From: an uncultured Spirochaetota bacterium
Lineage (GTDB): Bacteria; Spirochaetota; Spirochaetia; SZUA-6; Fen-1364
Direction: 5' to 3'
DNA: 64,000 nt
Assembly (NCBI GenBank): GCA_963734545.1
Contig: CAVTHO010000007.1
Coordinates: forward strand, 193,236-257,235
Shown here: positions 1-64,000 of the stretch, one piece after another
How the letters are laid out: each line of letters starts with the position of its first letter
Numbering within the stretch: the stretch's first letter is position 1
Notes under the pieces: model-generated
The model's input: the letters and a program-made list of their open reading frames with translations, nothing else
What the model was told of the DNA's origin: nothing
Databases searched by the model: none
Position numbers and translations under genes: made by a program

Positions 1-10101: not shown

Positions 10102-11046
10102 ATGGCAGACCAGGCGGAGAAGCTGCGGGAATTGGTGGGCGGGAGCGCCGCGCGGAGCGCGAAAGAGTCCGGCGCGGCCGGGACCTCGGATGCCGCTCGG
10201 AAAGCGGAGCGCCCTGCGAAGGCGCCGGAGACCTCGGAAGGCCGCAAGGCCACGCGCATCATCGCCGTTTCCAGCGGCAAGGGCGGGGTGGGCAAGACCA
10301 ATATCGCCATCAACCTCGCCCTGGCGTATGCCCAGGCGGGCAAGAAAGTCATCGTGATGGATGCGGACCTCGGCCTGGCGAATGTCAATGTTGTGCTGGG
10401 CGTCATTCCCCGGTACAATCTCTACCACCTCATCCGCAAGCAGAAATCCCTGTCGGAAATCCTCGTCGACACGAGCTACGGGATCAAGATAATCGCCGGC
10501 GCCTCGGGGTTCTCCAAGATCGCCAACCTCACCGAGGACGAAAGGCGGGACTTCATATCGGAGTTGGCCGCGCTCTCGAACGCCGACGTCCTCATCATCG
10601 ACTGTGCCGCGGGTGTGAGCAACAATGTCATTTCATTCATCGCGGCCGCGGACGACGCCCTGATCGTCACTACTCCCGAGCCCACGGCCATTACGGATGC
10701 CTATGGGATCATCAAGATCATCGCCACCGAGATCGAGAATCTCGACCTCGGGCTGAAATTGATCGTGAACCGCGTGAAATCGGTCGTCGAAGGAAAGAGG
10801 GTCGCGGAAAGGGTCATCAATATCGCCGGCCAGTTCCTGAACCTCAAGGTTGATTACCTGGGATTCGTTTTCGATGACCCCGTGGTGCATGCGGCCGTGG
10901 TCCGGCAGAAGCCTTTTCTCATTCTCGAGCCGAAATCCAGGGCGTCCCTGTGCATCCGCCATCTCCTGGGCCGGCTGGAAGACTACGATTACCGGGACGG
11001 AAAGGGCATCCCCACGTTTCTCAAGAAGCTCTTTGGAGGCAAGTAG
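10102..11046 (+). CDS. flhG: MinD/ParA-type ATPase FlhG (YlxH/FleN)
   Basis: N-terminal DQAEKLR activator motif and deviant Walker [11 protein letters not shown]. Follows flhF. Confidence 0.9.
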
Positions 11047-11265
11047 GCACATGCAGGCGCCAGAAGGACGTTCGAGGGGGCAGCGATTCTCATTTTGCAC
11101 CTTCAGGCGCCCAGGTCGGCAGTTCTCCACGCACTCTGTGCCTTTTCGATGGGGCAAAATGAGAAGCGCTCATTCGGTAACGCAAACAGAGAATTGGCGG
11201 TCGAAGGGGGGCATTGTTGACTCTGCGCCTGCTTTCCCCTACTGTTACCTCGGGGGGTCGGTCCG

Positions 11266-12093
11266 GTGAAGGACTTTGTCAGGGAATACTGGAAATCCGC
11301 GGCCGCGGGCGCGGCCGGGTCATTTCTCCTGTCCTTGCTGGTCGGCCTCGTCACCCGCAATCCCTTTGGAGTGGTGTTGCTGCGCGCTTTGCTGCTCGCC
11401 GTGCTCTTCGCCGGCCTGGCGGCGGCGTTGAGGTACCTGATCCGGACGCATCTGCTCGAGACTGCCAGGGAGGGGGCCTCTGCACAAGCGGGCGGTGGTG
11501 ACACGCGTAGTGATCGCCGGGGGGAGCGGATCGACATCGTTCTGCCGGAAGAAAGCCCGATCGGGAGCGAAAGCTACGGCACAGGCGGCCGGGGATCACG
11601 CTCGCCAGGCCTTGAAGATGAGAATCCTTCTCCTCTCGGTGCTGGCCTGGGTCAGGAAGAAGGCGCCGTACCCGGCGGATTTGCCAGCGAGCAGGCTGAT
11701 TCGGAAGGACTGGCGGAGCTCGCGGAGGAGCTGGCCGAGGAGGTGCCCCAATCCGCCGCGTACGGGAGTACCTCGCACGCCGGCGCGCAGGCCGGTGAGA
11801 CCGAGGAGATCCCGGAAGACACGGTTGAAGCGGAGGAATCGGACGAAATGCGGGACAACGCCGACGCCCGGGGTCCCGGCAAGCGAATATCGGATGAACG
11901 GGACGGTCTGCCGGACATTTCCAACCTGGAAATAGCCACGGAGACGAATGGCGATGAGCCGGAAGCGCTCCCGGGCAACCGGCCCGGCAGTGCGCGTCCC
12001 GAGGACGCGCTGCGCGGCGCCGTGAGCGGGCAGGACCCTGCCACCATTGCGCGGGCAATTCGGACGGTCTTGAAGCGTGATGATAAAGGATAG
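11266..12093 (+). CDS. hypothetical membrane protein with acidic low-complexity tail
   Basis: 275-aa ORF with a GTG start. N-terminal hydrophobic helices followed by an E/D/G/A-rich region. Lies between flhG and fliA. Confidence 0.55.
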
Positions 12094-12100
12094 AGCGGAT

Positions 12101-12889
12101 ATGGCCGAAAGCCTTTGGAATGGAAAATCCGAGGAGGAGCTCTGGAAGCTCTATCGTCGCACGAAAGAGCAGAAACTGCGTGACTATTTCGTGAGACAGT
12201 ACGCGCCGCTCGTGAAATACGTCGCGGGCAAGGTCGCGCTCGGCATGCCGCAGAACGTGGAGTTCGATGACCTCGTCGGCTTCGGCGTGTTCGGCCTTTT
12301 TGACGCAATAGACAAGTTCGATCCCGGCAAGAACGTGAAATTCAAGACCTATGCCGTCACGCGCATTCGCGGCGCCATCTTCGACGAGCTGCGCACCATC
12401 GACTGGGTGCCGCGGTCTGTCCGGCAGAAAGCGCGCGAAGTGGAAGAAACGGTGCGCCGCCTGGAGTCTTCGCTCGGCCGGGCCGCCTCGGACGAGGAAA
12501 TCGCCTCCGGCATGGAGATGGAGCTGAAGGAGTTTCAGCAGATGATGCTGAAGATCAGCGGCACCTCGATGCTTTCCCTGCACGACATCTGGTACACGGG
12601 GGAGGACAACGACAAGATCTCCATCGCGGAGAGCATCGAAAGCCCCGGCAGCCTCAACCCTGACACGATCGTGGAAAAGGATGAGATCAAGCGCGTCATC
12701 GTTGATGCGATCAAGGAGCTGCCGGAGAAGGAAAAAAAGGTGCTGGTGCTGTATTATTACGAGGACCTGACCCTGAAGGAAATCGGCGAAGTCCTCGAGG
12801 TCACGGAGAGCCGGGTTTCGCAGCTTCACACCAAGGCGGTCATGCGGCTGCGCGCCAAGCTCACCAGCTTCAAGAGAGGGATCGTGTAG
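12101..12889 (+). CDS. fliA: RNA polymerase sigma-28 factor FliA/WhiG
   Basis: Sigma-70 family regions 2-4 ([55 protein letters not shown]). Alternative in-frame starts at 12077 (GTG) and 12080 (ATG). Confidence 0.9.
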
Positions 12890-12901
12890 GGGGCCCGAAA
12901 A

Positions 12902-14885
12902 ATGTCTGCCGCCACCAACCCGCGCAGCACCTCCGTCGTCACCCTGGAAGAGATCCGGGAATACATGCGGCTTCAGTCCGAAGAGGACAAGAAGAACCGC
13001 GCAATCGCGGTGCAGGCGGAAAGCGTGCCGGAAGCTCTTCAAAAAGCCTCCATTGAACTGGGGATACCCGTGCGGGCGCTCGAGTACGAGATACTCGAAA
13101 AAGGCTCCTCCGGCGCGCTCGGCATAGGACGCAGGCTCTGGAAGCTCAACGTCTACGAACGGTCGAAGGAAGTGAAGACCTCCGTCGAGGTCGCGGAGGA
13201 GACCCACGGCGAGGCGCAGCCCGCGGCGCGGCCGGAAGACAAGCCGAAGGACAGGCCGGGAGAGGTATTCGTGCGCATCGCGGGAGGGGCGGCGCTTCTG
13301 CGGGTCACGAAGCCGCAGGGCAGGGGACCTCGCGCCACGGAGATCATGGCGCTGGAGAAGTTGTCCCTGCGGGGGGTCTCCAACTTCGATCCTTCCCTCG
13401 TATCGCGCGTCGTCAAGCACGCGGACGGCGAATACATCCGGGTGGCGGACATCCAGTACATCCCGTCGCATGACGCAACTGCTTCCATTGACATCACCGA
13501 CGGCGAGATGAAGGCCGTCCTCATGATAACCGAGCCGGGTCGAGGCGGCGCGGACATCTCCGCCGATTTTCTGCGCTCGTTCCTCCAGTCCCGCGGCGTC
13601 GTTCACGGCGTGCGGGAGGACGCGCTGGCGGAGATCGAGTCCTCGCCGAGGTATGGGCGGCCCATTGTGGTCGCGGAAGGCACAAAGGCCCATGATGGCG
13701 CGAATGCGCACATCGTCCATAACTTCAGGCTGGAGCGCGACGAGGTCACGCTGAAAGAAAAAGACGGGCGAGTCGATTTCAAGGACATCTCCCAGGTGGA
13801 GAATGTGGTGGCCGGTCAGCTCCTTGCGCGCAAGGTCCCTGCCGAACCCGGCCAGCCGGGACAGACCGTGACCGGGCAGCATGATCCCGGCGGCAAAAGG
13901 GAAGGACTGTGACCTTCTGGTCGGCAAGAACGTCAAGCTCTCGGAAGACGGGTTGTCCGCGCTTGCCGAGATCAACGGCCAGGTTCTCCTTCTGGCCGGG
14001 AAGATCAATGTGGAGCCGATCTACACCATCCCCGGCGACGTGAATCTCCACACCGGCAACATACTCTTTCTGGGCACCGTGATCGTGCGGGGAAACGTGG
14101 AGGACGGCTTCTCCGTCAAGGCGGCGGGGAACATCGAGGTATTCGGCAGCGTGGGGAAATGCCTGATCGACGCGGAGGGTGACATCGTCGTGCACCAGGG
14201 AATCGCGGCGAAGACGGAGGGCAAGATCCGCTGCGGAAAGAGCCTGTACTCCAAGTTCATCGAGCATGCGCACGTGGATGCCGGTGAATACGTCGTCGTG
14301 ACCGACGGCATCGTGCACTCCCACGTGGACGCCAACCGCATGATTCTCTGCCAGGGCAAACGCGCCCAGATCGTGGGAGGGCACCTGCGCGCCTCGGAAG
14401 AAATCAACTCGAAGATTCTCGGATCCGTTGCGGGAACAGAGACTCTCCTGGAGGTGGGCTACGATCCCCGCAGTAAAGAGCGGCTGGTCGGGCTCGAAGA
14501 GGCGAAAAGGCCCGTGGAAAAGATGCTCGAGGAAGTCGAGCTCAACATCAAGACACTGGAAAACCTCCAGAAGGTGCAGAGAAAGCTGCCGCCGGAGAAG
14601 GCGCAATACCTCACCGAGCAGAGTGAAAAGCGTTCCGAGCTGCTCCGCCAGCTCGAAGAGGTCACGCGGGAGATCGGGTCGATCAATGCGCATCTTGCGG
14701 CCTTGAACACGATCGGGAAGATCTCGGCCTCCGAGCGCGTCTACCCGGGCGTCAAGCTGACCATCAAGAACGCCACGCTTCCCGTCCGCATCGAGTTCAA
14801 GTCAGTCACATTCTTCCTTCAGAGCGGTGACGTAAAGGTGACGAAATACGAAGCCTTCGACGAATCTTTGATGAGGAGACGCTGA
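12902..14885 (+). CDS. DUF342/FapA-family protein (one frame break)
   Basis: Two halves of ~335 aa in different frames. The beta-helical repeats (GNILFLGTVIVRGNVEDGFSVKAAGNIEVFG...) and the C-terminal coiled coil are typical of the family. Deleting one G in CCGGGCA at 13872-13878 joins ..GQTVTGSMIPAAKGKD.. Confidence 0.75.
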
Positions 14886-14886
14886 G

Positions 14887-15213
14887 GTGGCCCTGCTGCC
14901 CATCGACCTGCAGACACTCTTCACCCAGGCCAATCAGGTCGGCAAGGAGCAGGCGGTGCAGAAGGAGGCAGCACCTCAGGCCCAGTCCCTGCAGGGCGCG
15001 CAGCTCGTGCAGAAGACCGAGCAGCGCGACAACGACGTGAATGAAACACACGACCAGGAGGAAGGCCCCGAACAGATAAAGGACAAGGCCCGCAGGGGAG
15101 CGGATCGCAAACGGAAGCAGAGCGCGGAAAAACGCAAGCCCGCGGCGCCGCCTTCCGCGAAAGACGTGGTGCGTGACCCCGCGCTCGGCCGGAACGTCGA
15201 CATCACCAGTTGA
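14887..15213 (+). CDS. hypothetical protein (K/E/Q-rich, 108 aa)
   Basis: GTG start behind GAGGAG. Tightly packed between the DUF342 gene and the next ORF. Confidence 0.5.
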   Translation: MALLPIDLQTLFTQANQVGKEQAVQKEAAPQAQSLQGAQLVQKTEQRDNDVNETHDQEEGPEQIKDKARRGADRKRKQSAEKRKPAAPPSAKDVVRDPALGRNVDITS

Positions 15214-15216
15214 GAC

Positions 15217-16008
15217 ATGTGGTACACGGTACTCATCACGCTTATCCTCGATGTCGGCGGGCTCCTGCTGATCTATGTGCTCCTGCGCGACAGGGTCCGC
15301 CGCGCGGCCTCCAGTGACGCTCAGATCGCGGAAATCCGGGACGAAGTGAGCCGCCTGCTCGTGGAGCTCAACCGGACCACGGACAGAAACATCGCCCTGA
15401 TCGAGGACAGGATTGCCAGTCTCAATGAGCTCCTTTCCAGCGCCGATAAGAAGATAGGCCTGCTCCGGCGGGAGACCGAAAAGCACGATGTAGGGACCCA
15501 GATCTACAGCAGGCTGGCAGAGGGCAGGTCACGGGCTGCAGGAGCCCAGGCCGCGGCCGCACCGGGCCGGCAGCCGCGCCAGGAGCGCGAGGAAATGCCT
15601 CAGCCGCAACCGCAGGCGCGCCAGGAGCGCGAAGGAGGGGCCGGAGGCGTGGTGGCAGCGGGAGCAGCCGCGAGGATGACGCCAAGAGTGGCTGCGGGGG
15701 TAGCGGCGGGCAGCGCCCCGCAGCTTTCAGTGGAGCTGTCCGATGGGCCGGAGAGTCGCGTGGAGCGCGGCGGTCTCGAATCGCGCCAGGAGCGCGGCGG
15801 TCTCGAATCGCGCCAGGAGCGCGACCAAACGCCGCATCTGGGCCAGGAGCGCGACGAGGCGGCCGGCAGACCGCCCGATCTCCAGCAGCGCGTCGTGATG
15901 CTTCACAACGCGGGTTTTGCCGCTTCCCTCATCGCAAGCCGAGTCGGTGTTCCACTCGGGGAGGTGGAGTTGATCATTGCATTGCAGGAGAGGAAAGGAC
16001 GAGCGTGA
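15217..16008 (+). CDS. hypothetical membrane-anchored coiled-coil protein with Q/E/R repeats
   Basis: N-terminal TM helix, coiled coil, in-frame repeats, and a C-terminal LHNAGFAASLIASRVGVPLGEVELIIAL segment. From memory this resembles DUF2802 C-termini found next to cheW, but that is unverified. Confidence 0.55.
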   Translation: MWYTVLITLILDVGGLLLIYVLLRDRVRRAASSDAQIAEIRDEVSRLLVELNRTTDRNIALIEDRIASLNELLSSADKKIGLLRRETEKHDVGTQIYSRLAEGRSRAAGAQAAAAPGRQPRQEREEMPQPQPQARQEREGGAGGVVAAGAAARMTPRVAAGVAAGSAPQLSVELSDGPESRVERGGLESRQERGGLESRQERDQTPHLGQERDEAAGRPPDLQQRVVMLHNAGFAASLIASRVGVPLGEVELIIALQERKGRA

Positions 16009-16114
16009 CCTACAAACTGCGACAGGAGCGCAGGGCCGCATGAATGCCATGATCGCGGGGCGCTTTTCGCGGACCGAATGGTCGTGCGATATCAAACGGA
16101 GGACCTAGCCGTCC

Positions 16115-16591
16115 ATGGGAGAGCGCTACGTGTCATTCAGCCTTGCCAACGGCCACTTCTGCGTGCCCGTGAACCAGGTGCTCCAGATCCTGCGTCGCGA
16201 GAATCTCATCGAGATCCCGAAGCCCCCTCCGTATGTGGAGGGCGTCATCAACCTTCGAGGCAACATCATTCCCGTCGTCAATCTCCGCGCGCGTCTGGAG
16301 ATCGCGCATGGTGAGAGAGGGGAGCACCGGGAGCCGGATCCGCGCAAGAGGCGGATCATCATCACCCGGGTGGGAAGCCGCTCCTATGGACTCGACGTCG
16401 ACGAGGTGCGCGAAATCGTGGATATCGAGGAATCCGGCATCAGCCAGGACGCCACCTCGCTGTTCGGCGCACGGGCGGATTTCATCCGCGGAATCGCGCG
16501 CCGCGACGAAAGCCTCTACCTGATGCTCGACCTGCCGCGCGTGTTCGCCGTCGGCAGGGACGTGCCGGGCACGCTTGCGGGGCAATCCTGA
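16115..16591 (+). CDS. cheW: chemotaxis coupling protein CheW
   Basis: 158 aa. CheW-like domain (VNQVLQILRRENLIEIPKPPPYVEGVINLRGNIIPVVNLR). Confidence 0.92.
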   Translation: MGERYVSFSLANGHFCVPVNQVLQILRRENLIEIPKPPPYVEGVINLRGNIIPVVNLRARLEIAHGERGEHREPDPRKRRIIITRVGSRSYGLDVDEVREIVDIEESGISQDATSLFGARADFIRGIARRDESLYLMLDLPRVFAVGRDVPGTLAGQS

Positions 16592-18780
16592 TGGCAGTTG
16601 CCGGAATGCCGCTCGGAGCGGCCGCGGGCATCGACGAGGCGAGGCTCCGCAAGGCATTCCTCGAGGAAGCGGAGGAGCTCAGCCAGAAGCTCGGGAACTC
16701 CCTGCTCGCCCTCGAGACGGACAAGGGCAATACCGAGCTGGTGAACGAGGTCTTTCGCCTCACCCATTCGCTGAAATCCGAGTCAGCCCTGATGGGCTTT
16801 ACGGCACTCTCCGAGCTCGCGCACAGGATGGAAGACGTGCTGGGCACTGCGAGGGAGGGGCGGCTCACGCTCGAAAAGCCCGTCATGGACGGGATTTTTG
16901 CCGGTTCCGACATGATTGCCGAGATGATGGCCGCGATCTCGAAAGGCGGCAGTGACGCTGATTTCGATATTTCAGCGATTCTTCGGGAGCTGTCCCTTGC
17001 GGCCGGTCGAGGCGGGGGAAGCTCTGCGGAAGCCGCCGCTGCGCCCGGTCCAGGGACGGAATCGGCGTCCGAAACCGAGCTGGGCGAGTTTGAAAGGCGT
17101 CAGCTCACCGAAGCGCGTGACCGCGGAGAGACGTTGTACAGGGTCACCATCAGCGTGGACCCGGCGGAGCCGATGAAGTTTCCGCGGGCGTACCTCGTGT
17201 TCTCCAATCTCGAGCTCGTATCCAACGTGGTCAAGGTCGTTCCCCCGATGAAAGGGGAGCCGGCCGCGGACGCCCGTTATGCAACAACGACACTGCTCGT
17301 GACCTCGGCGGGAGGCGATGAAGGACTGCGCGCGGCCGGCGCCGTGGACCAGATCTCGAGCCTGCGCATCGATCGCTGCCGGTACGAGGAGTACCTTGCG
17401 TCGAGCCGCGGCGGATCGGCCGCCGCTTCGGATGGGATTTCGTCCGCGGGGCGGCACACGCGCCCGGACGCCGGTTCGGCGGCGGGAGGAGGCGCGGGAA
17501 TCGCGCATGGGCGCGAGGAAATGGTCCCCGGAGCCGCGTCAGGCGGGCAACCGGGAACTGCCCAACCGCGCCAGGAGCGCGAGGGAATGCTGCAGGCGGC
17601 AGCGGCCGTGGAAAAGACCTCCATCCGCGTGGACACGCGCAAGCTGGACGACCTGTGGAGCCTCATCGCGGAGCTGGTGCTGCACAAGTCGCATATCGCG
17701 CGGCTCTCGGATGACCTGGGGCATGGCGCCGACGTGCATACGGTCCGCGAGGAGCTGGTGGAGTCATTCGATTCCCTGGACAAGATCTCCAGCGGGATGC
17801 AGCAGGTGATGATGGACACGCGCATGATCCCGATCTCGGTCATCTTCAGCAAGTTTCCCCGGCTGGTGCGTGACCTGTCCAGAAAGCTCGGGAAGCCGGT
17901 CGAGCTCGTCCTCTCCGGTGAAGAGACGGAAATCGACAGGAGCATCGTCGAGGCGCTTTCCGATCCGCTCACCCACATTATTCGCAACTCGCTGGACCAT
18001 GGCATCGAGTTTCCCGAGGAGAGAGTGCGGCGGGGCAAGAGCGAGAAGGGGCGCGTGAACGTTTCGGCACGCAGGCAGGGGGGCAACATCGTCATCGAGC
18101 TCGCCGATGACGGTCGGGGAATGGACAGCGAGCAGATCCGCCGGAAGGCCCTCGAGATGGGAATCCCCGGCGCCGCGCACTTCAGCGAGGCTCAGCTCCT
18201 GGAGCTGGTGTTCCTGCCGGGCTTCAGCACCAAGGATGTGGTCACGGATGTCTCGGGGCGCGGCGTCGGCATGGACGTGGTGGCCAACCGCATACGGGGC
18301 GAGCTCAAGGGCGACGTGGTGCTGGGAACGCAGCCGGGCGGGGGCACCCGCGTGACGCTGCTCTTCCCGCTGACGCTCACCATCGTCAATGCGCTGCTCG
18401 TCCGCGGTGACTCGCAGTTGTACGCCATCCCCCTCACCGATGTGGACAGCACCGCCAAGCTTCTTGCCACCGAGATCCGTGGGGAGGAGGGCAAAGAGTA
18501 CTCTTCTTGGATGGACGACGCGATCCCCGTTTTTTCCCTGGGGGCGCTTTTCGGAAAAGGCCGGCACAAGACGGAAGAATACTTCGCCACCGTGCTGCGG
18601 CATGGCGACAGCAAGGCTTTTCTGGTGGTCGATGAGTTGATCGAGGAGCGCGATATCGTCATCAAGCCCGTGGATGACCTTCTCAACACGCAGCGTCTGT
18701 TCTCGGGGGTTTCGGTGCTGGAGGATGGGAGACTCGTATTCATTCTGGACACCTCGTTCATCCGCAGGGAAAGGGTCTGA
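16591..18780 (+). CDS. cheA: chemotaxis histidine kinase CheA
   Basis: HPt domain (FRLTHSLKSESA), HATPase domain (DDGRGMD, GFSTKD, GRGVGMDVV) and a C-terminal CheW-like domain. TGATG overlap with cheW. Confidence 0.95.
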   Translation: MAVAGMPLGAAAGIDEARLRKAFLEEAEELSQKLGNSLLALETDKGNTELVNEVFRLTHSLKSESALMGFTALSELAHRMEDVLGTAREGRLTLEKPVMDGIFAGSDMIAEMMAAISKGGSDADFDISAILRELSLAAGRGGGSSAEAAAAPGPGTESASETELGEFERRQLTEARDRGETLYRVTISVDPAEPMKFPRAYLVFSNLELVSNVVKVVPPMKGEPAADARYATTTLLVTSAGGDEGLRAAGAVDQISSLRIDRCRYEEYLASSRGGSAAASDGISSAGRHTRPDAGSAAGGGAGIAHGREEMVPGAASGGQPGTAQPRQEREGMLQAAAAVEKTSIRVDTRKLDDLWSLIAELVLHKSHIARLSDDLGHGADVHTVREELVESFDSLDKISSGMQQVMMDTRMIPISVIFSKFPRLVRDLSRKLGKPVELVLSGEETEIDRSIVEALSDPLTHIIRNSLDHGIEFPEERVRRGKSEKGRVNVSARRQGGNIVIELADDGRGMDSEQIRRKALEMGIPGAAHFSEAQLLELVFLPGFSTKDVVTDVSGRGVGMDVVANRIRGELKGDVVLGTQPGGGTRVTLLFPLTLTIVNALLVRGDSQLYAIPLTDVDSTAKLLATEIRGEEGKEYSSWMDDAIPVFSLGALFGKGRHKTEEYFATVLRHGDSKAFLVVDELIEERDIVIKPVDDLLNTQRLFSGVSVLEDGRLVFILDTSFIRRERV

Positions 18781-18791
18781 CAGGAGGCTTC

Positions 18792-19159
18792 ATGGGCGCA
18801 ACGATTCTCATTGCGGATGACCTCTCGTTCATGCGCATGATCCAGAAGGAAATACTCACCGAGCGCGGCTACACGATCGTGGGCGAGGCCACGGACGGCC
18901 GCGAAGCCGTGGACAAATTCAAGACCCTCCGCCGGATCTCGTGCTCCTGGACATCACGATGCCCAACATGAACGGTCTCGAGGCCATGCGCAGGATTTTC
19001 GCGCTGGAGCCAAAGGCAAAGGTCATCATGTGCTCGGCCCTCGGCCAGCAGAACCTGATCGTGGAGGCCATCAAGGCCGGCGTCAAGGACTTCATCGTCA
19101 AGCCATTCAAGCCGGAAAGGATTCTCTCCGCCATCGAAAAGGCGCTCAAGGTCACCTGA
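18792..19159 (+). CDS. cheY: chemotaxis response regulator CheY (one frame break)
   Basis: AGGAGG RBS. MGATILIADDLSFMR... continues in another frame as LLDITMPNMNG...KPF. One base is missing at CGCCGGAT (18931-18938); CGCCCGGAT would give KTLRPDLVLLD. Confidence 0.9.
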
Positions 19160-19167
19160 AGCCCGCA

Positions 19168-19207
19168 GAAAAAAAAACGGTATGCCTGGACGTCAATAGC
19201 ATACCGT
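19168..19207 (-). terminator. Rho-independent terminator between convergent cheY and the Maf-like gene
   Basis: 9-bp stem ACGGTATGC/GCATACCGT (19177-19207). On the minus strand it is followed by the T-tract complementary to the plus-strand A-run at about 19168-19177. Confidence 0.7.
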
Positions 19208-19264
19208 GTTATGAAAAGAGGAAATGATCCTCACCAGAGAAGATCGGCGGGCAGCGGAGAACCT

Positions 19265-21112
19265 TTAGGAGAAAAGCCCGGCCGTGTCCTCTCCCGGTGC
19301 CATCGCCCTCCCCAGAAGCTTCTTTTGCCATTCCGCGGACCCCGCAATGCCTTCATAGATGGCGGTACTGCGGGCCACGATCTCCTCGGGACTGGACGCG
19401 CGATCTCCTTCGCCGGAAATGCCATGGATGATCGACTGGATCAGGAAACCCGCGATGTTGCGCGCGGAAACCTCGAGGATGCCCCTGTCGACCTCGTCCA
19501 GTTCGCGCAGGCAGGGGCCGGGATCACCGCGGCCCGCGATGATCCGTCCCAGCGTCCGAGAGAGCTCGAGACCCCGCAACGCGGTCGAATGGAGTCTCTC
19601 CAGTTGCGATCCGAGATGCTCGACCGCCGTGGAGAGCCTGTGCGCCAGCCGCTCCCGGGTGGCCGGGTCCGGCCGCATCCCCCGCACACTCTTCATCCGC
19701 TCCGCGATCTCCGGCCTGACCACCGGAAGGCCGCACACCTCCTCTATCGCGGCCAGGGGCATTCCCTGGATGGCCGCACTGTCGGGGGAGAGGGTGAATG
19801 ATCTGACATCGGATCGAATCATGAGCTGATTTTCGAACCACCACTTGTAGAGAAGCATCCTCCGATCGGTGGGCGTGACACCCCCGGAAGCGGAGCGCAC
19901 GGGGAAAAGCCCGATTTCGTGCAGGAAGCGGAAGGAATTGCCTTCGAGCGGGGCAAGACGACTCGCGCCGCTCCGCCAGAGCTCCTCCGCATAGACTCCT
20001 CTGCAGTGGGTCCTCATGCCGGGAAAGCCGAGGTCGAGCCCCGCCGTGTAGATCGGATTCGCGCCAAGGAGCCTTGCAAGGTCCCACGCGGAAGTAGCCA
20101 CGGAGCCGCCTGCCCCCAGCTTGCCCTTCTCCCCCACTGCCGCCTCGAGAGTTTCCCCGAGTGGAAAAAGAGAGCTGCAAAGGAAGTACGAAGCGCCCGG
20201 CCTTCGGAAGACCCGCGGATTGGCAGACGGCTCCACGACCAGCGCGCCCTCCGCGCTCGCGGTCCAGTCCAGGTAGCGCGATGCCCAATACTGCGGGTCC
20301 ACGACCACCGTAAAGTCCGGCTCCACCCCCGCTTCCCGGCAGGGCTTCAGAGGCGTATTCACCGCTATGAGGAGAGCGTGCCTGCTGAGCTCGCGAAGGC
20401 GATGGCTGATGCTGTCCAGCGAGGGGCCTCCCGCGACAACGACAGCGGGGATGCCCCGGAAAAGGCCGGTGAGAGCCGCGACACCGGGGTACGCGAGGAA
20501 TGAGCGCATGTTGCGCGCCAGATTTCGAACCCAGAGCCTGCCGAACCTGTTGAGCGTGTTGATGTTGATGTCTCTCCGCAAAAGCCAGGAGCGTACCACT
20601 TCCTCCGCGGCCCGATACGCGTCAGGGTCGTTCTCCTGGGAAGGGCGGAGTCGAAGGAAGCCGGGCTTTGCCAGGGGAAGAGACTCCAGGAGCGGCGGAA
20701 GACTTTCCGGCGTGCTGCCGACGTGCAGGAGAATGCCCCGGTCCGAAAGAAGAGGGGAAAGGTCCCTGGCCGAGAGCGCGGCACGAAACACCTCGATGTT
20801 CGGTTCGACGACGAGCAGGGGCAGACCAGGAAATCGGGTCCGTGCAGCCTCCGTGCCGTACCCCAGGCCAAAACCGAGGATGATGACGGCAGTTGCCGCA
20901 GGGTCGATCTCCTTCTCTGCCTGAATGGCGGCGTCCCGCCGCGGATCGTAGCGGCTGTGCAGGAAAATGCCGTCCAGAGTCGCCGTAGGATGACCCGAGG
21001 GTGTGGCCTCCAGGTGCACCCGGGAAGCTGATTCTGCCGACTTTTCGAGAATAACGCCCGTCTGCGGGTGATACGCGGCGAGGATCCGCAGGTTCCGGTC
21101 TCGGATACTCAC
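19265..21112 (-). CDS. Maf/DUF115-family (motility-accessory-factor-like) putative glycosyltransferase
   Basis: 616 aa from a GTG that overlaps the PBP stop (GTGA). Motifs LHSRYDPRRDA and VVAGGPSLD are typical of Maf proteins. The longer 791-aa ORF in the track overlaps the PBP gene. Confidence 0.7.
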   Translation of the reverse strand: MSIRDRNLRILAAYHPQTGVILEKSAESASRVHLEATPSGHPTATLDGIFLHSRYDPRRDAAIQAEKEIDPAATAVIILGFGLGYGTEAARTRFPGLPLLVVEPNIEVFRAALSARDLSPLLSDRGILLHVGSTPESLPPLLESLPLAKPGFLRLRPSQENDPDAYRAAEEVVRSWLLRRDININTLNRFGRLWVRNLARNMRSFLAYPGVAALTGLFRGIPAVVVAGGPSLDSISHRLRELSRHALLIAVNTPLKPCREAGVEPDFTVVVDPQYWASRYLDWTASAEGALVVEPSANPRVFRRPGASYFLCSSLFPLGETLEAAVGEKGKLGAGGSVATSAWDLARLLGANPIYTAGLDLGFPGMRTHCRGVYAEELWRSGASRLAPLEGNSFRFLHEIGLFPVRSASGGVTPTDRRMLLYKWWFENQLMIRSDVRSFTLSPDSAAIQGMPLAAIEEVCGLPVVRPEIAERMKSVRGMRPDPATRERLAHRLSTAVEHLGSQLERLHSTALRGLELSRTLGRIIAGRGDPGPCLRELDEVDRGILEVSARNIAGFLIQSIIHGISGEGDRASSPEEIVARSTAIYEGIAGSAEWQKKLLGRAMAPGEDTAGLFS

Positions 21113-23007
21113 CGGAGCTCCAGGACGATCTTCGTTCCGTTCACGATCTGCGTGCCGGGGGGAGGGTCCTGCTTCGCGACGAACCCGCTTCCCCTGATCG
21201 TGACGGAGATATCCTTTCTCAGGAGCAGAGGGAGGAGCAGCTTCATCGGCGTCCCAGTGAGGTCGGGCATCACGGGCCCGATCTCGACCTGCTTCGGGGC
21301 AGGGGCGGGGACCTGTCCCGGGGCGGAAACCGCCTTTGCTCCTGCCCGCGGAATGCCCAGCTGATCTATGAGGCCTACGGCGATATCGTGGAAAACGGGC
21401 GCGGCGAGCGTTGAGCCGTAGTAGCTTTCTCCCTTGGGGTTCTGGATCACTACATAGACGATGAGCTGGGGATCGTCGGAAGGGAAAATGCCTATCATGG
21501 AGGCAACGAAATCGCTCTCCGAGTAGGTCCCGGTCTGAGGATTGGCCACCTGGGCGGTCCCTGTCTTGGCGGAGATCCTCACGCCCTCGACCGCCGCCCT
21601 GCGGGCGGTTCCTGCCGGTGCGGTGGCAGTCTCCATCCAATCGAGCATTTTCCGCGCCGAATCAGGGGAGACGGCTTCCCAAAGCGGCTCCCGGCCGAAC
21701 TCCTTGACGACTCTGCCCTGCGGGGAGACGATTTTCTTGACGATGAGGGGCTTGAGCAGGACTCCGCCATTGGCGATTGCGGATGCCGCCGCAAGCACCT
21801 GGACCGCCGAGACTGAGATCTCCTGTCCCATCGCGATGGTCGGCTTGGAGCGTGCGGACCACTGTGCCACCTTCCGCACCAGTCCGGGCGTCTCCGCCTG
21901 CAGGGGCAGGCCGGTCGGCCTGCCGAACCCGAACAGGGTGATCATGCGGAAGAAGCTGTCGTTGTCCGTCGTGTCTGAGGCATACGCCGCGCCCGCGTTG
22001 CAGGAAAGCTGGATGATTCTCTGGGGCGTCACATCACCGTGCGGCGCGATACAGCGGATACGGATCGTTTCGCCGCTGGGGAGTCTCTTCTCATAGTAAC
22101 CGGGACAGAAGAAGTGGCTGTCCGGCGTGATGGCGCCAAGGTCCAGAAGGGATGAGAGCGAGAAGATCTTGAACACGGAGCCCGGTTCATACGCGAGGGT
22201 CAGTGGTCGGTTCACCAGGGAATTGGGATCGATTTGCGGCGACTCCTTCTGGAACTCGTTGGGGTCGAAATCGGGCAGGGCGGTATATGCGAGGATCTCT
22301 CCCGAATGCGCATCCATGACGAGGACCGTCATGGAATCCGCCTTGTCCCCCGTCAGGGCGGCACGGGCGACTTTCTCCACGAGGTACTGCATATCCAGGT
22401 CGATAGTGAGGAAGACCTGGTTGCCGTAGACCGTGTCGGTGTCTTTGCCGACAGGCTGCGGGGCAAGATCGTTGTTGAAAGTGTACTCGATGCCGTCCAG
22501 CGCGACACTGTCCGCCCCCACGTAGCCTACCACGTGCGAGGCAAGCCTTCCCTGGGGGTAGAACCGTCCGGAATCCTCTTCCAGGCGGACTCCCGACAAC
22601 TTGCCTTCGCCCTTCAGCCGCTGGATTTCAGCGGACTCCGCCGGCGTGATTCTGCGCTTGATTACCGCGTAGCCGTCGTGACGGGCAATGTTGCCCAGGA
22701 TTGCGCTTTTCTCCATGCCCAGGGCCTGGGAGAGGAGCCCGGCCGTCTGGTCGGCGTTCGTCACCGAGGGAACCCACACGGACACGCGCTGGAGCTGGGT
22801 GGAAATTGCAAGAATCCGTCCGCGTCGGTCCAGGATGTTTCCCCGCTGCACCTCGGGGAGCACGATCGTTTCATCGCCTTCCCGCGCAGGGAGCACCACG
22901 GTGAGCCGGACGAGCTGCACGATGAGGGCGGCCGTAATGAGAGCGAGCAGGGAGGCGAAAATGAAAAGGCGCCTTCTGGCGCGTACCTTTTCGCTGCGGT
23001 CGATCAC
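21109..23007 (-). CDS. penicillin-binding protein (class B transpeptidase) with C-terminal PASTA domain
   Basis: SxxK (SVFK), SxN (SCN) and KTG (KTGTA) motifs. TM anchor LFIFASLLALITAALIV. PASTA-like C-terminus. The GTG start at 23007 lies behind GGGAGGGGA. A TTG at 23058 is an alternative start. Confidence 0.88.
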   Translation of the reverse strand: MIDRSEKVRARRRLFIFASLLALITAALIVQLVRLTVVLPAREGDETIVLPEVQRGNILDRRGRILAISTQLQRVSVWVPSVTNADQTAGLLSQALGMEKSAILGNIARHDGYAVIKRRITPAESAEIQRLKGEGKLSGVRLEEDSGRFYPQGRLASHVVGYVGADSVALDGIEYTFNNDLAPQPVGKDTDTVYGNQVFLTIDLDMQYLVEKVARAALTGDKADSMTVLVMDAHSGEILAYTALPDFDPNEFQKESPQIDPNSLVNRPLTLAYEPGSVFKIFSLSSLLDLGAITPDSHFFCPGYYEKRLPSGETIRIRCIAPHGDVTPQRIIQLSCNAGAAYASDTTDNDSFFRMITLFGFGRPTGLPLQAETPGLVRKVAQWSARSKPTIAMGQEISVSAVQVLAAASAIANGGVLLKPLIVKKIVSPQGRVVKEFGREPLWEAVSPDSARKMLDWMETATAPAGTARRAAVEGVRISAKTGTAQVANPQTGTYSESDFVASMIGIFPSDDPQLIVYVVIQNPKGESYYGSTLAAPVFHDIAVGLIDQLGIPRAGAKAVSAPGQVPAPAPKQVEIGPVMPDLTGTPMKLLLPLLLRKDISVTIRGSGFVAKQDPPPGTQIVNGTKIVLELR

Positions 23008-23402
23008 GGACAGCGTTCCCCTCCCCCGGACGCTAAATAGTAATATGGGCCGCAACAAATGTCGATATGGTGGTAAGAGCAGCTATGATCACAGTCCTCC
23101 AGCGCCAGAACGTGAGCAAGCGCGCGGCTCCTTCCGTGCACATGAGAGCACCCTCCCACGGTGTGAGCTGGAGCGGTATCGACGCGTCCGCGGCTCCGCG
23201 AGCCCCTCTCTCCCGCGCAGTTCTTGCGTCGCAGGTCCCTGCAAAATCGCGGGTACCGTTTTTTCATCCTGCCGGAGAGCACAGCTTTCTGCAGGGTCAG
23301 CTCATACGCGGCACGAAAAGACGCGCGGCCCGGAAGGCGGCGCGGGAGGCTCGTGCAAGGAGCGCCCCGGCCCAGAATTCGTGGGGCTCCGCAGCGCAAG
23401 AT

Positions 23403-23498
23403 CCGCATCGCGATACCTCGCGGATTCCGCATCGCGATACCTCGCGGATTTCGCATCGCGGTACGCCGCGGATTCGGCATCGCGGTACGCCGCGGATT
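23403..23498 (+). repeat. 4 x 24-bp tandem repeat of the CCGCGG hairpin family
   Basis: ccgcatcgcgatacctcgcggatt x2 followed by (t/c)(c/g)gcatcgcggtacgccgcggatt x2. Lies in the 0.5-kb divergent region between the PBP and M23 genes. Confidence 0.85.
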
Positions 23499-23588
23499 GG
23501 GCGGGGCAGCGCGGCATGGAGACGATCAGGCCAACGCTTGAGAGGACGCACGGAAGGCGGCCTGACCCGAAATCCGAGGAATACCGCG

Positions 23589-24542
23589 ATGCGAGGGCTC
23601 GCGCGCGCCGTGGCCAGGCGGCCATGGCTTCTTGTCGGATTGATCATCGTGGCCCTGGCGCTGGTTCTCTTCCCCGCCTTTGGTCTGGCCCGATTGCCTG
23701 TTGTACAGACACGTCCGGAAATTCCTTCACCCCCTGAAGTAGACCAGGCGCTGTACGGCATTCTCGTGCCGGAGCAGGTCTCGCGGCAGGAGAGCGATAT
23801 CAATCCCGTGCTTCTCACGAGCCTGAAAGTGACACCCTACACGACCAGGTCCGGTGATTCCATCTCCACGATTGCTGCACGATTCAAGCTGAATATCGAT
23901 ACCATCGTGAGCTGGAACGGCATCCGCGACGCGCGCAGGATCGCGGCAGGAACAGCCCTGGCCATCCCCAATGCCAACGGGCTGAAATACTCGGTGCGCC
24001 GCGGCGATACCCTCCAGGGCATCGCCCTTTCCTCCGGAATCGAGCTGAACAATATCCTCGACTGGAACAGGCTTTCCAGCTCGGTGATTTCCGTCGGGCA
24101 GGAGCTGTTCCTCCCGGGCGCGCGCATGAAGACAAGCGACCTGAACAGGATCCTGGGAAACCTGTTCATCTATCCCGTGCTGGGGAGGATCAGCTCGTAT
24201 TTCGGTGAGCGGGCGGACCCTTTTACGGGGACAGAGAGGGTACACAACGGGGTCGACATCGTGAACAAGCCTCTCACGCCGATCGCGGCGGCGATGGACG
24301 GGACGGTTGCAGGGGTCGGCTTCAACAATAATTACGGCAACTACGTGATCCTCAAGCACTCCGGCTCCTACCAGACCTTGTATGGACACCTGACGCGGTA
24401 TCTCGTCTCTCGAGGACAGAAGGTAAGGCAGGGACAGGAGATCGGCGAGCTGGGCACCACCGGGTACAGCACGGGACCTCACCTGCACTTCTCGATTTTC
24501 CACAATGGCGAGGCGGTTGACCCAATGCGTTTCCTAAAATAG
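23589..24542 (+). CDS. LysM-domain M23 (LytM) peptidoglycan endopeptidase
   Basis: TM anchor, two LysM repeats (YTTRSGDSISTIAARF.., YSVRRGDTLQGIALSS..) and M23 motifs HNGVDI and GPHLHF. ATG behind GAGGAA. Confidence 0.88.
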   Translation: MRGLARAVARRPWLLVGLIIVALALVLFPAFGLARLPVVQTRPEIPSPPEVDQALYGILVPEQVSRQESDINPVLLTSLKVTPYTTRSGDSISTIAARFKLNIDTIVSWNGIRDARRIAAGTALAIPNANGLKYSVRRGDTLQGIALSSGIELNNILDWNRLSSSVISVGQELFLPGARMKTSDLNRILGNLFIYPVLGRISSYFGERADPFTGTERVHNGVDIVNKPLTPIAAAMDGTVAGVGFNNNYGNYVILKHSGSYQTLYGHLTRYLVSRGQKVRQGQEIGELGTTGYSTGPHLHFSIFHNGEAVDPMRFLK

Positions 24543-24552
24543 AGTAGGGCCG

Positions 24553-25572
24553 GTGAGCACACATCGAGAACGTCTGCGGAACTACTTCACGATGCTCAAG
24601 GCGAGGCTGCTCATCCCTCTGCGCGCGCAGATCATGACCGCGGCGGCGCTGCTCCTGGTGACATCCGTGGTCCTGCTCACCCTCGACGCGCGGCTGCCAT
24701 TCCCTCCTCCTTCCGAGAACATACTCTATGACCCGAGCGACTGGTCCCTCCTGTTCGCAAATCCCGCGCGCCAGCCGGTACGGCAGGAGAGGAGCGCCGC
24801 TTCCTCCCCTTCGGTCGGCGGCTATTCCACACTGCAGTCTCCCCTGGCGATCCTCCTGTACACGGTGAAACCGGGAGACACGATCAGCGGCATCGCGACC
24901 AAGCTGGGGATGACCACGGATACGATCTCCACATTCAACAGGCCCGAAGGGCGCGGAGTGCACACTGTGACGGTCGGGGAGCAGATCAGGATCCCCAGCC
25001 AGGATGGAATCTATCTCACTTTGAGCGGCGACTTCGACGAGCTGTGCAGAAAGAACAAGGTGTCACCGGAGGAGGTCCTCGCGGCCAACTCGTTGACCCG
25101 AGAGGGGCTTGCCCAGGGCGTGAAGCTCTTCTTCCCCGGTGTCCAGCATGTCGGGTACGCGCTGGCGCTGCAGCAGGGCGTCGGCGTCGCCCTTCCGCTT
25201 CGCGGCTGGGAGACTTCCGCATACGGCCGCCGGGCCGACCCCTTTACGGGTCTGCCGAGCAGGCACAGCGGGGTCGATATCGCGGCCCCGATGGGCGCTC
25301 CCATCAAGTCGGCGAGCAGTGGGAGGGTCAGGGCAGCAGGGTGGGACGACATGCTGGGCAACTACGTCGAGGTGCGCGGTCAGATGGGGTACAGCTACGT
25401 CTATGGACACATGAGCAGGATCGAGACCGCGGCAGGGGCCTGGGTCTCCACCGGCCAGGTTATCGGGCGGGTGGGTGACACGGGCTATGCCACCGGTCCT
25501 CATCTGCATTTCGAGGTCAGGAAGTTCGGCGTCCCGCAAAATCCGAGATTTTATCTCCCGGGAATCCGATAA
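24553..25572 (+). CDS. LysM-domain M23 (LytM) peptidoglycan endopeptidase, paralog
   Basis: TM anchor, LysM repeat (YTVKPGDTISGIATKLG) and M23 motifs HSGVDI and GPHLHF. Confidence 0.88.
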   Translation: MSTHRERLRNYFTMLKARLLIPLRAQIMTAAALLLVTSVVLLTLDARLPFPPPSENILYDPSDWSLLFANPARQPVRQERSAASSPSVGGYSTLQSPLAILLYTVKPGDTISGIATKLGMTTDTISTFNRPEGRGVHTVTVGEQIRIPSQDGIYLTLSGDFDELCRKNKVSPEEVLAANSLTREGLAQGVKLFFPGVQHVGYALALQQGVGVALPLRGWETSAYGRRADPFTGLPSRHSGVDIAAPMGAPIKSASSGRVRAAGWDDMLGNYVEVRGQMGYSYVYGHMSRIETAAGAWVSTGQVIGRVGDTGYATGPHLHFEVRKFGVPQNPRFYLPGIR

Positions 25573-25590
25573 TTCCATAGAGGTCCTGGA

Positions 25591-26688
25591 ATGCGAAAGC
25601 TGATTCTCGCCATAGTTGCGCTCCTCGCTCTCTTCTCCGCGCTGCGGGCTTTCACCGAAGCCGTCCCGGCAGGCGAAGCCGGAGTGCAGCTTCATCCCGG
25701 GCTTTTGGAGATAGGAGACGGCGCGGCGAGCCTCGGCGTGGCGTTCGGCGTCATGGACGGACCGGACAGCCAGGCCGGCCAGTGGAGCCTTCTGCCCCTG
25801 CGCATCGTGTACCGCAGCGGCGACAGGAGCCTTTCCGTCGGGTTGAACGGCCTCTCCTTCCTGCTGAGCGGCGGGGTAAGCGTGGGAAGGCCGCAGAGAA
25901 TCTCGAGCCCGCGCGTCGGTGACGTGATCAGCGTCGGCGGCAGGGTGACGGTGGATGCCCGAGTGGACGGTGACGTATGGACCATGGGCGCGGACATCCA
26001 GCTCACTCCCCGGGCCGATGTCACCGGTGACGTGGTTGCGCTCGGCGGCAGGGTGATCGCGGCCGGAGGGTCGATAGTTCGCGGGAGCATCAGCCAGGAG
26101 CCGCGGCTGAAGATCCCGTACCTCGGGGTGCTCGGCACCCAGTTCTCCGTGCACGCGCTGGCATTCGGCCGGCACCTGCTGACCTACATTCTGCTCGGGT
26201 TCGCGCTCTTCCTTTCCAGCTACTATCTTTCCGCTCACGCGCGGGGGCTCTACCGGGCCCTGGGAGAGTCCTGGCGGCAGTCTCTTTTGACTCTCGCCTT
26301 TTCCGCCGTGCTCGTGCCGATCCTCGTGCTCCTCCTTGTCGTTTCCGTGATCGGCGTGTTTTTTCTGCCCCTGCTGGTCCTTGCGCTCATGCTCGCCGCT
26401 TTCGACGGCTTCATCCTGCTGTGCGCTCGTCTCGGGGGGCTCGTGCGCGGAGGGGCGGCCCAGGAGGGCGGGGGAGATTCGCTCTATCTCTTCTCCTCTG
26501 GTTTGCTGGGGCTCTTCCTGATCAAACTGCCAGCGCTCGTGGGTATAATTCTCACGATGCTCCGGTCCGAGCCGGCCGCCCGTGTGGGGCAGGTGTTGCA
26601 GCTGGTGAGCCTCGCGGCCGTTGCGGTGGGGCTGATCTACGGGTTCGGGGCCTCCCTGGCGCACGTCAGGGCGCGCGCGGCAAGATAG
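25591..26688 (+). CDS. membrane protein with bactofilin-like G-D-V beta-helix repeats and a multi-TM C-terminus
   Basis: Signal peptide, then VGDVISVGGRVTVDARVDGDVWTMGADIQL..VTGDVVALGGRVIAAGGSIVRGSI, then about 5 TM helices. Confidence 0.6.
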   Translation: MRKLILAIVALLALFSALRAFTEAVPAGEAGVQLHPGLLEIGDGAASLGVAFGVMDGPDSQAGQWSLLPLRIVYRSGDRSLSVGLNGLSFLLSGGVSVGRPQRISSPRVGDVISVGGRVTVDARVDGDVWTMGADIQLTPRADVTGDVVALGGRVIAAGGSIVRGSISQEPRLKIPYLGVLGTQFSVHALAFGRHLLTYILLGFALFLSSYYLSAHARGLYRALGESWRQSLLTLAFSAVLVPILVLLLVVSVIGVFFLPLLVLALMLAAFDGFILLCARLGGLVRGGAAQEGGGDSLYLFSSGLLGLFLIKLPALVGIILTMLRSEPAARVGQVLQLVSLAAVAVGLIYGFGASLAHVRARAAR

Positions 26689-26690
26689 CC

Positions 26691-26738
26691 GGGAAGCCGG
26701 CCGACACGAGGGCCTTTCGCGAGGCGTGCCGGTTTCCC
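26691..26738. terminator. long hairpin between convergent genes (candidate bidirectional terminator)
   Basis: GGGAAGCCGGC (26691-26701) pairs with GCCGGTTTCCC (26728-26738). The core GAAGCCGGCCGA resembles the repeat at 33438. Confidence 0.35.
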
Positions 26739-26742
26739 GCCC

Positions 26743-29515
26743 CTACTGGCCGTGACAGTACTTGTACTTCTTGCCGGATCCGCACGGGCAGAGATCGTTC
26801 CGCCCGACCTTCGGCACCGTTCGCTTCACCTGCACCTGCTGCGGCTGGGCGGCGCCGCCGCCGTTGCCCGCATGAAAGACTGCCGAGCCCGCGGCAGTCG
26901 TCCCCGAGCTTCCTCCCGCCGCGAACTGACCCATTGCGTTGTGTGATGCCTGCACCCCGACGGCGGCCCGCGCGGCCAGGGGCTTCTCCGGCGCCTGCTG
27001 GATCCGTACCCGGAAGATCTTGCGCGCAATGGCCGTCTTTATCTCGTAGAGCATGTCGTCGAATATCTGGAAGCCTTCCAGCTTGTACTCGAGCAGCGGG
27101 TTTTTCTGGCTGTAGGCGCGCAGGTAGACCGCCTCGCGCAGCGACTCGAGGTTTTCCAGGTGGTCCTGCCACCGGGAGTCGATGTTGCGCAGATACTCGA
27201 ACTGGATGAAGCGATTCAGCACCTCTTCACCGATCTCCGCTGCCTTCTCGTTGATGCTCTGGCTGAGCTGACCAAGGATGGCGCGGTTGAGTTCCTCCAG
27301 GGGAAGCGCGGCGAGCTCCGCGGCGCTCTGCGGGGGCTCGTAGAAGAGGCTCTCTTTCAGCTCGGCCAGGAGAGCGGCTACTCGTGCCTGGGGATTTTCG
27401 CCGGATTTCCGGTAGCGCTCGAAGATCTCTCCAAAGAGCTCCGCCCCGGTGGCAATGACCCTGTCCTTCAGACTGGTGTCGGAGATGATCTCGTCCCTCC
27501 GCGAGTAAATGAACTTCCGCTGCTCGTTGAGCACGTCGTCGTACTCCAGCAGGTGCTTTCTGACCTCGAAGTTGCGCTCTTCCACTTTCTTCTGCGCGCG
27601 CTCGATGGACTTGTTCAGCCAGGGGTGGACGATTGGTTCGCCATCCTTCATGCCCATCCGCGACATGAGGCCCTTGATGTTCTCCCCGCCGAACAGGCGC
27701 ATCAGGTCGTCCTCGAGGGAAATGTAGAAGTGCGAGGAGCCGGGATCACCCTGCCGGCCCGAACGGCCGCGGAGCTGATTGTCGATGCGCCGCGCCTCGT
27801 GACGTTCCGTGCCCAGCACGTGCAGACCGCCCAGCGACATCACCTCCTGGTAGTCGGACTGCCAGGAGCGATACTCGTCCGCAAACGCCTTGCGGTAGAC
27901 ATCCTCGCTGGCCTGGGTGCCGGCCTTCTTCCGCGCCCTGAACTCCGGATTTCCTCCCAGCTTGATGTCGGTGCCGCGGCCGGCCATGTTGGTGGCGATG
28001 GTCACCGATCCCTTCGTGCCCGCCTCCGCGATGATCATTGCCTCCCGGGCATGGTTCTTGGCGTTCAACACCTCGTGGCGGACGCCGCGGCCGATGAGCA
28101 TGCGGGAGAGCTTTTCCGACTTCTCGATCGAAATGGTCCCGACGAGCACAGGCTGCCCCTTCTTGTGCAGCTCCCCGATGGAATCACAGATGGCCGTGAG
28201 CTTTTCCTCTTCCGTCAGGTAGATCTCGTCGTCGGCGTCCGCGCGGACGACGGGGCGGTTGGTCGGGATGACCACCACATCGAGGTTGTAGATCTTGCCG
28301 AACTCCTGAGCCTCCGTGTCCGCGGTGCCGGTCATGCCCGGCAAGCTTGCCGTACATGCGGAAATAGTTCTGGAAGGTGATCGTGGCGAGTGTGCGGTTC
28401 CTCTGCGCGATCTTGATGCGTTCCTTTGCCTCGATGGCCTGGTGGAGGCCTTCGGAATAGCGCCTTCCATAGAGGATGCGGCCGGTGAACTCGTCCACGA
28501 TCTGCACCTTGCCGTCCTGTACCACGTAGTCCACGTCCTTGGCGTAGAGCTTGTGGGCGCGCAGGGCCTGGGTGAAATAGTGGATGAACTCGAAGTTCTG
28601 CTCGGTAAAGAGGGAGTCGCGGATGAGCCCGCGGCGCTGCAGCAGCTCTTCGATGTGGTTCATGCCCTGATCGGTGAACGTCACCCGCTTGTTTTTTTCC
28701 TCCAGCTTGAAGTCGCCCTTCGGCTGCGCATCCCCCTCCGGGTAGCGGCCGGTGGCGGGGTCCTTCTCACAATCCACGAGCTGATCGACGAGCTTGTTCA
28801 CCTCCGCGAACTTGAAGGTATCGTCCTCCGCCATGCCCGAGATGATGAGGGGCGTGCGTGCTTCGTCGATGAGGATGTTGTCAATTTCGTCCACGATGGC
28901 ATATGCGTGGCCCCTCTGTACCTTCTCCGCGGGGCTCCAGCACATGTTGTCCCTCAGGTAGTCGAATCCGAACTCATTGTTGGTGCCGTACGTGATGTCC
29001 CGGGCGTAGGACTCCTTGCGCTGCGCGTTGTCCATCTGGCTGAGGATGACCCCCACGCTCACGCCCAGCATGTTGAAAATCGGCCCCATCCACCCCGCGT
29101 CGCGCTCCGCGAGATAGTCGTTCACCGTGATGACGTGGACGCCTTCGCCGGTCAGGCTGTTGAGGTAGGCGGCGGGAACGCTCGCGAGGGTCTTCCCCTC
29201 GCCGGTTTTCATTTCGGTGATTTTTCCCTTGTGCAGGACGATGGCGCCCATGAGCTGAACATCGAATATGCGCTCGCCGAGCTTTCTCCGCGCCGCCTCT
29301 CGGACCAGGGCATAGGCCTCGGGAAGCAGGTTGTCCAGCGTCTCTCCTTTCGCCAGCCTTTGCCGGAACTCTCCGGTCTTCGCGGCAAAATCCTCATCCT
29401 GATACCTCATGACCTCGGGCTCGAGCGCGCTGATCTTCTGCATGAGCGGAACCAGTTCCTTCAGGTCGCGATCATGCTTCGACCCCAGGAGAAAGGTGAG
29501 GATTTTTTGGAGCAT
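26743..29515 (-). CDS. secA: preprotein translocase ATPase SecA (one frame break)
   Basis: [21 protein letters not shown] at the N-terminus, MKTGEGKTL, and the C-terminal zinc motif [15 protein letters not shown]. The frames join at plus-strand TGCCCGG (28335-28341). Removing one base gives ..[14 protein letters not shown].. Confidence 0.95.
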
Positions 29516-29577
29516 GGGGCCAATGTACCCCTCGAGAGATTGACAGGTCAAGGGAACGCCGCTACGATGGGGCGCCA

Positions 29578-30816
29578 ATGTCCATTCACCCCCGCAGAGT
29601 CCTTGTCATATTCCTTGCCGCGGCGGGAATGTCCGTCCTGCTGCTCTCCGGCTGTCAGAAAAAAGGCATCGAGGAGCTCGTCAGCAGCGAGCTTTTCTCG
29701 CTCACATTCGGCAAGATGGAAGACCAGCTCGATCTCTTCCAGTTCGAAGCGGCGAAAGTCGTGCGCAAGAACACCGTCTGCATGCGGGATGGCTGGTTCT
29801 ACGTCGCGAATGGCAATGCGGGCAAGATCATGGTTTTCTCCTCGTACGGGGACTTGATCTTCCTCCTGTACAATCCGCAGACAAATCCGGCCCCCACCGT
29901 GCTGGGTCCCGTGGACCAGGGCTCCGGCAACGAGGTGAGCACCCGCGGCTCGGTTGCATATCCCTTCGTCGATATCGGTGAGATCGCGGTCGCCAGTGAC
30001 AAGACGCTGTATGTCGAGGACGCGGTTGCCGAGGCCAAGGAAGTAAAAGACGCGGACAGGGGAGTGGTCCTCAGCCGCGTTATTCAGCGCTTCGACCGCA
30101 AAGGAAAGCCGCTGGGGTACATCGGCCAGGAAGGAATCGGCGGCACGCCCTTTCCCTACGTGTCCGCGCTGCACGTGGCTGCCGGAGACCAGCTCGTGGT
30201 CGTCTGCAGGCTCCCCCAGACATGGGAGGTCTTCTGGTATTCGCGCGACGGGGTCCTTCTGCACCAGGTGGAGCTCGACAACAAGAACCTGCCCGTGCAG
30301 CCTGCCAAAGGGGTTACGCCGGTGCTGGTGAACATCCTGCCGGACCTGCAAAACCCGGTTTTGTACCTGGTCATCTATTCTTACAGGGTTTCCGCCGATC
30401 CGGGCGCCGTGGAAACGCCGGCGCAGGACGGAGTGGTCGGGCGCGCTTACAAGCTCGATCTGCGCACCGGGCAGTATGATTCCTCCTTTGTCGAGTTTCC
30501 GCAGAATCTTCCCCGGAGGGAAAGGTCAGGGCTCAAGACAACCGAGATCCCGTCCCCGCCCAGCGAGCTCGTCGGGGTGAGCTCCAGCGGCTACTTCTAT
30601 CTGCTCGCCTACACCGACACCAACCTCTACACGCTCAGCATCCTGGATCCTGCCGGGAAGGTCAGGGCGCAGCGTCGCATGGTGATCGAGGACTCCGAGC
30701 TCATCTACCGTGACACGCATCTCTCCTCCACCGGCATCGTCTACGGGCTCCTGGCTGATCGGACCAGGGCGCACATCTCATGGTGGCGCTCGGACATGCT
30801 GCTGAACAGGGAGTAG
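29578..30816 (+). CDS. hypothetical lipoprotein
   Basis: 412 aa. Lipobox LLLSGC after a hydrophobic N-terminus. No recognised domain. Confidence 0.6.
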
Positions 30817-30818
30817 CC

Positions 30819-32315
30819 ATGAAGATCGTGAGCTCGGAGGCAATGGCGCGTATCGACAGCCGCTCCCGCACCGAGTTCGCATTTCCCTCGAGCACCCTGC
30901 TGGAAGACGCTGGCGTGAAAGCATGGGCTGCCGTGCGGCGCGTGATCTGGTCAGGCAAACGACACGGCCGGCTGGTGTTCCTCGCCGGCAAAGGCAACAA
31001 CGGTGGTGACGCTCTCGTCATGGCGCGTCAGGCTGCAGTGGAGCGCGCGCAGCGGCTGACGATCGTCCTGGCGAACGGGAGGCCGGCGGAGGATTCGGAT
31101 CCGGGACGCATGCTCGCCATATGCGAGGCGCTCGGGGTCCCCTGCATGAGCTGGCCCGCCCAGGCGGACGCCGTGCGCGCCCGGCTCGAGGAAGCCGATT
31201 GGGTGTTCGACGGAATTGCGGGCACCGGGATCCGCGGCGCGCTCCGCCCGCCGCTCTCGGACATCCTGGATGCGGCCAATGCGAGCCCCGGGAAGAGGAT
31301 CGCAATCGATGTACCCAGCGGGGTAGGGGACGAGTACCGTCAGGGCCACCCTGCCATACGCGCTGACTTTACCCTCACCATGGGTCTTCCCAAGCTCTGC
31401 CTCTATCTTCCTCACTCGCGCGTGCTCTGCGGACGTATCATGGTGATCCACGTCGGGTTTCCCCCGCTGCTCCTGGAGGATCCGGACATTCCCGGAGAGC
31501 TCCTCCCCGGTCGAGCATGGAGGAATCTGGCGCCGCCCATAGCGCCGGACACCTACAAGAACCGGCGCGGACACCTCGCGGTTTTTGCGGGCGCACGGGG
31601 AACCACGGGCGCCGCATGGCTGTGCGCAAGCGCCGCGGCTCGTTCCCGACTGGGTCTCGTCACGCTCTACGTGGACAGCGATGCCTATCCCATTGTCGCG
31701 CAGAAGCTCACCTCCGTCATGTGCAGGCCGTGGGATGCCCCCGCGGCATGGGACCACGCTTCCTTCTCAGGCATTCTTGCAGGTCCCGGCTGGGGACTCG
31801 CTGAAGCAAAGGAGCAGTGGCTGGAGCGTCTGCTCGCCCTGCCCGTCAAGGGTGTTGTCGACGCCGACGGTATCAGCCTGCTCGGCCGAATCGTCTCACG
31901 CGGCGCACCGGACCTGGGAGGCCGCTGGGTGCTCACTCCGCATCCCGGCGAGTTTTCCCGGCTGACAGGAGCTGCGCGGGAAGATGTGCTGGCGGACCCG
32001 GTGACGCGCAGTGTTGAAGCGAGCGCCCGGCTGAACGCGGTCATCGTGCTGAAGGGTCATTGTACGATCGTGGCCACGCCCGCGGGCAGGTACTGGATAC
32101 TTGACGGCGCAAACCCCGCGCTGGCCACGGGAGGCTCGGGGGACGTGCTTGCGGGAATAGTCGCGGCGGGTATCGCCGGCGGCATGAGCCCGACTGACGC
32201 AGCGCTGTTCGGGGTCTCCCTGCATGCGAGTGTCGGCCGTCAGGCGGCTCGACGCCTCGGGTGGTTTCTCGCGGAAGACCTTGTCCCGCTCATATCCCGC
32301 GCTCTCGCACGATGA
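30819..32315 (+). CDS. nnr: bifunctional NAD(P)H-hydrate repair enzyme Nnr (epimerase/dehydratase)
   Basis: YjeF N-terminal domain (GKGNNGGDALV) and a C-terminal carbohydrate-kinase domain (GGSGDVLAG). Confidence 0.88.
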   Translation: MKIVSSEAMARIDSRSRTEFAFPSSTLLEDAGVKAWAAVRRVIWSGKRHGRLVFLAGKGNNGGDALVMARQAAVERAQRLTIVLANGRPAEDSDPGRMLAICEALGVPCMSWPAQADAVRARLEEADWVFDGIAGTGIRGALRPPLSDILDAANASPGKRIAIDVPSGVGDEYRQGHPAIRADFTLTMGLPKLCLYLPHSRVLCGRIMVIHVGFPPLLLEDPDIPGELLPGRAWRNLAPPIAPDTYKNRRGHLAVFAGARGTTGAAWLCASAAARSRLGLVTLYVDSDAYPIVAQKLTSVMCRPWDAPAAWDHASFSGILAGPGWGLAEAKEQWLERLLALPVKGVVDADGISLLGRIVSRGAPDLGGRWVLTPHPGEFSRLTGAAREDVLADPVTRSVEASARLNAVIVLKGHCTIVATPAGRYWILDGANPALATGGSGDVLAGIVAAGIAGGMSPTDAALFGVSLHASVGRQAARRLGWFLAEDLVPLISRALAR

Positions 32316-32854
32316 AGAATCCGATTCTCCACATCAAGAAAGGCGTCGGACAGTACGTTGATCCCCCAGCGGGGAGCGAGCCGCGGCCTTCCGGCTATGG
32401 GAGACTCGGGGACCGGCCCATGCAGGGGAAGGCCCGGCGTCCCCCCCGTCGCCGCGGCAGACTCACTTTCCTGCCGCTCCTGATCCTGGCCATTGCTCTC
32501 GTTCTCGTGTTTCGCATCATGCCGAGAGCGCCGCTGAATCGCGCGACCTTGATGGGCTGGGACGTTGTCCTGCGCGCGATGCCCTACGGGGAAGCGCTCC
32601 TCGTGAGCGTCACATTCATCGAGAAAGCCCGCCCGGATGCGGATCTGAGCGGCAGACCGGTCCCCCGGGCGACAGTGAGCTTTCTTCTGCCGGATACCGG
32701 AGAACAGCTCGCCCTGTCGGACGACCTTGTCAAATCCCCGACAACGCTGCGCGGCCAGATGCCGTATACGGAAAGAGTAAGGAAGGTCGCTGCCACGGTG
32801 AGCATCGGGACCGAGACCCGGACCCTGTCGCTCACCGCGCGGAAAGCGCCGTAG
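32312..32854 (+). CDS. hypothetical membrane-anchored protein
   Basis: ATGA overlap with nnr. Basic N-terminus followed by one TM helix (LTFLPLLILAIALVLVF). Confidence 0.5.
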   Translation: MKNPILHIKKGVGQYVDPPAGSEPRPSGYGRLGDRPMQGKARRPPRRRGRLTFLPLLILAIALVLVFRIMPRAPLNRATLMGWDVVLRAMPYGEALLVSVTFIEKARPDADLSGRPVPRATVSFLLPDTGEQLALSDDLVKSPTTLRGQMPYTERVRKVAATVSIGTETRTLSLTARKAP

Positions 32855-32901
32855 CCCCCCCCCACGGACCGCCGGCCCCTGTGAAAAGGTGGTGACGGTT
32901 A

Positions 32902-32930
32902 TTGACCGGCGCGGTCTGCTCGCCTATGAT
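32902..32930 (+). promoter_or_regulatory. sigma-70-like promoter (TTGACC-17 nt-TATGAT)
   Basis: Near-consensus hexamers with a 17-nt spacer. The -10 element lies ~18 nt upstream of the ATG at 32948, which has a GAGGGAGGGG RBS. Confidence 0.5.
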
Positions 32931-32947
32931 CGTAGAGGGAGGGGATC

Positions 32948-33364
32948 ATGCTCCAGTTCTATTTCCTGTCCATCGTCGCGAACTTCCTGGCCGGATTGAC
33001 CCTGTCCTCCGACTGGTTCGCCCGGAAGTTTTCAGGGCTTGCCGCCGCAGTGTCCCTGTTCTCGGGCCGCATGGGAAAGATGGTGCTGGGTCTCGCTTCG
33101 CTCCTCGTGGGATTCGGGACGCTCTTCGTGCCCGCGGAGGCGCCCCTTATCCTGGGGGACCTGTTTCCATCTGTGATGGGCATGGCGATGGGAATCGCTC
33201 TCCTGTTCGAGGTATTCAAGCAGGATGCGGTGTTTCCGGCCGAACGCGGCGAGAAGGTGGAAAGGGTGGAAAAGCTTCCCCTTGGCTATCGCACGACACT
33301 TGGTGTGCTTGGCATAGCCGCGGCGATCCTGCATTTCTTCCTGCCGGAGAGGCCGTTTCTGTAG
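32948..33364 (+). CDS. hypothetical small membrane protein (about 4 TM)
   Basis: 138 aa, hydrophobic throughout. Good promoter and RBS upstream. Confidence 0.6.
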   Translation: MLQFYFLSIVANFLAGLTLSSDWFARKFSGLAAAVSLFSGRMGKMVLGLASLLVGFGTLFVPAEAPLILGDLFPSVMGMAMGIALLFEVFKQDAVFPAERGEKVERVEKLPLGYRTTLGVLGIAAAILHFFLPERPFL

Positions 33365-33367
33365 ACA

Positions 33368-33597
33368 GGGATGCCCGAAAGGCCGGCTGTAGACCTGCCG
33401 CGCCAAATGTCGCGCAAGCGCGACGGGCGCGGCGTTGGAAGTCGAAGCCGGCCGAGGGCAGGGGCTCTCGCCGTCTGCTCCGCAGCCGGCTGCCGCCCTA
33501 ACTCCGCCAGGAGCCGGAAGGGATGCCCGAAAGGCCGGCTGTAGACAGGGAAGTCGAAGCCGGCCGAGGGCAGGGATGCCCGAAAGGCCGGCTGTAA
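33368..33597 (+). repeat. REP/BIME-like mosaic of two mutually inverted repeat types
   Basis: Type A, GGGATGCCCGAAAGGCCGGCTGTAGAC, occurs at 33368, 33520 and 33572. Type B, GGAAGTCGAAGCCGGCCGAGGGCAGGG, occurs at 33438 and 33549 and is a diverged reverse complement of A. Confidence 0.8.
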
Positions 33598-33608
33598 GCG
33601 AGCGGCTC

Positions 33609-35669
33609 CTACTCTTTCTCTTCCGCTTTGGCTGCCTGTGCGGCCTTGATCACTTCCTCCGCTATCCTTCCCGAGATCGGGCTGTAGTGGTCGAAGGAAA
33701 GCTCGAACGAGCCGGTGCCGGCTGTGAGCGCCTTCAGGTCAAGCGCATACCGCATGAGCTCCGCCTGTGGCACCTGGGCCTTTATTTCCAGGATTCCCCC
33801 TCCGAGGAGATTCTGGCCCAGCACCTTGCCCCGCTTCGAGCTGAGGTCCGAAAGCACCGCGCCCAGGTACTGGTCGTCCACGAAAACGGTGAGGTTGCAC
33901 ACCGGCTCCAGGAGCACGGGCTTCGCATTGCGCATGCAGTCCTTGAAGGCCTCTCGCGCGGCGAGCTTGAACGCGAGCTCCGACGAGTCAACGGGGTGTT
34001 CCTTCCCGTCCACGACCCGCGCCTCCACGTCGACAACGGGGTAGCCGGCAAGGACCCCTGCCTCCATGGCCTCGAGGACTCCCTTCTCTATGCCCGGGAT
34101 GTAGCCCCGGGATATGGCGCCGCCGAATATCGCGTTGGTAAACTTGTATTTCTCCCCGCGGGGGATGGGATTCACCTCGAGGGAAACCTTTGCGTACTGG
34201 CCGTGCCCGCCCGTCTGCTTCTTGTGCGTGTGCTCGGCATCCGCGGCCCCCTGGATCGTCTCGCGGTAGGCGACGCGCGGGACCTTGGTCTCCATGTCGA
34301 TCTTCTGGTTTTCCCGGATCTTGTCCAGGATCATGCCGATGTGCAGCTCGCCCATGCCGGAGATGACTGTCTCCTTGGTCTCCTTGTCATAGGAAACCTG
34401 GAAGGTCAGGTCTTCCTCCATGATTCTGTGCAGCATCTGGTTCATCTTGTCCTCGTCCTTCTTCGCCTTTGCCGTGATGGCAAGCGAATGGACGGGGGTG
34501 GGAAGCTCCAGTTCGGGGTACACAATGGGCGCGTCCGGAGCGTGCAGCGTGTCGTTGGTCCGGAGAGTCGCGCTCTTCGTGATCAATCCGAGGTCTCCCG
34601 CAACCAGCTCCCCGGCGTCTTCAAGCTTCTTGCCATTGCAGGTATAGACTTTCGTGATCTTCTCTTTCTTGCTTTCCCGCGCGTTCACCAGGTCGGCGTC
34701 CGCCGCGACTTTTCCCGACATGACCTTGAAGTAGGAGAGTTTTCCGGTGAACTGGTCCATTGCCGTCTTGAAGATGAAGCAGGATGCAGGCTCCGAATCC
34801 GCGATCCGCCGCTCGACTTCCTTGCCTCCCGCCGTGCCCTTGGCGGTCCCTTCAGGGGAAGGCACCGCGTAGACGATGAAATCCAGCAGGCAGGACACGC
34901 CGGCAGCAGTCAAGGCGGCGCCGCAGAGGACCGGTACGAGCTTGCCTGTCTTCATTCCGCTGGCAAGACCCTTGCGTATCTCTTCCGGCGAGAGGTTGCT
35001 TTCCGCGAAGAATTTCTCGATGAGGGAGTCATCCCCTTCAGCGGCGCTCTCGATGAGCTTCTGCCGCGCGGCCTCTACCGCCGGCTTTGCCGCATCCGGA
35101 ATTGCCGTTTCCTTGCCGTTGACATACGCCTTCTGCTCAATGAGGTCCACGACACCCGAAAAATCCGGCCCTGCGCCCAGGGGGATCACCACGGGGACGA
35201 AGCTGGCTTTGAACCGATCCGTGAGATCGGCGACGCATTTGTCGAAGTCCGCGCGGTCTTTCTCCATCTTGTTCACGAAGACGAAGCGCGGCTTTTCGTC
35301 CCGGGTGAGCCACCTCCACAGCTTGATGGTCTCGATCTGCACGCCGACCTCTGCTCCCACGAGCAGCGCAACGCAATCTGCCACGCGGAAACCCGAGATC
35401 ACCTCTCCCACGAAATCCGCGGAGCCCGGCGTGTCCAGGATGTTGATCTTGCAGTCTTTCCAGGGGAGGTGGCTGAGGGAGGCGTGCACGGAGATCTTTC
35501 GCGCGATCTCTTCATCGGTAAAATCGCTGACCGTTTTTCCGGTTTCAATCCTCTCAGCCTTGGGGATCACACCTCCGGCGGCGAGCAACTCCTCCGCCAG
35601 GGTGGTCTTGCCCGTCCCACCGTGACCGGCGAAGGCGAGATTGCGCAGCGAGCGCGTCGGAACACTCAT
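33609..35669 (-). CDS. elongation factor G-like GTPase (EFG-II / EF-G2-type paralog)
   Basis: 686 aa with five-domain EF-G architecture. Divergent G motifs: AGHGGTGKTT, DTPGSADF (no His after DxxG) and NKMEKD. Confidence 0.85.
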   Translation of the reverse strand: MSVPTRSLRNLAFAGHGGTGKTTLAEELLAAGGVIPKAERIETGKTVSDFTDEEIARKISVHASLSHLPWKDCKINILDTPGSADFVGEVISGFRVADCVALLVGAEVGVQIETIKLWRWLTRDEKPRFVFVNKMEKDRADFDKCVADLTDRFKASFVPVVIPLGAGPDFSGVVDLIEQKAYVNGKETAIPDAAKPAVEAARQKLIESAAEGDDSLIEKFFAESNLSPEEIRKGLASGMKTGKLVPVLCGAALTAAGVSCLLDFIVYAVPSPEGTAKGTAGGKEVERRIADSEPASCFIFKTAMDQFTGKLSYFKVMSGKVAADADLVNARESKKEKITKVYTCNGKKLEDAGELVAGDLGLITKSATLRTNDTLHAPDAPIVYPELELPTPVHSLAITAKAKKDEDKMNQMLHRIMEEDLTFQVSYDKETKETVISGMGELHIGMILDKIRENQKIDMETKVPRVAYRETIQGAADAEHTHKKQTGGHGQYAKVSLEVNPIPRGEKYKFTNAIFGGAISRGYIPGIEKGVLEAMEAGVLAGYPVVDVEARVVDGKEHPVDSSELAFKLAAREAFKDCMRNAKPVLLEPVCNLTVFVDDQYLGAVLSDLSSKRGKVLGQNLLGGGILEIKAQVPQAELMRYALDLKALTAGTGSFELSFDHYSPISGRIAEEVIKAAQAAKAEEKE

Positions 35670-35771
35670 TCGTGGCTCCTTGCTGTCTGAGGATTGGCTA
35701 CTTTAGTCCGCCGCCATGCTTTTGTCAACAAACCTTCGGCACACCGCGCGGAGCGCGGTATCCGTAGGGCA

Positions 35772-35844
35772 GCAGGCGCGCAACTCCGCTGAAAGCGGCA
35801 GGCGCGCAACTCCGCCAGGAGCGGAAGGGCAGCCCAGGAGCGCG
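35772..35844 (+). repeat. intergenic direct repeats plus CAGGA hairpins
   Basis: GCAGGCGCGCAACTCCGC x2 (35772, 35798), followed by CTCCGCCAGGAGCGGAAG and CCCAGGAGCGCG. Confidence 0.7.
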
Positions 35845-35883
35845 TCCCTAGGTTGATGACGTGCCATTGCGGTCCAAAGGCAT

Positions 35884-37935
35884 CTATCGCGTGTCTCCGA
35901 AACCGCCGACCTTCTCGGCAAAGTGCGAGAACTCCATCGTAAAGGTGGCGCGGCCCTGCGTCGCGCTCCGCAGAGCCGTGGAATAGCCGAACATTGACAC
36001 GAGGGGCGCCTGCGCCTTCACATGGTCCGCGCCCGGCTTGCTCTCCACGTGCAGGATGAGCCCCTGGCGCGCGTTCAGGTTGCCGATCACCTCGCCGATG
36101 AAATCGGAAGGGCTGAGCACATCCACCGCCATGATCGGCTCCAGGAGAATGGGGCTCGCCTTCCGGCAGGCCGCGTCGAACGCCATGGCACCCGCTGCCT
36201 CGAAGGCGATCGGCGTCGAGGTGGCCTGGTGGTACTCTGCCTCGATCAACTCCACCCCGATGTCCAGCGCCGGGTAGCCGTAGACGACGCCGGATCCGAA
36301 CGCCGCGCTCACGCCGCGCTCGACCGCCGACACGAGCTCCTCCGGCAGCGCGCTTTCCGGGAGCGAGGAGCTGAACGCGTTGCCCTCTCCCCGGGGCAGG
36401 GGTTTCACGCGGATCGTGATGGTGGCGCTGTGTTCCTTGCCGGCGATCATCCTGTGGTACTTCTCCGTGTGGATGACCTCCGCGCTGATGGTCTCCCGAT
36501 AGGAGACCTGGGGCTTGCCCACCCGCGCCTCGACCTTGAAGTCGCGGAAGATGCGGGTCACCAGGACGTCCAGGTGCAATTCGCCCATTCCCGAGATGAT
36601 CAGCTCGCCCGTTTCCTCGTTTTCCTTGACCGAGAATGTCGGGTCCTCTTCCGCGAGAATCTCCAGCACTTCCGAGAGCTTCTTTCTCTCGGAAAGAGTC
36701 CGGGGCTCGATGGCGACCGAGATGACCGGCTGGGGGAAATGCATCTTCTCGAGCAGGATGGGGAAAGCCTCGACGCCGAGCGTGTCACCTGTCCGGGAGG
36801 ATTTCAGGCCCACCATCACCGCGATGTCCCCAGCCTCCACCTGGTCGATCTGCTGGGAGTGGTTGGAATGCATGCGCAGGAGCTTGTGGACGCGCTCCCG
36901 CTTCTTCTTGCTGATGTTGTAGGTGGTCTGGCCTTCCTTGATCCTGCCGGAATACATGCGCACGTAGCAGAGGTTTCCCATCTCCCGGTTGACCTGCAGC
37001 TTGAAGACGAGACCGAGACCGAACGCTTCCGGCTTGCAGGGCACTTCGACCGCGTCCTCTTTCTTGACGTGATGCCCGATTGCCGGCGGGAGGTCGAGCG
37101 GGGAGGGGAGGAACTCGACCACCGCGTCCAGCAGCGGCTGGACGCCGACGTTTCGCAGTGAGGCGCCGCAAAGAACGGGCGTGAACGCGCGCGACAGCGT
37201 TCCCTGCCGGATCACTTTCCGCAGCAGCGGGACCGGTATTTCAGCTCCCTTGAGGTACAGCTCGGTGATCTCGTCCGACAGGTGCGTCAGCTGGTCGAGG
37301 AGCTTCTCCCGCCATTTTCGGGCCTCGGCCTGGCGCGAGGCATCGAGGGGGCTGAAACCGATCGTGACGCCCTGGTCTTCCTGGCTCCAGCGGACCTCGC
37401 GCATTTCGACGAGGTCGATCACCCCCTCAAAATCGGATTCCGCGCCCATGGGCAGTTGAAGGGGGATGGGGAGGGTGGCCAGCTTCGCCGCCATTTCCTC
37501 CAGGACGCCGAAGAAGTTCGCGCCGATCCGGTCCAGCTTGTTGATGTACGCGATACGCGGCACATGGTAGCGGTCGGCCTGGTGCCACACAGTCTCGGAC
37601 TGTGGCTCCACTCCTCCCACGGCGCAGAATATGGCCACGGCGCCGTCCAGAACCCTGAGCGATCTTTCAACCTCGGCGGTGAAATCCACGTGCCCCGGCG
37701 TGTCGATGATGTTTACCTGATGGTCCCGCCAGTAGCAGGTGGTAGCGGCCGCGGTGATGGTGATGCCTCTCTCCTGCTCCTGGTCCATCCAGTCCATCGT
37801 GGCTTCACCGTCATCCACCTCTCCCATGCGATGGGTCTTTCCCGTGAAGAAGAGAATTCGCTCCGTCGTGGTGGTTTTCCCCGCGTCAATGTGCGCGATA
37901 ATGCCAATGTTGCGTATATTGTGGAGGTCTGCCAT
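35884..37935 (-). CDS. fusA: translation elongation factor G
   Basis: 683 aa. Canonical G motifs AHIDAGKTT, DTPGHVDF and NKLDR. Confidence 0.92.
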   Translation of the reverse strand: MADLHNIRNIGIIAHIDAGKTTTTERILFFTGKTHRMGEVDDGEATMDWMDQEQERGITITAAATTCYWRDHQVNIIDTPGHVDFTAEVERSLRVLDGAVAIFCAVGGVEPQSETVWHQADRYHVPRIAYINKLDRIGANFFGVLEEMAAKLATLPIPLQLPMGAESDFEGVIDLVEMREVRWSQEDQGVTIGFSPLDASRQAEARKWREKLLDQLTHLSDEITELYLKGAEIPVPLLRKVIRQGTLSRAFTPVLCGASLRNVGVQPLLDAVVEFLPSPLDLPPAIGHHVKKEDAVEVPCKPEAFGLGLVFKLQVNREMGNLCYVRMYSGRIKEGQTTYNISKKKRERVHKLLRMHSNHSQQIDQVEAGDIAVMVGLKSSRTGDTLGVEAFPILLEKMHFPQPVISVAIEPRTLSERKKLSEVLEILAEEDPTFSVKENEETGELIISGMGELHLDVLVTRIFRDFKVEARVGKPQVSYRETISAEVIHTEKYHRMIAGKEHSATITIRVKPLPRGEGNAFSSSLPESALPEELVSAVERGVSAAFGSGVVYGYPALDIGVELIEAEYHQATSTPIAFEAAGAMAFDAACRKASPILLEPIMAVDVLSPSDFIGEVIGNLNARQGLILHVESKPGADHVKAQAPLVSMFGYSTALRSATQGRATFTMEFSHFAEKVGGFGDTR

Positions 37936-37997
37936 GCGTTACTCCGGGAAAAAATCCTTGAAAGAGCCCGCGCACACTATATAGAATCCTGCCAGCA

Positions 37998-38669
37998 GTG
38001 AAAAGGCCACTCCCGGCGCGATACTCCGCGCATCTGTTCCTCCTGCTCTTCCTTCTCCTGGCGGGCGCCGCCGCCCACGCCCAGACCGATCCCCTCTCCT
38101 GGGTGAATGGGATCCGCCGCGCCGCGGGATCGCCCGACCTTGTCCCGGATGCGCTTCTCTCCCGGACAGCCGAAAGGTGGGCCATGCGGCTTGCCCGTAC
38201 GGGAGTTCTGAGCCATCGAGGCGCCGATGGGAGCTCGGCCTTGGACCGTTACCGGGCCCTTGGAGGGACCGAAATACGCGTAGGGGAGATTCTCGGCGCA
38301 GGACCGAGCCTCCGGGAAGTGGAAAATGCGTGGCGGAAAAGCGACGAGCACCGTGAAGTGGCGCTGACACCCGGGTGGACGCACGTGGGGTGGGGGCGAC
38401 AGCCGTCCGGTGGCCAGGAGGTCTGGGTCGTCCTGTTCTGCCAGAAGCTGGTGGAGGAGCTCAGGATCGACGAGCGGACGGCGGGACTTGCCGTCAGCGG
38501 AAGATTCGTCGAGGCAAGTGCCGAACGCCCCTCCTCTATGCGGGACTGGTTCAGCATCAGCCCCTCTCCTGGGATCCAGTCTCCCGGCGATTCTCGTTTC
38601 AGGTGCCGGCCCCGCTCGAGGGATACTTTCGGCTTGGCTATGTGCTCCCCGGTGGAACTTACCGGCTGA
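37998..38669 (+). CDS. secreted CAP/SCP (PR-1-like, YkwD-type) domain protein
   Basis: GTG start. Signal peptide LFLLLFLLLAGAAAHA followed by a CAP-like core (LSRTAERWAMRLARTGVLSHRG..WRKSDEHREVAL..THVGWG). The C-terminal ~45 aa may be in the wrong frame. Confidence 0.7.
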   Translation: MKRPLPARYSAHLFLLLFLLLAGAAAHAQTDPLSWVNGIRRAAGSPDLVPDALLSRTAERWAMRLARTGVLSHRGADGSSALDRYRALGGTEIRVGEILGAGPSLREVENAWRKSDEHREVALTPGWTHVGWGRQPSGGQEVWVVLFCQKLVEELRIDERTAGLAVSGRFVEASAERPSSMRDWFSISPSPGIQSPGDSRFRCRPRSRDTFGLAMCSPVELTG

Positions 38670-38678
38670 CAAACGCGT

Positions 38679-40442
38679 TCACATGGCCTCGAGAAACGGA
38701 ATCCCCAGAAGAGCCAGGCCGTTCCGCAGCACCTGCAGCACCCCCCTGACCAGGGCGATGCGCGACAGGACGAGACCGGCATCCTCGTTTCGGAGGACCG
38801 GGTGGTCCTGGTAGTAGCGGCTGAAGCTCTTGCATACCTCGAAGAGGTATGCCGTGAGGACCGAAGGGTTGAGGTCGCGCGCCGCGACGAGGATTGTCTC
38901 GGGAAAGAGCGCAAGGGATTTGGCAATCTCCCATTCCTCCGGCAGGGAAAGGGCTTCCGGGGTGTATCTGCCTGCGCGGAAGCTCTCTTTCCTCTCCTCG
39001 AACTTTCTGAGCATGCTCGAGATGCGCGCACCGGTGTACTGGAGGTAAGGTCCCGTGTTTCCGTTGAAGGAGATCGACTCCTTCGGGTCGAAAGTCATGT
39101 CTTTGACCGCGGTCACCTGAAGGAGCCAGTAATTCAAGGCGCCCAGCGCGATCTCCCGGGCCGTTCTCCCGAGGTTGCCCACCTCCTCCTCCCGCTCCTT
39201 GTTCCGTATTTCCTCAGCGGCGAGCCCCTCCAGCTCATCCAGCAGATCGTCCGCGTCCACGACCGTGCCCTCCCGCGACTTCATCTTGCCCTCGGGAAGA
39301 TTCACCATTCCATACGCGAGGTGGTGCAGGTGTGAGGCCCATTCGTAGCCCAGGATCGACAGGACGTTGAACAGGACGTGGAAGTGATGCCTCTGCTCGG
39401 AGCCCACCACGTAGATCAGCGTGTCAAAGGGCCAGTCCTTCATGCGCTGGATGGCGGTGCCGACGTCCTGCGTGATGTACAGCGAGGTGCCGTCTCCCCT
39501 CAGCAGCACCTCGCGCTCCATGCCCTTGTCCGTGAGGTCGACCCAGACGGATCCGTCGGGGTCCTTCTGGAACAATCCCTTTTCGACGCCGGCGAGGATC
39601 TCCCCCCTGCCCAGCTTGTAGAGATCGCTCTCGAAGTAGACCTTGTCGAAGGTGATGCCGGTCCGCCGGTAGCTCTCCTCGATGCCGCCGATGACCCAGC
39701 CGTTCATCTTCCGCCAGAGCGCCACTACGGCAGGCTCGCCCTCCTCCCACGCGCGCAGGAGCTGCCGCACCTGGTCTTCCGCTTCGGGATGGTCCTGCGC
39801 GTATTGGGCGTACTTCACGTAGTAATCGCCGACAAAATGGTCGCCCTTGACCCCTGTGCTTTCAGGGGTCGCGGATCCGCCGAACATCTGGTAGGCGAGC
39901 ATGGACTTGCAGATATGCACACCCCTGTCGTTGATGAGGTTGACTTTCTGCAGCGTGGCCCCCGCCGCGGCGAGGATGCGTGACAGGCTTTCTCCGATTG
40001 CATCGTTCCGCAGGTGGCCGAGATGGAGCGGCTTGTTCGTGTTCGGGCAGGAGAACTCGAGCATGACGCGGCGGCCGGACTGCTCCGTGCCCCTTCCGTA
40101 CGCCGCGCCCTGCGCGGCCACCTCGGACAGTATGTCGTCGATCACGGGGGCCGGGGCAAGGCGCACGTTCACGTACGGCCCCGCCGCGGCGGCCTCGCCC
40201 GCGCCCCGCGCGGCAGGTGACTCTGACACACGGCGCGCCACTTCCCGCGCGATGAGGGGAGGGGCCTTTTTCAGCTGCCGCGCGAACGGAAACATGGGAA
40301 AAGCGATATCTCCCATCTCGGGCCGCGGCGGTGTCTCGATCACCAGCGCGTCGGCATCGATACCCTCCGCCCCCGCCTCGGCGGCAAGGGCGCCAAGGGC
40401 AGCCGCGAGGATCTGCCGCCATTGTTCTCGGTATTTCTTCAT
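38679..40442 (-). CDS. argS: arginine--tRNA ligase
   Basis: 588 aa from MKKYREQW. HIGH-type motif (NTNKPLHLGHLRN) and a C-terminal anticodon-binding domain. Confidence 0.93.
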   Translation of the reverse strand: MKKYREQWRQILAAALGALAAEAGAEGIDADALVIETPPRPEMGDIAFPMFPFARQLKKAPPLIAREVARRVSESPAARGAGEAAAAGPYVNVRLAPAPVIDDILSEVAAQGAAYGRGTEQSGRRVMLEFSCPNTNKPLHLGHLRNDAIGESLSRILAAAGATLQKVNLINDRGVHICKSMLAYQMFGGSATPESTGVKGDHFVGDYYVKYAQYAQDHPEAEDQVRQLLRAWEEGEPAVVALWRKMNGWVIGGIEESYRRTGITFDKVYFESDLYKLGRGEILAGVEKGLFQKDPDGSVWVDLTDKGMEREVLLRGDGTSLYITQDVGTAIQRMKDWPFDTLIYVVGSEQRHHFHVLFNVLSILGYEWASHLHHLAYGMVNLPEGKMKSREGTVVDADDLLDELEGLAAEEIRNKEREEEVGNLGRTAREIALGALNYWLLQVTAVKDMTFDPKESISFNGNTGPYLQYTGARISSMLRKFEERKESFRAGRYTPEALSLPEEWEIAKSLALFPETILVAARDLNPSVLTAYLFEVCKSFSRYYQDHPVLRNEDAGLVLSRIALVRGVLQVLRNGLALLGIPFLEAM

Positions 40443-40517
40443 AGCGTGGCGTGTATTTAACCAGAGCAGGCGGGTGAGTGGCAAGGCGGCGGCCTTCGGT
40501 GCGCGCAAGGGCTCGCC

Positions 40518-40547
40518 TTGACGCAGCCCTGTTTTTCTCCATATATA
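40518..40547 (+). promoter_or_regulatory. possible sigma-70-like promoter for ileS (TTGACG-17 nt-ATATAT)
   Basis: Good hexamers, but the predicted transcript start would fall almost on the AAGGAG RBS at 40553-40558. Confidence 0.3.
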
Positions 40548-40564
40548 GTCGCAAGGAGCAGCCA

Positions 40565-43500
40565 TTGTACAGGCCCGTCGACCCGAAGGTGAGCTTCCCC
40601 AAGATTGAGGAGGACGTCCTCGCTTTCTGGCAGGAAAAGAAGATATTCGAGAAATCCATCTCGCAGCGGGAGGGCGCGGAGGAGTTCGTCTTCTACGACG
40701 GCCCCCCGTTCGCCACCGGACTGCCGCATTACGGGCACTTCATTCCCAGCACGGTGAAGGATGCGATTCCCCGCTACCAGGCCATGAAGGGCCGCAAGGT
40801 GGACCGCCGCTTCGGGTGGGACTGCCACGGGCTGCCCGTGGAATACGAGATGGAGAAAGAGCTGGGAATTTCGGGAAAGAAGCAGATCGAAGAATACGGG
40901 ATCGCGAAGTTCAACGAGGCCTGCCGGTCCATCGTCCTGCGCTATACGAAGGAGTGGAGAAAAGTCATCACCCGTCTCGGTCGATGGGTCGATTTCGACC
41001 ACGACTACAAGACCATGGACCTCGACTACATGGAGTCCATCTGGTGGGTGCTGAGCGAGCTGTGGAAAAAGGGGCTTCTCTACGAGGGCTCCTACATACT
41101 CCCCTATTGCCCGCGCTGCTCCACCGCGCTCTCCAACTTCGAGCTGAACCTCGGAGGCTACGTCGACGTCTCGGACCCCTCCCTCACCGTCAAATTCGCC
41201 CTCGAGTCGGAGCCGCACACATTCTTCCTCGCATGGACCACCACTCCCTGGACGCTTCCCTCCAACCTCGGCCTCGCCCTCGGGGCCGATCTCCGCTACG
41301 TCAAGGTGAAGGACGGCGAGGACTACTTCATCCTGGCGGAGGACAGGCTGCCGGCCTACTACAAGAATCCCGCCGGCTACGAGGTTGTCCGCAGCTTCAG
41401 CGGCAAAGAGCTGGCGGGAATCAGCTATGTCCCCCTGTTTCCCTACTTCGCCCACCTGAAGTCCAAGGGCGCCTTCAAGACGTGGATCGGCGATTTCGTC
41501 TCGACCGAGGAGGGCACCGGCATCGTGCACATCGCCCCGGGATTCGGAGAGGACGACTACAACCTGTTGAAGGGCACCGGCATCCCGACGGTGTGCCCGG
41601 TCGACGAGGAAGTGAAGTTCACCTCGGAGGTTCCCGACTGGGCGGGACAGTTCGTGAAGGACGCGGACAAGTCCATCATCCGCAGGCTGAAGGACGAGCG
41701 CAAGCTCGTGAAGCACGATTCCATCACGCACGCCTACCCCCATTGCTGGCGCTGCAAGAGCCCGCTCGTCTATCGCGCCGTTTCCGAGTGGTTCGTGAGC
41801 GTGGAGAAGATCAAGTCCGCCATGCTGGCGGCAAATGACGCCATCTACTGGATGCCGGCGCACCTGAAAACCGGAAGGTTCGGCAAGTGGCTGGAGAATG
41901 CCCGGGACTGGGCCATCTCACGCAGCCGCTATTGGGGCAACCCTATTCCCGTCTGGCGCTGTGATTCCTGTAAAGCCATGGAGTGCATTGGCTCTCGCGC
42001 CGAGCTGGAAAAGAAGACGGGACAAAAAACGACCGACCTCCACAAGCACTTCATCGACGGATTCACCTACCCCTGCTCCTGCGGAGGGACCATGCGGCGC
42101 ATCCCCGAGGTGCTCGACTGCTGGTTCGAATCCGGAGCCATGCCCTACGGGCAGAATCACTATCCCTTCGAGAATCGGAAGCACTTCGATGCCCATTTCC
42201 CCGCGGATTTCATTTCGGAGTCCATCGACCAGACACGCGGATGGTTCTATACCCTCGTGGTGCTGGGCGCCGCGCTGTTCGACAAGCCGACATTCCGCAA
42301 TGTCATTGTGAGCGGGCTGATCCTCGACACGGAAGGAAAGAAGATGTCGAAGTCCGCCCGCAACTACGCCGATCCCATGGACGTCATTGCCACGCTATGG
42401 GGCGGACGCAATGCGGTTGTTCCTCCTGGATTCCGCCGTGCTGAAAGCGGAAGACCTGCGCTTCTCCGAGGCCGGTGTCAAAGAGGTCGTGAAAAACGTC
42501 CTGATCCCGCTGTGGAACTCCTACAGCTTCTTCGTCACTTACGCGAACATCGACCAGGTGACGGTAGGGGAGGCGCCGCACGCGCCGTCCAACATCCTGG
42601 ATCGCTGGATCCTGTCCGAAGCGGAGCGGATGGTCCACGAGATCACCGGGTACCTCGAGCTCTATGATCTGCAGAAGGCCGTCGACGTCTTCATCGAGTT
42701 CATCGACCTGCTCAATAACTGGTACATACGGCGCTCGCGCCGGAGGTTCTGGCGCTCGGGAAATGACGCGGACAAGAAGGAGGCCTATCAGGCGCTGCAC
42801 ACGGCGCTGATGAAGCTCATTCTGTGCGCCGCGCCGTTCATTCCCTTCATCACGGAGGCGATGTACGCCAATTTGAGGACCCCGGATATGCCGGAGTCCA
42901 TCCATCTCTGCGATTTCCCGGTTTTCGACGAGTCGCGGCGGGACCCCGCGCTGGAACGCAGGATGAAGGTGACGATGCGGACCGTGGGAATGGGAAGAAG
43001 CCTCCGCACCGACTACTCCTTGAAGATCCGCCAGCCTCTCAAGGCGCTCCATGTCGTCACGCGGGACCCCGAGGAGAGAGAGATCCTCCAGTCGATGGAG
43101 GAGCTCATCAAGGACGAGCTCAACGTGAAGAGCGTGCTCTTCCGCGAGAACGAGGACGAGCTCGTGGAGTACCGGGCCAAGGCCAACTTCCGCACGCTGG
43201 GCAAGCTGCTGGGCAAGGACATGAAGGCGGCGGCCGCGCGCATCGAGAAGCTGAGTCTCGCGGATATCCACTCGCTTCTCGCCTCGCGCAGCGTTCCCCT
43301 GGAAGTGGAAGGGCGCACCTTTTCACTCACCCCCGAGGGTGTGGAGATCCAGCGCATTGAAAAGGAAAACCTCAAGGTGATAAACGACGGTTCGCTCACG
43401 GTCGCGCTGGATCCCGAGCTCACGCCCGCGCTCATCCAGGAAGGGCTGGTGCGAGACCTGGTGCGCGGAATCCAGAGCCTGCGAAAGGACAAGGGGCTGG

Positions 43501-43691
43501 AGGTCACCGACCGGATCGAGCTCACCCTCTTCGGCTCGGAGGCGCTGCGGGAGGCAGTGGAGAGCTACGCCGAGCACCTTCTCTCCGAGACGCTCGCCGT
43601 GTCGTGGAAATGGGAAAAGTCCGGGGAACCCGCCGAGATCGATTGCGGCGGAGAAACATGCGCCGTGTCCCTGAAGAAGGCCGCGCGCTGA
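40565..43691 (+). CDS. ileS: isoleucine--tRNA ligase, type 2 (one frame break)
   Basis: TTG start behind AAGGAG. HYGH (LPHYGHF) and KMSKS motifs. The frames switch at 42389-42395 (..DPMDVIA | RYGADAMRLFLL..). Confidence 0.93.
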
Positions 43692-44610
43692 TGCGTTTCG
43701 CCGCCTTTCCCGCGGCGTGCTGCGCCGTGCTGCTCATGCTCGCCTCCTGCGCAACCGTTCCTCAACGGCCCTCGTCCGAATGGCTCGGCGTGCTTCCCGC
43801 CGACGCCACGCTGTATGTCTCACTGTCCGTGAGCGGGTCCGGGGATCTGATCAGGAAAGCGCTGAAGTCAGCAGGGCCCGATCTGCAGGATGTCAATACT
43901 CTGGTCGACATGACCAGGCGGCTCGTCTGCTCCGTGACGCTGGCCAGGGGTGCGCCTGCCCGGTTTGCGGTCGTGGCCCTGGGAGGATACCCGGGCGGCC
44001 TCATCGGCATGCGCCTTTCCGGAAACAAGGAATGGACGCAGAAGAAGGGACCTGCCGGCTCCCATTGGGAATGGATCAAAGCTGGGCATCCAGATGAGCA
44101 TCCCCAACAACGGCATCCTGCTCGCCTCCAACGGGGATATCGATTCTGCTTCTCGCGCACTGGGCAGCGCCGCTTCCCCTCGTCCTGCCCCCCGAGGTTG
44201 CAGGCGACATGGAGAGGACCGACCTCGTGCTCTACATGCCGGAATTGCCAGGGGGTTTGCAGCAGAGCGCCGCTCAGAACGGCGTGCATATCCCGCTCAA
44301 GGAAATCTGGATGAACGCGGTGAAGTTCAAGGGGGGGTATACCTTCTCCGGCACCGCGAACACCGGCTCGGGCCAGGAGGCGGAGCTTCTCACCCTCGTC
44401 CTGCGCCTGGGGATTGTCGGCTGGATGCGCTCGGAAAACCTGCCGGACACCGCGGAGAGGCTCAAGATGATCTCCGTGTCGCCCAGCGGCAGCCAGGTCA
44501 AGCTTGCAGGCCTGCGTTTCTCCGACGAAGAGGTCATTCCCTTTTTCTTGTCTCTCCTGAAGGGCATGTCTCCCCCCGCGGACGCACCGCAGGCGGAGCT
44601 TACCCAGTGA
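43691..44610 (+). CDS. hypothetical lipoprotein (two frame breaks)
   Basis: Lipobox MLASC. The reading frame passes through three frames, with joints at about 44061-44063 and 44176-44179, both in C-runs. TGATG junction with ileS (the ATG shares 1 nt with the ileS stop) and GTGA overlap with hisH. Confidence 0.55.
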
Positions 44611-45268
44611 GCGCGGGGACCACGGTCGTCGTCGACTACGGGGCCGGCAATCTCAAGAGCGTGGAGAACGGCCTGCGCTACCTCGGCGCCCCCTATCTGG
44701 TGACGTCCCGGCCCGAGGACGTTGCGGACGCCGAGGGCCTCATCTTTCCCGGGTGTCGGGGAAGCGGCGGCATCAATGAGCGAGCTGAAAAGGACCGGCC
44801 TCGACCGCGCCCTCAGGGACTATCTGGGCTCAGGAAGGAAGATCCTGGGGATCTGCATCGGCTGCCAGGTGATCTTCGAGCGCTCGGAGGAACGGGACAC
44901 GGAGTGTCTCGGCATTTTCAAGGGATCGGTTCGCCGCTTCCCGCGGAGGCCGTGGCTTCAAAGTTCCCCACATGGGCTGGAACACTGTCCATTTCACCCG
45001 GCCGCACCCGGTTTTCCACGGCATACCGCAGGACTCTTCCTTCTATTTCGTGCACTCCTACTATCCCGAGCCTGCGGATCCGGGTCTCATTGCGGGGGAG
45101 ACGGAATACGGCATGACATTCGCCTCCTGCGTGGCCTGGCGGAACCTCGTCGCGTTTCAATTCCACCTGGAGAAATCCGGCTCTCTCGGGATGAAGCTTC
45201 TCTCCAATTTCCTTTCCTGGAATGGACGGCTGGATGAAAGGGAATCTCGAGGGACCCTCCATGCTTAG
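44607..45268 (+). CDS. hisH: imidazole glycerol phosphate synthase glutamine amidotransferase subunit HisH (three frame breaks)
   Basis: [20 protein letters not shown] (catalytic Cys), PHMGWN and FQFHLEKSG. Joints at about 44750 (CCCGGGT), 44940 and 44963. Confidence 0.85.
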
Positions 45269-46223
45269 CAAACGCCTCATTGTCTGTCTTGACGTGAAGG
45301 ACGGCCGCACCACCAAGGGGGTGCAATTCAAAGGAAATATCGACGTCGGCGACCCTGTGGAGATGGCGCGGAAATACTATGAGGACGGTGTCGACGAGCT
45401 GGTTTTCTACGACATCACCGCGTCGGCCGAAAGAAGGAAGATCCGGATCGACACGGTCCGCAGGGTGGCGGAGCAGGTCTTCATTCCCTTTTCCGTGGGC
45501 GGCGGCATTTCCTCCGTTGCGGAAATGAGGGAGGTGCTTCTGGCGGGCGCGGAGAAGGTGAGCGTGAACTCCGCGGCAGTGCGCAACCCCGACATCATCA
45601 CCGAGGGCGCATCGCTGTACGGGACCCAGTGCATCGTCCTGGGAATGGACGTGGCCAGGGATGACCGCATGCCTTCAGGCTACGTGGTGGTGATAGACGG
45701 CGGCAGGACCCGGACCGGCCTGGATGCTCTCCAGTGGGCCCGTCAGGCGGAGAAGCTGGGCGCCGGCGAGATCGTGCTCAACTCCATAGATGCGGACGGC
45801 ACGCGGGACGGCTACGAGCTGACCGTGACCGGGCTCGTTTCCCGAGGGGTCGGCATACCTGTCGTGGCGTCCGGTGGCGCGGGAGCGCCGGCGCACGTGC
45901 TCTCCGTGCTGCGGGACGCGGCCGCCGACGCGGCATTGGTCGCATCGATCGTGCATTCCGGCGCCTGGAGCATCCCCCGCATCAAGGATTTTCTGGAAGA
46001 AAACGGCATTCCAGTCCGGAAACAAAGTAATGCAGAATACCGTGCCCGCCCCTGTGCGCTCATGCTGCAGCCCGGCCTGTTGCCACAACACGGCATTGAA
46101 GCTATATTTGAGAAAATAGATGCGTCTATTGCTTTTCTCGGGAGTCAGGAGTTAAAGGCATGCCCACATACGAGTATGTGTGCACCAAGTGCGGTCATAG
46201 ATTCGAGGCCCTGCAGAGCATGA
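45261..46223 (+). CDS. hisF: imidazole glycerol phosphate synthase cyclase subunit HisF (suspicious ~68-aa 3' extension)
   Basis: [23 protein letters not shown].., [15 protein letters not shown]. The conserved part ends near 46020. The open frame then runs on across a promoter-like AT-rich stretch into the fmdB gene. Confidence 0.85.
46080..46108 (+). promoter_or_regulatory. sigma-70-like promoter (TTGCCA-17 nt-TATATT)
   Basis: Lies in the only AT-rich stretch upstream of the ATG at 46160. Confidence 0.45.
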
Positions 46224-46498
46224 CGGAGAAGCCGCTCTCCCGCTGCCCCGTGTGCAAGAGCGCGGTCCGCCGGATCATCAATGGCGGGATCGGCGTCATC
46301 TTCAAGGGAAGCGGATTCTACTCCACTGACAACAAGAGAAGCTCCGCCCTGACCGGCGGAAACGGCAGCTCCAAGGACAGGGACAAATCCTCGGAGAAGT
46401 CGCAGGAAAGCTCTCCTGAGAAAGCATCGACGGAAAGAACCGCTTCCGGGCAGTCCTCTTCTGACAAGAACTCCAAGGAAAAGACCCCGGCTTCCTGA
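46160..46498 (+). CDS. FmdB-family zinc-ribbon protein
   Basis: [16 protein letters not shown]...CPVC signature followed by an S/K-rich tail. Confidence 0.85.
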
Positions 46499-46503
46499 GC
46501 CCC

Positions 46504-47668
46504 TTAAAACTGTACTTTTTCGGTCTTCTCCAGGGCCTCGCGAATGAGGGATTCCACATCCAGGTGCGCGAAGGAGAGCTTCATCTTGCGCGCGTTGGGA
46601 TGAATCAGCGGGTGCGCGGGTGAGAACAGCACGCAGCAGTCGGCATAGGGGAGATTGGAAGTCTCGAACGTCTCGATCCTCCTTGCCACGGCGATTATCT
46701 CTTCCTTGTTCATGCCCACGAGGGGCCGGAATACGGGCAGGTCGGTGAACGAGCCCGTGAAGTGCATGCTCTCCACGGTCTGGCTCGCGACCTGGCCGAG
46801 GCTTTCTCCCGTTATCAGGCACATTGCCCCCGAGTCTTCGGCCAGCAGGGTCGCAAATCGCGTCATGCACGCGCGCAGCAGCAGCGTCACCTCCTCGTCC
46901 AGGGCCTTTTCCTTGATGCGCGCGAGCACCGGCGTGAACGGCACCACGTGGAGCACGATGCCCGGCGCCCAGGCCGACAGTATCCGGGCAAGGGTCTCGA
47001 CCTTTTCCCGCGCTTTCTCCGAGGTGAACGGAGCAGAGTGGAAGTAGACGGCCTCGATTGCCATTCCACGCTTTGCCATCATCCAGCCGGCCACCGGTGA
47101 ATCGATGCCTCCCGACAGGAGGAGCAGGCCCCTGCCCGGAGCTGCCGCTCGGCAGGCCGTAGGGACCGTTGATCGAAGGTCCATAGAGATAGGCGTGTTC
47201 GCGGATCTCGACATTCATGACCCAGTCGGGGGCGTGCACGTCCACCACCAGCCCGGGAAACCGCTCCAGCAGCAGCTCGCCGATCCGGCAGGAAATCTCG
47301 TAGGAGCTGAGGGGGAACCCCTTGTCCGCACGCCGGGTTTCCACCTTGAATCTCTTCCCCATGCCCGCGGCAATGAATCCCTCCGCGAGTCCGGCCGCGG
47401 CGGACTCGATCGCCGAGATATCCCCGTTGATCTGGAGCGCCTTGCAGAAGGAAACAACGCCGAACGTGCGCGTGAGCGCCGCCGCGATGGCATCCTCGTG
47501 CTCGGCCGGGAATCGAACAAAGACCCGGTGGAACGTCTCGTAGACGGAGAACTGCAGTCCGGGCAGCTTCGCCCGTATCGAGTCCTTGAGGCTCCTGACG
47601 AACGCGCCGCGATTGCGCTTCTTCAGTGCGATTTCCCCGTATTTCACCAGGAACAGGTCCTCCGTCAT
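46504..47668 (-). CDS. thiI: tRNA 4-thiouridine synthase ThiI (one frame break)
   Basis: THUMP N-terminus and PP-loop SGGIDSPVA. The frames join at plus-strand TGCCCGG (47133-47139). Removing one base gives ..GSSGRGLLLLSGGIDS.. No rhodanese domain. Confidence 0.9.
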
Positions 47669-48883
47669 GCCCCGCGCCCCCGGGCAATGGAAAGCAGAGG
47701 AGGGATATCCTGCCGCAGCACGGCGAGCAGACCGTCGATTTGAACCGCCGTTGTGGAAGGGCCGAAGGACACCCGGATTGCCGAGAGCGCGGTTTCGTGA
47801 GACAGCCCCATACTCTCCGGTACGCGGGTGCGGTCCTTCTTTTTCGATGAGCAGGCGGACCCTGTCGAGATGCAGTAGCCGCGGCTGTCCGCCATCCGCA
47901 CGACCACTTCCGCGGGGAGGGGAGGGAACCCTGCTGAAACGATATACGGTGAGTAGGCCGCCGCGTCATCTTCCTCCCGCGCCGAGGGGAATATCCAGGC
48001 GCCACGGATCTCCCGCAGCCCATGCACGAGGCGGCGCGCGTTCTCACCCGCGGCTGCGCGGTCCTGCTCCAGCCGGAGAAGCCTCTTTTCCGCAGCGACC
48101 GTCATTGCGCAGATGCCGGGCAGGTTCTCCGTGCCCGGGTCTTCGTCCGCGCTCCTGACCGCCGCCCACGGAAAGGAAACCCGGAGCGGCGCCTTCCCTC
48201 AGGTAGAGCGCCCCTGCGCCCCGGAGGCCGCCGATCTTGTGCGCACTGAAAGAGGCCGCGTCCACGTCCAATTCGCGCAGGGAGAATGGTATCTTGCCCA
48301 GCGCCTGCACCGCATCCGTGTGGAAGAGGATCTTCCGGCCGCGCCGCGCAGAGAACTCCCTGACCGCCCGGGCGATCTCCCTCAGGTCCTGCACGGCCCC
48401 GGTCTCGTTGTTGACCATCATGACGGAGACCATGACCGTGTCCTCGTCCAGCGCATCGGCGAGCGCCTGGGGGTCCACGGTGCCGTTGGCGCGAGGCGCG
48501 ACAAATGCGCATGAAATGCCGTGTCCCTGGAGGCTGTGAAGCTGCTCGTATACGGACGAGTGCTCGATGGCAGTGCTGACGACCCGGGTCTTTTGCCTCT
48601 GGACCCCGCCAAGCCTGTGACGGTCGAGCAGGGAGAGGAGGAGTGCGCCGTTCGACTCCGTCCCTCCGGAGGTGAAGACGATCTCCCGCGCCTCGACTCC
48701 GAGCGCGCCTGCAAAGCGAGCACGCATCTGCTCCAGCTTTTCCCCGGCCTCTCTCCCCGGCGCGTGGGGGGATGAAGGATTGGCGAACAGATGGAGCGAA
48801 ACTTCCCTTGCCTCGTCGATTGCGTCAGGTTCCGGTGGGGCTGAAGCGGCCCAGTCCAGGTAGGTCAATTCCTGTCCGCCCAT
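47665..48883 (-). CDS. cysteine desulfurase (NifS/IscS-like, class V aminotransferase; one frame break)
   Basis: PLP-binding lysine in SAHKIGG and active-site loop STGSACSS. The frames join at plus-strand TGCCCGG (48132-48138). ATGA overlap with thiI. Confidence 0.88.
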
Positions 48884-48885
48884 CC

Positions 48886-48914
48886 TTGATACAATCGACT
48901 CCTCTCGGTAGAAT
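48886..48914 (+). promoter_or_regulatory. sigma-70-like promoter (TTGATA-17 nt-TAGAAT) for the ArsR gene
   Basis: The -35 element lies 3 nt from the divergent nifS-like start codon (48881-48883). Confidence 0.5.
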
Positions 48915-48936
48915 AGACTGGAAAATACAGAAGACC

Positions 48937-49233
48937 ATGGAAAAAAACAAGGTTGTGGACAGGAAGAGCGCCCGAGGAAGCATCGCGCAGTTTGCGCGCA
49001 TACTCAAGGTATGCGGCCATCCCATGCGGCTGAAGCTGCTGCGCGCAATCGAGGCCAGCGAGCCATGCGTGTCGGATCTCTGGCACTGCGTGGAGGAATC
49101 TCAGCCGGTCGTATCGCAGCACCTGGCGGTGCTCAAACGGGAGGGCATCGTGAGCTCCCGCGTGGAGGGGAACCGGAGGATCTATTCCGTCACCGATCCG
49201 CTGGTCAAGGACCTCATCAGCAGGCTGCCCTAG
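48937..49233 (+). CDS. ArsR/SmtB-family transcriptional regulator
   Basis: 98 aa. HPMRLKLLRAIEASEPCVSDL followed by the recognition helix QPVVSQHLAVLKREGIV. Confidence 0.88.
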   Translation: MEKNKVVDRKSARGSIAQFARILKVCGHPMRLKLLRAIEASEPCVSDLWHCVEESQPVVSQHLAVLKREGIVSSRVEGNRRIYSVTDPLVKDLISRLP

Positions 49234-49244
49234 AGCGCGCACCC

Positions 49245-49309
49245 GGGCGCCGCGGTACCCCGCGGATTTATGGCGCCGCGGTACCCCGCGGATGTATGGC
49301 ACCGCGGCC
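49245..49309 (+). repeat. 2.5 x 26-bp tandem repeat of the CCGCGG hairpin family
   Basis: (g/t)ggcgccgcggtaccccgcggat(t/g)ta units starting 12 nt after the arsR stop. Confidence 0.85.
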
Positions 49310-49371
49310 TCTTTTGATGGCGTGCGGGCACGGCTTGTGCATCAGGCGCGCGCAACGGTACTCTTTCCCGC

Positions 49372-49791
49372 ATGCATGAATGGGCTCTGGCTGACGCAGT
49401 GATAGAGGCAACCGCGTCCGCACTCGCGGGGAGGGATCCGGCGTGCCTGCGCGCCGTCAATGTCCTGATCGGCGAGCTGCAGGCGATCGACCGCGAGATC
49501 TTCGATTTCGCCCTCACGACAATGCTGGAGGAAAAACCGTTTCGCGGCGCGCGCTATAAGCTGGAGACGGAAGCAGCGGTCTTTCTTTGCGCGGCCTGCG
49601 ACAGGCAATGGGGTCTCCCGGAGACGAACAGCCTGACCGCGGAAACGCGCGAAGCAATTCATTTTCTGCCTGAGGCGGCCCACGCGTTCGTCCGATGCCC
49701 TTCCTGCGGCAGTCCGGATTTTCGGGTACACAAGGGAAGGGGGGTGAGCATCGCCAGCCTGGAGATGTCAGTGGAGGGCGCGTGCGGGTGA
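49372..49791 (+). CDS. hypA: hydrogenase nickel-insertion protein HypA (long, archaeal-style form)
   Basis: N-terminal MHEW metal-binding motif. Two CxxC pairs (CAAC, CPSC) separated by 32 residues. 139 aa. Confidence 0.85.
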   Translation: MHEWALADAVIEATASALAGRDPACLRAVNVLIGELQAIDREIFDFALTTMLEEKPFRGARYKLETEAAVFLCAACDRQWGLPETNSLTAETREAIHFLPEAAHAFVRCPSCGSPDFRVHKGRGVSIASLEMSVEGACG

Positions 49792-50522
49792 CGGATCCCC
49801 GCGGCGCTGTTGTCGGAAAGCGGCTCTCCGGCATCGGCCGCATCGCGGGCTTTTGCTCGGCAAAAGGCGGCGTCGGAAAAACAATGTGCACGGCGGTGGC
49901 AGGCATCGCGCTTGCCGGCCAGGGGAAAAAGGTCGGACTCCTCGACCTGGACCTGCAGGGCGCGTCCGCGCACGTCTTCCTCGGTGTGCAACCGGGATTG
50001 CCGAAGGAGGACAAGGGGATCCTCCCGCTTTCTGTCCTGAAGAACCTGTGCCTGATGAGTGTGACGTCGTTTACCGGAGAGCATCCGCTTGCGCTCCGGG
50101 GTGCCGAGGTGTCAGATGCGCTTCGTGAGCTCCTGGCCGTCACTCAGTGGGGCACGCTGGACTATCTCTTCATCGATATGCCGCCGGGCATCGGGGACGA
50201 GGTGCTCGATCTCGCCCGGTTGATACCCCGAATGGAGGCGATCGTCGTCTCCACGCCGTCACCGGTTTCCGTGGCAGTGGTGGAGAGGCTGATGGCGGTT
50301 CTTGCGGAAATGCGCATTTCCGTGCCGGGCGTGATCGCCAACATGGTGCGGGACGGCGCGGAAACGGTGAACGATCTGGCGCGGCGCTGCGGCGTGCCTT
50401 TCGCCGGTGAGGTGCCGTTTGAGCCCGGCATCGAGAGCGCTGTCGGCGCTCCCGGCGCGCTCGGCCGCACGGGAGCGGCGGCCGCCCTCCTCCGCGCGCT
50501 GGCAGCAATGCGATTTGCCTAG
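49788..50522 (+). CDS. Mrp/MinD-family P-loop ATPase (candidate non-canonical HypB)
   Basis: GTGA overlap with hypA (alternative GTG at 49782). Deviant Walker A CSAKGGVGKT. LDYLFIDMPPGIGDE. Confidence 0.8.
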   Translation: MTDPRGAVVGKRLSGIGRIAGFCSAKGGVGKTMCTAVAGIALAGQGKKVGLLDLDLQGASAHVFLGVQPGLPKEDKGILPLSVLKNLCLMSVTSFTGEHPLALRGAEVSDALRELLAVTQWGTLDYLFIDMPPGIGDEVLDLARLIPRMEAIVVSTPSPVSVAVVERLMAVLAEMRISVPGVIANMVRDGAETVNDLARRCGVPFAGEVPFEPGIESAVGAPGALGRTGAAAALLRALAAMRFA

Positions 50523-50609
50523 TGCGCCGCGGTATTCCGCGGATTCAGTGCGCCGCGGTATTCCGCGGATTCAGTGCGCCGCGGTATTCCGCGGATTCGG
50601 GGCGCCGCG
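50521..50609 (+). repeat. 3.4 x 26-bp tandem repeat of the CCGCGG hairpin family
   Basis: agtgcgccgcggtattccgcggattc x3, overlapping the stop codon of the ATPase gene. An inverted partial copy, gaatccgcgg, lies at 50634-50643. Confidence 0.9.
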
Positions 50610-50666
50610 TCTGCCGGGCGTGGTTGATGCCTTGAATCCGCGGAGCACTGCGGCAGGGGGGAACGG

Positions 50667-50969
50667 ATGAGTGTCTTCGAAATCACCATGCTCGTGTGCT
50701 TCGGCGCCGCATGGCCCGTTTCCATCTACAAGTCCCTGAAATCCCGCCAGGTGGCCGGAAAGAGCCTGCCCTTCCTGGTCATCATTCTGATCGGTTATGG
50801 CGCAGGCGTTCTGCACAAACTGCTGTATCACTACGACGCGGTGATATTCCTGTACCTCCTCAACGCCCTCATGGTGGCATTCGACATCTTCCTCTACCTC
50901 CGCAACAGGCTCTACCATGTGCGTCGCAGTCTCCTCGAGGCCGGCGACAGATCGAAGGAGGGTCACTGA
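50667..50969 (+). CDS. small 3-TM membrane protein (PQ-loop/SemiSWEET-like topology, unverified)
   Basis: 100 aa with three hydrophobic helices. Immediately precedes the flavodoxin gene. Confidence 0.5.
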   Translation: MSVFEITMLVCFGAAWPVSIYKSLKSRQVAGKSLPFLVIILIGYGAGVLHKLLYHYDAVIFLYLLNALMVAFDIFLYLRNRLYHVRRSLLEAGDRSKEGH

Positions 50970-50970
50970 C

Positions 50971-51462
50971 ATGAAGGTGCTCATCGCATATCGATCGAAA
51001 TACGGTGCCACGGAGACCTGCGCCCATGCGCTTGCGGAACGGATCAAGGCGGAAACCGCGCTCGCAGACCTGCGAATCCGTCACACGCCGGATGTGCACG
51101 CATTCGACGTCGTGCTGATAGGCGGATCGATCTACGGGGGCAGGATCCAGCGGGAAGTGACCTCGTTCTGTGAGCGTCGCGGGGAGCTGCTGCTGCAAAG
51201 AAGGACCGGACTGTTTCTCTGCTGTCTCTCTCAAGGGGAGCACGCACGGGAGCAGCTTCAGGCCGCTTTCCCTGAATGGCTCTCCGCGCACGCGTTTGCG
51301 TGCAGTCTTTTCGGCGGGGACCTGCGCTATGACAGGCTCACCCTCCTGGACAGGCTGCTCGTGCGGGGTCTCCCCCGGCCTCCGCGCGGAGTTTCGCTCC
51401 TGGACACGGATGCCATCGCGGACATGGCCGATATCGTGAACTCATTCCTGCCGGGCGCGTAG
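50971..51462 (+). CDS. flavodoxin-domain protein, HemG-like
   Basis: MKVLIAYRSKYGATE.., VLIGGSIYGG and FGGDLRYDRLTLLDRLL resemble long-chain HemG-type flavodoxins. Confidence 0.7.
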   Translation: MKVLIAYRSKYGATETCAHALAERIKAETALADLRIRHTPDVHAFDVVLIGGSIYGGRIQREVTSFCERRGELLLQRRTGLFLCCLSQGEHAREQLQAAFPEWLSAHAFACSLFGGDLRYDRLTLLDRLLVRGLPRPPRGVSLLDTDAIADMADIVNSFLPGA

Positions 51463-51497
51463 CGCTGCCGCATCGGGTGGAGCGCCGCGGGGCAGGG

Positions 51498-52745
51498 CTA
51501 CTGCACGAGGGCGTCGGCCACCAGCTTGGACAGGAACTCCACCCGCATGCCGAGGCCGTAGTGCGCGTTGATGTCGGTGAGCTGGGTATGGCAATTCTCA
51601 CAGGCCGTGCAGAGAATCGCCGCGCCTGAGGCCTTCATCTGGTCGGCCTTGACCTTAGCCGACTTCATCCGGAAATCCTGTTCCCCCATGGCGACAAGCC
51701 CGCCGCCCCCTCCGCAGCACCAGTTCCTGTCGCGATTGGGCTGAAGCTCGACGAAATCATTCGTCAGTTTGCTGATGACGTACCGCGGCTCCTCGATCAC
51801 GCCTCCGTTGCGCGCGATCTGGCACGGGTCGTGGTAGGTGAGCCTGCCCGCGAGCTTCGTGCCGTCCAGCCGGATTCTTCCCTCTCTCAAATAACGCGCG
51901 ATGAGCTCCACGAAGGCCACGACCTTGAAGGGATGCGCGCCGGTCATGTACTTCATGACCCTGAACGCGGTCCCGCATTCGACTATCGCGACCTCTTTCA
52001 CCTTGAGCCGGACGGCCTCGTCATGTATCCGCCGGGCGATTATCTGCGTCTTCTTCGGGTCTCCGAGAAACGCGGCGAAGTTCACCGCTTCGAATACGCT
52101 CAGAGTCCATTTTTCTCCCGCGGCATTCATGATGGCGGCGGCGGGCACGATGGAATGGCTGCCCGCCAGGGCCACGTAGAGAACGTCGGCGCCTTCCGCC
52201 TCCACGCTCACCGCATTCTGACCGGGCGATCCCGCCCAGAGGGCGCGGATCTCCGGCTCGAGGTTGCGCACGGCCTTCTCGAATCCCGGGCGGCTTTCCT
52301 CGACGCCGTCGGCCTTGGCGATGGACATGTCGGCGAGCATGGTGAGGAGCTTGGGCTCCTTGTCCGCGCCGATGAGGAGGAGCTTGGCGATGGACATGAT
52401 CATCTGCGTGTCGATTCCGAAGGGACAGAAGGTCATGCAGCGCCGGCAGCCCGTGCACGACCAGGCGGCATCGGACACGAGGTCCAGGGAGATATCGTCC
52501 ATGGGAAGGACTTCGCCGAGCCAGGGAGCGAACTTTCCCTCCAGCTTGAAATAGCGCTTGAAGATCTTGCGGATCACCTCGGCGCGGCCCACCGCCGTGT
52601 ACCGGGTCTGGGGCATGGAAGCGTATGCATGGCAGGCTTCCACGCAGACTCCGCAACGGGCGCACGTGTCCAGGTAGAGGCGCATCGCGCCATTGAGCCT
52701 GGTTTTGAACAGGTCCTTGAGCTTGCTGCGGGTGGTCTGGTCCAT
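51498..52745 (-). CDS. DsrK/HdrD-like iron-sulfur oxidoreductase (CCG-domain protein)
   Basis: Two ferredoxin motifs (CARCGVCVEAC, CTGCRRCMTFCP) and a C-terminal CCG domain (HDPCQ..NWCCGGGGG..CTACENC). Confidence 0.8.
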   Translation of the reverse strand: MDQTTRSKLKDLFKTRLNGAMRLYLDTCARCGVCVEACHAYASMPQTRYTAVGRAEVIRKIFKRYFKLEGKFAPWLGEVLPMDDISLDLVSDAAWSCTGCRRCMTFCPFGIDTQMIMSIAKLLLIGADKEPKLLTMLADMSIAKADGVEESRPGFEKAVRNLEPEIRALWAGSPGQNAVSVEAEGADVLYVALAGSHSIVPAAAIMNAAGEKWTLSVFEAVNFAAFLGDPKKTQIIARRIHDEAVRLKVKEVAIVECGTAFRVMKYMTGAHPFKVVAFVELIARYLREGRIRLDGTKLAGRLTYHDPCQIARNGGVIEEPRYVISKLTNDFVELQPNRDRNWCCGGGGGLVAMGEQDFRMKSAKVKADQMKASGAAILCTACENCHTQLTDINAHYGLGMRVEFLSKLVADALVQ

Positions 52746-52749
52746 GCCG

Positions 52750-53589
52750 CTACCTCCTCCTCAGCAGGTTGAGGGGTACGCTGAAAAAAGTGTGAATGAT
52801 CTTGGTGAAAGGCAGGACCATGAAAAAAAGGTCCGCGAGGAGCACGTGGATGACCGCGAAGTGGTAGTGGGAACCAGGGAGGACCGCGCGGGGATCGGCA
52901 AAGGAGAAGCGGAGGAGCCCGTCGAAGTACTTCGAGAAATCCTGCTTGGTCATGACGAAGCCGTGCGCTGTCCACGAGTTCCCCCAGCTCATGAGGTCAC
53001 CGAAGAGGAACAGGAAGAGAAGAAGGAGAAGAAGCAGGTAGTCGGCAGGCACGGATATCTCCCTGACCGGGCTCCTGAATCGCCTCATGATGAAGTAGAG
53101 AACAGGCAGCGTCACGGCAGCTCCCACCGCGCCGGCGCCCAGCATGTGGCGTGACTCAGGCCCGACGATGTTGATCTGCGGGAGTATGTCCAGGTGACCG
53201 AGGATCAGAAGCAGGAAGGCGACGTGGTAGATCATGAGGAAAATCCAGAAGAGGGGTTTGTGCGCCCTCACCTGGGGCATGGCAAAAGTGTCCACCAGGC
53301 TGGCAAGGCCGGGCCGCTTCGCTGCCGGGTACAGGCGCAGGGAGAATGCCTGCCGGGGGGCGCGCAGGATCGTCACGATGCGCCAGGTCACCCCCACCAC
53401 GAGTACAAGCACGGAGAGGTACACCAGCGGCACCATGATGACGTAGTCGATCCAGTTCACCACGAGGGCGAGCCCGGTGGGGGCCGCCGAAGCGATCGAG
53501 GCCGACGTGGCGGCATCGATCGCTCCCGGGGAGCCGGCCGCCGCGGCGGAGGCGGCGGTCACAGCGTCCGAAACTGCCTGTGCTGCCAT
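52750..53589 (-). CDS. DsrM/HdrE/NarI-like membrane cytochrome b
   Basis: About 5 TM helices with conserved His pairs (IYHVAFLLLILGH; HYHFAVIHV..KIIH). 4-nt gap to the DsrK-like gene. Confidence 0.72.
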   Translation of the reverse strand: MAAQAVSDAVTAASAAAAGSPGAIDAATSASIASAAPTGLALVVNWIDYVIMVPLVYLSVLVLVVGVTWRIVTILRAPRQAFSLRLYPAAKRPGLASLVDTFAMPQVRAHKPLFWIFLMIYHVAFLLLILGHLDILPQINIVGPESRHMLGAGAVGAAVTLPVLYFIMRRFRSPVREISVPADYLLLLLLLFLFLFGDLMSWGNSWTAHGFVMTKQDFSKYFDGLLRFSFADPRAVLPGSHYHFAVIHVLLADLFFMVLPFTKIIHTFFSVPLNLLRRR

Positions 53590-53603
53590 CCAGGTCTTCT
53601 CTC

Positions 53604-53843
53604 CTATTTCTGGCGCTTCACGAAGATCTTGATGACCCCCGGCTCCTGCCGCGATTCAAGAATTGCCTGCCCGGTTGTCTTGGCCCAGGCGGGGAAGTCC
53701 GCCAGGGACCCGGGATCCGTGGTATGCACCTCGATTACGTCGCCCACAGCGACTGAACCGATCACCTGGCTGATCTTGACAATGGGCATGGGACATGCGA
53801 GCCCCTTGTAGTCCAGTGTCTTGGCAATCGTGTAGTCCGCCAT
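53604..53843 (-). CDS. tusA: TusA/SirA-family sulfur carrier protein
   Basis: 79 aa. LDYKGLACPMPIV contains the catalytic-Cys CPxP motif. Confidence 0.9.
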   Translation of the reverse strand: MADYTIAKTLDYKGLACPMPIVKISQVIGSVAVGDVIEVHTTDPGSLADFPAWAKTTGQAILESRQEPGVIKIFVKRQK

Positions 53844-53864
53844 ATGACTCTTCCTTTCCGTTTC

Positions 53865-54407
53865 CTAGATGAAGAACTGGATGGCCGAATCCTTCGCATG
53901 CCCGAGCATCGTCGCCACGCCGCAGACCTCCAGACCGGGGTAATCGACCATTTCTTCCTTCTTGAATCCCATCAGGTCCATGGACATCTCGCAGATGTAG
54001 ATCTTCACGGCGAGCTGGCCCGCCACCTCGAGGAGCTGGTCCATGCTCGCGACGTTCTTTTTCTGCATGAGGCCTTTCAGCATGGCGGTGCCCATGCCGG
54101 CCATGTGCATCTGGGAGAGCTTCAGCTTGTTGCGGCCCTTCGGGAGCATCATGCCGAACATCTTCGACATGACGTTCTTGCCGTTCACGTGCTTCGCGGG
54201 GTCGCGCAGCGCGGCCGTCCCCCAGAAGGTGAAGAAGAGCACGACCTTCATGCCCATCGCAGCGGCCCCGGTGGCGATGATCATGGCAGCAAGCTGTTTG
54301 TCCAGGTCTCCCGAGAACACGATCATGGTTACCTTGTTCTCGGCGCCCGGCATGTCCCCTACCTTGGCCTTGAGCTCGGCGATTTCCTTTTCGACGTTCA
54401 GAGTCAT
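53865..54407 (-). CDS. DsrE/DsrF/DsrH-like family protein (DsrE_2 type)
   Basis: 180 aa. VTMIVFSGDLDK..VVLFFTFWG..KIYICEMSMDLMG, with a conserved Cys. Confidence 0.78.
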   Translation of the reverse strand: MTLNVEKEIAELKAKVGDMPGAENKVTMIVFSGDLDKQLAAMIIATGAAAMGMKVVLFFTFWGTAALRDPAKHVNGKNVMSKMFGMMLPKGRNKLKLSQMHMAGMGTAMLKGLMQKKNVASMDQLLEVAGQLAVKIYICEMSMDLMGFKKEEMVDYPGLEVCGVATMLGHAKDSAIQFFI

Positions 54408-54423
54408 ATCCTCGCTCCTTCCC

Positions 54424-54466
54424 TGACGCTCCTGGCGTCACTTCTCTCCGGACGCTCCCGGCGTCA
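54424..54466 (-). promoter_or_regulatory. duplicated hairpin module between arsR and the dsrE-like gene
   Basis: Plus-strand TGACGC-TCCTG-GCGTCA (54424-54440) and GACGC-TCCCG-GCGTC (54451-54465), forming a ~27-nt direct duplication. On the mRNA the loops read CAGGA and CGGGA. Confidence 0.5.
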
Positions 54467-54814
54467 TTTCTGCTTGACGGCGCCTGTGGCGCCTCTGTTC
54501 CGTATTGTCGCTGCCGGCACTTCCCTGTGACACCCTTCGAGGCACTTGACGAGGTCCCGCAGGCGCGGCTCAACCAGGGCATATCGGGCGAACCCTGCCT
54601 GCCGGGTGGCGGCAACAAGATGGCTCATCCGCAGGATGCGGAGCTGCTGCGACACGATAGCCTGCTTGAGATCCAGTCTCTCGGCAAGCCCGATGACGCT
54701 TTCCTCCCCTTCACACAGAATGGCCACTATGCCGAGCCGAGCGGGATGCGCCAGCGCCTTGAGCACATCTGCCAGGTGCGCAGCCCGCGGCCGTTCATCC
54801 GCCAGGCTTCCCAT
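54464..54814 (-). CDS. ArsR/SmtB-family transcriptional regulator (Cys34, Cys91, Cys95)
   Basis: HPARLGIVAILCEGEESVIGLAERL, recognition helix QAIVSQQLRILR, and C-terminal KCLEGCH. Confidence 0.88.
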   Translation of the reverse strand: MGSLADERPRAAHLADVLKALAHPARLGIVAILCEGEESVIGLAERLDLKQAIVSQQLRILRMSHLVAATRQAGFARYALVEPRLRDLVKCLEGCHREVPAATIRNRGATGAVKQK

Positions 54815-54845
54815 TTGCTCTCCTTCACTGTCTATTTGATTGTAG

Positions 54846-54880
54846 CGATATGACTATATCACGATATCCAAAATATGCAA
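54846..54880 (-). promoter_or_regulatory. sigma-70-like promoter (TTGCAT-16 nt-TATAGT) overlapped by a GATAT/ATATC operator-like triple repeat
   Basis: On the minus strand the -35 is at 54875-54880 and the -10 at 54853-54858. GATAT (54847), ATATC (54856) and GATAT (54863) cover the -10 and the spacer. Confidence 0.55.
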
Positions 54881-54930
54881 TATCTTTTTCGCACTTTTTT
54901 TCACGAGATACATGCGCGATGAAACGTGAA

Positions 54931-55440
54931 TCAGAACGCGAAAAGTATGCCGGCGTTCAGGTGGAAGACCCCCATGTTCCTGCTTCCCTCGAAGAGCACG
55001 TTGTATTTCGCCTGAACAAAGGCATCCAGGTTGCTGATGAGCCTGAATGCCGCTCCGCCCAGCAGGCCGACATGCGGCGCCAGGACGTCCGCAACCGTCG
55101 TGAGGCCGGGGCTCAACCCGGCAAACACATCGAAATCCCCCAGCGGCACGATGAATTTGAAAGCGAGGTCGACATCGGTGGCGTTTTGAGTGTCGAACTT
55201 GTAGAGCTCGGAAGAAGGAGTGATGTGGAACGTGGAAATGAGCGGGATGTTCACATAGAATCCCCAGTTGAAGCTCGGCTGCCCCTCGGTGTTGGGGATG
55301 TTCGTCGTGCTGCCCTGCGGAAACGCGGCTCCGAAAGAGAACCCGAGCCCTACTGATGTAGCGGATGGGTCAGCGGAAAGGGGCACGGCGGAGGAGAGGG
55401 CAAGGACGATGAGCACGAAAAGCGGGAGCATGCGCGGCAT
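54931..55440 (-). CDS. small outer-membrane beta-barrel protein
   Basis: Signal peptide MPRMLPLFVLIVLALSSAVPLSA, alternating beta-strand pattern and C-terminal ..AGILFAF. AAGGAGG RBS. 19-nt gap after the bgl gene. Confidence 0.75.
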   Translation of the reverse strand: MPRMLPLFVLIVLALSSAVPLSADPSATSVGLGFSFGAAFPQGSTTNIPNTEGQPSFNWGFYVNIPLISTFHITPSSELYKFDTQNATDVDLAFKFIVPLGDFDVFAGLSPGLTTVADVLAPHVGLLGGAAFRLISNLDAFVQAKYNVLFEGSRNMGVFHLNAGILFAF

Positions 55441-55459
55441 GGCGGTGTTCCTCCTTTCC

Positions 55460-56796
55460 CTACTGTAGCCCATTTGCCCGGATCAAGTCACGGTACCAGA
55501 ACGCGCTTTTTTTCCATTGACGGGCCTGCGTGGCGAAGTCAATCCGCAGCAGGCCGAAACGCATCGAGAGGCCCCAGTTCCACTCGAAGTTGTCCATCAG
55601 GCTCCAGTGGAAGTAGCCCCGGCAGTCCACCCCTTCGGCAATCGCGCGTCCGACCATGGCCACGTGATCCGAAAGGTAGGCAATACGCTCCTCGTCTTGC
55701 AGGGGGTCCTTCCCGGAAACCTCGACAAGGGGAAATCCGTTCTCGGTTATCACGCAGGGAGGGTTGCCGTACTTTTCCTTCAGCCGAAGCAGTATTGCAT
55801 GCAGGCCCTGCGGGTAGATCTCCCACATGGCGCTGCGGAGGGAGTCCGGCTTGACGTACTCACTCGCATGAAGATAGGGCATGAAGCGCGCCCATCGATA
55901 GTGGTTCCGCGTATAGTAGTTGATTCCGATGTAGGTGCCTGGTTTTTTCATTTCCCGCAGGTCGCTGTCCAGCGTGCGGGGAAGGAACCGGTGCAGCCTC
56001 CTGAGCATCCTCTCCGGGTAGATGCCGCGAAGCAGGGGATCCAGCACGGACCCGTTGGCCGCGTCGTCCATGAAGGCCGCTGCTTCCACGTCGCGGGCGC
56101 GGTTCTCATCCGCAGGGGAGACCCACACGGCGTGGTGCGCCAGCCCGATCATCCCCGGCCTGCCGGTTGCCGACCAGGCCTCGACCAGGCGTGCGTGGCC
56201 AAGAAGCAGATGGTGGGAGGCATGCATCATCCCCCGCAGCGCCAGCTTGCGCCCGGGGGAAACTCGCCGGTGCCGAATCCGAGGAAGGCATAGATGGTCG
56301 GCTCGTTGACCGTGATCCAATTCCTCACCCTGTCACCGAGCGCTCCGAACAACGCGGAGCCGAGCTCCACGAGGTGGTCGATTGCCGACCGATCGGTGAA
56401 GCCTCCCCTGCGCGACAGCCACAGCGGCTCCTCGAGGTGGAAAACGGTGATCCAGGGATCGATGCCGGCGGCAAGCACGCGGTCGACGAGCCTGCTGTAG
56501 AAATCGATCCCTGCCTGGTTCAGCCGTCCGGGCTCCGGGAAAATCCGGCCCCACCCGACGGAAAAACGATAGGCGTGGACGCCGAGATCACGCAAATGCC
56601 GGATGTCCTCCTCGTACCTGTGATAGTGGTCACAGGCGAAGTCGGCATTTGTTCCATCTTTGATCGTGCCTCGCCGATGGGAGAACTCGTGCCAATTCGT
56701 GGGGCCTGCCCCGTCCGCCAGGGGAGAGCCCTCGATCTGGTAGGCGGCGCTGGCCGCGCCCCATAGAAATCCCTTCGGAAATTCTGTTGTTTCCAT
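55460..56796 (-). CDS. GH1 beta-glucosidase (one frame break)
   Basis: FLWGAASAAYQIEG, TVNEP and ITENG catalytic motifs. The frames join at plus-strand GCCCGGGGGA (56251-56260), where one base is missing. Confidence 0.9.
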
Positions 56797-56827
56797 GGTG
56801 GGCTGATTATATGCTACGCTGACGCTC

Positions 56828-64000: not shown

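Follow-up and report, generated by a model that had tools for sequence, protein, structure and literature searches.

A conserved gene cassette for TusA, a DsrE2-type protein and a NarI/DsrK-like pair in Spirochaetota and other bacterial phyla: a candidate quinol-dependent reductase with dedicated sulfur carriers

Gene content and layout of the locus

The window analyzed here is the whole 64,000-nt stretch of contig CAVTHO010000007.1 (assembly GCA_963734545.1), which comes from an uncultured Spirochaetota bacterium. Five intact open reading frames lie together on its minus strand and are listed below with two non-coding elements, in the direction of reading.

54815-54880, minus strand: putative promoter/operator 5' of arsR (sequence read directly; role presumed)
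54464-54814, minus strand: ArsR, 116 aa (Pfam HTH_5, NCBIfam metalloregulator model)
54408-54463, minus strand: arsR-dsrE2 spacer (sequence and RNA fold)
53865-54407, minus strand: DsrE_2 protein, 180 aa (PF13686)
53604-53843, minus strand: TusA, 79 aa (PF01206)
52750-53589, minus strand: NarI-like membrane cytochrome b, 279 aa (PF02665)
51498-52745, minus strand: DsrK-like FeS subunit, 415 aa (Fer4_8 and CCG, PF02754)

The preliminary description of this DNA had reported five co-directional genes with gaps of 56, 21, 14 and 4 nt from arsR to the DsrK-like gene, and both coordinates and spacing proved to be correct. A purine-rich Shine-Dalgarno-like stretch precedes the ATG of each gene (a GAAGGAG ribosome-binding site in the case of arsR), and no intrinsic terminator was found 3' of the last gene. 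The spacing, by itself, suggests that the five genes are co-transcribed. The same description had placed them behind one strong promoter, which did not hold up: a consensus promoter scan called no site 5' of arsR, and the boxes recognized by eye, TTGCAT (54880-54875) and TATAGT (54858-54853) with a 16-nt spacer, have 3/6 and 5/6 matches. This pair is a plausible candidate promoter for arsR, probably not of high strength. Three ATATNG repeats (54867-54862, 54859-54854 and 54851-54846) also lie 5' of arsR, together with a near-palindrome, ATATCGTGATAT (54867-54856), that overlaps the -10 box. Two related loci (L003 and L004) contain a near-identical copy of this promoter/operator element, and ATAT-rich palindromes occupy the same place in L010, L013, L014 and L017. 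In the arsR-dsrE2 spacer (RNA fold of -18.5 kcal/mol), two small hairpins in tandem, TGACGCCGGGAGCGTC and TGACGCCAGGAGCGTC, precede the ribosome-binding site of DsrE2; the hairpin pair, with its 6-bp stem, recurs only in L003, the closest relative. A gene resembling the C-terminus of YedF was observed 4.4 kb from the cassette, whose vicinity also contains a flavodoxin-like gene and a second ArsR-HypA-Mrp cluster.

Sulfur carriers and the NarI/DsrK-like pair

Profile searches against Pfam and NCBIfam bore out all of the identities first proposed (ArsR, DsrE_2, TusA, NarI-type and DsrK/HdrD-type), and the YICEMS cysteine, the CPMP motif, the two 4Fe-4S motifs and the CCG domain were all present. 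The DsrE_2 protein matched PF13686 (DrsE_2) at 1.6e-48 and scored 76.8 bits against the NCBIfam DsrE2 equivalog, below its cut-off of 210; its nearest structures were 3PNX (2e-30) and the DsrE2B-type 2QS7 (3.7e-16). The motif IYICEMS holds Cys139, which was found in 71/71 sequences of the family alignment, and Cys162 was found in 55%. TusA matched PF01206 (3.1e-20), with Cys17 of the CPMP motif conserved in 72/72 sequences. Its relatives of known structure include Ta1170, TM0983 and Spirochaeta thermophila YeeD, and its matches to the YedF and YeeD models were weak and far below the cut-offs. Judged by family, both proteins would be sulfur carriers, the DsrE_2 protein a soluble one. Since each has one invariant cysteine, two proteins would be needed to provide the two thiols that DsrC alone supplies.

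The NarI-like protein matched Nitrate_red_gam (PF02665) at 1.8e-11 and scored 38 bits against TmcC and 35 bits against NarI. Five transmembrane helices were predicted, preceded by a clade-specific Ala/Ser-rich N-terminal extension of ~40 aa. Two histidine pairs at NarI spacing (H122/H132 and H248/H266) were invariant in 76/76 sequences, and the H248/H266 pair in helix V aligned with the heme-ligand pair of Escherichia coli NarI (1Q16_C). The protein is presumably a quinol-oxidizing di-heme b anchor. The DsrK-like protein, a full-length match to NCBIfam DsrK (6e-71), contains two CxxCxxCxxxC motifs and the sequence C308-X34-CC(343,344)G-X37-C382xxC385. All 14 of its cysteines were invariant among 74 sequences, including Cys257, the eight of the two [4Fe-4S] clusters and those of CXnCCGXmCXXC, and no signal peptide was evident in its sequence. 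It is presumed to be a cytoplasmic catalytic disulfide/trisulfide reductase with two [4Fe-4S] clusters and one complete CCG motif.

The DsrK-like protein scored 239 bits against DsrK (cut-off 400), 231 against TmcB (735) and 204 against HmcF (750), versus about 35 bits against GlpC or GlcF, in line with its initial assignment to the DsrK type rather than to GlpC/GlcF. On these profile scores it belongs to the DsrK/TmcB/HmcF clade, yet as a separate group, within which identity was 55-91%. Cassette members scored 235 to 269 against the DsrK model, which for most of them outscored the two other curated equivalog models. This ranking favors the reading of an ordinary DsrMK for DsrAB/DsrC encoded elsewhere, with TusA and DsrE2 as accessory sulfur donors only. 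In a published DsrK tree, moreover, Deltaproteobacteria and Clostridia with dsrMK only, the majority of which have DsrAB too, form a basal bacterial clade (PMC10504309) that may be the same family as the cassette, and in Desulfurella amilsii dsrE genes adjoin dsrMK-dsrC-dsrAB (PMC6378623). However, several results make an ordinary DsrMK highly improbable. The score of 239 against a cut-off of 400, together with an identity of only 36% to P0134, a representative above that cut-off (451 bits), counts against a canonical DsrMK; at E<=0.01 the DsrM model did not match the NarI-like protein of the window, and with one ortholog it scored 42 against a cut-off of 300. No window ORF has a DsrC-like C-terminus, and synteny is with TusA/DsrE2, not with dsrC or dsrAB. 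The cassette also occurs in Spirochaetota and Oscillospiraceae, for which DsrAB is not known. Finally, the cassette-bearing sulfate reducers are known to possess DsrMKJOP as well (PMC10504309). Judged by these models, the NarI/DsrK-like pair is a distinct paralog that fails both the DsrK and the DsrM equivalog cut-offs.

The best Foldseek matches of the DsrK-like protein were EtfD (9OJN) and HdrB chains, with an AlphaFold model that was poor in the N-terminal domain, and the CCG proteins among its profile matches also included TfrB, LdhH, GlpC and GlcF.

Conservation, neighbors and regulators

The genes for DsrE2, TusA, the NarI-like and the DsrK-like protein occurred together in 64 of the 66 independent related loci that had enough upstream DNA, the criterion being that all four share a strand and that the others directly precede the DsrK-like gene. 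The hosts, from at least four phyla, are Spirochaetota, Eisenbacteria and Bacillota as well as many Thermodesulfobacteriota. The four structural genes form a fixed unit beyond chance, and ArsR, present in 12/66 loci, lies outside the conserved core; the five-gene conservation envisaged at first thus stood for the structural genes and failed for the regulator. The cassette had also been called unexpected in a spirochete, which no longer applies, as 10 of the best 79 loci were Spirochaetota MAGs or genomes. In agreement with the absence of DsrAB and DsrC noted at the outset, neither dsrAB nor dsrC was found in the annotated parts of the window or among the annotated recurrent neighbor clusters. 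All neighbors other than the four structural genes varied among loci. TusA and DsrE2 are the sole invariant partners of the NarI/DsrK-like pair across phyla, which argues for an obligate partnership.

Some of the variable neighbors were related to sulfur metabolism. Directly after the cassette of an Oscillospiraceae locus (L028) lies a fusion gene of Pyr_redox_2, rhodanese, TusA and DsrE_2, whose DsrE_2 domain is 55% identical to that of the cassette. Sulfate-reducer loci in some cases had rhodanese-metallo-beta-lactamase and ATP sulfurylase as neighbors, or an HdrA- or QmoB-like protein (FlpD and pyridine-nucleotide-disulfide-oxidoreductase domains), and some Desulfobacterales had Sat and a Qmo-like gene near the cassette.

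ArsR matched the NCBIfam metalloregulator model (1.7e-19), and its closest solved structures were SqrR 6O8K (5e-13) and BigR 3PQJ (2e-11), of the SqrR/BigR/SoxR/sHdrR group of persulfide-sensing repressors. Like these, it is a small winged-helix protein with cysteines in helix alpha2 (Cys34) and the C-terminal helix (C91-x3-C95), encoded upstream of sulfur-carrier genes; the CxxxC was invariant in 10/10 orthologs and Cys34 was present in 9/10. TusA/DsrE-containing clusters are known to be controlled by ArsR-type sulfane-sulfur sensors (PMC12423496). Unlike in SqrR and BigR, its cysteines lie outside the columns of the two sensing residues, with Ala31 aligned to the canonical alpha2 cysteine, and its score against the BigR model was 63.7 bits (cut-off 155); the position of the cysteines counts against our main reading. 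At about 40 Thermodesulfobacteriota loci ArsR is replaced by an unrelated MarR with a conserved CC pair and a third cysteine, and the Eisenbacteria loci have a different ArsR type. The occurrence of cysteines both in an ArsR nearest to SqrR/BigR and in an unrelated MarR argues for sulfur-responsive regulation, and the ArsR may sense reactive sulfur species through its thiols.

Two further readings bear on these neighbors and regulators. Having EtfD as the top structural match implies that the NarI plus CCG architecture can serve non-thiol substrates, which counts against a thiol reductase. The range of substrates of CCG proteins is wide, the regulator belongs to the ArsR family, and the second ArsR-HypA-Mrp cluster and the flavodoxin-like gene are close by. 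The pair could then be a general quinone-linked electron module (like EtfD or TmcBC) whose true partner is not the carriers, or the operon could serve resistance to metal(loid)s or selenium, with ArsR as metal sensor. We regard this as the least probable of the readings weighed here: the two carriers stay while regulators and neighbors all change, no ETF, ars, czc or sel genes were linked to the cassette, and the ArsR, nearest to SqrR/BigR, has neither the CVC metal site of alpha3 nor the His/Asp site of alpha5. The other reading concerns the bound species. Archaeal DsrE3A and TusA carry tetrathionate-derived thiosulfonate (PMC4175335), and the cassette carriers might likewise hold a thiosulfonate or another oxidized S (or Se) adduct from tetrathionate, thiosulfate or sulfite, reductive release giving thiosulfate, or sulfite plus sulfide. 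The present NCBIfam label of BigR as sulfite-sensing, the Sat and Qmo-like genes in Desulfobacterales, the weak YedF/YeeD matches of TusA and the YedF C-terminal-like gene agree with such a role. It nevertheless appears decidedly unlikely, since the cassette DsrE is DsrE2B-like with a single conserved cysteine and not a DsrE3A with Cys-X7-Cys, TusA is far below the YeeD and YedF cut-offs, and no YeeE/YedE importer, Ttr or Phs was linked to the cassette among annotated neighbors.

Proposed function and relation to known systems

We propose, with about an even chance of being right, that TusA and DsrE2 jointly replace DsrC, that H2S leaves, and that quinol electrons passing through the CCG cluster reduce the carrier disulfide or trisulfide. 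The cassette would encode a DsrMK/HdrDE-type reductase, membrane-bound and quinol-dependent, with dedicated TusA and soluble DsrE2-type carriers instead of DsrC. Sulfane sulfur (persulfide, polysulfide or S0-derived) would be loaded as a persulfide on Cys17 of TusA or Cys139 of DsrE2. The thiol of the partner carrier would then attack the persulfide, releasing H2S and leaving a TusA-S-S-DsrE2 heterodisulfide; alternatively, a TusA-S-S-S-DsrE2 trisulfide might form, as a two-protein counterpart of the DsrC trisulfide. In the cytoplasm, this bridge would be reduced by the [4Fe-4S] cluster that the CCG motif of the DsrK-like subunit binds, with quinol oxidized at the NarI-like di-heme b and electrons delivered through the two ferredoxin-type clusters. 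The SqrR/BigR-related ArsR would repress the operon, and reactive sulfur species would probably induce it. Such a system may serve the O2-independent clearance of cytoplasmic sulfane sulfur and, possibly, provide an electron sink in the form of S0 or polysulfide.

The invariant NarI-spaced histidines in a five-helix membrane protein, the invariant cluster cysteines, the DsrK/TmcB/HmcF placement and the EtfD/HdrB fold all argue for such a redox chain, and we infer the quinone link, the direction and the substrate from homology. With potentials of about -270 mV for S0/HS- and about -74 mV for menaquinone, the transfer of electrons from menaquinol to persulfide or polysulfide is thermodynamically unfavorable at standard conditions, which leaves the direction uncertain unless the potential of the protein-bound bridge is much higher. 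In addition, many hosts (Treponemataceae, Rectinemataceae and Oscillospiraceae) are regarded as fermenters, which counts against the proposal. In the oxidative direction, TusA-SH and DsrE2-S-SH would form the trisulfide or disulfide, and their electrons would go to the quinone pool, as is supposed of DsrMKJOP in sulfur oxidizers, thereby feeding or storing sulfane sulfur; this would be downhill with menaquinone. TusA and DsrE proteins are best known from oxidizers, and DsrMK-type complexes run both ways in nature (PMC10504309; PMC13293266). However, oxidation seems unlikely: among annotated neighbors, the conserved core contains no DsrAB, sHdr/LbpA or PDO that could oxidize the bridged sulfur further, the hosts include strict anaerobes and fermenters, in which quinone reduction would need another acceptor, and the fusion next to the cassette in L028 is of the reductase type.

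The proposed reductase resembles several known systems. The DsrMK core of DsrMKJOP, the menaquinol:DsrC-trisulfide oxidoreductase of sulfate reducers and sulfur oxidizers, has the same two-subunit architecture: a NarI-type di-heme b protein with four His ligands and a cytoplasmic protein with two [4Fe-4S] motifs and a catalytic CCG domain. Unlike DsrMKJOP, the cassette scores well below the DsrK and DsrM cut-offs, lacks dsrJOP, dsrC and dsrAB, and is always encoded with single-Cys TusA and DsrE2, which would replace the two-Cys arm of DsrC. HdrDE of Methanosarcina, like the TmcBC and HmcEF modules (from which the cassette is separated by its low TmcB and HmcF scores), also combines a cytochrome b with an HdrD-like CCG protein. 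It reduces CoM-S-S-CoB, a bridge between two separate thiol carriers that is conceptually similar to TusA-S-S-DsrE2, whereas the cassette carriers are proteins rather than coenzymes and only one complete CCG motif is present. In the sHdr-LbpA system, TusA and DsrE-family proteins are again encoded with a CCG-type enzyme, often under an ArsR-type sulfane-sulfur sensor (PMC12423496), and TusA and DsrE3 pass sulfur on to this CCG-containing complex, sHdr (PMC11094781). sHdr is a soluble, sulfur-oxidizing HdrAB1B2C1C2 complex that requires lipoate-binding proteins, whereas the cassette is membrane-anchored, lacks HdrA and LbpA, and uses a DsrE2B-like carrier instead of DsrE3. The same carrier pair is found on a reductase in fusions of pyridine-nucleotide-disulfide oxidoreductase, rhodanese, TusA and DsrE such as Pcar_0429 of Pelobacter carbinolicus, a proposed S0 reductase in which a persulfide relay and sulfide release would be followed by reduction of the TusA/DsrE disulfide by NADH/FAD (PMC3543383); the fusion gene adjoining the cassette in L028 is of this type. 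Together with sulfur supply in sHdr, these fusions offer a precedent for TusA and DsrE feeding a reductase.

A literature search found no paper on a cassette of this composition, in agreement with the preliminary description, which knew of no such characterized system. This conserved multi-phylum cassette thus appears to be uncharacterized in the literature searched. The Pcar_0429 type is a soluble single polypeptide that uses NAD(P)H and FAD, whereas the cassette would form a heme b/Fe-S membrane complex which, if fed by quinol as presumed, would potentially be energy-coupled.

Gene content of the predicted operon and its surroundings

Five minus-strand ORFs were found exactly at the positions named in the preliminary description, with gaps of 56, 21, 14 and 4 nt, and all five genes are intact in the window:

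54464-54814, minus strand: ArsR-family regulator
53865-54407, minus strand: DsrE_2-type protein (DsrE2)
53604-53843, minus strand: TusA
52750-53589, minus strand: NarI-like membrane protein (279 aa)
51498-52745, minus strand: DsrK-like iron-sulfur (FeS) subunit (415 aa)

Each ORF begins with ATG and has a GGAG-type ribosome-binding site 5' of it, and profile searches bore out every domain that had been assigned. The ArsR protein matched HTH_5 and an NCBIfam metalloregulator model (1.7e-19), the DsrE protein PF13686 (DsrE_2; 1.6e-48, 165 bits versus a cut-off of 25), TusA PF01206 (3.1e-20, 72.3 bits versus 28.6) and the membrane protein PF02665 (NarI-type cytochrome b; 1.8e-11). The FeS subunit, which contains two 4Fe-4S motifs and a CCG domain, could be aligned end to end with the NCBIfam models of DsrK (6e-71), TmcB (2e-68) and HmcF (3.5e-60). 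Judging from the gene spacing, the five genes are probably co-transcribed. The one strong promoter proposed previously was not recovered, as the consensus promoter scan called nothing 5' of arsR. By eye, TTGCAT-16-TATAGT is seen there (54880-54853), overlapping three ATATNG repeats and a near-palindrome, both of which recur upstream of orthologous arsR genes. No terminator was found 3' of the last gene in the terminator scan. The 56-nt arsR-dsrE2 spacer (54408-54463, minus strand) contains two tandem small hairpins of the GACGCC-N3-5-GGCGTC type; the pair is kept, with a 6-bp stem, in the closest relative (locus L003, 8286-8338) and was seen in none of the other loci. It might act as an attenuator or processing site, or serve as a second operator.

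Several other genes lie close to the operon. A small outer-membrane-protein-like gene upstream (54931-55473) had no family match and was not conserved as a neighbor. A Flavodoxin_5 protein (50917-51462, plus strand) is convergent with the operon, 35 bp apart; it is weakly similar to HemG (menaquinone-dependent protoporphyrinogen dehydrogenase), but its identification as such was rejected (47.8 bits versus a cut-off of 142). A further regulator of the ArsR family (called at 153 aa, with cysteines in CGHP and CVSDLWHC), HypA and an Mrp/ApbC-type Fe-S carrier ATPase are encoded in this order at a distance of 1 kb (48772-50522, plus strand) and may form a separate metal-responsive or hydrogenase-maturation unit. 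Several housekeeping genes of the window are seemingly split by frameshifts (55460-56973, 46145-48883 and 26743-29578, all minus strand), which suggests assembly errors or pseudogenes: a GH1 beta-glucosidase is spread over a pair of overlapping ORFs that match Pfam positions 3-183 and 180-452, NifS/IscS is interrupted at position 233 of its 379-position model, the ThiI match spans only positions 2-174 of 373 in a 507-aa ORF, and SecA lacks its N-terminal domain. Two adjacent EF-G paralogs (686 and 683 aa; 33609-37935, minus strand) and, within the flagellar export cluster, a single ORF in which FliO and FliP domains are joined (3200-4606, plus strand) were also observed.

Distribution and regulators of the four-gene cassette

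Homologs of the FeS subunit were abundant, with at least 3,653 at E<=1e-20 among 8,000 candidates scored in a search of 5.8 billion proteins. The best 120 were 67-91% identical to the query, and the few of them with a named source came from Spirochaetia, Rectinema, Eisenbacteria and Saccharofermentanales. When a single genome of every GTDB species was scanned, at least 591 relatives were obtained, of which the best 79 loci were kept. About 55 of these 79 belonged to Thermodesulfobacteriota (Desulfobacterales, Desulfarculales, Syntrophobacteraceae and Solidesulfovibrio magneticus) and ten to Spirochaetota (Spirochaetaceae, Treponemataceae and Rectinemataceae, including Rectinema subterraneum); several Eisenbacteria and members of Bacillota (Oscillospiraceae, Clostridiales) were also present. 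Identity within this FeS family was 55-91% across phyla.

Synteny was measured by BLASTP of the ORFs of each locus against the five window proteins, and the 66 loci with enough upstream DNA were counted. In 64 of them, the DsrE2, TusA and NarI-like genes were found together on one strand, directly upstream of the DsrK-like gene. The two exceptions were L047, in which DsrE2 was not detected, and L080, which at 55% identity diverges most of all members and has the NarI-like gene only. The expectation that the five genes would be conserved together held for the four structural genes (the cassette) and failed for arsR, which is replaced by other regulators. The order of TusA and cytochrome genes is swapped in L049, L054 and L079, and L066 (5128-11257) contains the whole cassette in two tandem copies. 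In L079 (4964-10138), a second NarI-like/DsrK-like pair directly follows the first cassette. The neighborhood outside the cassette varies, and besides regulators the sole recurrent neighbor was a FadL/TodX-like outer-membrane protein, located just downstream in 27 Thermodesulfobacteriota loci (for example, L073, 11550-12830). This family imports hydrophobic molecules, and the channel might be related to S8 uptake. In some Desulfobacterales, the cassette adjoins a rhodanese-metallo-beta-lactamase, an ATP sulfurylase and an HdrA- or QmoB-like gene.

The window-type ArsR was present in Spirochaetota, Rectinemataceae and two Desulfarculales-like loci, and a different ArsR type accompanies the Eisenbacteria cassettes. 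In 40 Thermodesulfobacteriota loci (within L025-L078; for example, L035, 7789-8268), the gene ahead of the cassette encodes a MarR in place of an ArsR; this MarR has a third Cys besides a conserved Cys-Cys pair. The presence of two unrelated Cys-bearing repressors before the same cassette suggests a thiol-based and inducible response, and not respiration by a constitutive complex. The best solved relatives of the window ArsR were SqrR (5e-13) and BigR (2e-11), both persulfide sensors. The sensing cysteines of this type, one in alpha2 and one in the C-terminal helix, form a tetrasulfide bridge; the subfamily senses sulfane sulfur via these two conserved residues (PMC12423496). The window protein has Ala31 in the canonical alpha2 column, its Cys34 lies one helical turn further on and is kept in nine of ten orthologs, and C91xxxC95 in the last helix is invariant among orthologs. 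With Ala31 at the canonical column and these cysteines nearby, membership in the dithiol-sensor group appears plausible but unproven; the BigR equivalog score was 63.7 versus a cut-off of 155.

Relationship to DsrMK and other CCG-containing systems

In sulfate reduction, sulfur oxidation and methanogenesis, enzymes of the DsrMK/HdrDE type perform the membrane step by which the quinone pool is linked to thiol/disulfide chemistry, and to our knowledge all characterized members act on DsrC, the two-cysteine carrier, or on CoM-S-S-CoB. The window protein has the two elements by which DsrK is recognized, that is, two ferredoxin-type [4Fe-4S] motifs (C28/31/34/38 and C97/100/103/107) and a C-terminal CCG motif (CXnCCGXmCXXC, here C308-X34-C343C344G-X37-C382xxC385). 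These eight cluster and five CCG cysteines were invariant in 74 family members, as was Cys257. As for the membrane subunit, five predicted TM helices and four predicted heme-ligand histidines (H122, H132, H248 and H266, invariant in 76 sequences, with the NarI spacing of 10 and 18) agree with the earlier assignment as a NarI/DsrM-like di-heme b protein and correspond to the DsrM architecture. In an alignment with E. coli NarI (1Q16_C), H248/H266 fall on the equivalent histidine pair.

The FeS subunit groups with DsrK, TmcB and HmcF, in line with the DsrK-like identity proposed before, and its identification as GlpC, GlcF or LldE was rejected (about 35 bits for GlpC and GlcF versus 239 for DsrK). 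At 239.4 bits, it failed the curated cut-off of the DsrK equivalog (NF045796, 400 bits); the cassette orthologs tested scored 235-269 bits, all below this value, and those tested against TmcB and HmcF were far under the respective cut-offs. P0134, a cluster representative that passes the DsrK cut-off (451 bits), is yet only 36% identical to the query. Among 1.84 billion cluster representatives (50% identity), one close representative was found at 61% and one at 45%, the rest being 40% or less. The window membrane protein had no match at E<=0.01 to the DsrM equivalog (NF038037, cut-off 300 bits), and its best equivalog match was TmcC (38 bits); for cassette membrane subunits, the TmcC scores were 38-48 bits and the DsrM scores 31-42, the latter maximum coming from the L073 ortholog.

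On the basis of equivalog scores, identity and synteny, canonical DsrMK was rejected, and by its sequence the FeS subunit is a distinct paralog. We regard an ordinary DsrMK that serves a distant DsrAB/DsrC as very unlikely. As the preliminary description had noted, dsrAB and dsrC were absent from the annotation of the 64-kb window, and a motif scan revealed no window ORF with a DsrC-type C-terminus; no sulfite reductase was found in the window and no dsr genes among the annotated recurrent neighbor clusters of the 79 loci. A basal bacterial "dsrMK-only" clade has been described in Deltaproteobacteria and Clostridia (Neukirchen et al., 2023; PMC10504309), and the cassette family may be this clade. 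Its members additionally have DsrMKJOP, 7 of 74 are without DsrAB, and the account mentions no link to TusA/DsrE2 (PMC10504309).

An AlphaFold2 model of the FeS subunit from a 12-sequence alignment (mean pLDDT 64.8, N-terminal ferredoxin domain below 50) served for a coarse fold search only. The best PDB matches of this model were Mycobacterium smegmatis EtfD (9OJN, the top match; 1.2e-9, 18% identity), HdrB chains and LutA, which would fit an HdrD/HdrB-type CCG fold. In a sequence search of solved structures at E<=0.001, EtfD 9OJN was the sole match (6.6e-13, CCG region) and no DsrK entry was found. The presence of EtfD among the best fold matches indicates that such an architecture is not confined to thiol substrates, and a generic EtfD-like or metal-resistance role could be considered. 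However, EtfD/EMO (ETF:menaquinone oxidoreductase) is a fused NarI-like and HdrD-like protein that works with EtfAB, whereas the window subunits are separate, and no etf genes linked to the cassette were found in the window or among recurrent annotated neighbors. We regard a generic EtfD-like or metal-resistance role as highly improbable. Two relatives at 38% identity, P0125 (661 aa) and P0139 (670 aa), are longer by about 250 residues at the N-terminus, ahead of the DsrK-like part; by analogy with 9OJN, this extension could be a fused membrane domain.

The cassette also differs from the sHdr-LbpA system, which comprises HdrA, HdrB1B2, HdrC1C2 and lipoate-binding protein genes, in having four structural genes only; no HdrA or LbpA homolog was found among its conserved annotated neighbors. 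The YTD cluster (yedE-tusA-dsrE-chp) was rejected as well, since YedE and chp genes are missing and the YTD DsrE belongs to the DsrEFH type II complex. Every part of the cassette belongs to a known family, and its architecture is a recombination of known modules. The literature searched contained no description of a system with exactly this DsrE2-TusA-DsrM-like-DsrK-like composition, in line with the preliminary description, and an earlier mention is possible.

Sulfur carriers and the proposed reaction

Both carriers have a single invariant cysteine: Cys17 of TusA (CPMP; 72 sequences) and Cys139 of DsrE2 (ICEMS; ortholog alignments of 71-76 sequences). The window TusA failed the cut-offs of the E. 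coli-type TusA equivalog (35.8 versus 78) and of the YeeD/YedF equivalogs. Elsewhere in the window, a stand-alone 112-aa protein (59294-59632, plus strand) matches only the C-terminal half of YedF (positions 87-193; 96.8 bits, cut-off 110), a selenium-metabolism protein, and is without its TusA-like N-terminal domain; the ORF upstream reads, by eye, like a PAS domain. The DsrE protein scored 76.8 on the DsrE2 equivalog (NF047629, cut-off 210). Its best structure match overall was the uncharacterized 3PNX, and its nearest classified structure was the DsrE2B-type 2QS7 (3.7e-16). Unlike DsrE2A, it is soluble and has no TM helices; the role of A. vinosum DsrE2A has been stated as unclear (PMC11094781). 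Signal peptides are missing from all of the soluble cassette proteins, and the chemistry should therefore be cytoplasmic.

As the carriers are the only invariant partners and provide one thiol each, we propose that TusA and DsrE2 together take the role of the two-cysteine arm of DsrC. Sulfane sulfur would be bound as a persulfide on one carrier, whose attack by the thiol of the other would either release H2S and leave a TusA-S-S-DsrE2 heterodisulfide or form a trisulfide. The CCG cluster would then reduce this bridge, with electrons passing from quinol via the two hemes b and the two [4Fe-4S] clusters. We give this reading of the cassette, a quinol-linked reductase of a TusA-DsrE2 bridge, about an even chance. 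Two independent leads support a reductive role of a TusA and DsrE pair. In an Oscillospiraceae MAG (L028; 11481-13961, plus strand), an 826-aa fusion of Pyr_redox_2, rhodanese, TusA and DsrE_2 lies directly downstream of the cassette and has the same architecture as Pcar_0429, a candidate sulfur/persulfide reductase. For Pelobacter carbinolicus, Pcar_0429 has been put forward as the S0 reductase, acting by just such a persulfide relay followed by disulfide reduction (PMC3543383). In sulfur oxidizers, it is experimentally established that TusA/DsrE3 cascades feed the CCG-containing sHdr complex (PMC11094781).

The nature of the bound species bears on this proposal. A thiosulfonate has been shown for archaeal DsrE3A/TusA (PMC4175335), and the possibility that the cassette carriers hold this or another adduct appears quite unlikely. 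The weakest point of the reductase reading is the direction of the reaction. Many of the host lineages are considered fermenters, which is a caveat to any quinol/heme model, and under standard conditions S0 and polysulfide are not readily reduced by menaquinol. For the latter reason we retain as a rival an oxidative role, in which carrier thiols would be oxidized and quinone reduced. We consider this role unlikely.

The cassette stands apart as a very strongly conserved paralog that nearly always brings its own TusA and DsrE2. A further idea, which we consider rather unlikely, is that the TusA-DsrE2 heterodisulfide or trisulfide is the terminal acceptor of an electrogenic, quinol-oxidizing DsrMK-like complex, the two proteins being a surrogate of DsrC. 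If this is true, the cassette would represent a minimal molybdenum-independent sulfur/polysulfide respiration, or an energy-conserving persulfide detoxification, operating in supposed plain fermenters (Spirochaetota, Oscillospiraceae and Eisenbacteria) and giving sulfate reducers a second branch of sulfur reduction; DsrE2 would thereby gain a biochemical function that it has lacked so far. If the proposed bridge reduction is right, it would by itself assign a role to DsrE2-type proteins, and "DsrMK" matches in metagenomes would on their own be no sign of a Dsr pathway. Anaerobes without the O2-dependent persulfide dioxygenase would likewise have a route to remove sulfane sulfur, and the genetically unexplained reduction of S0/polysulfide in fermentative spirochetes and clostridia would have a candidate.
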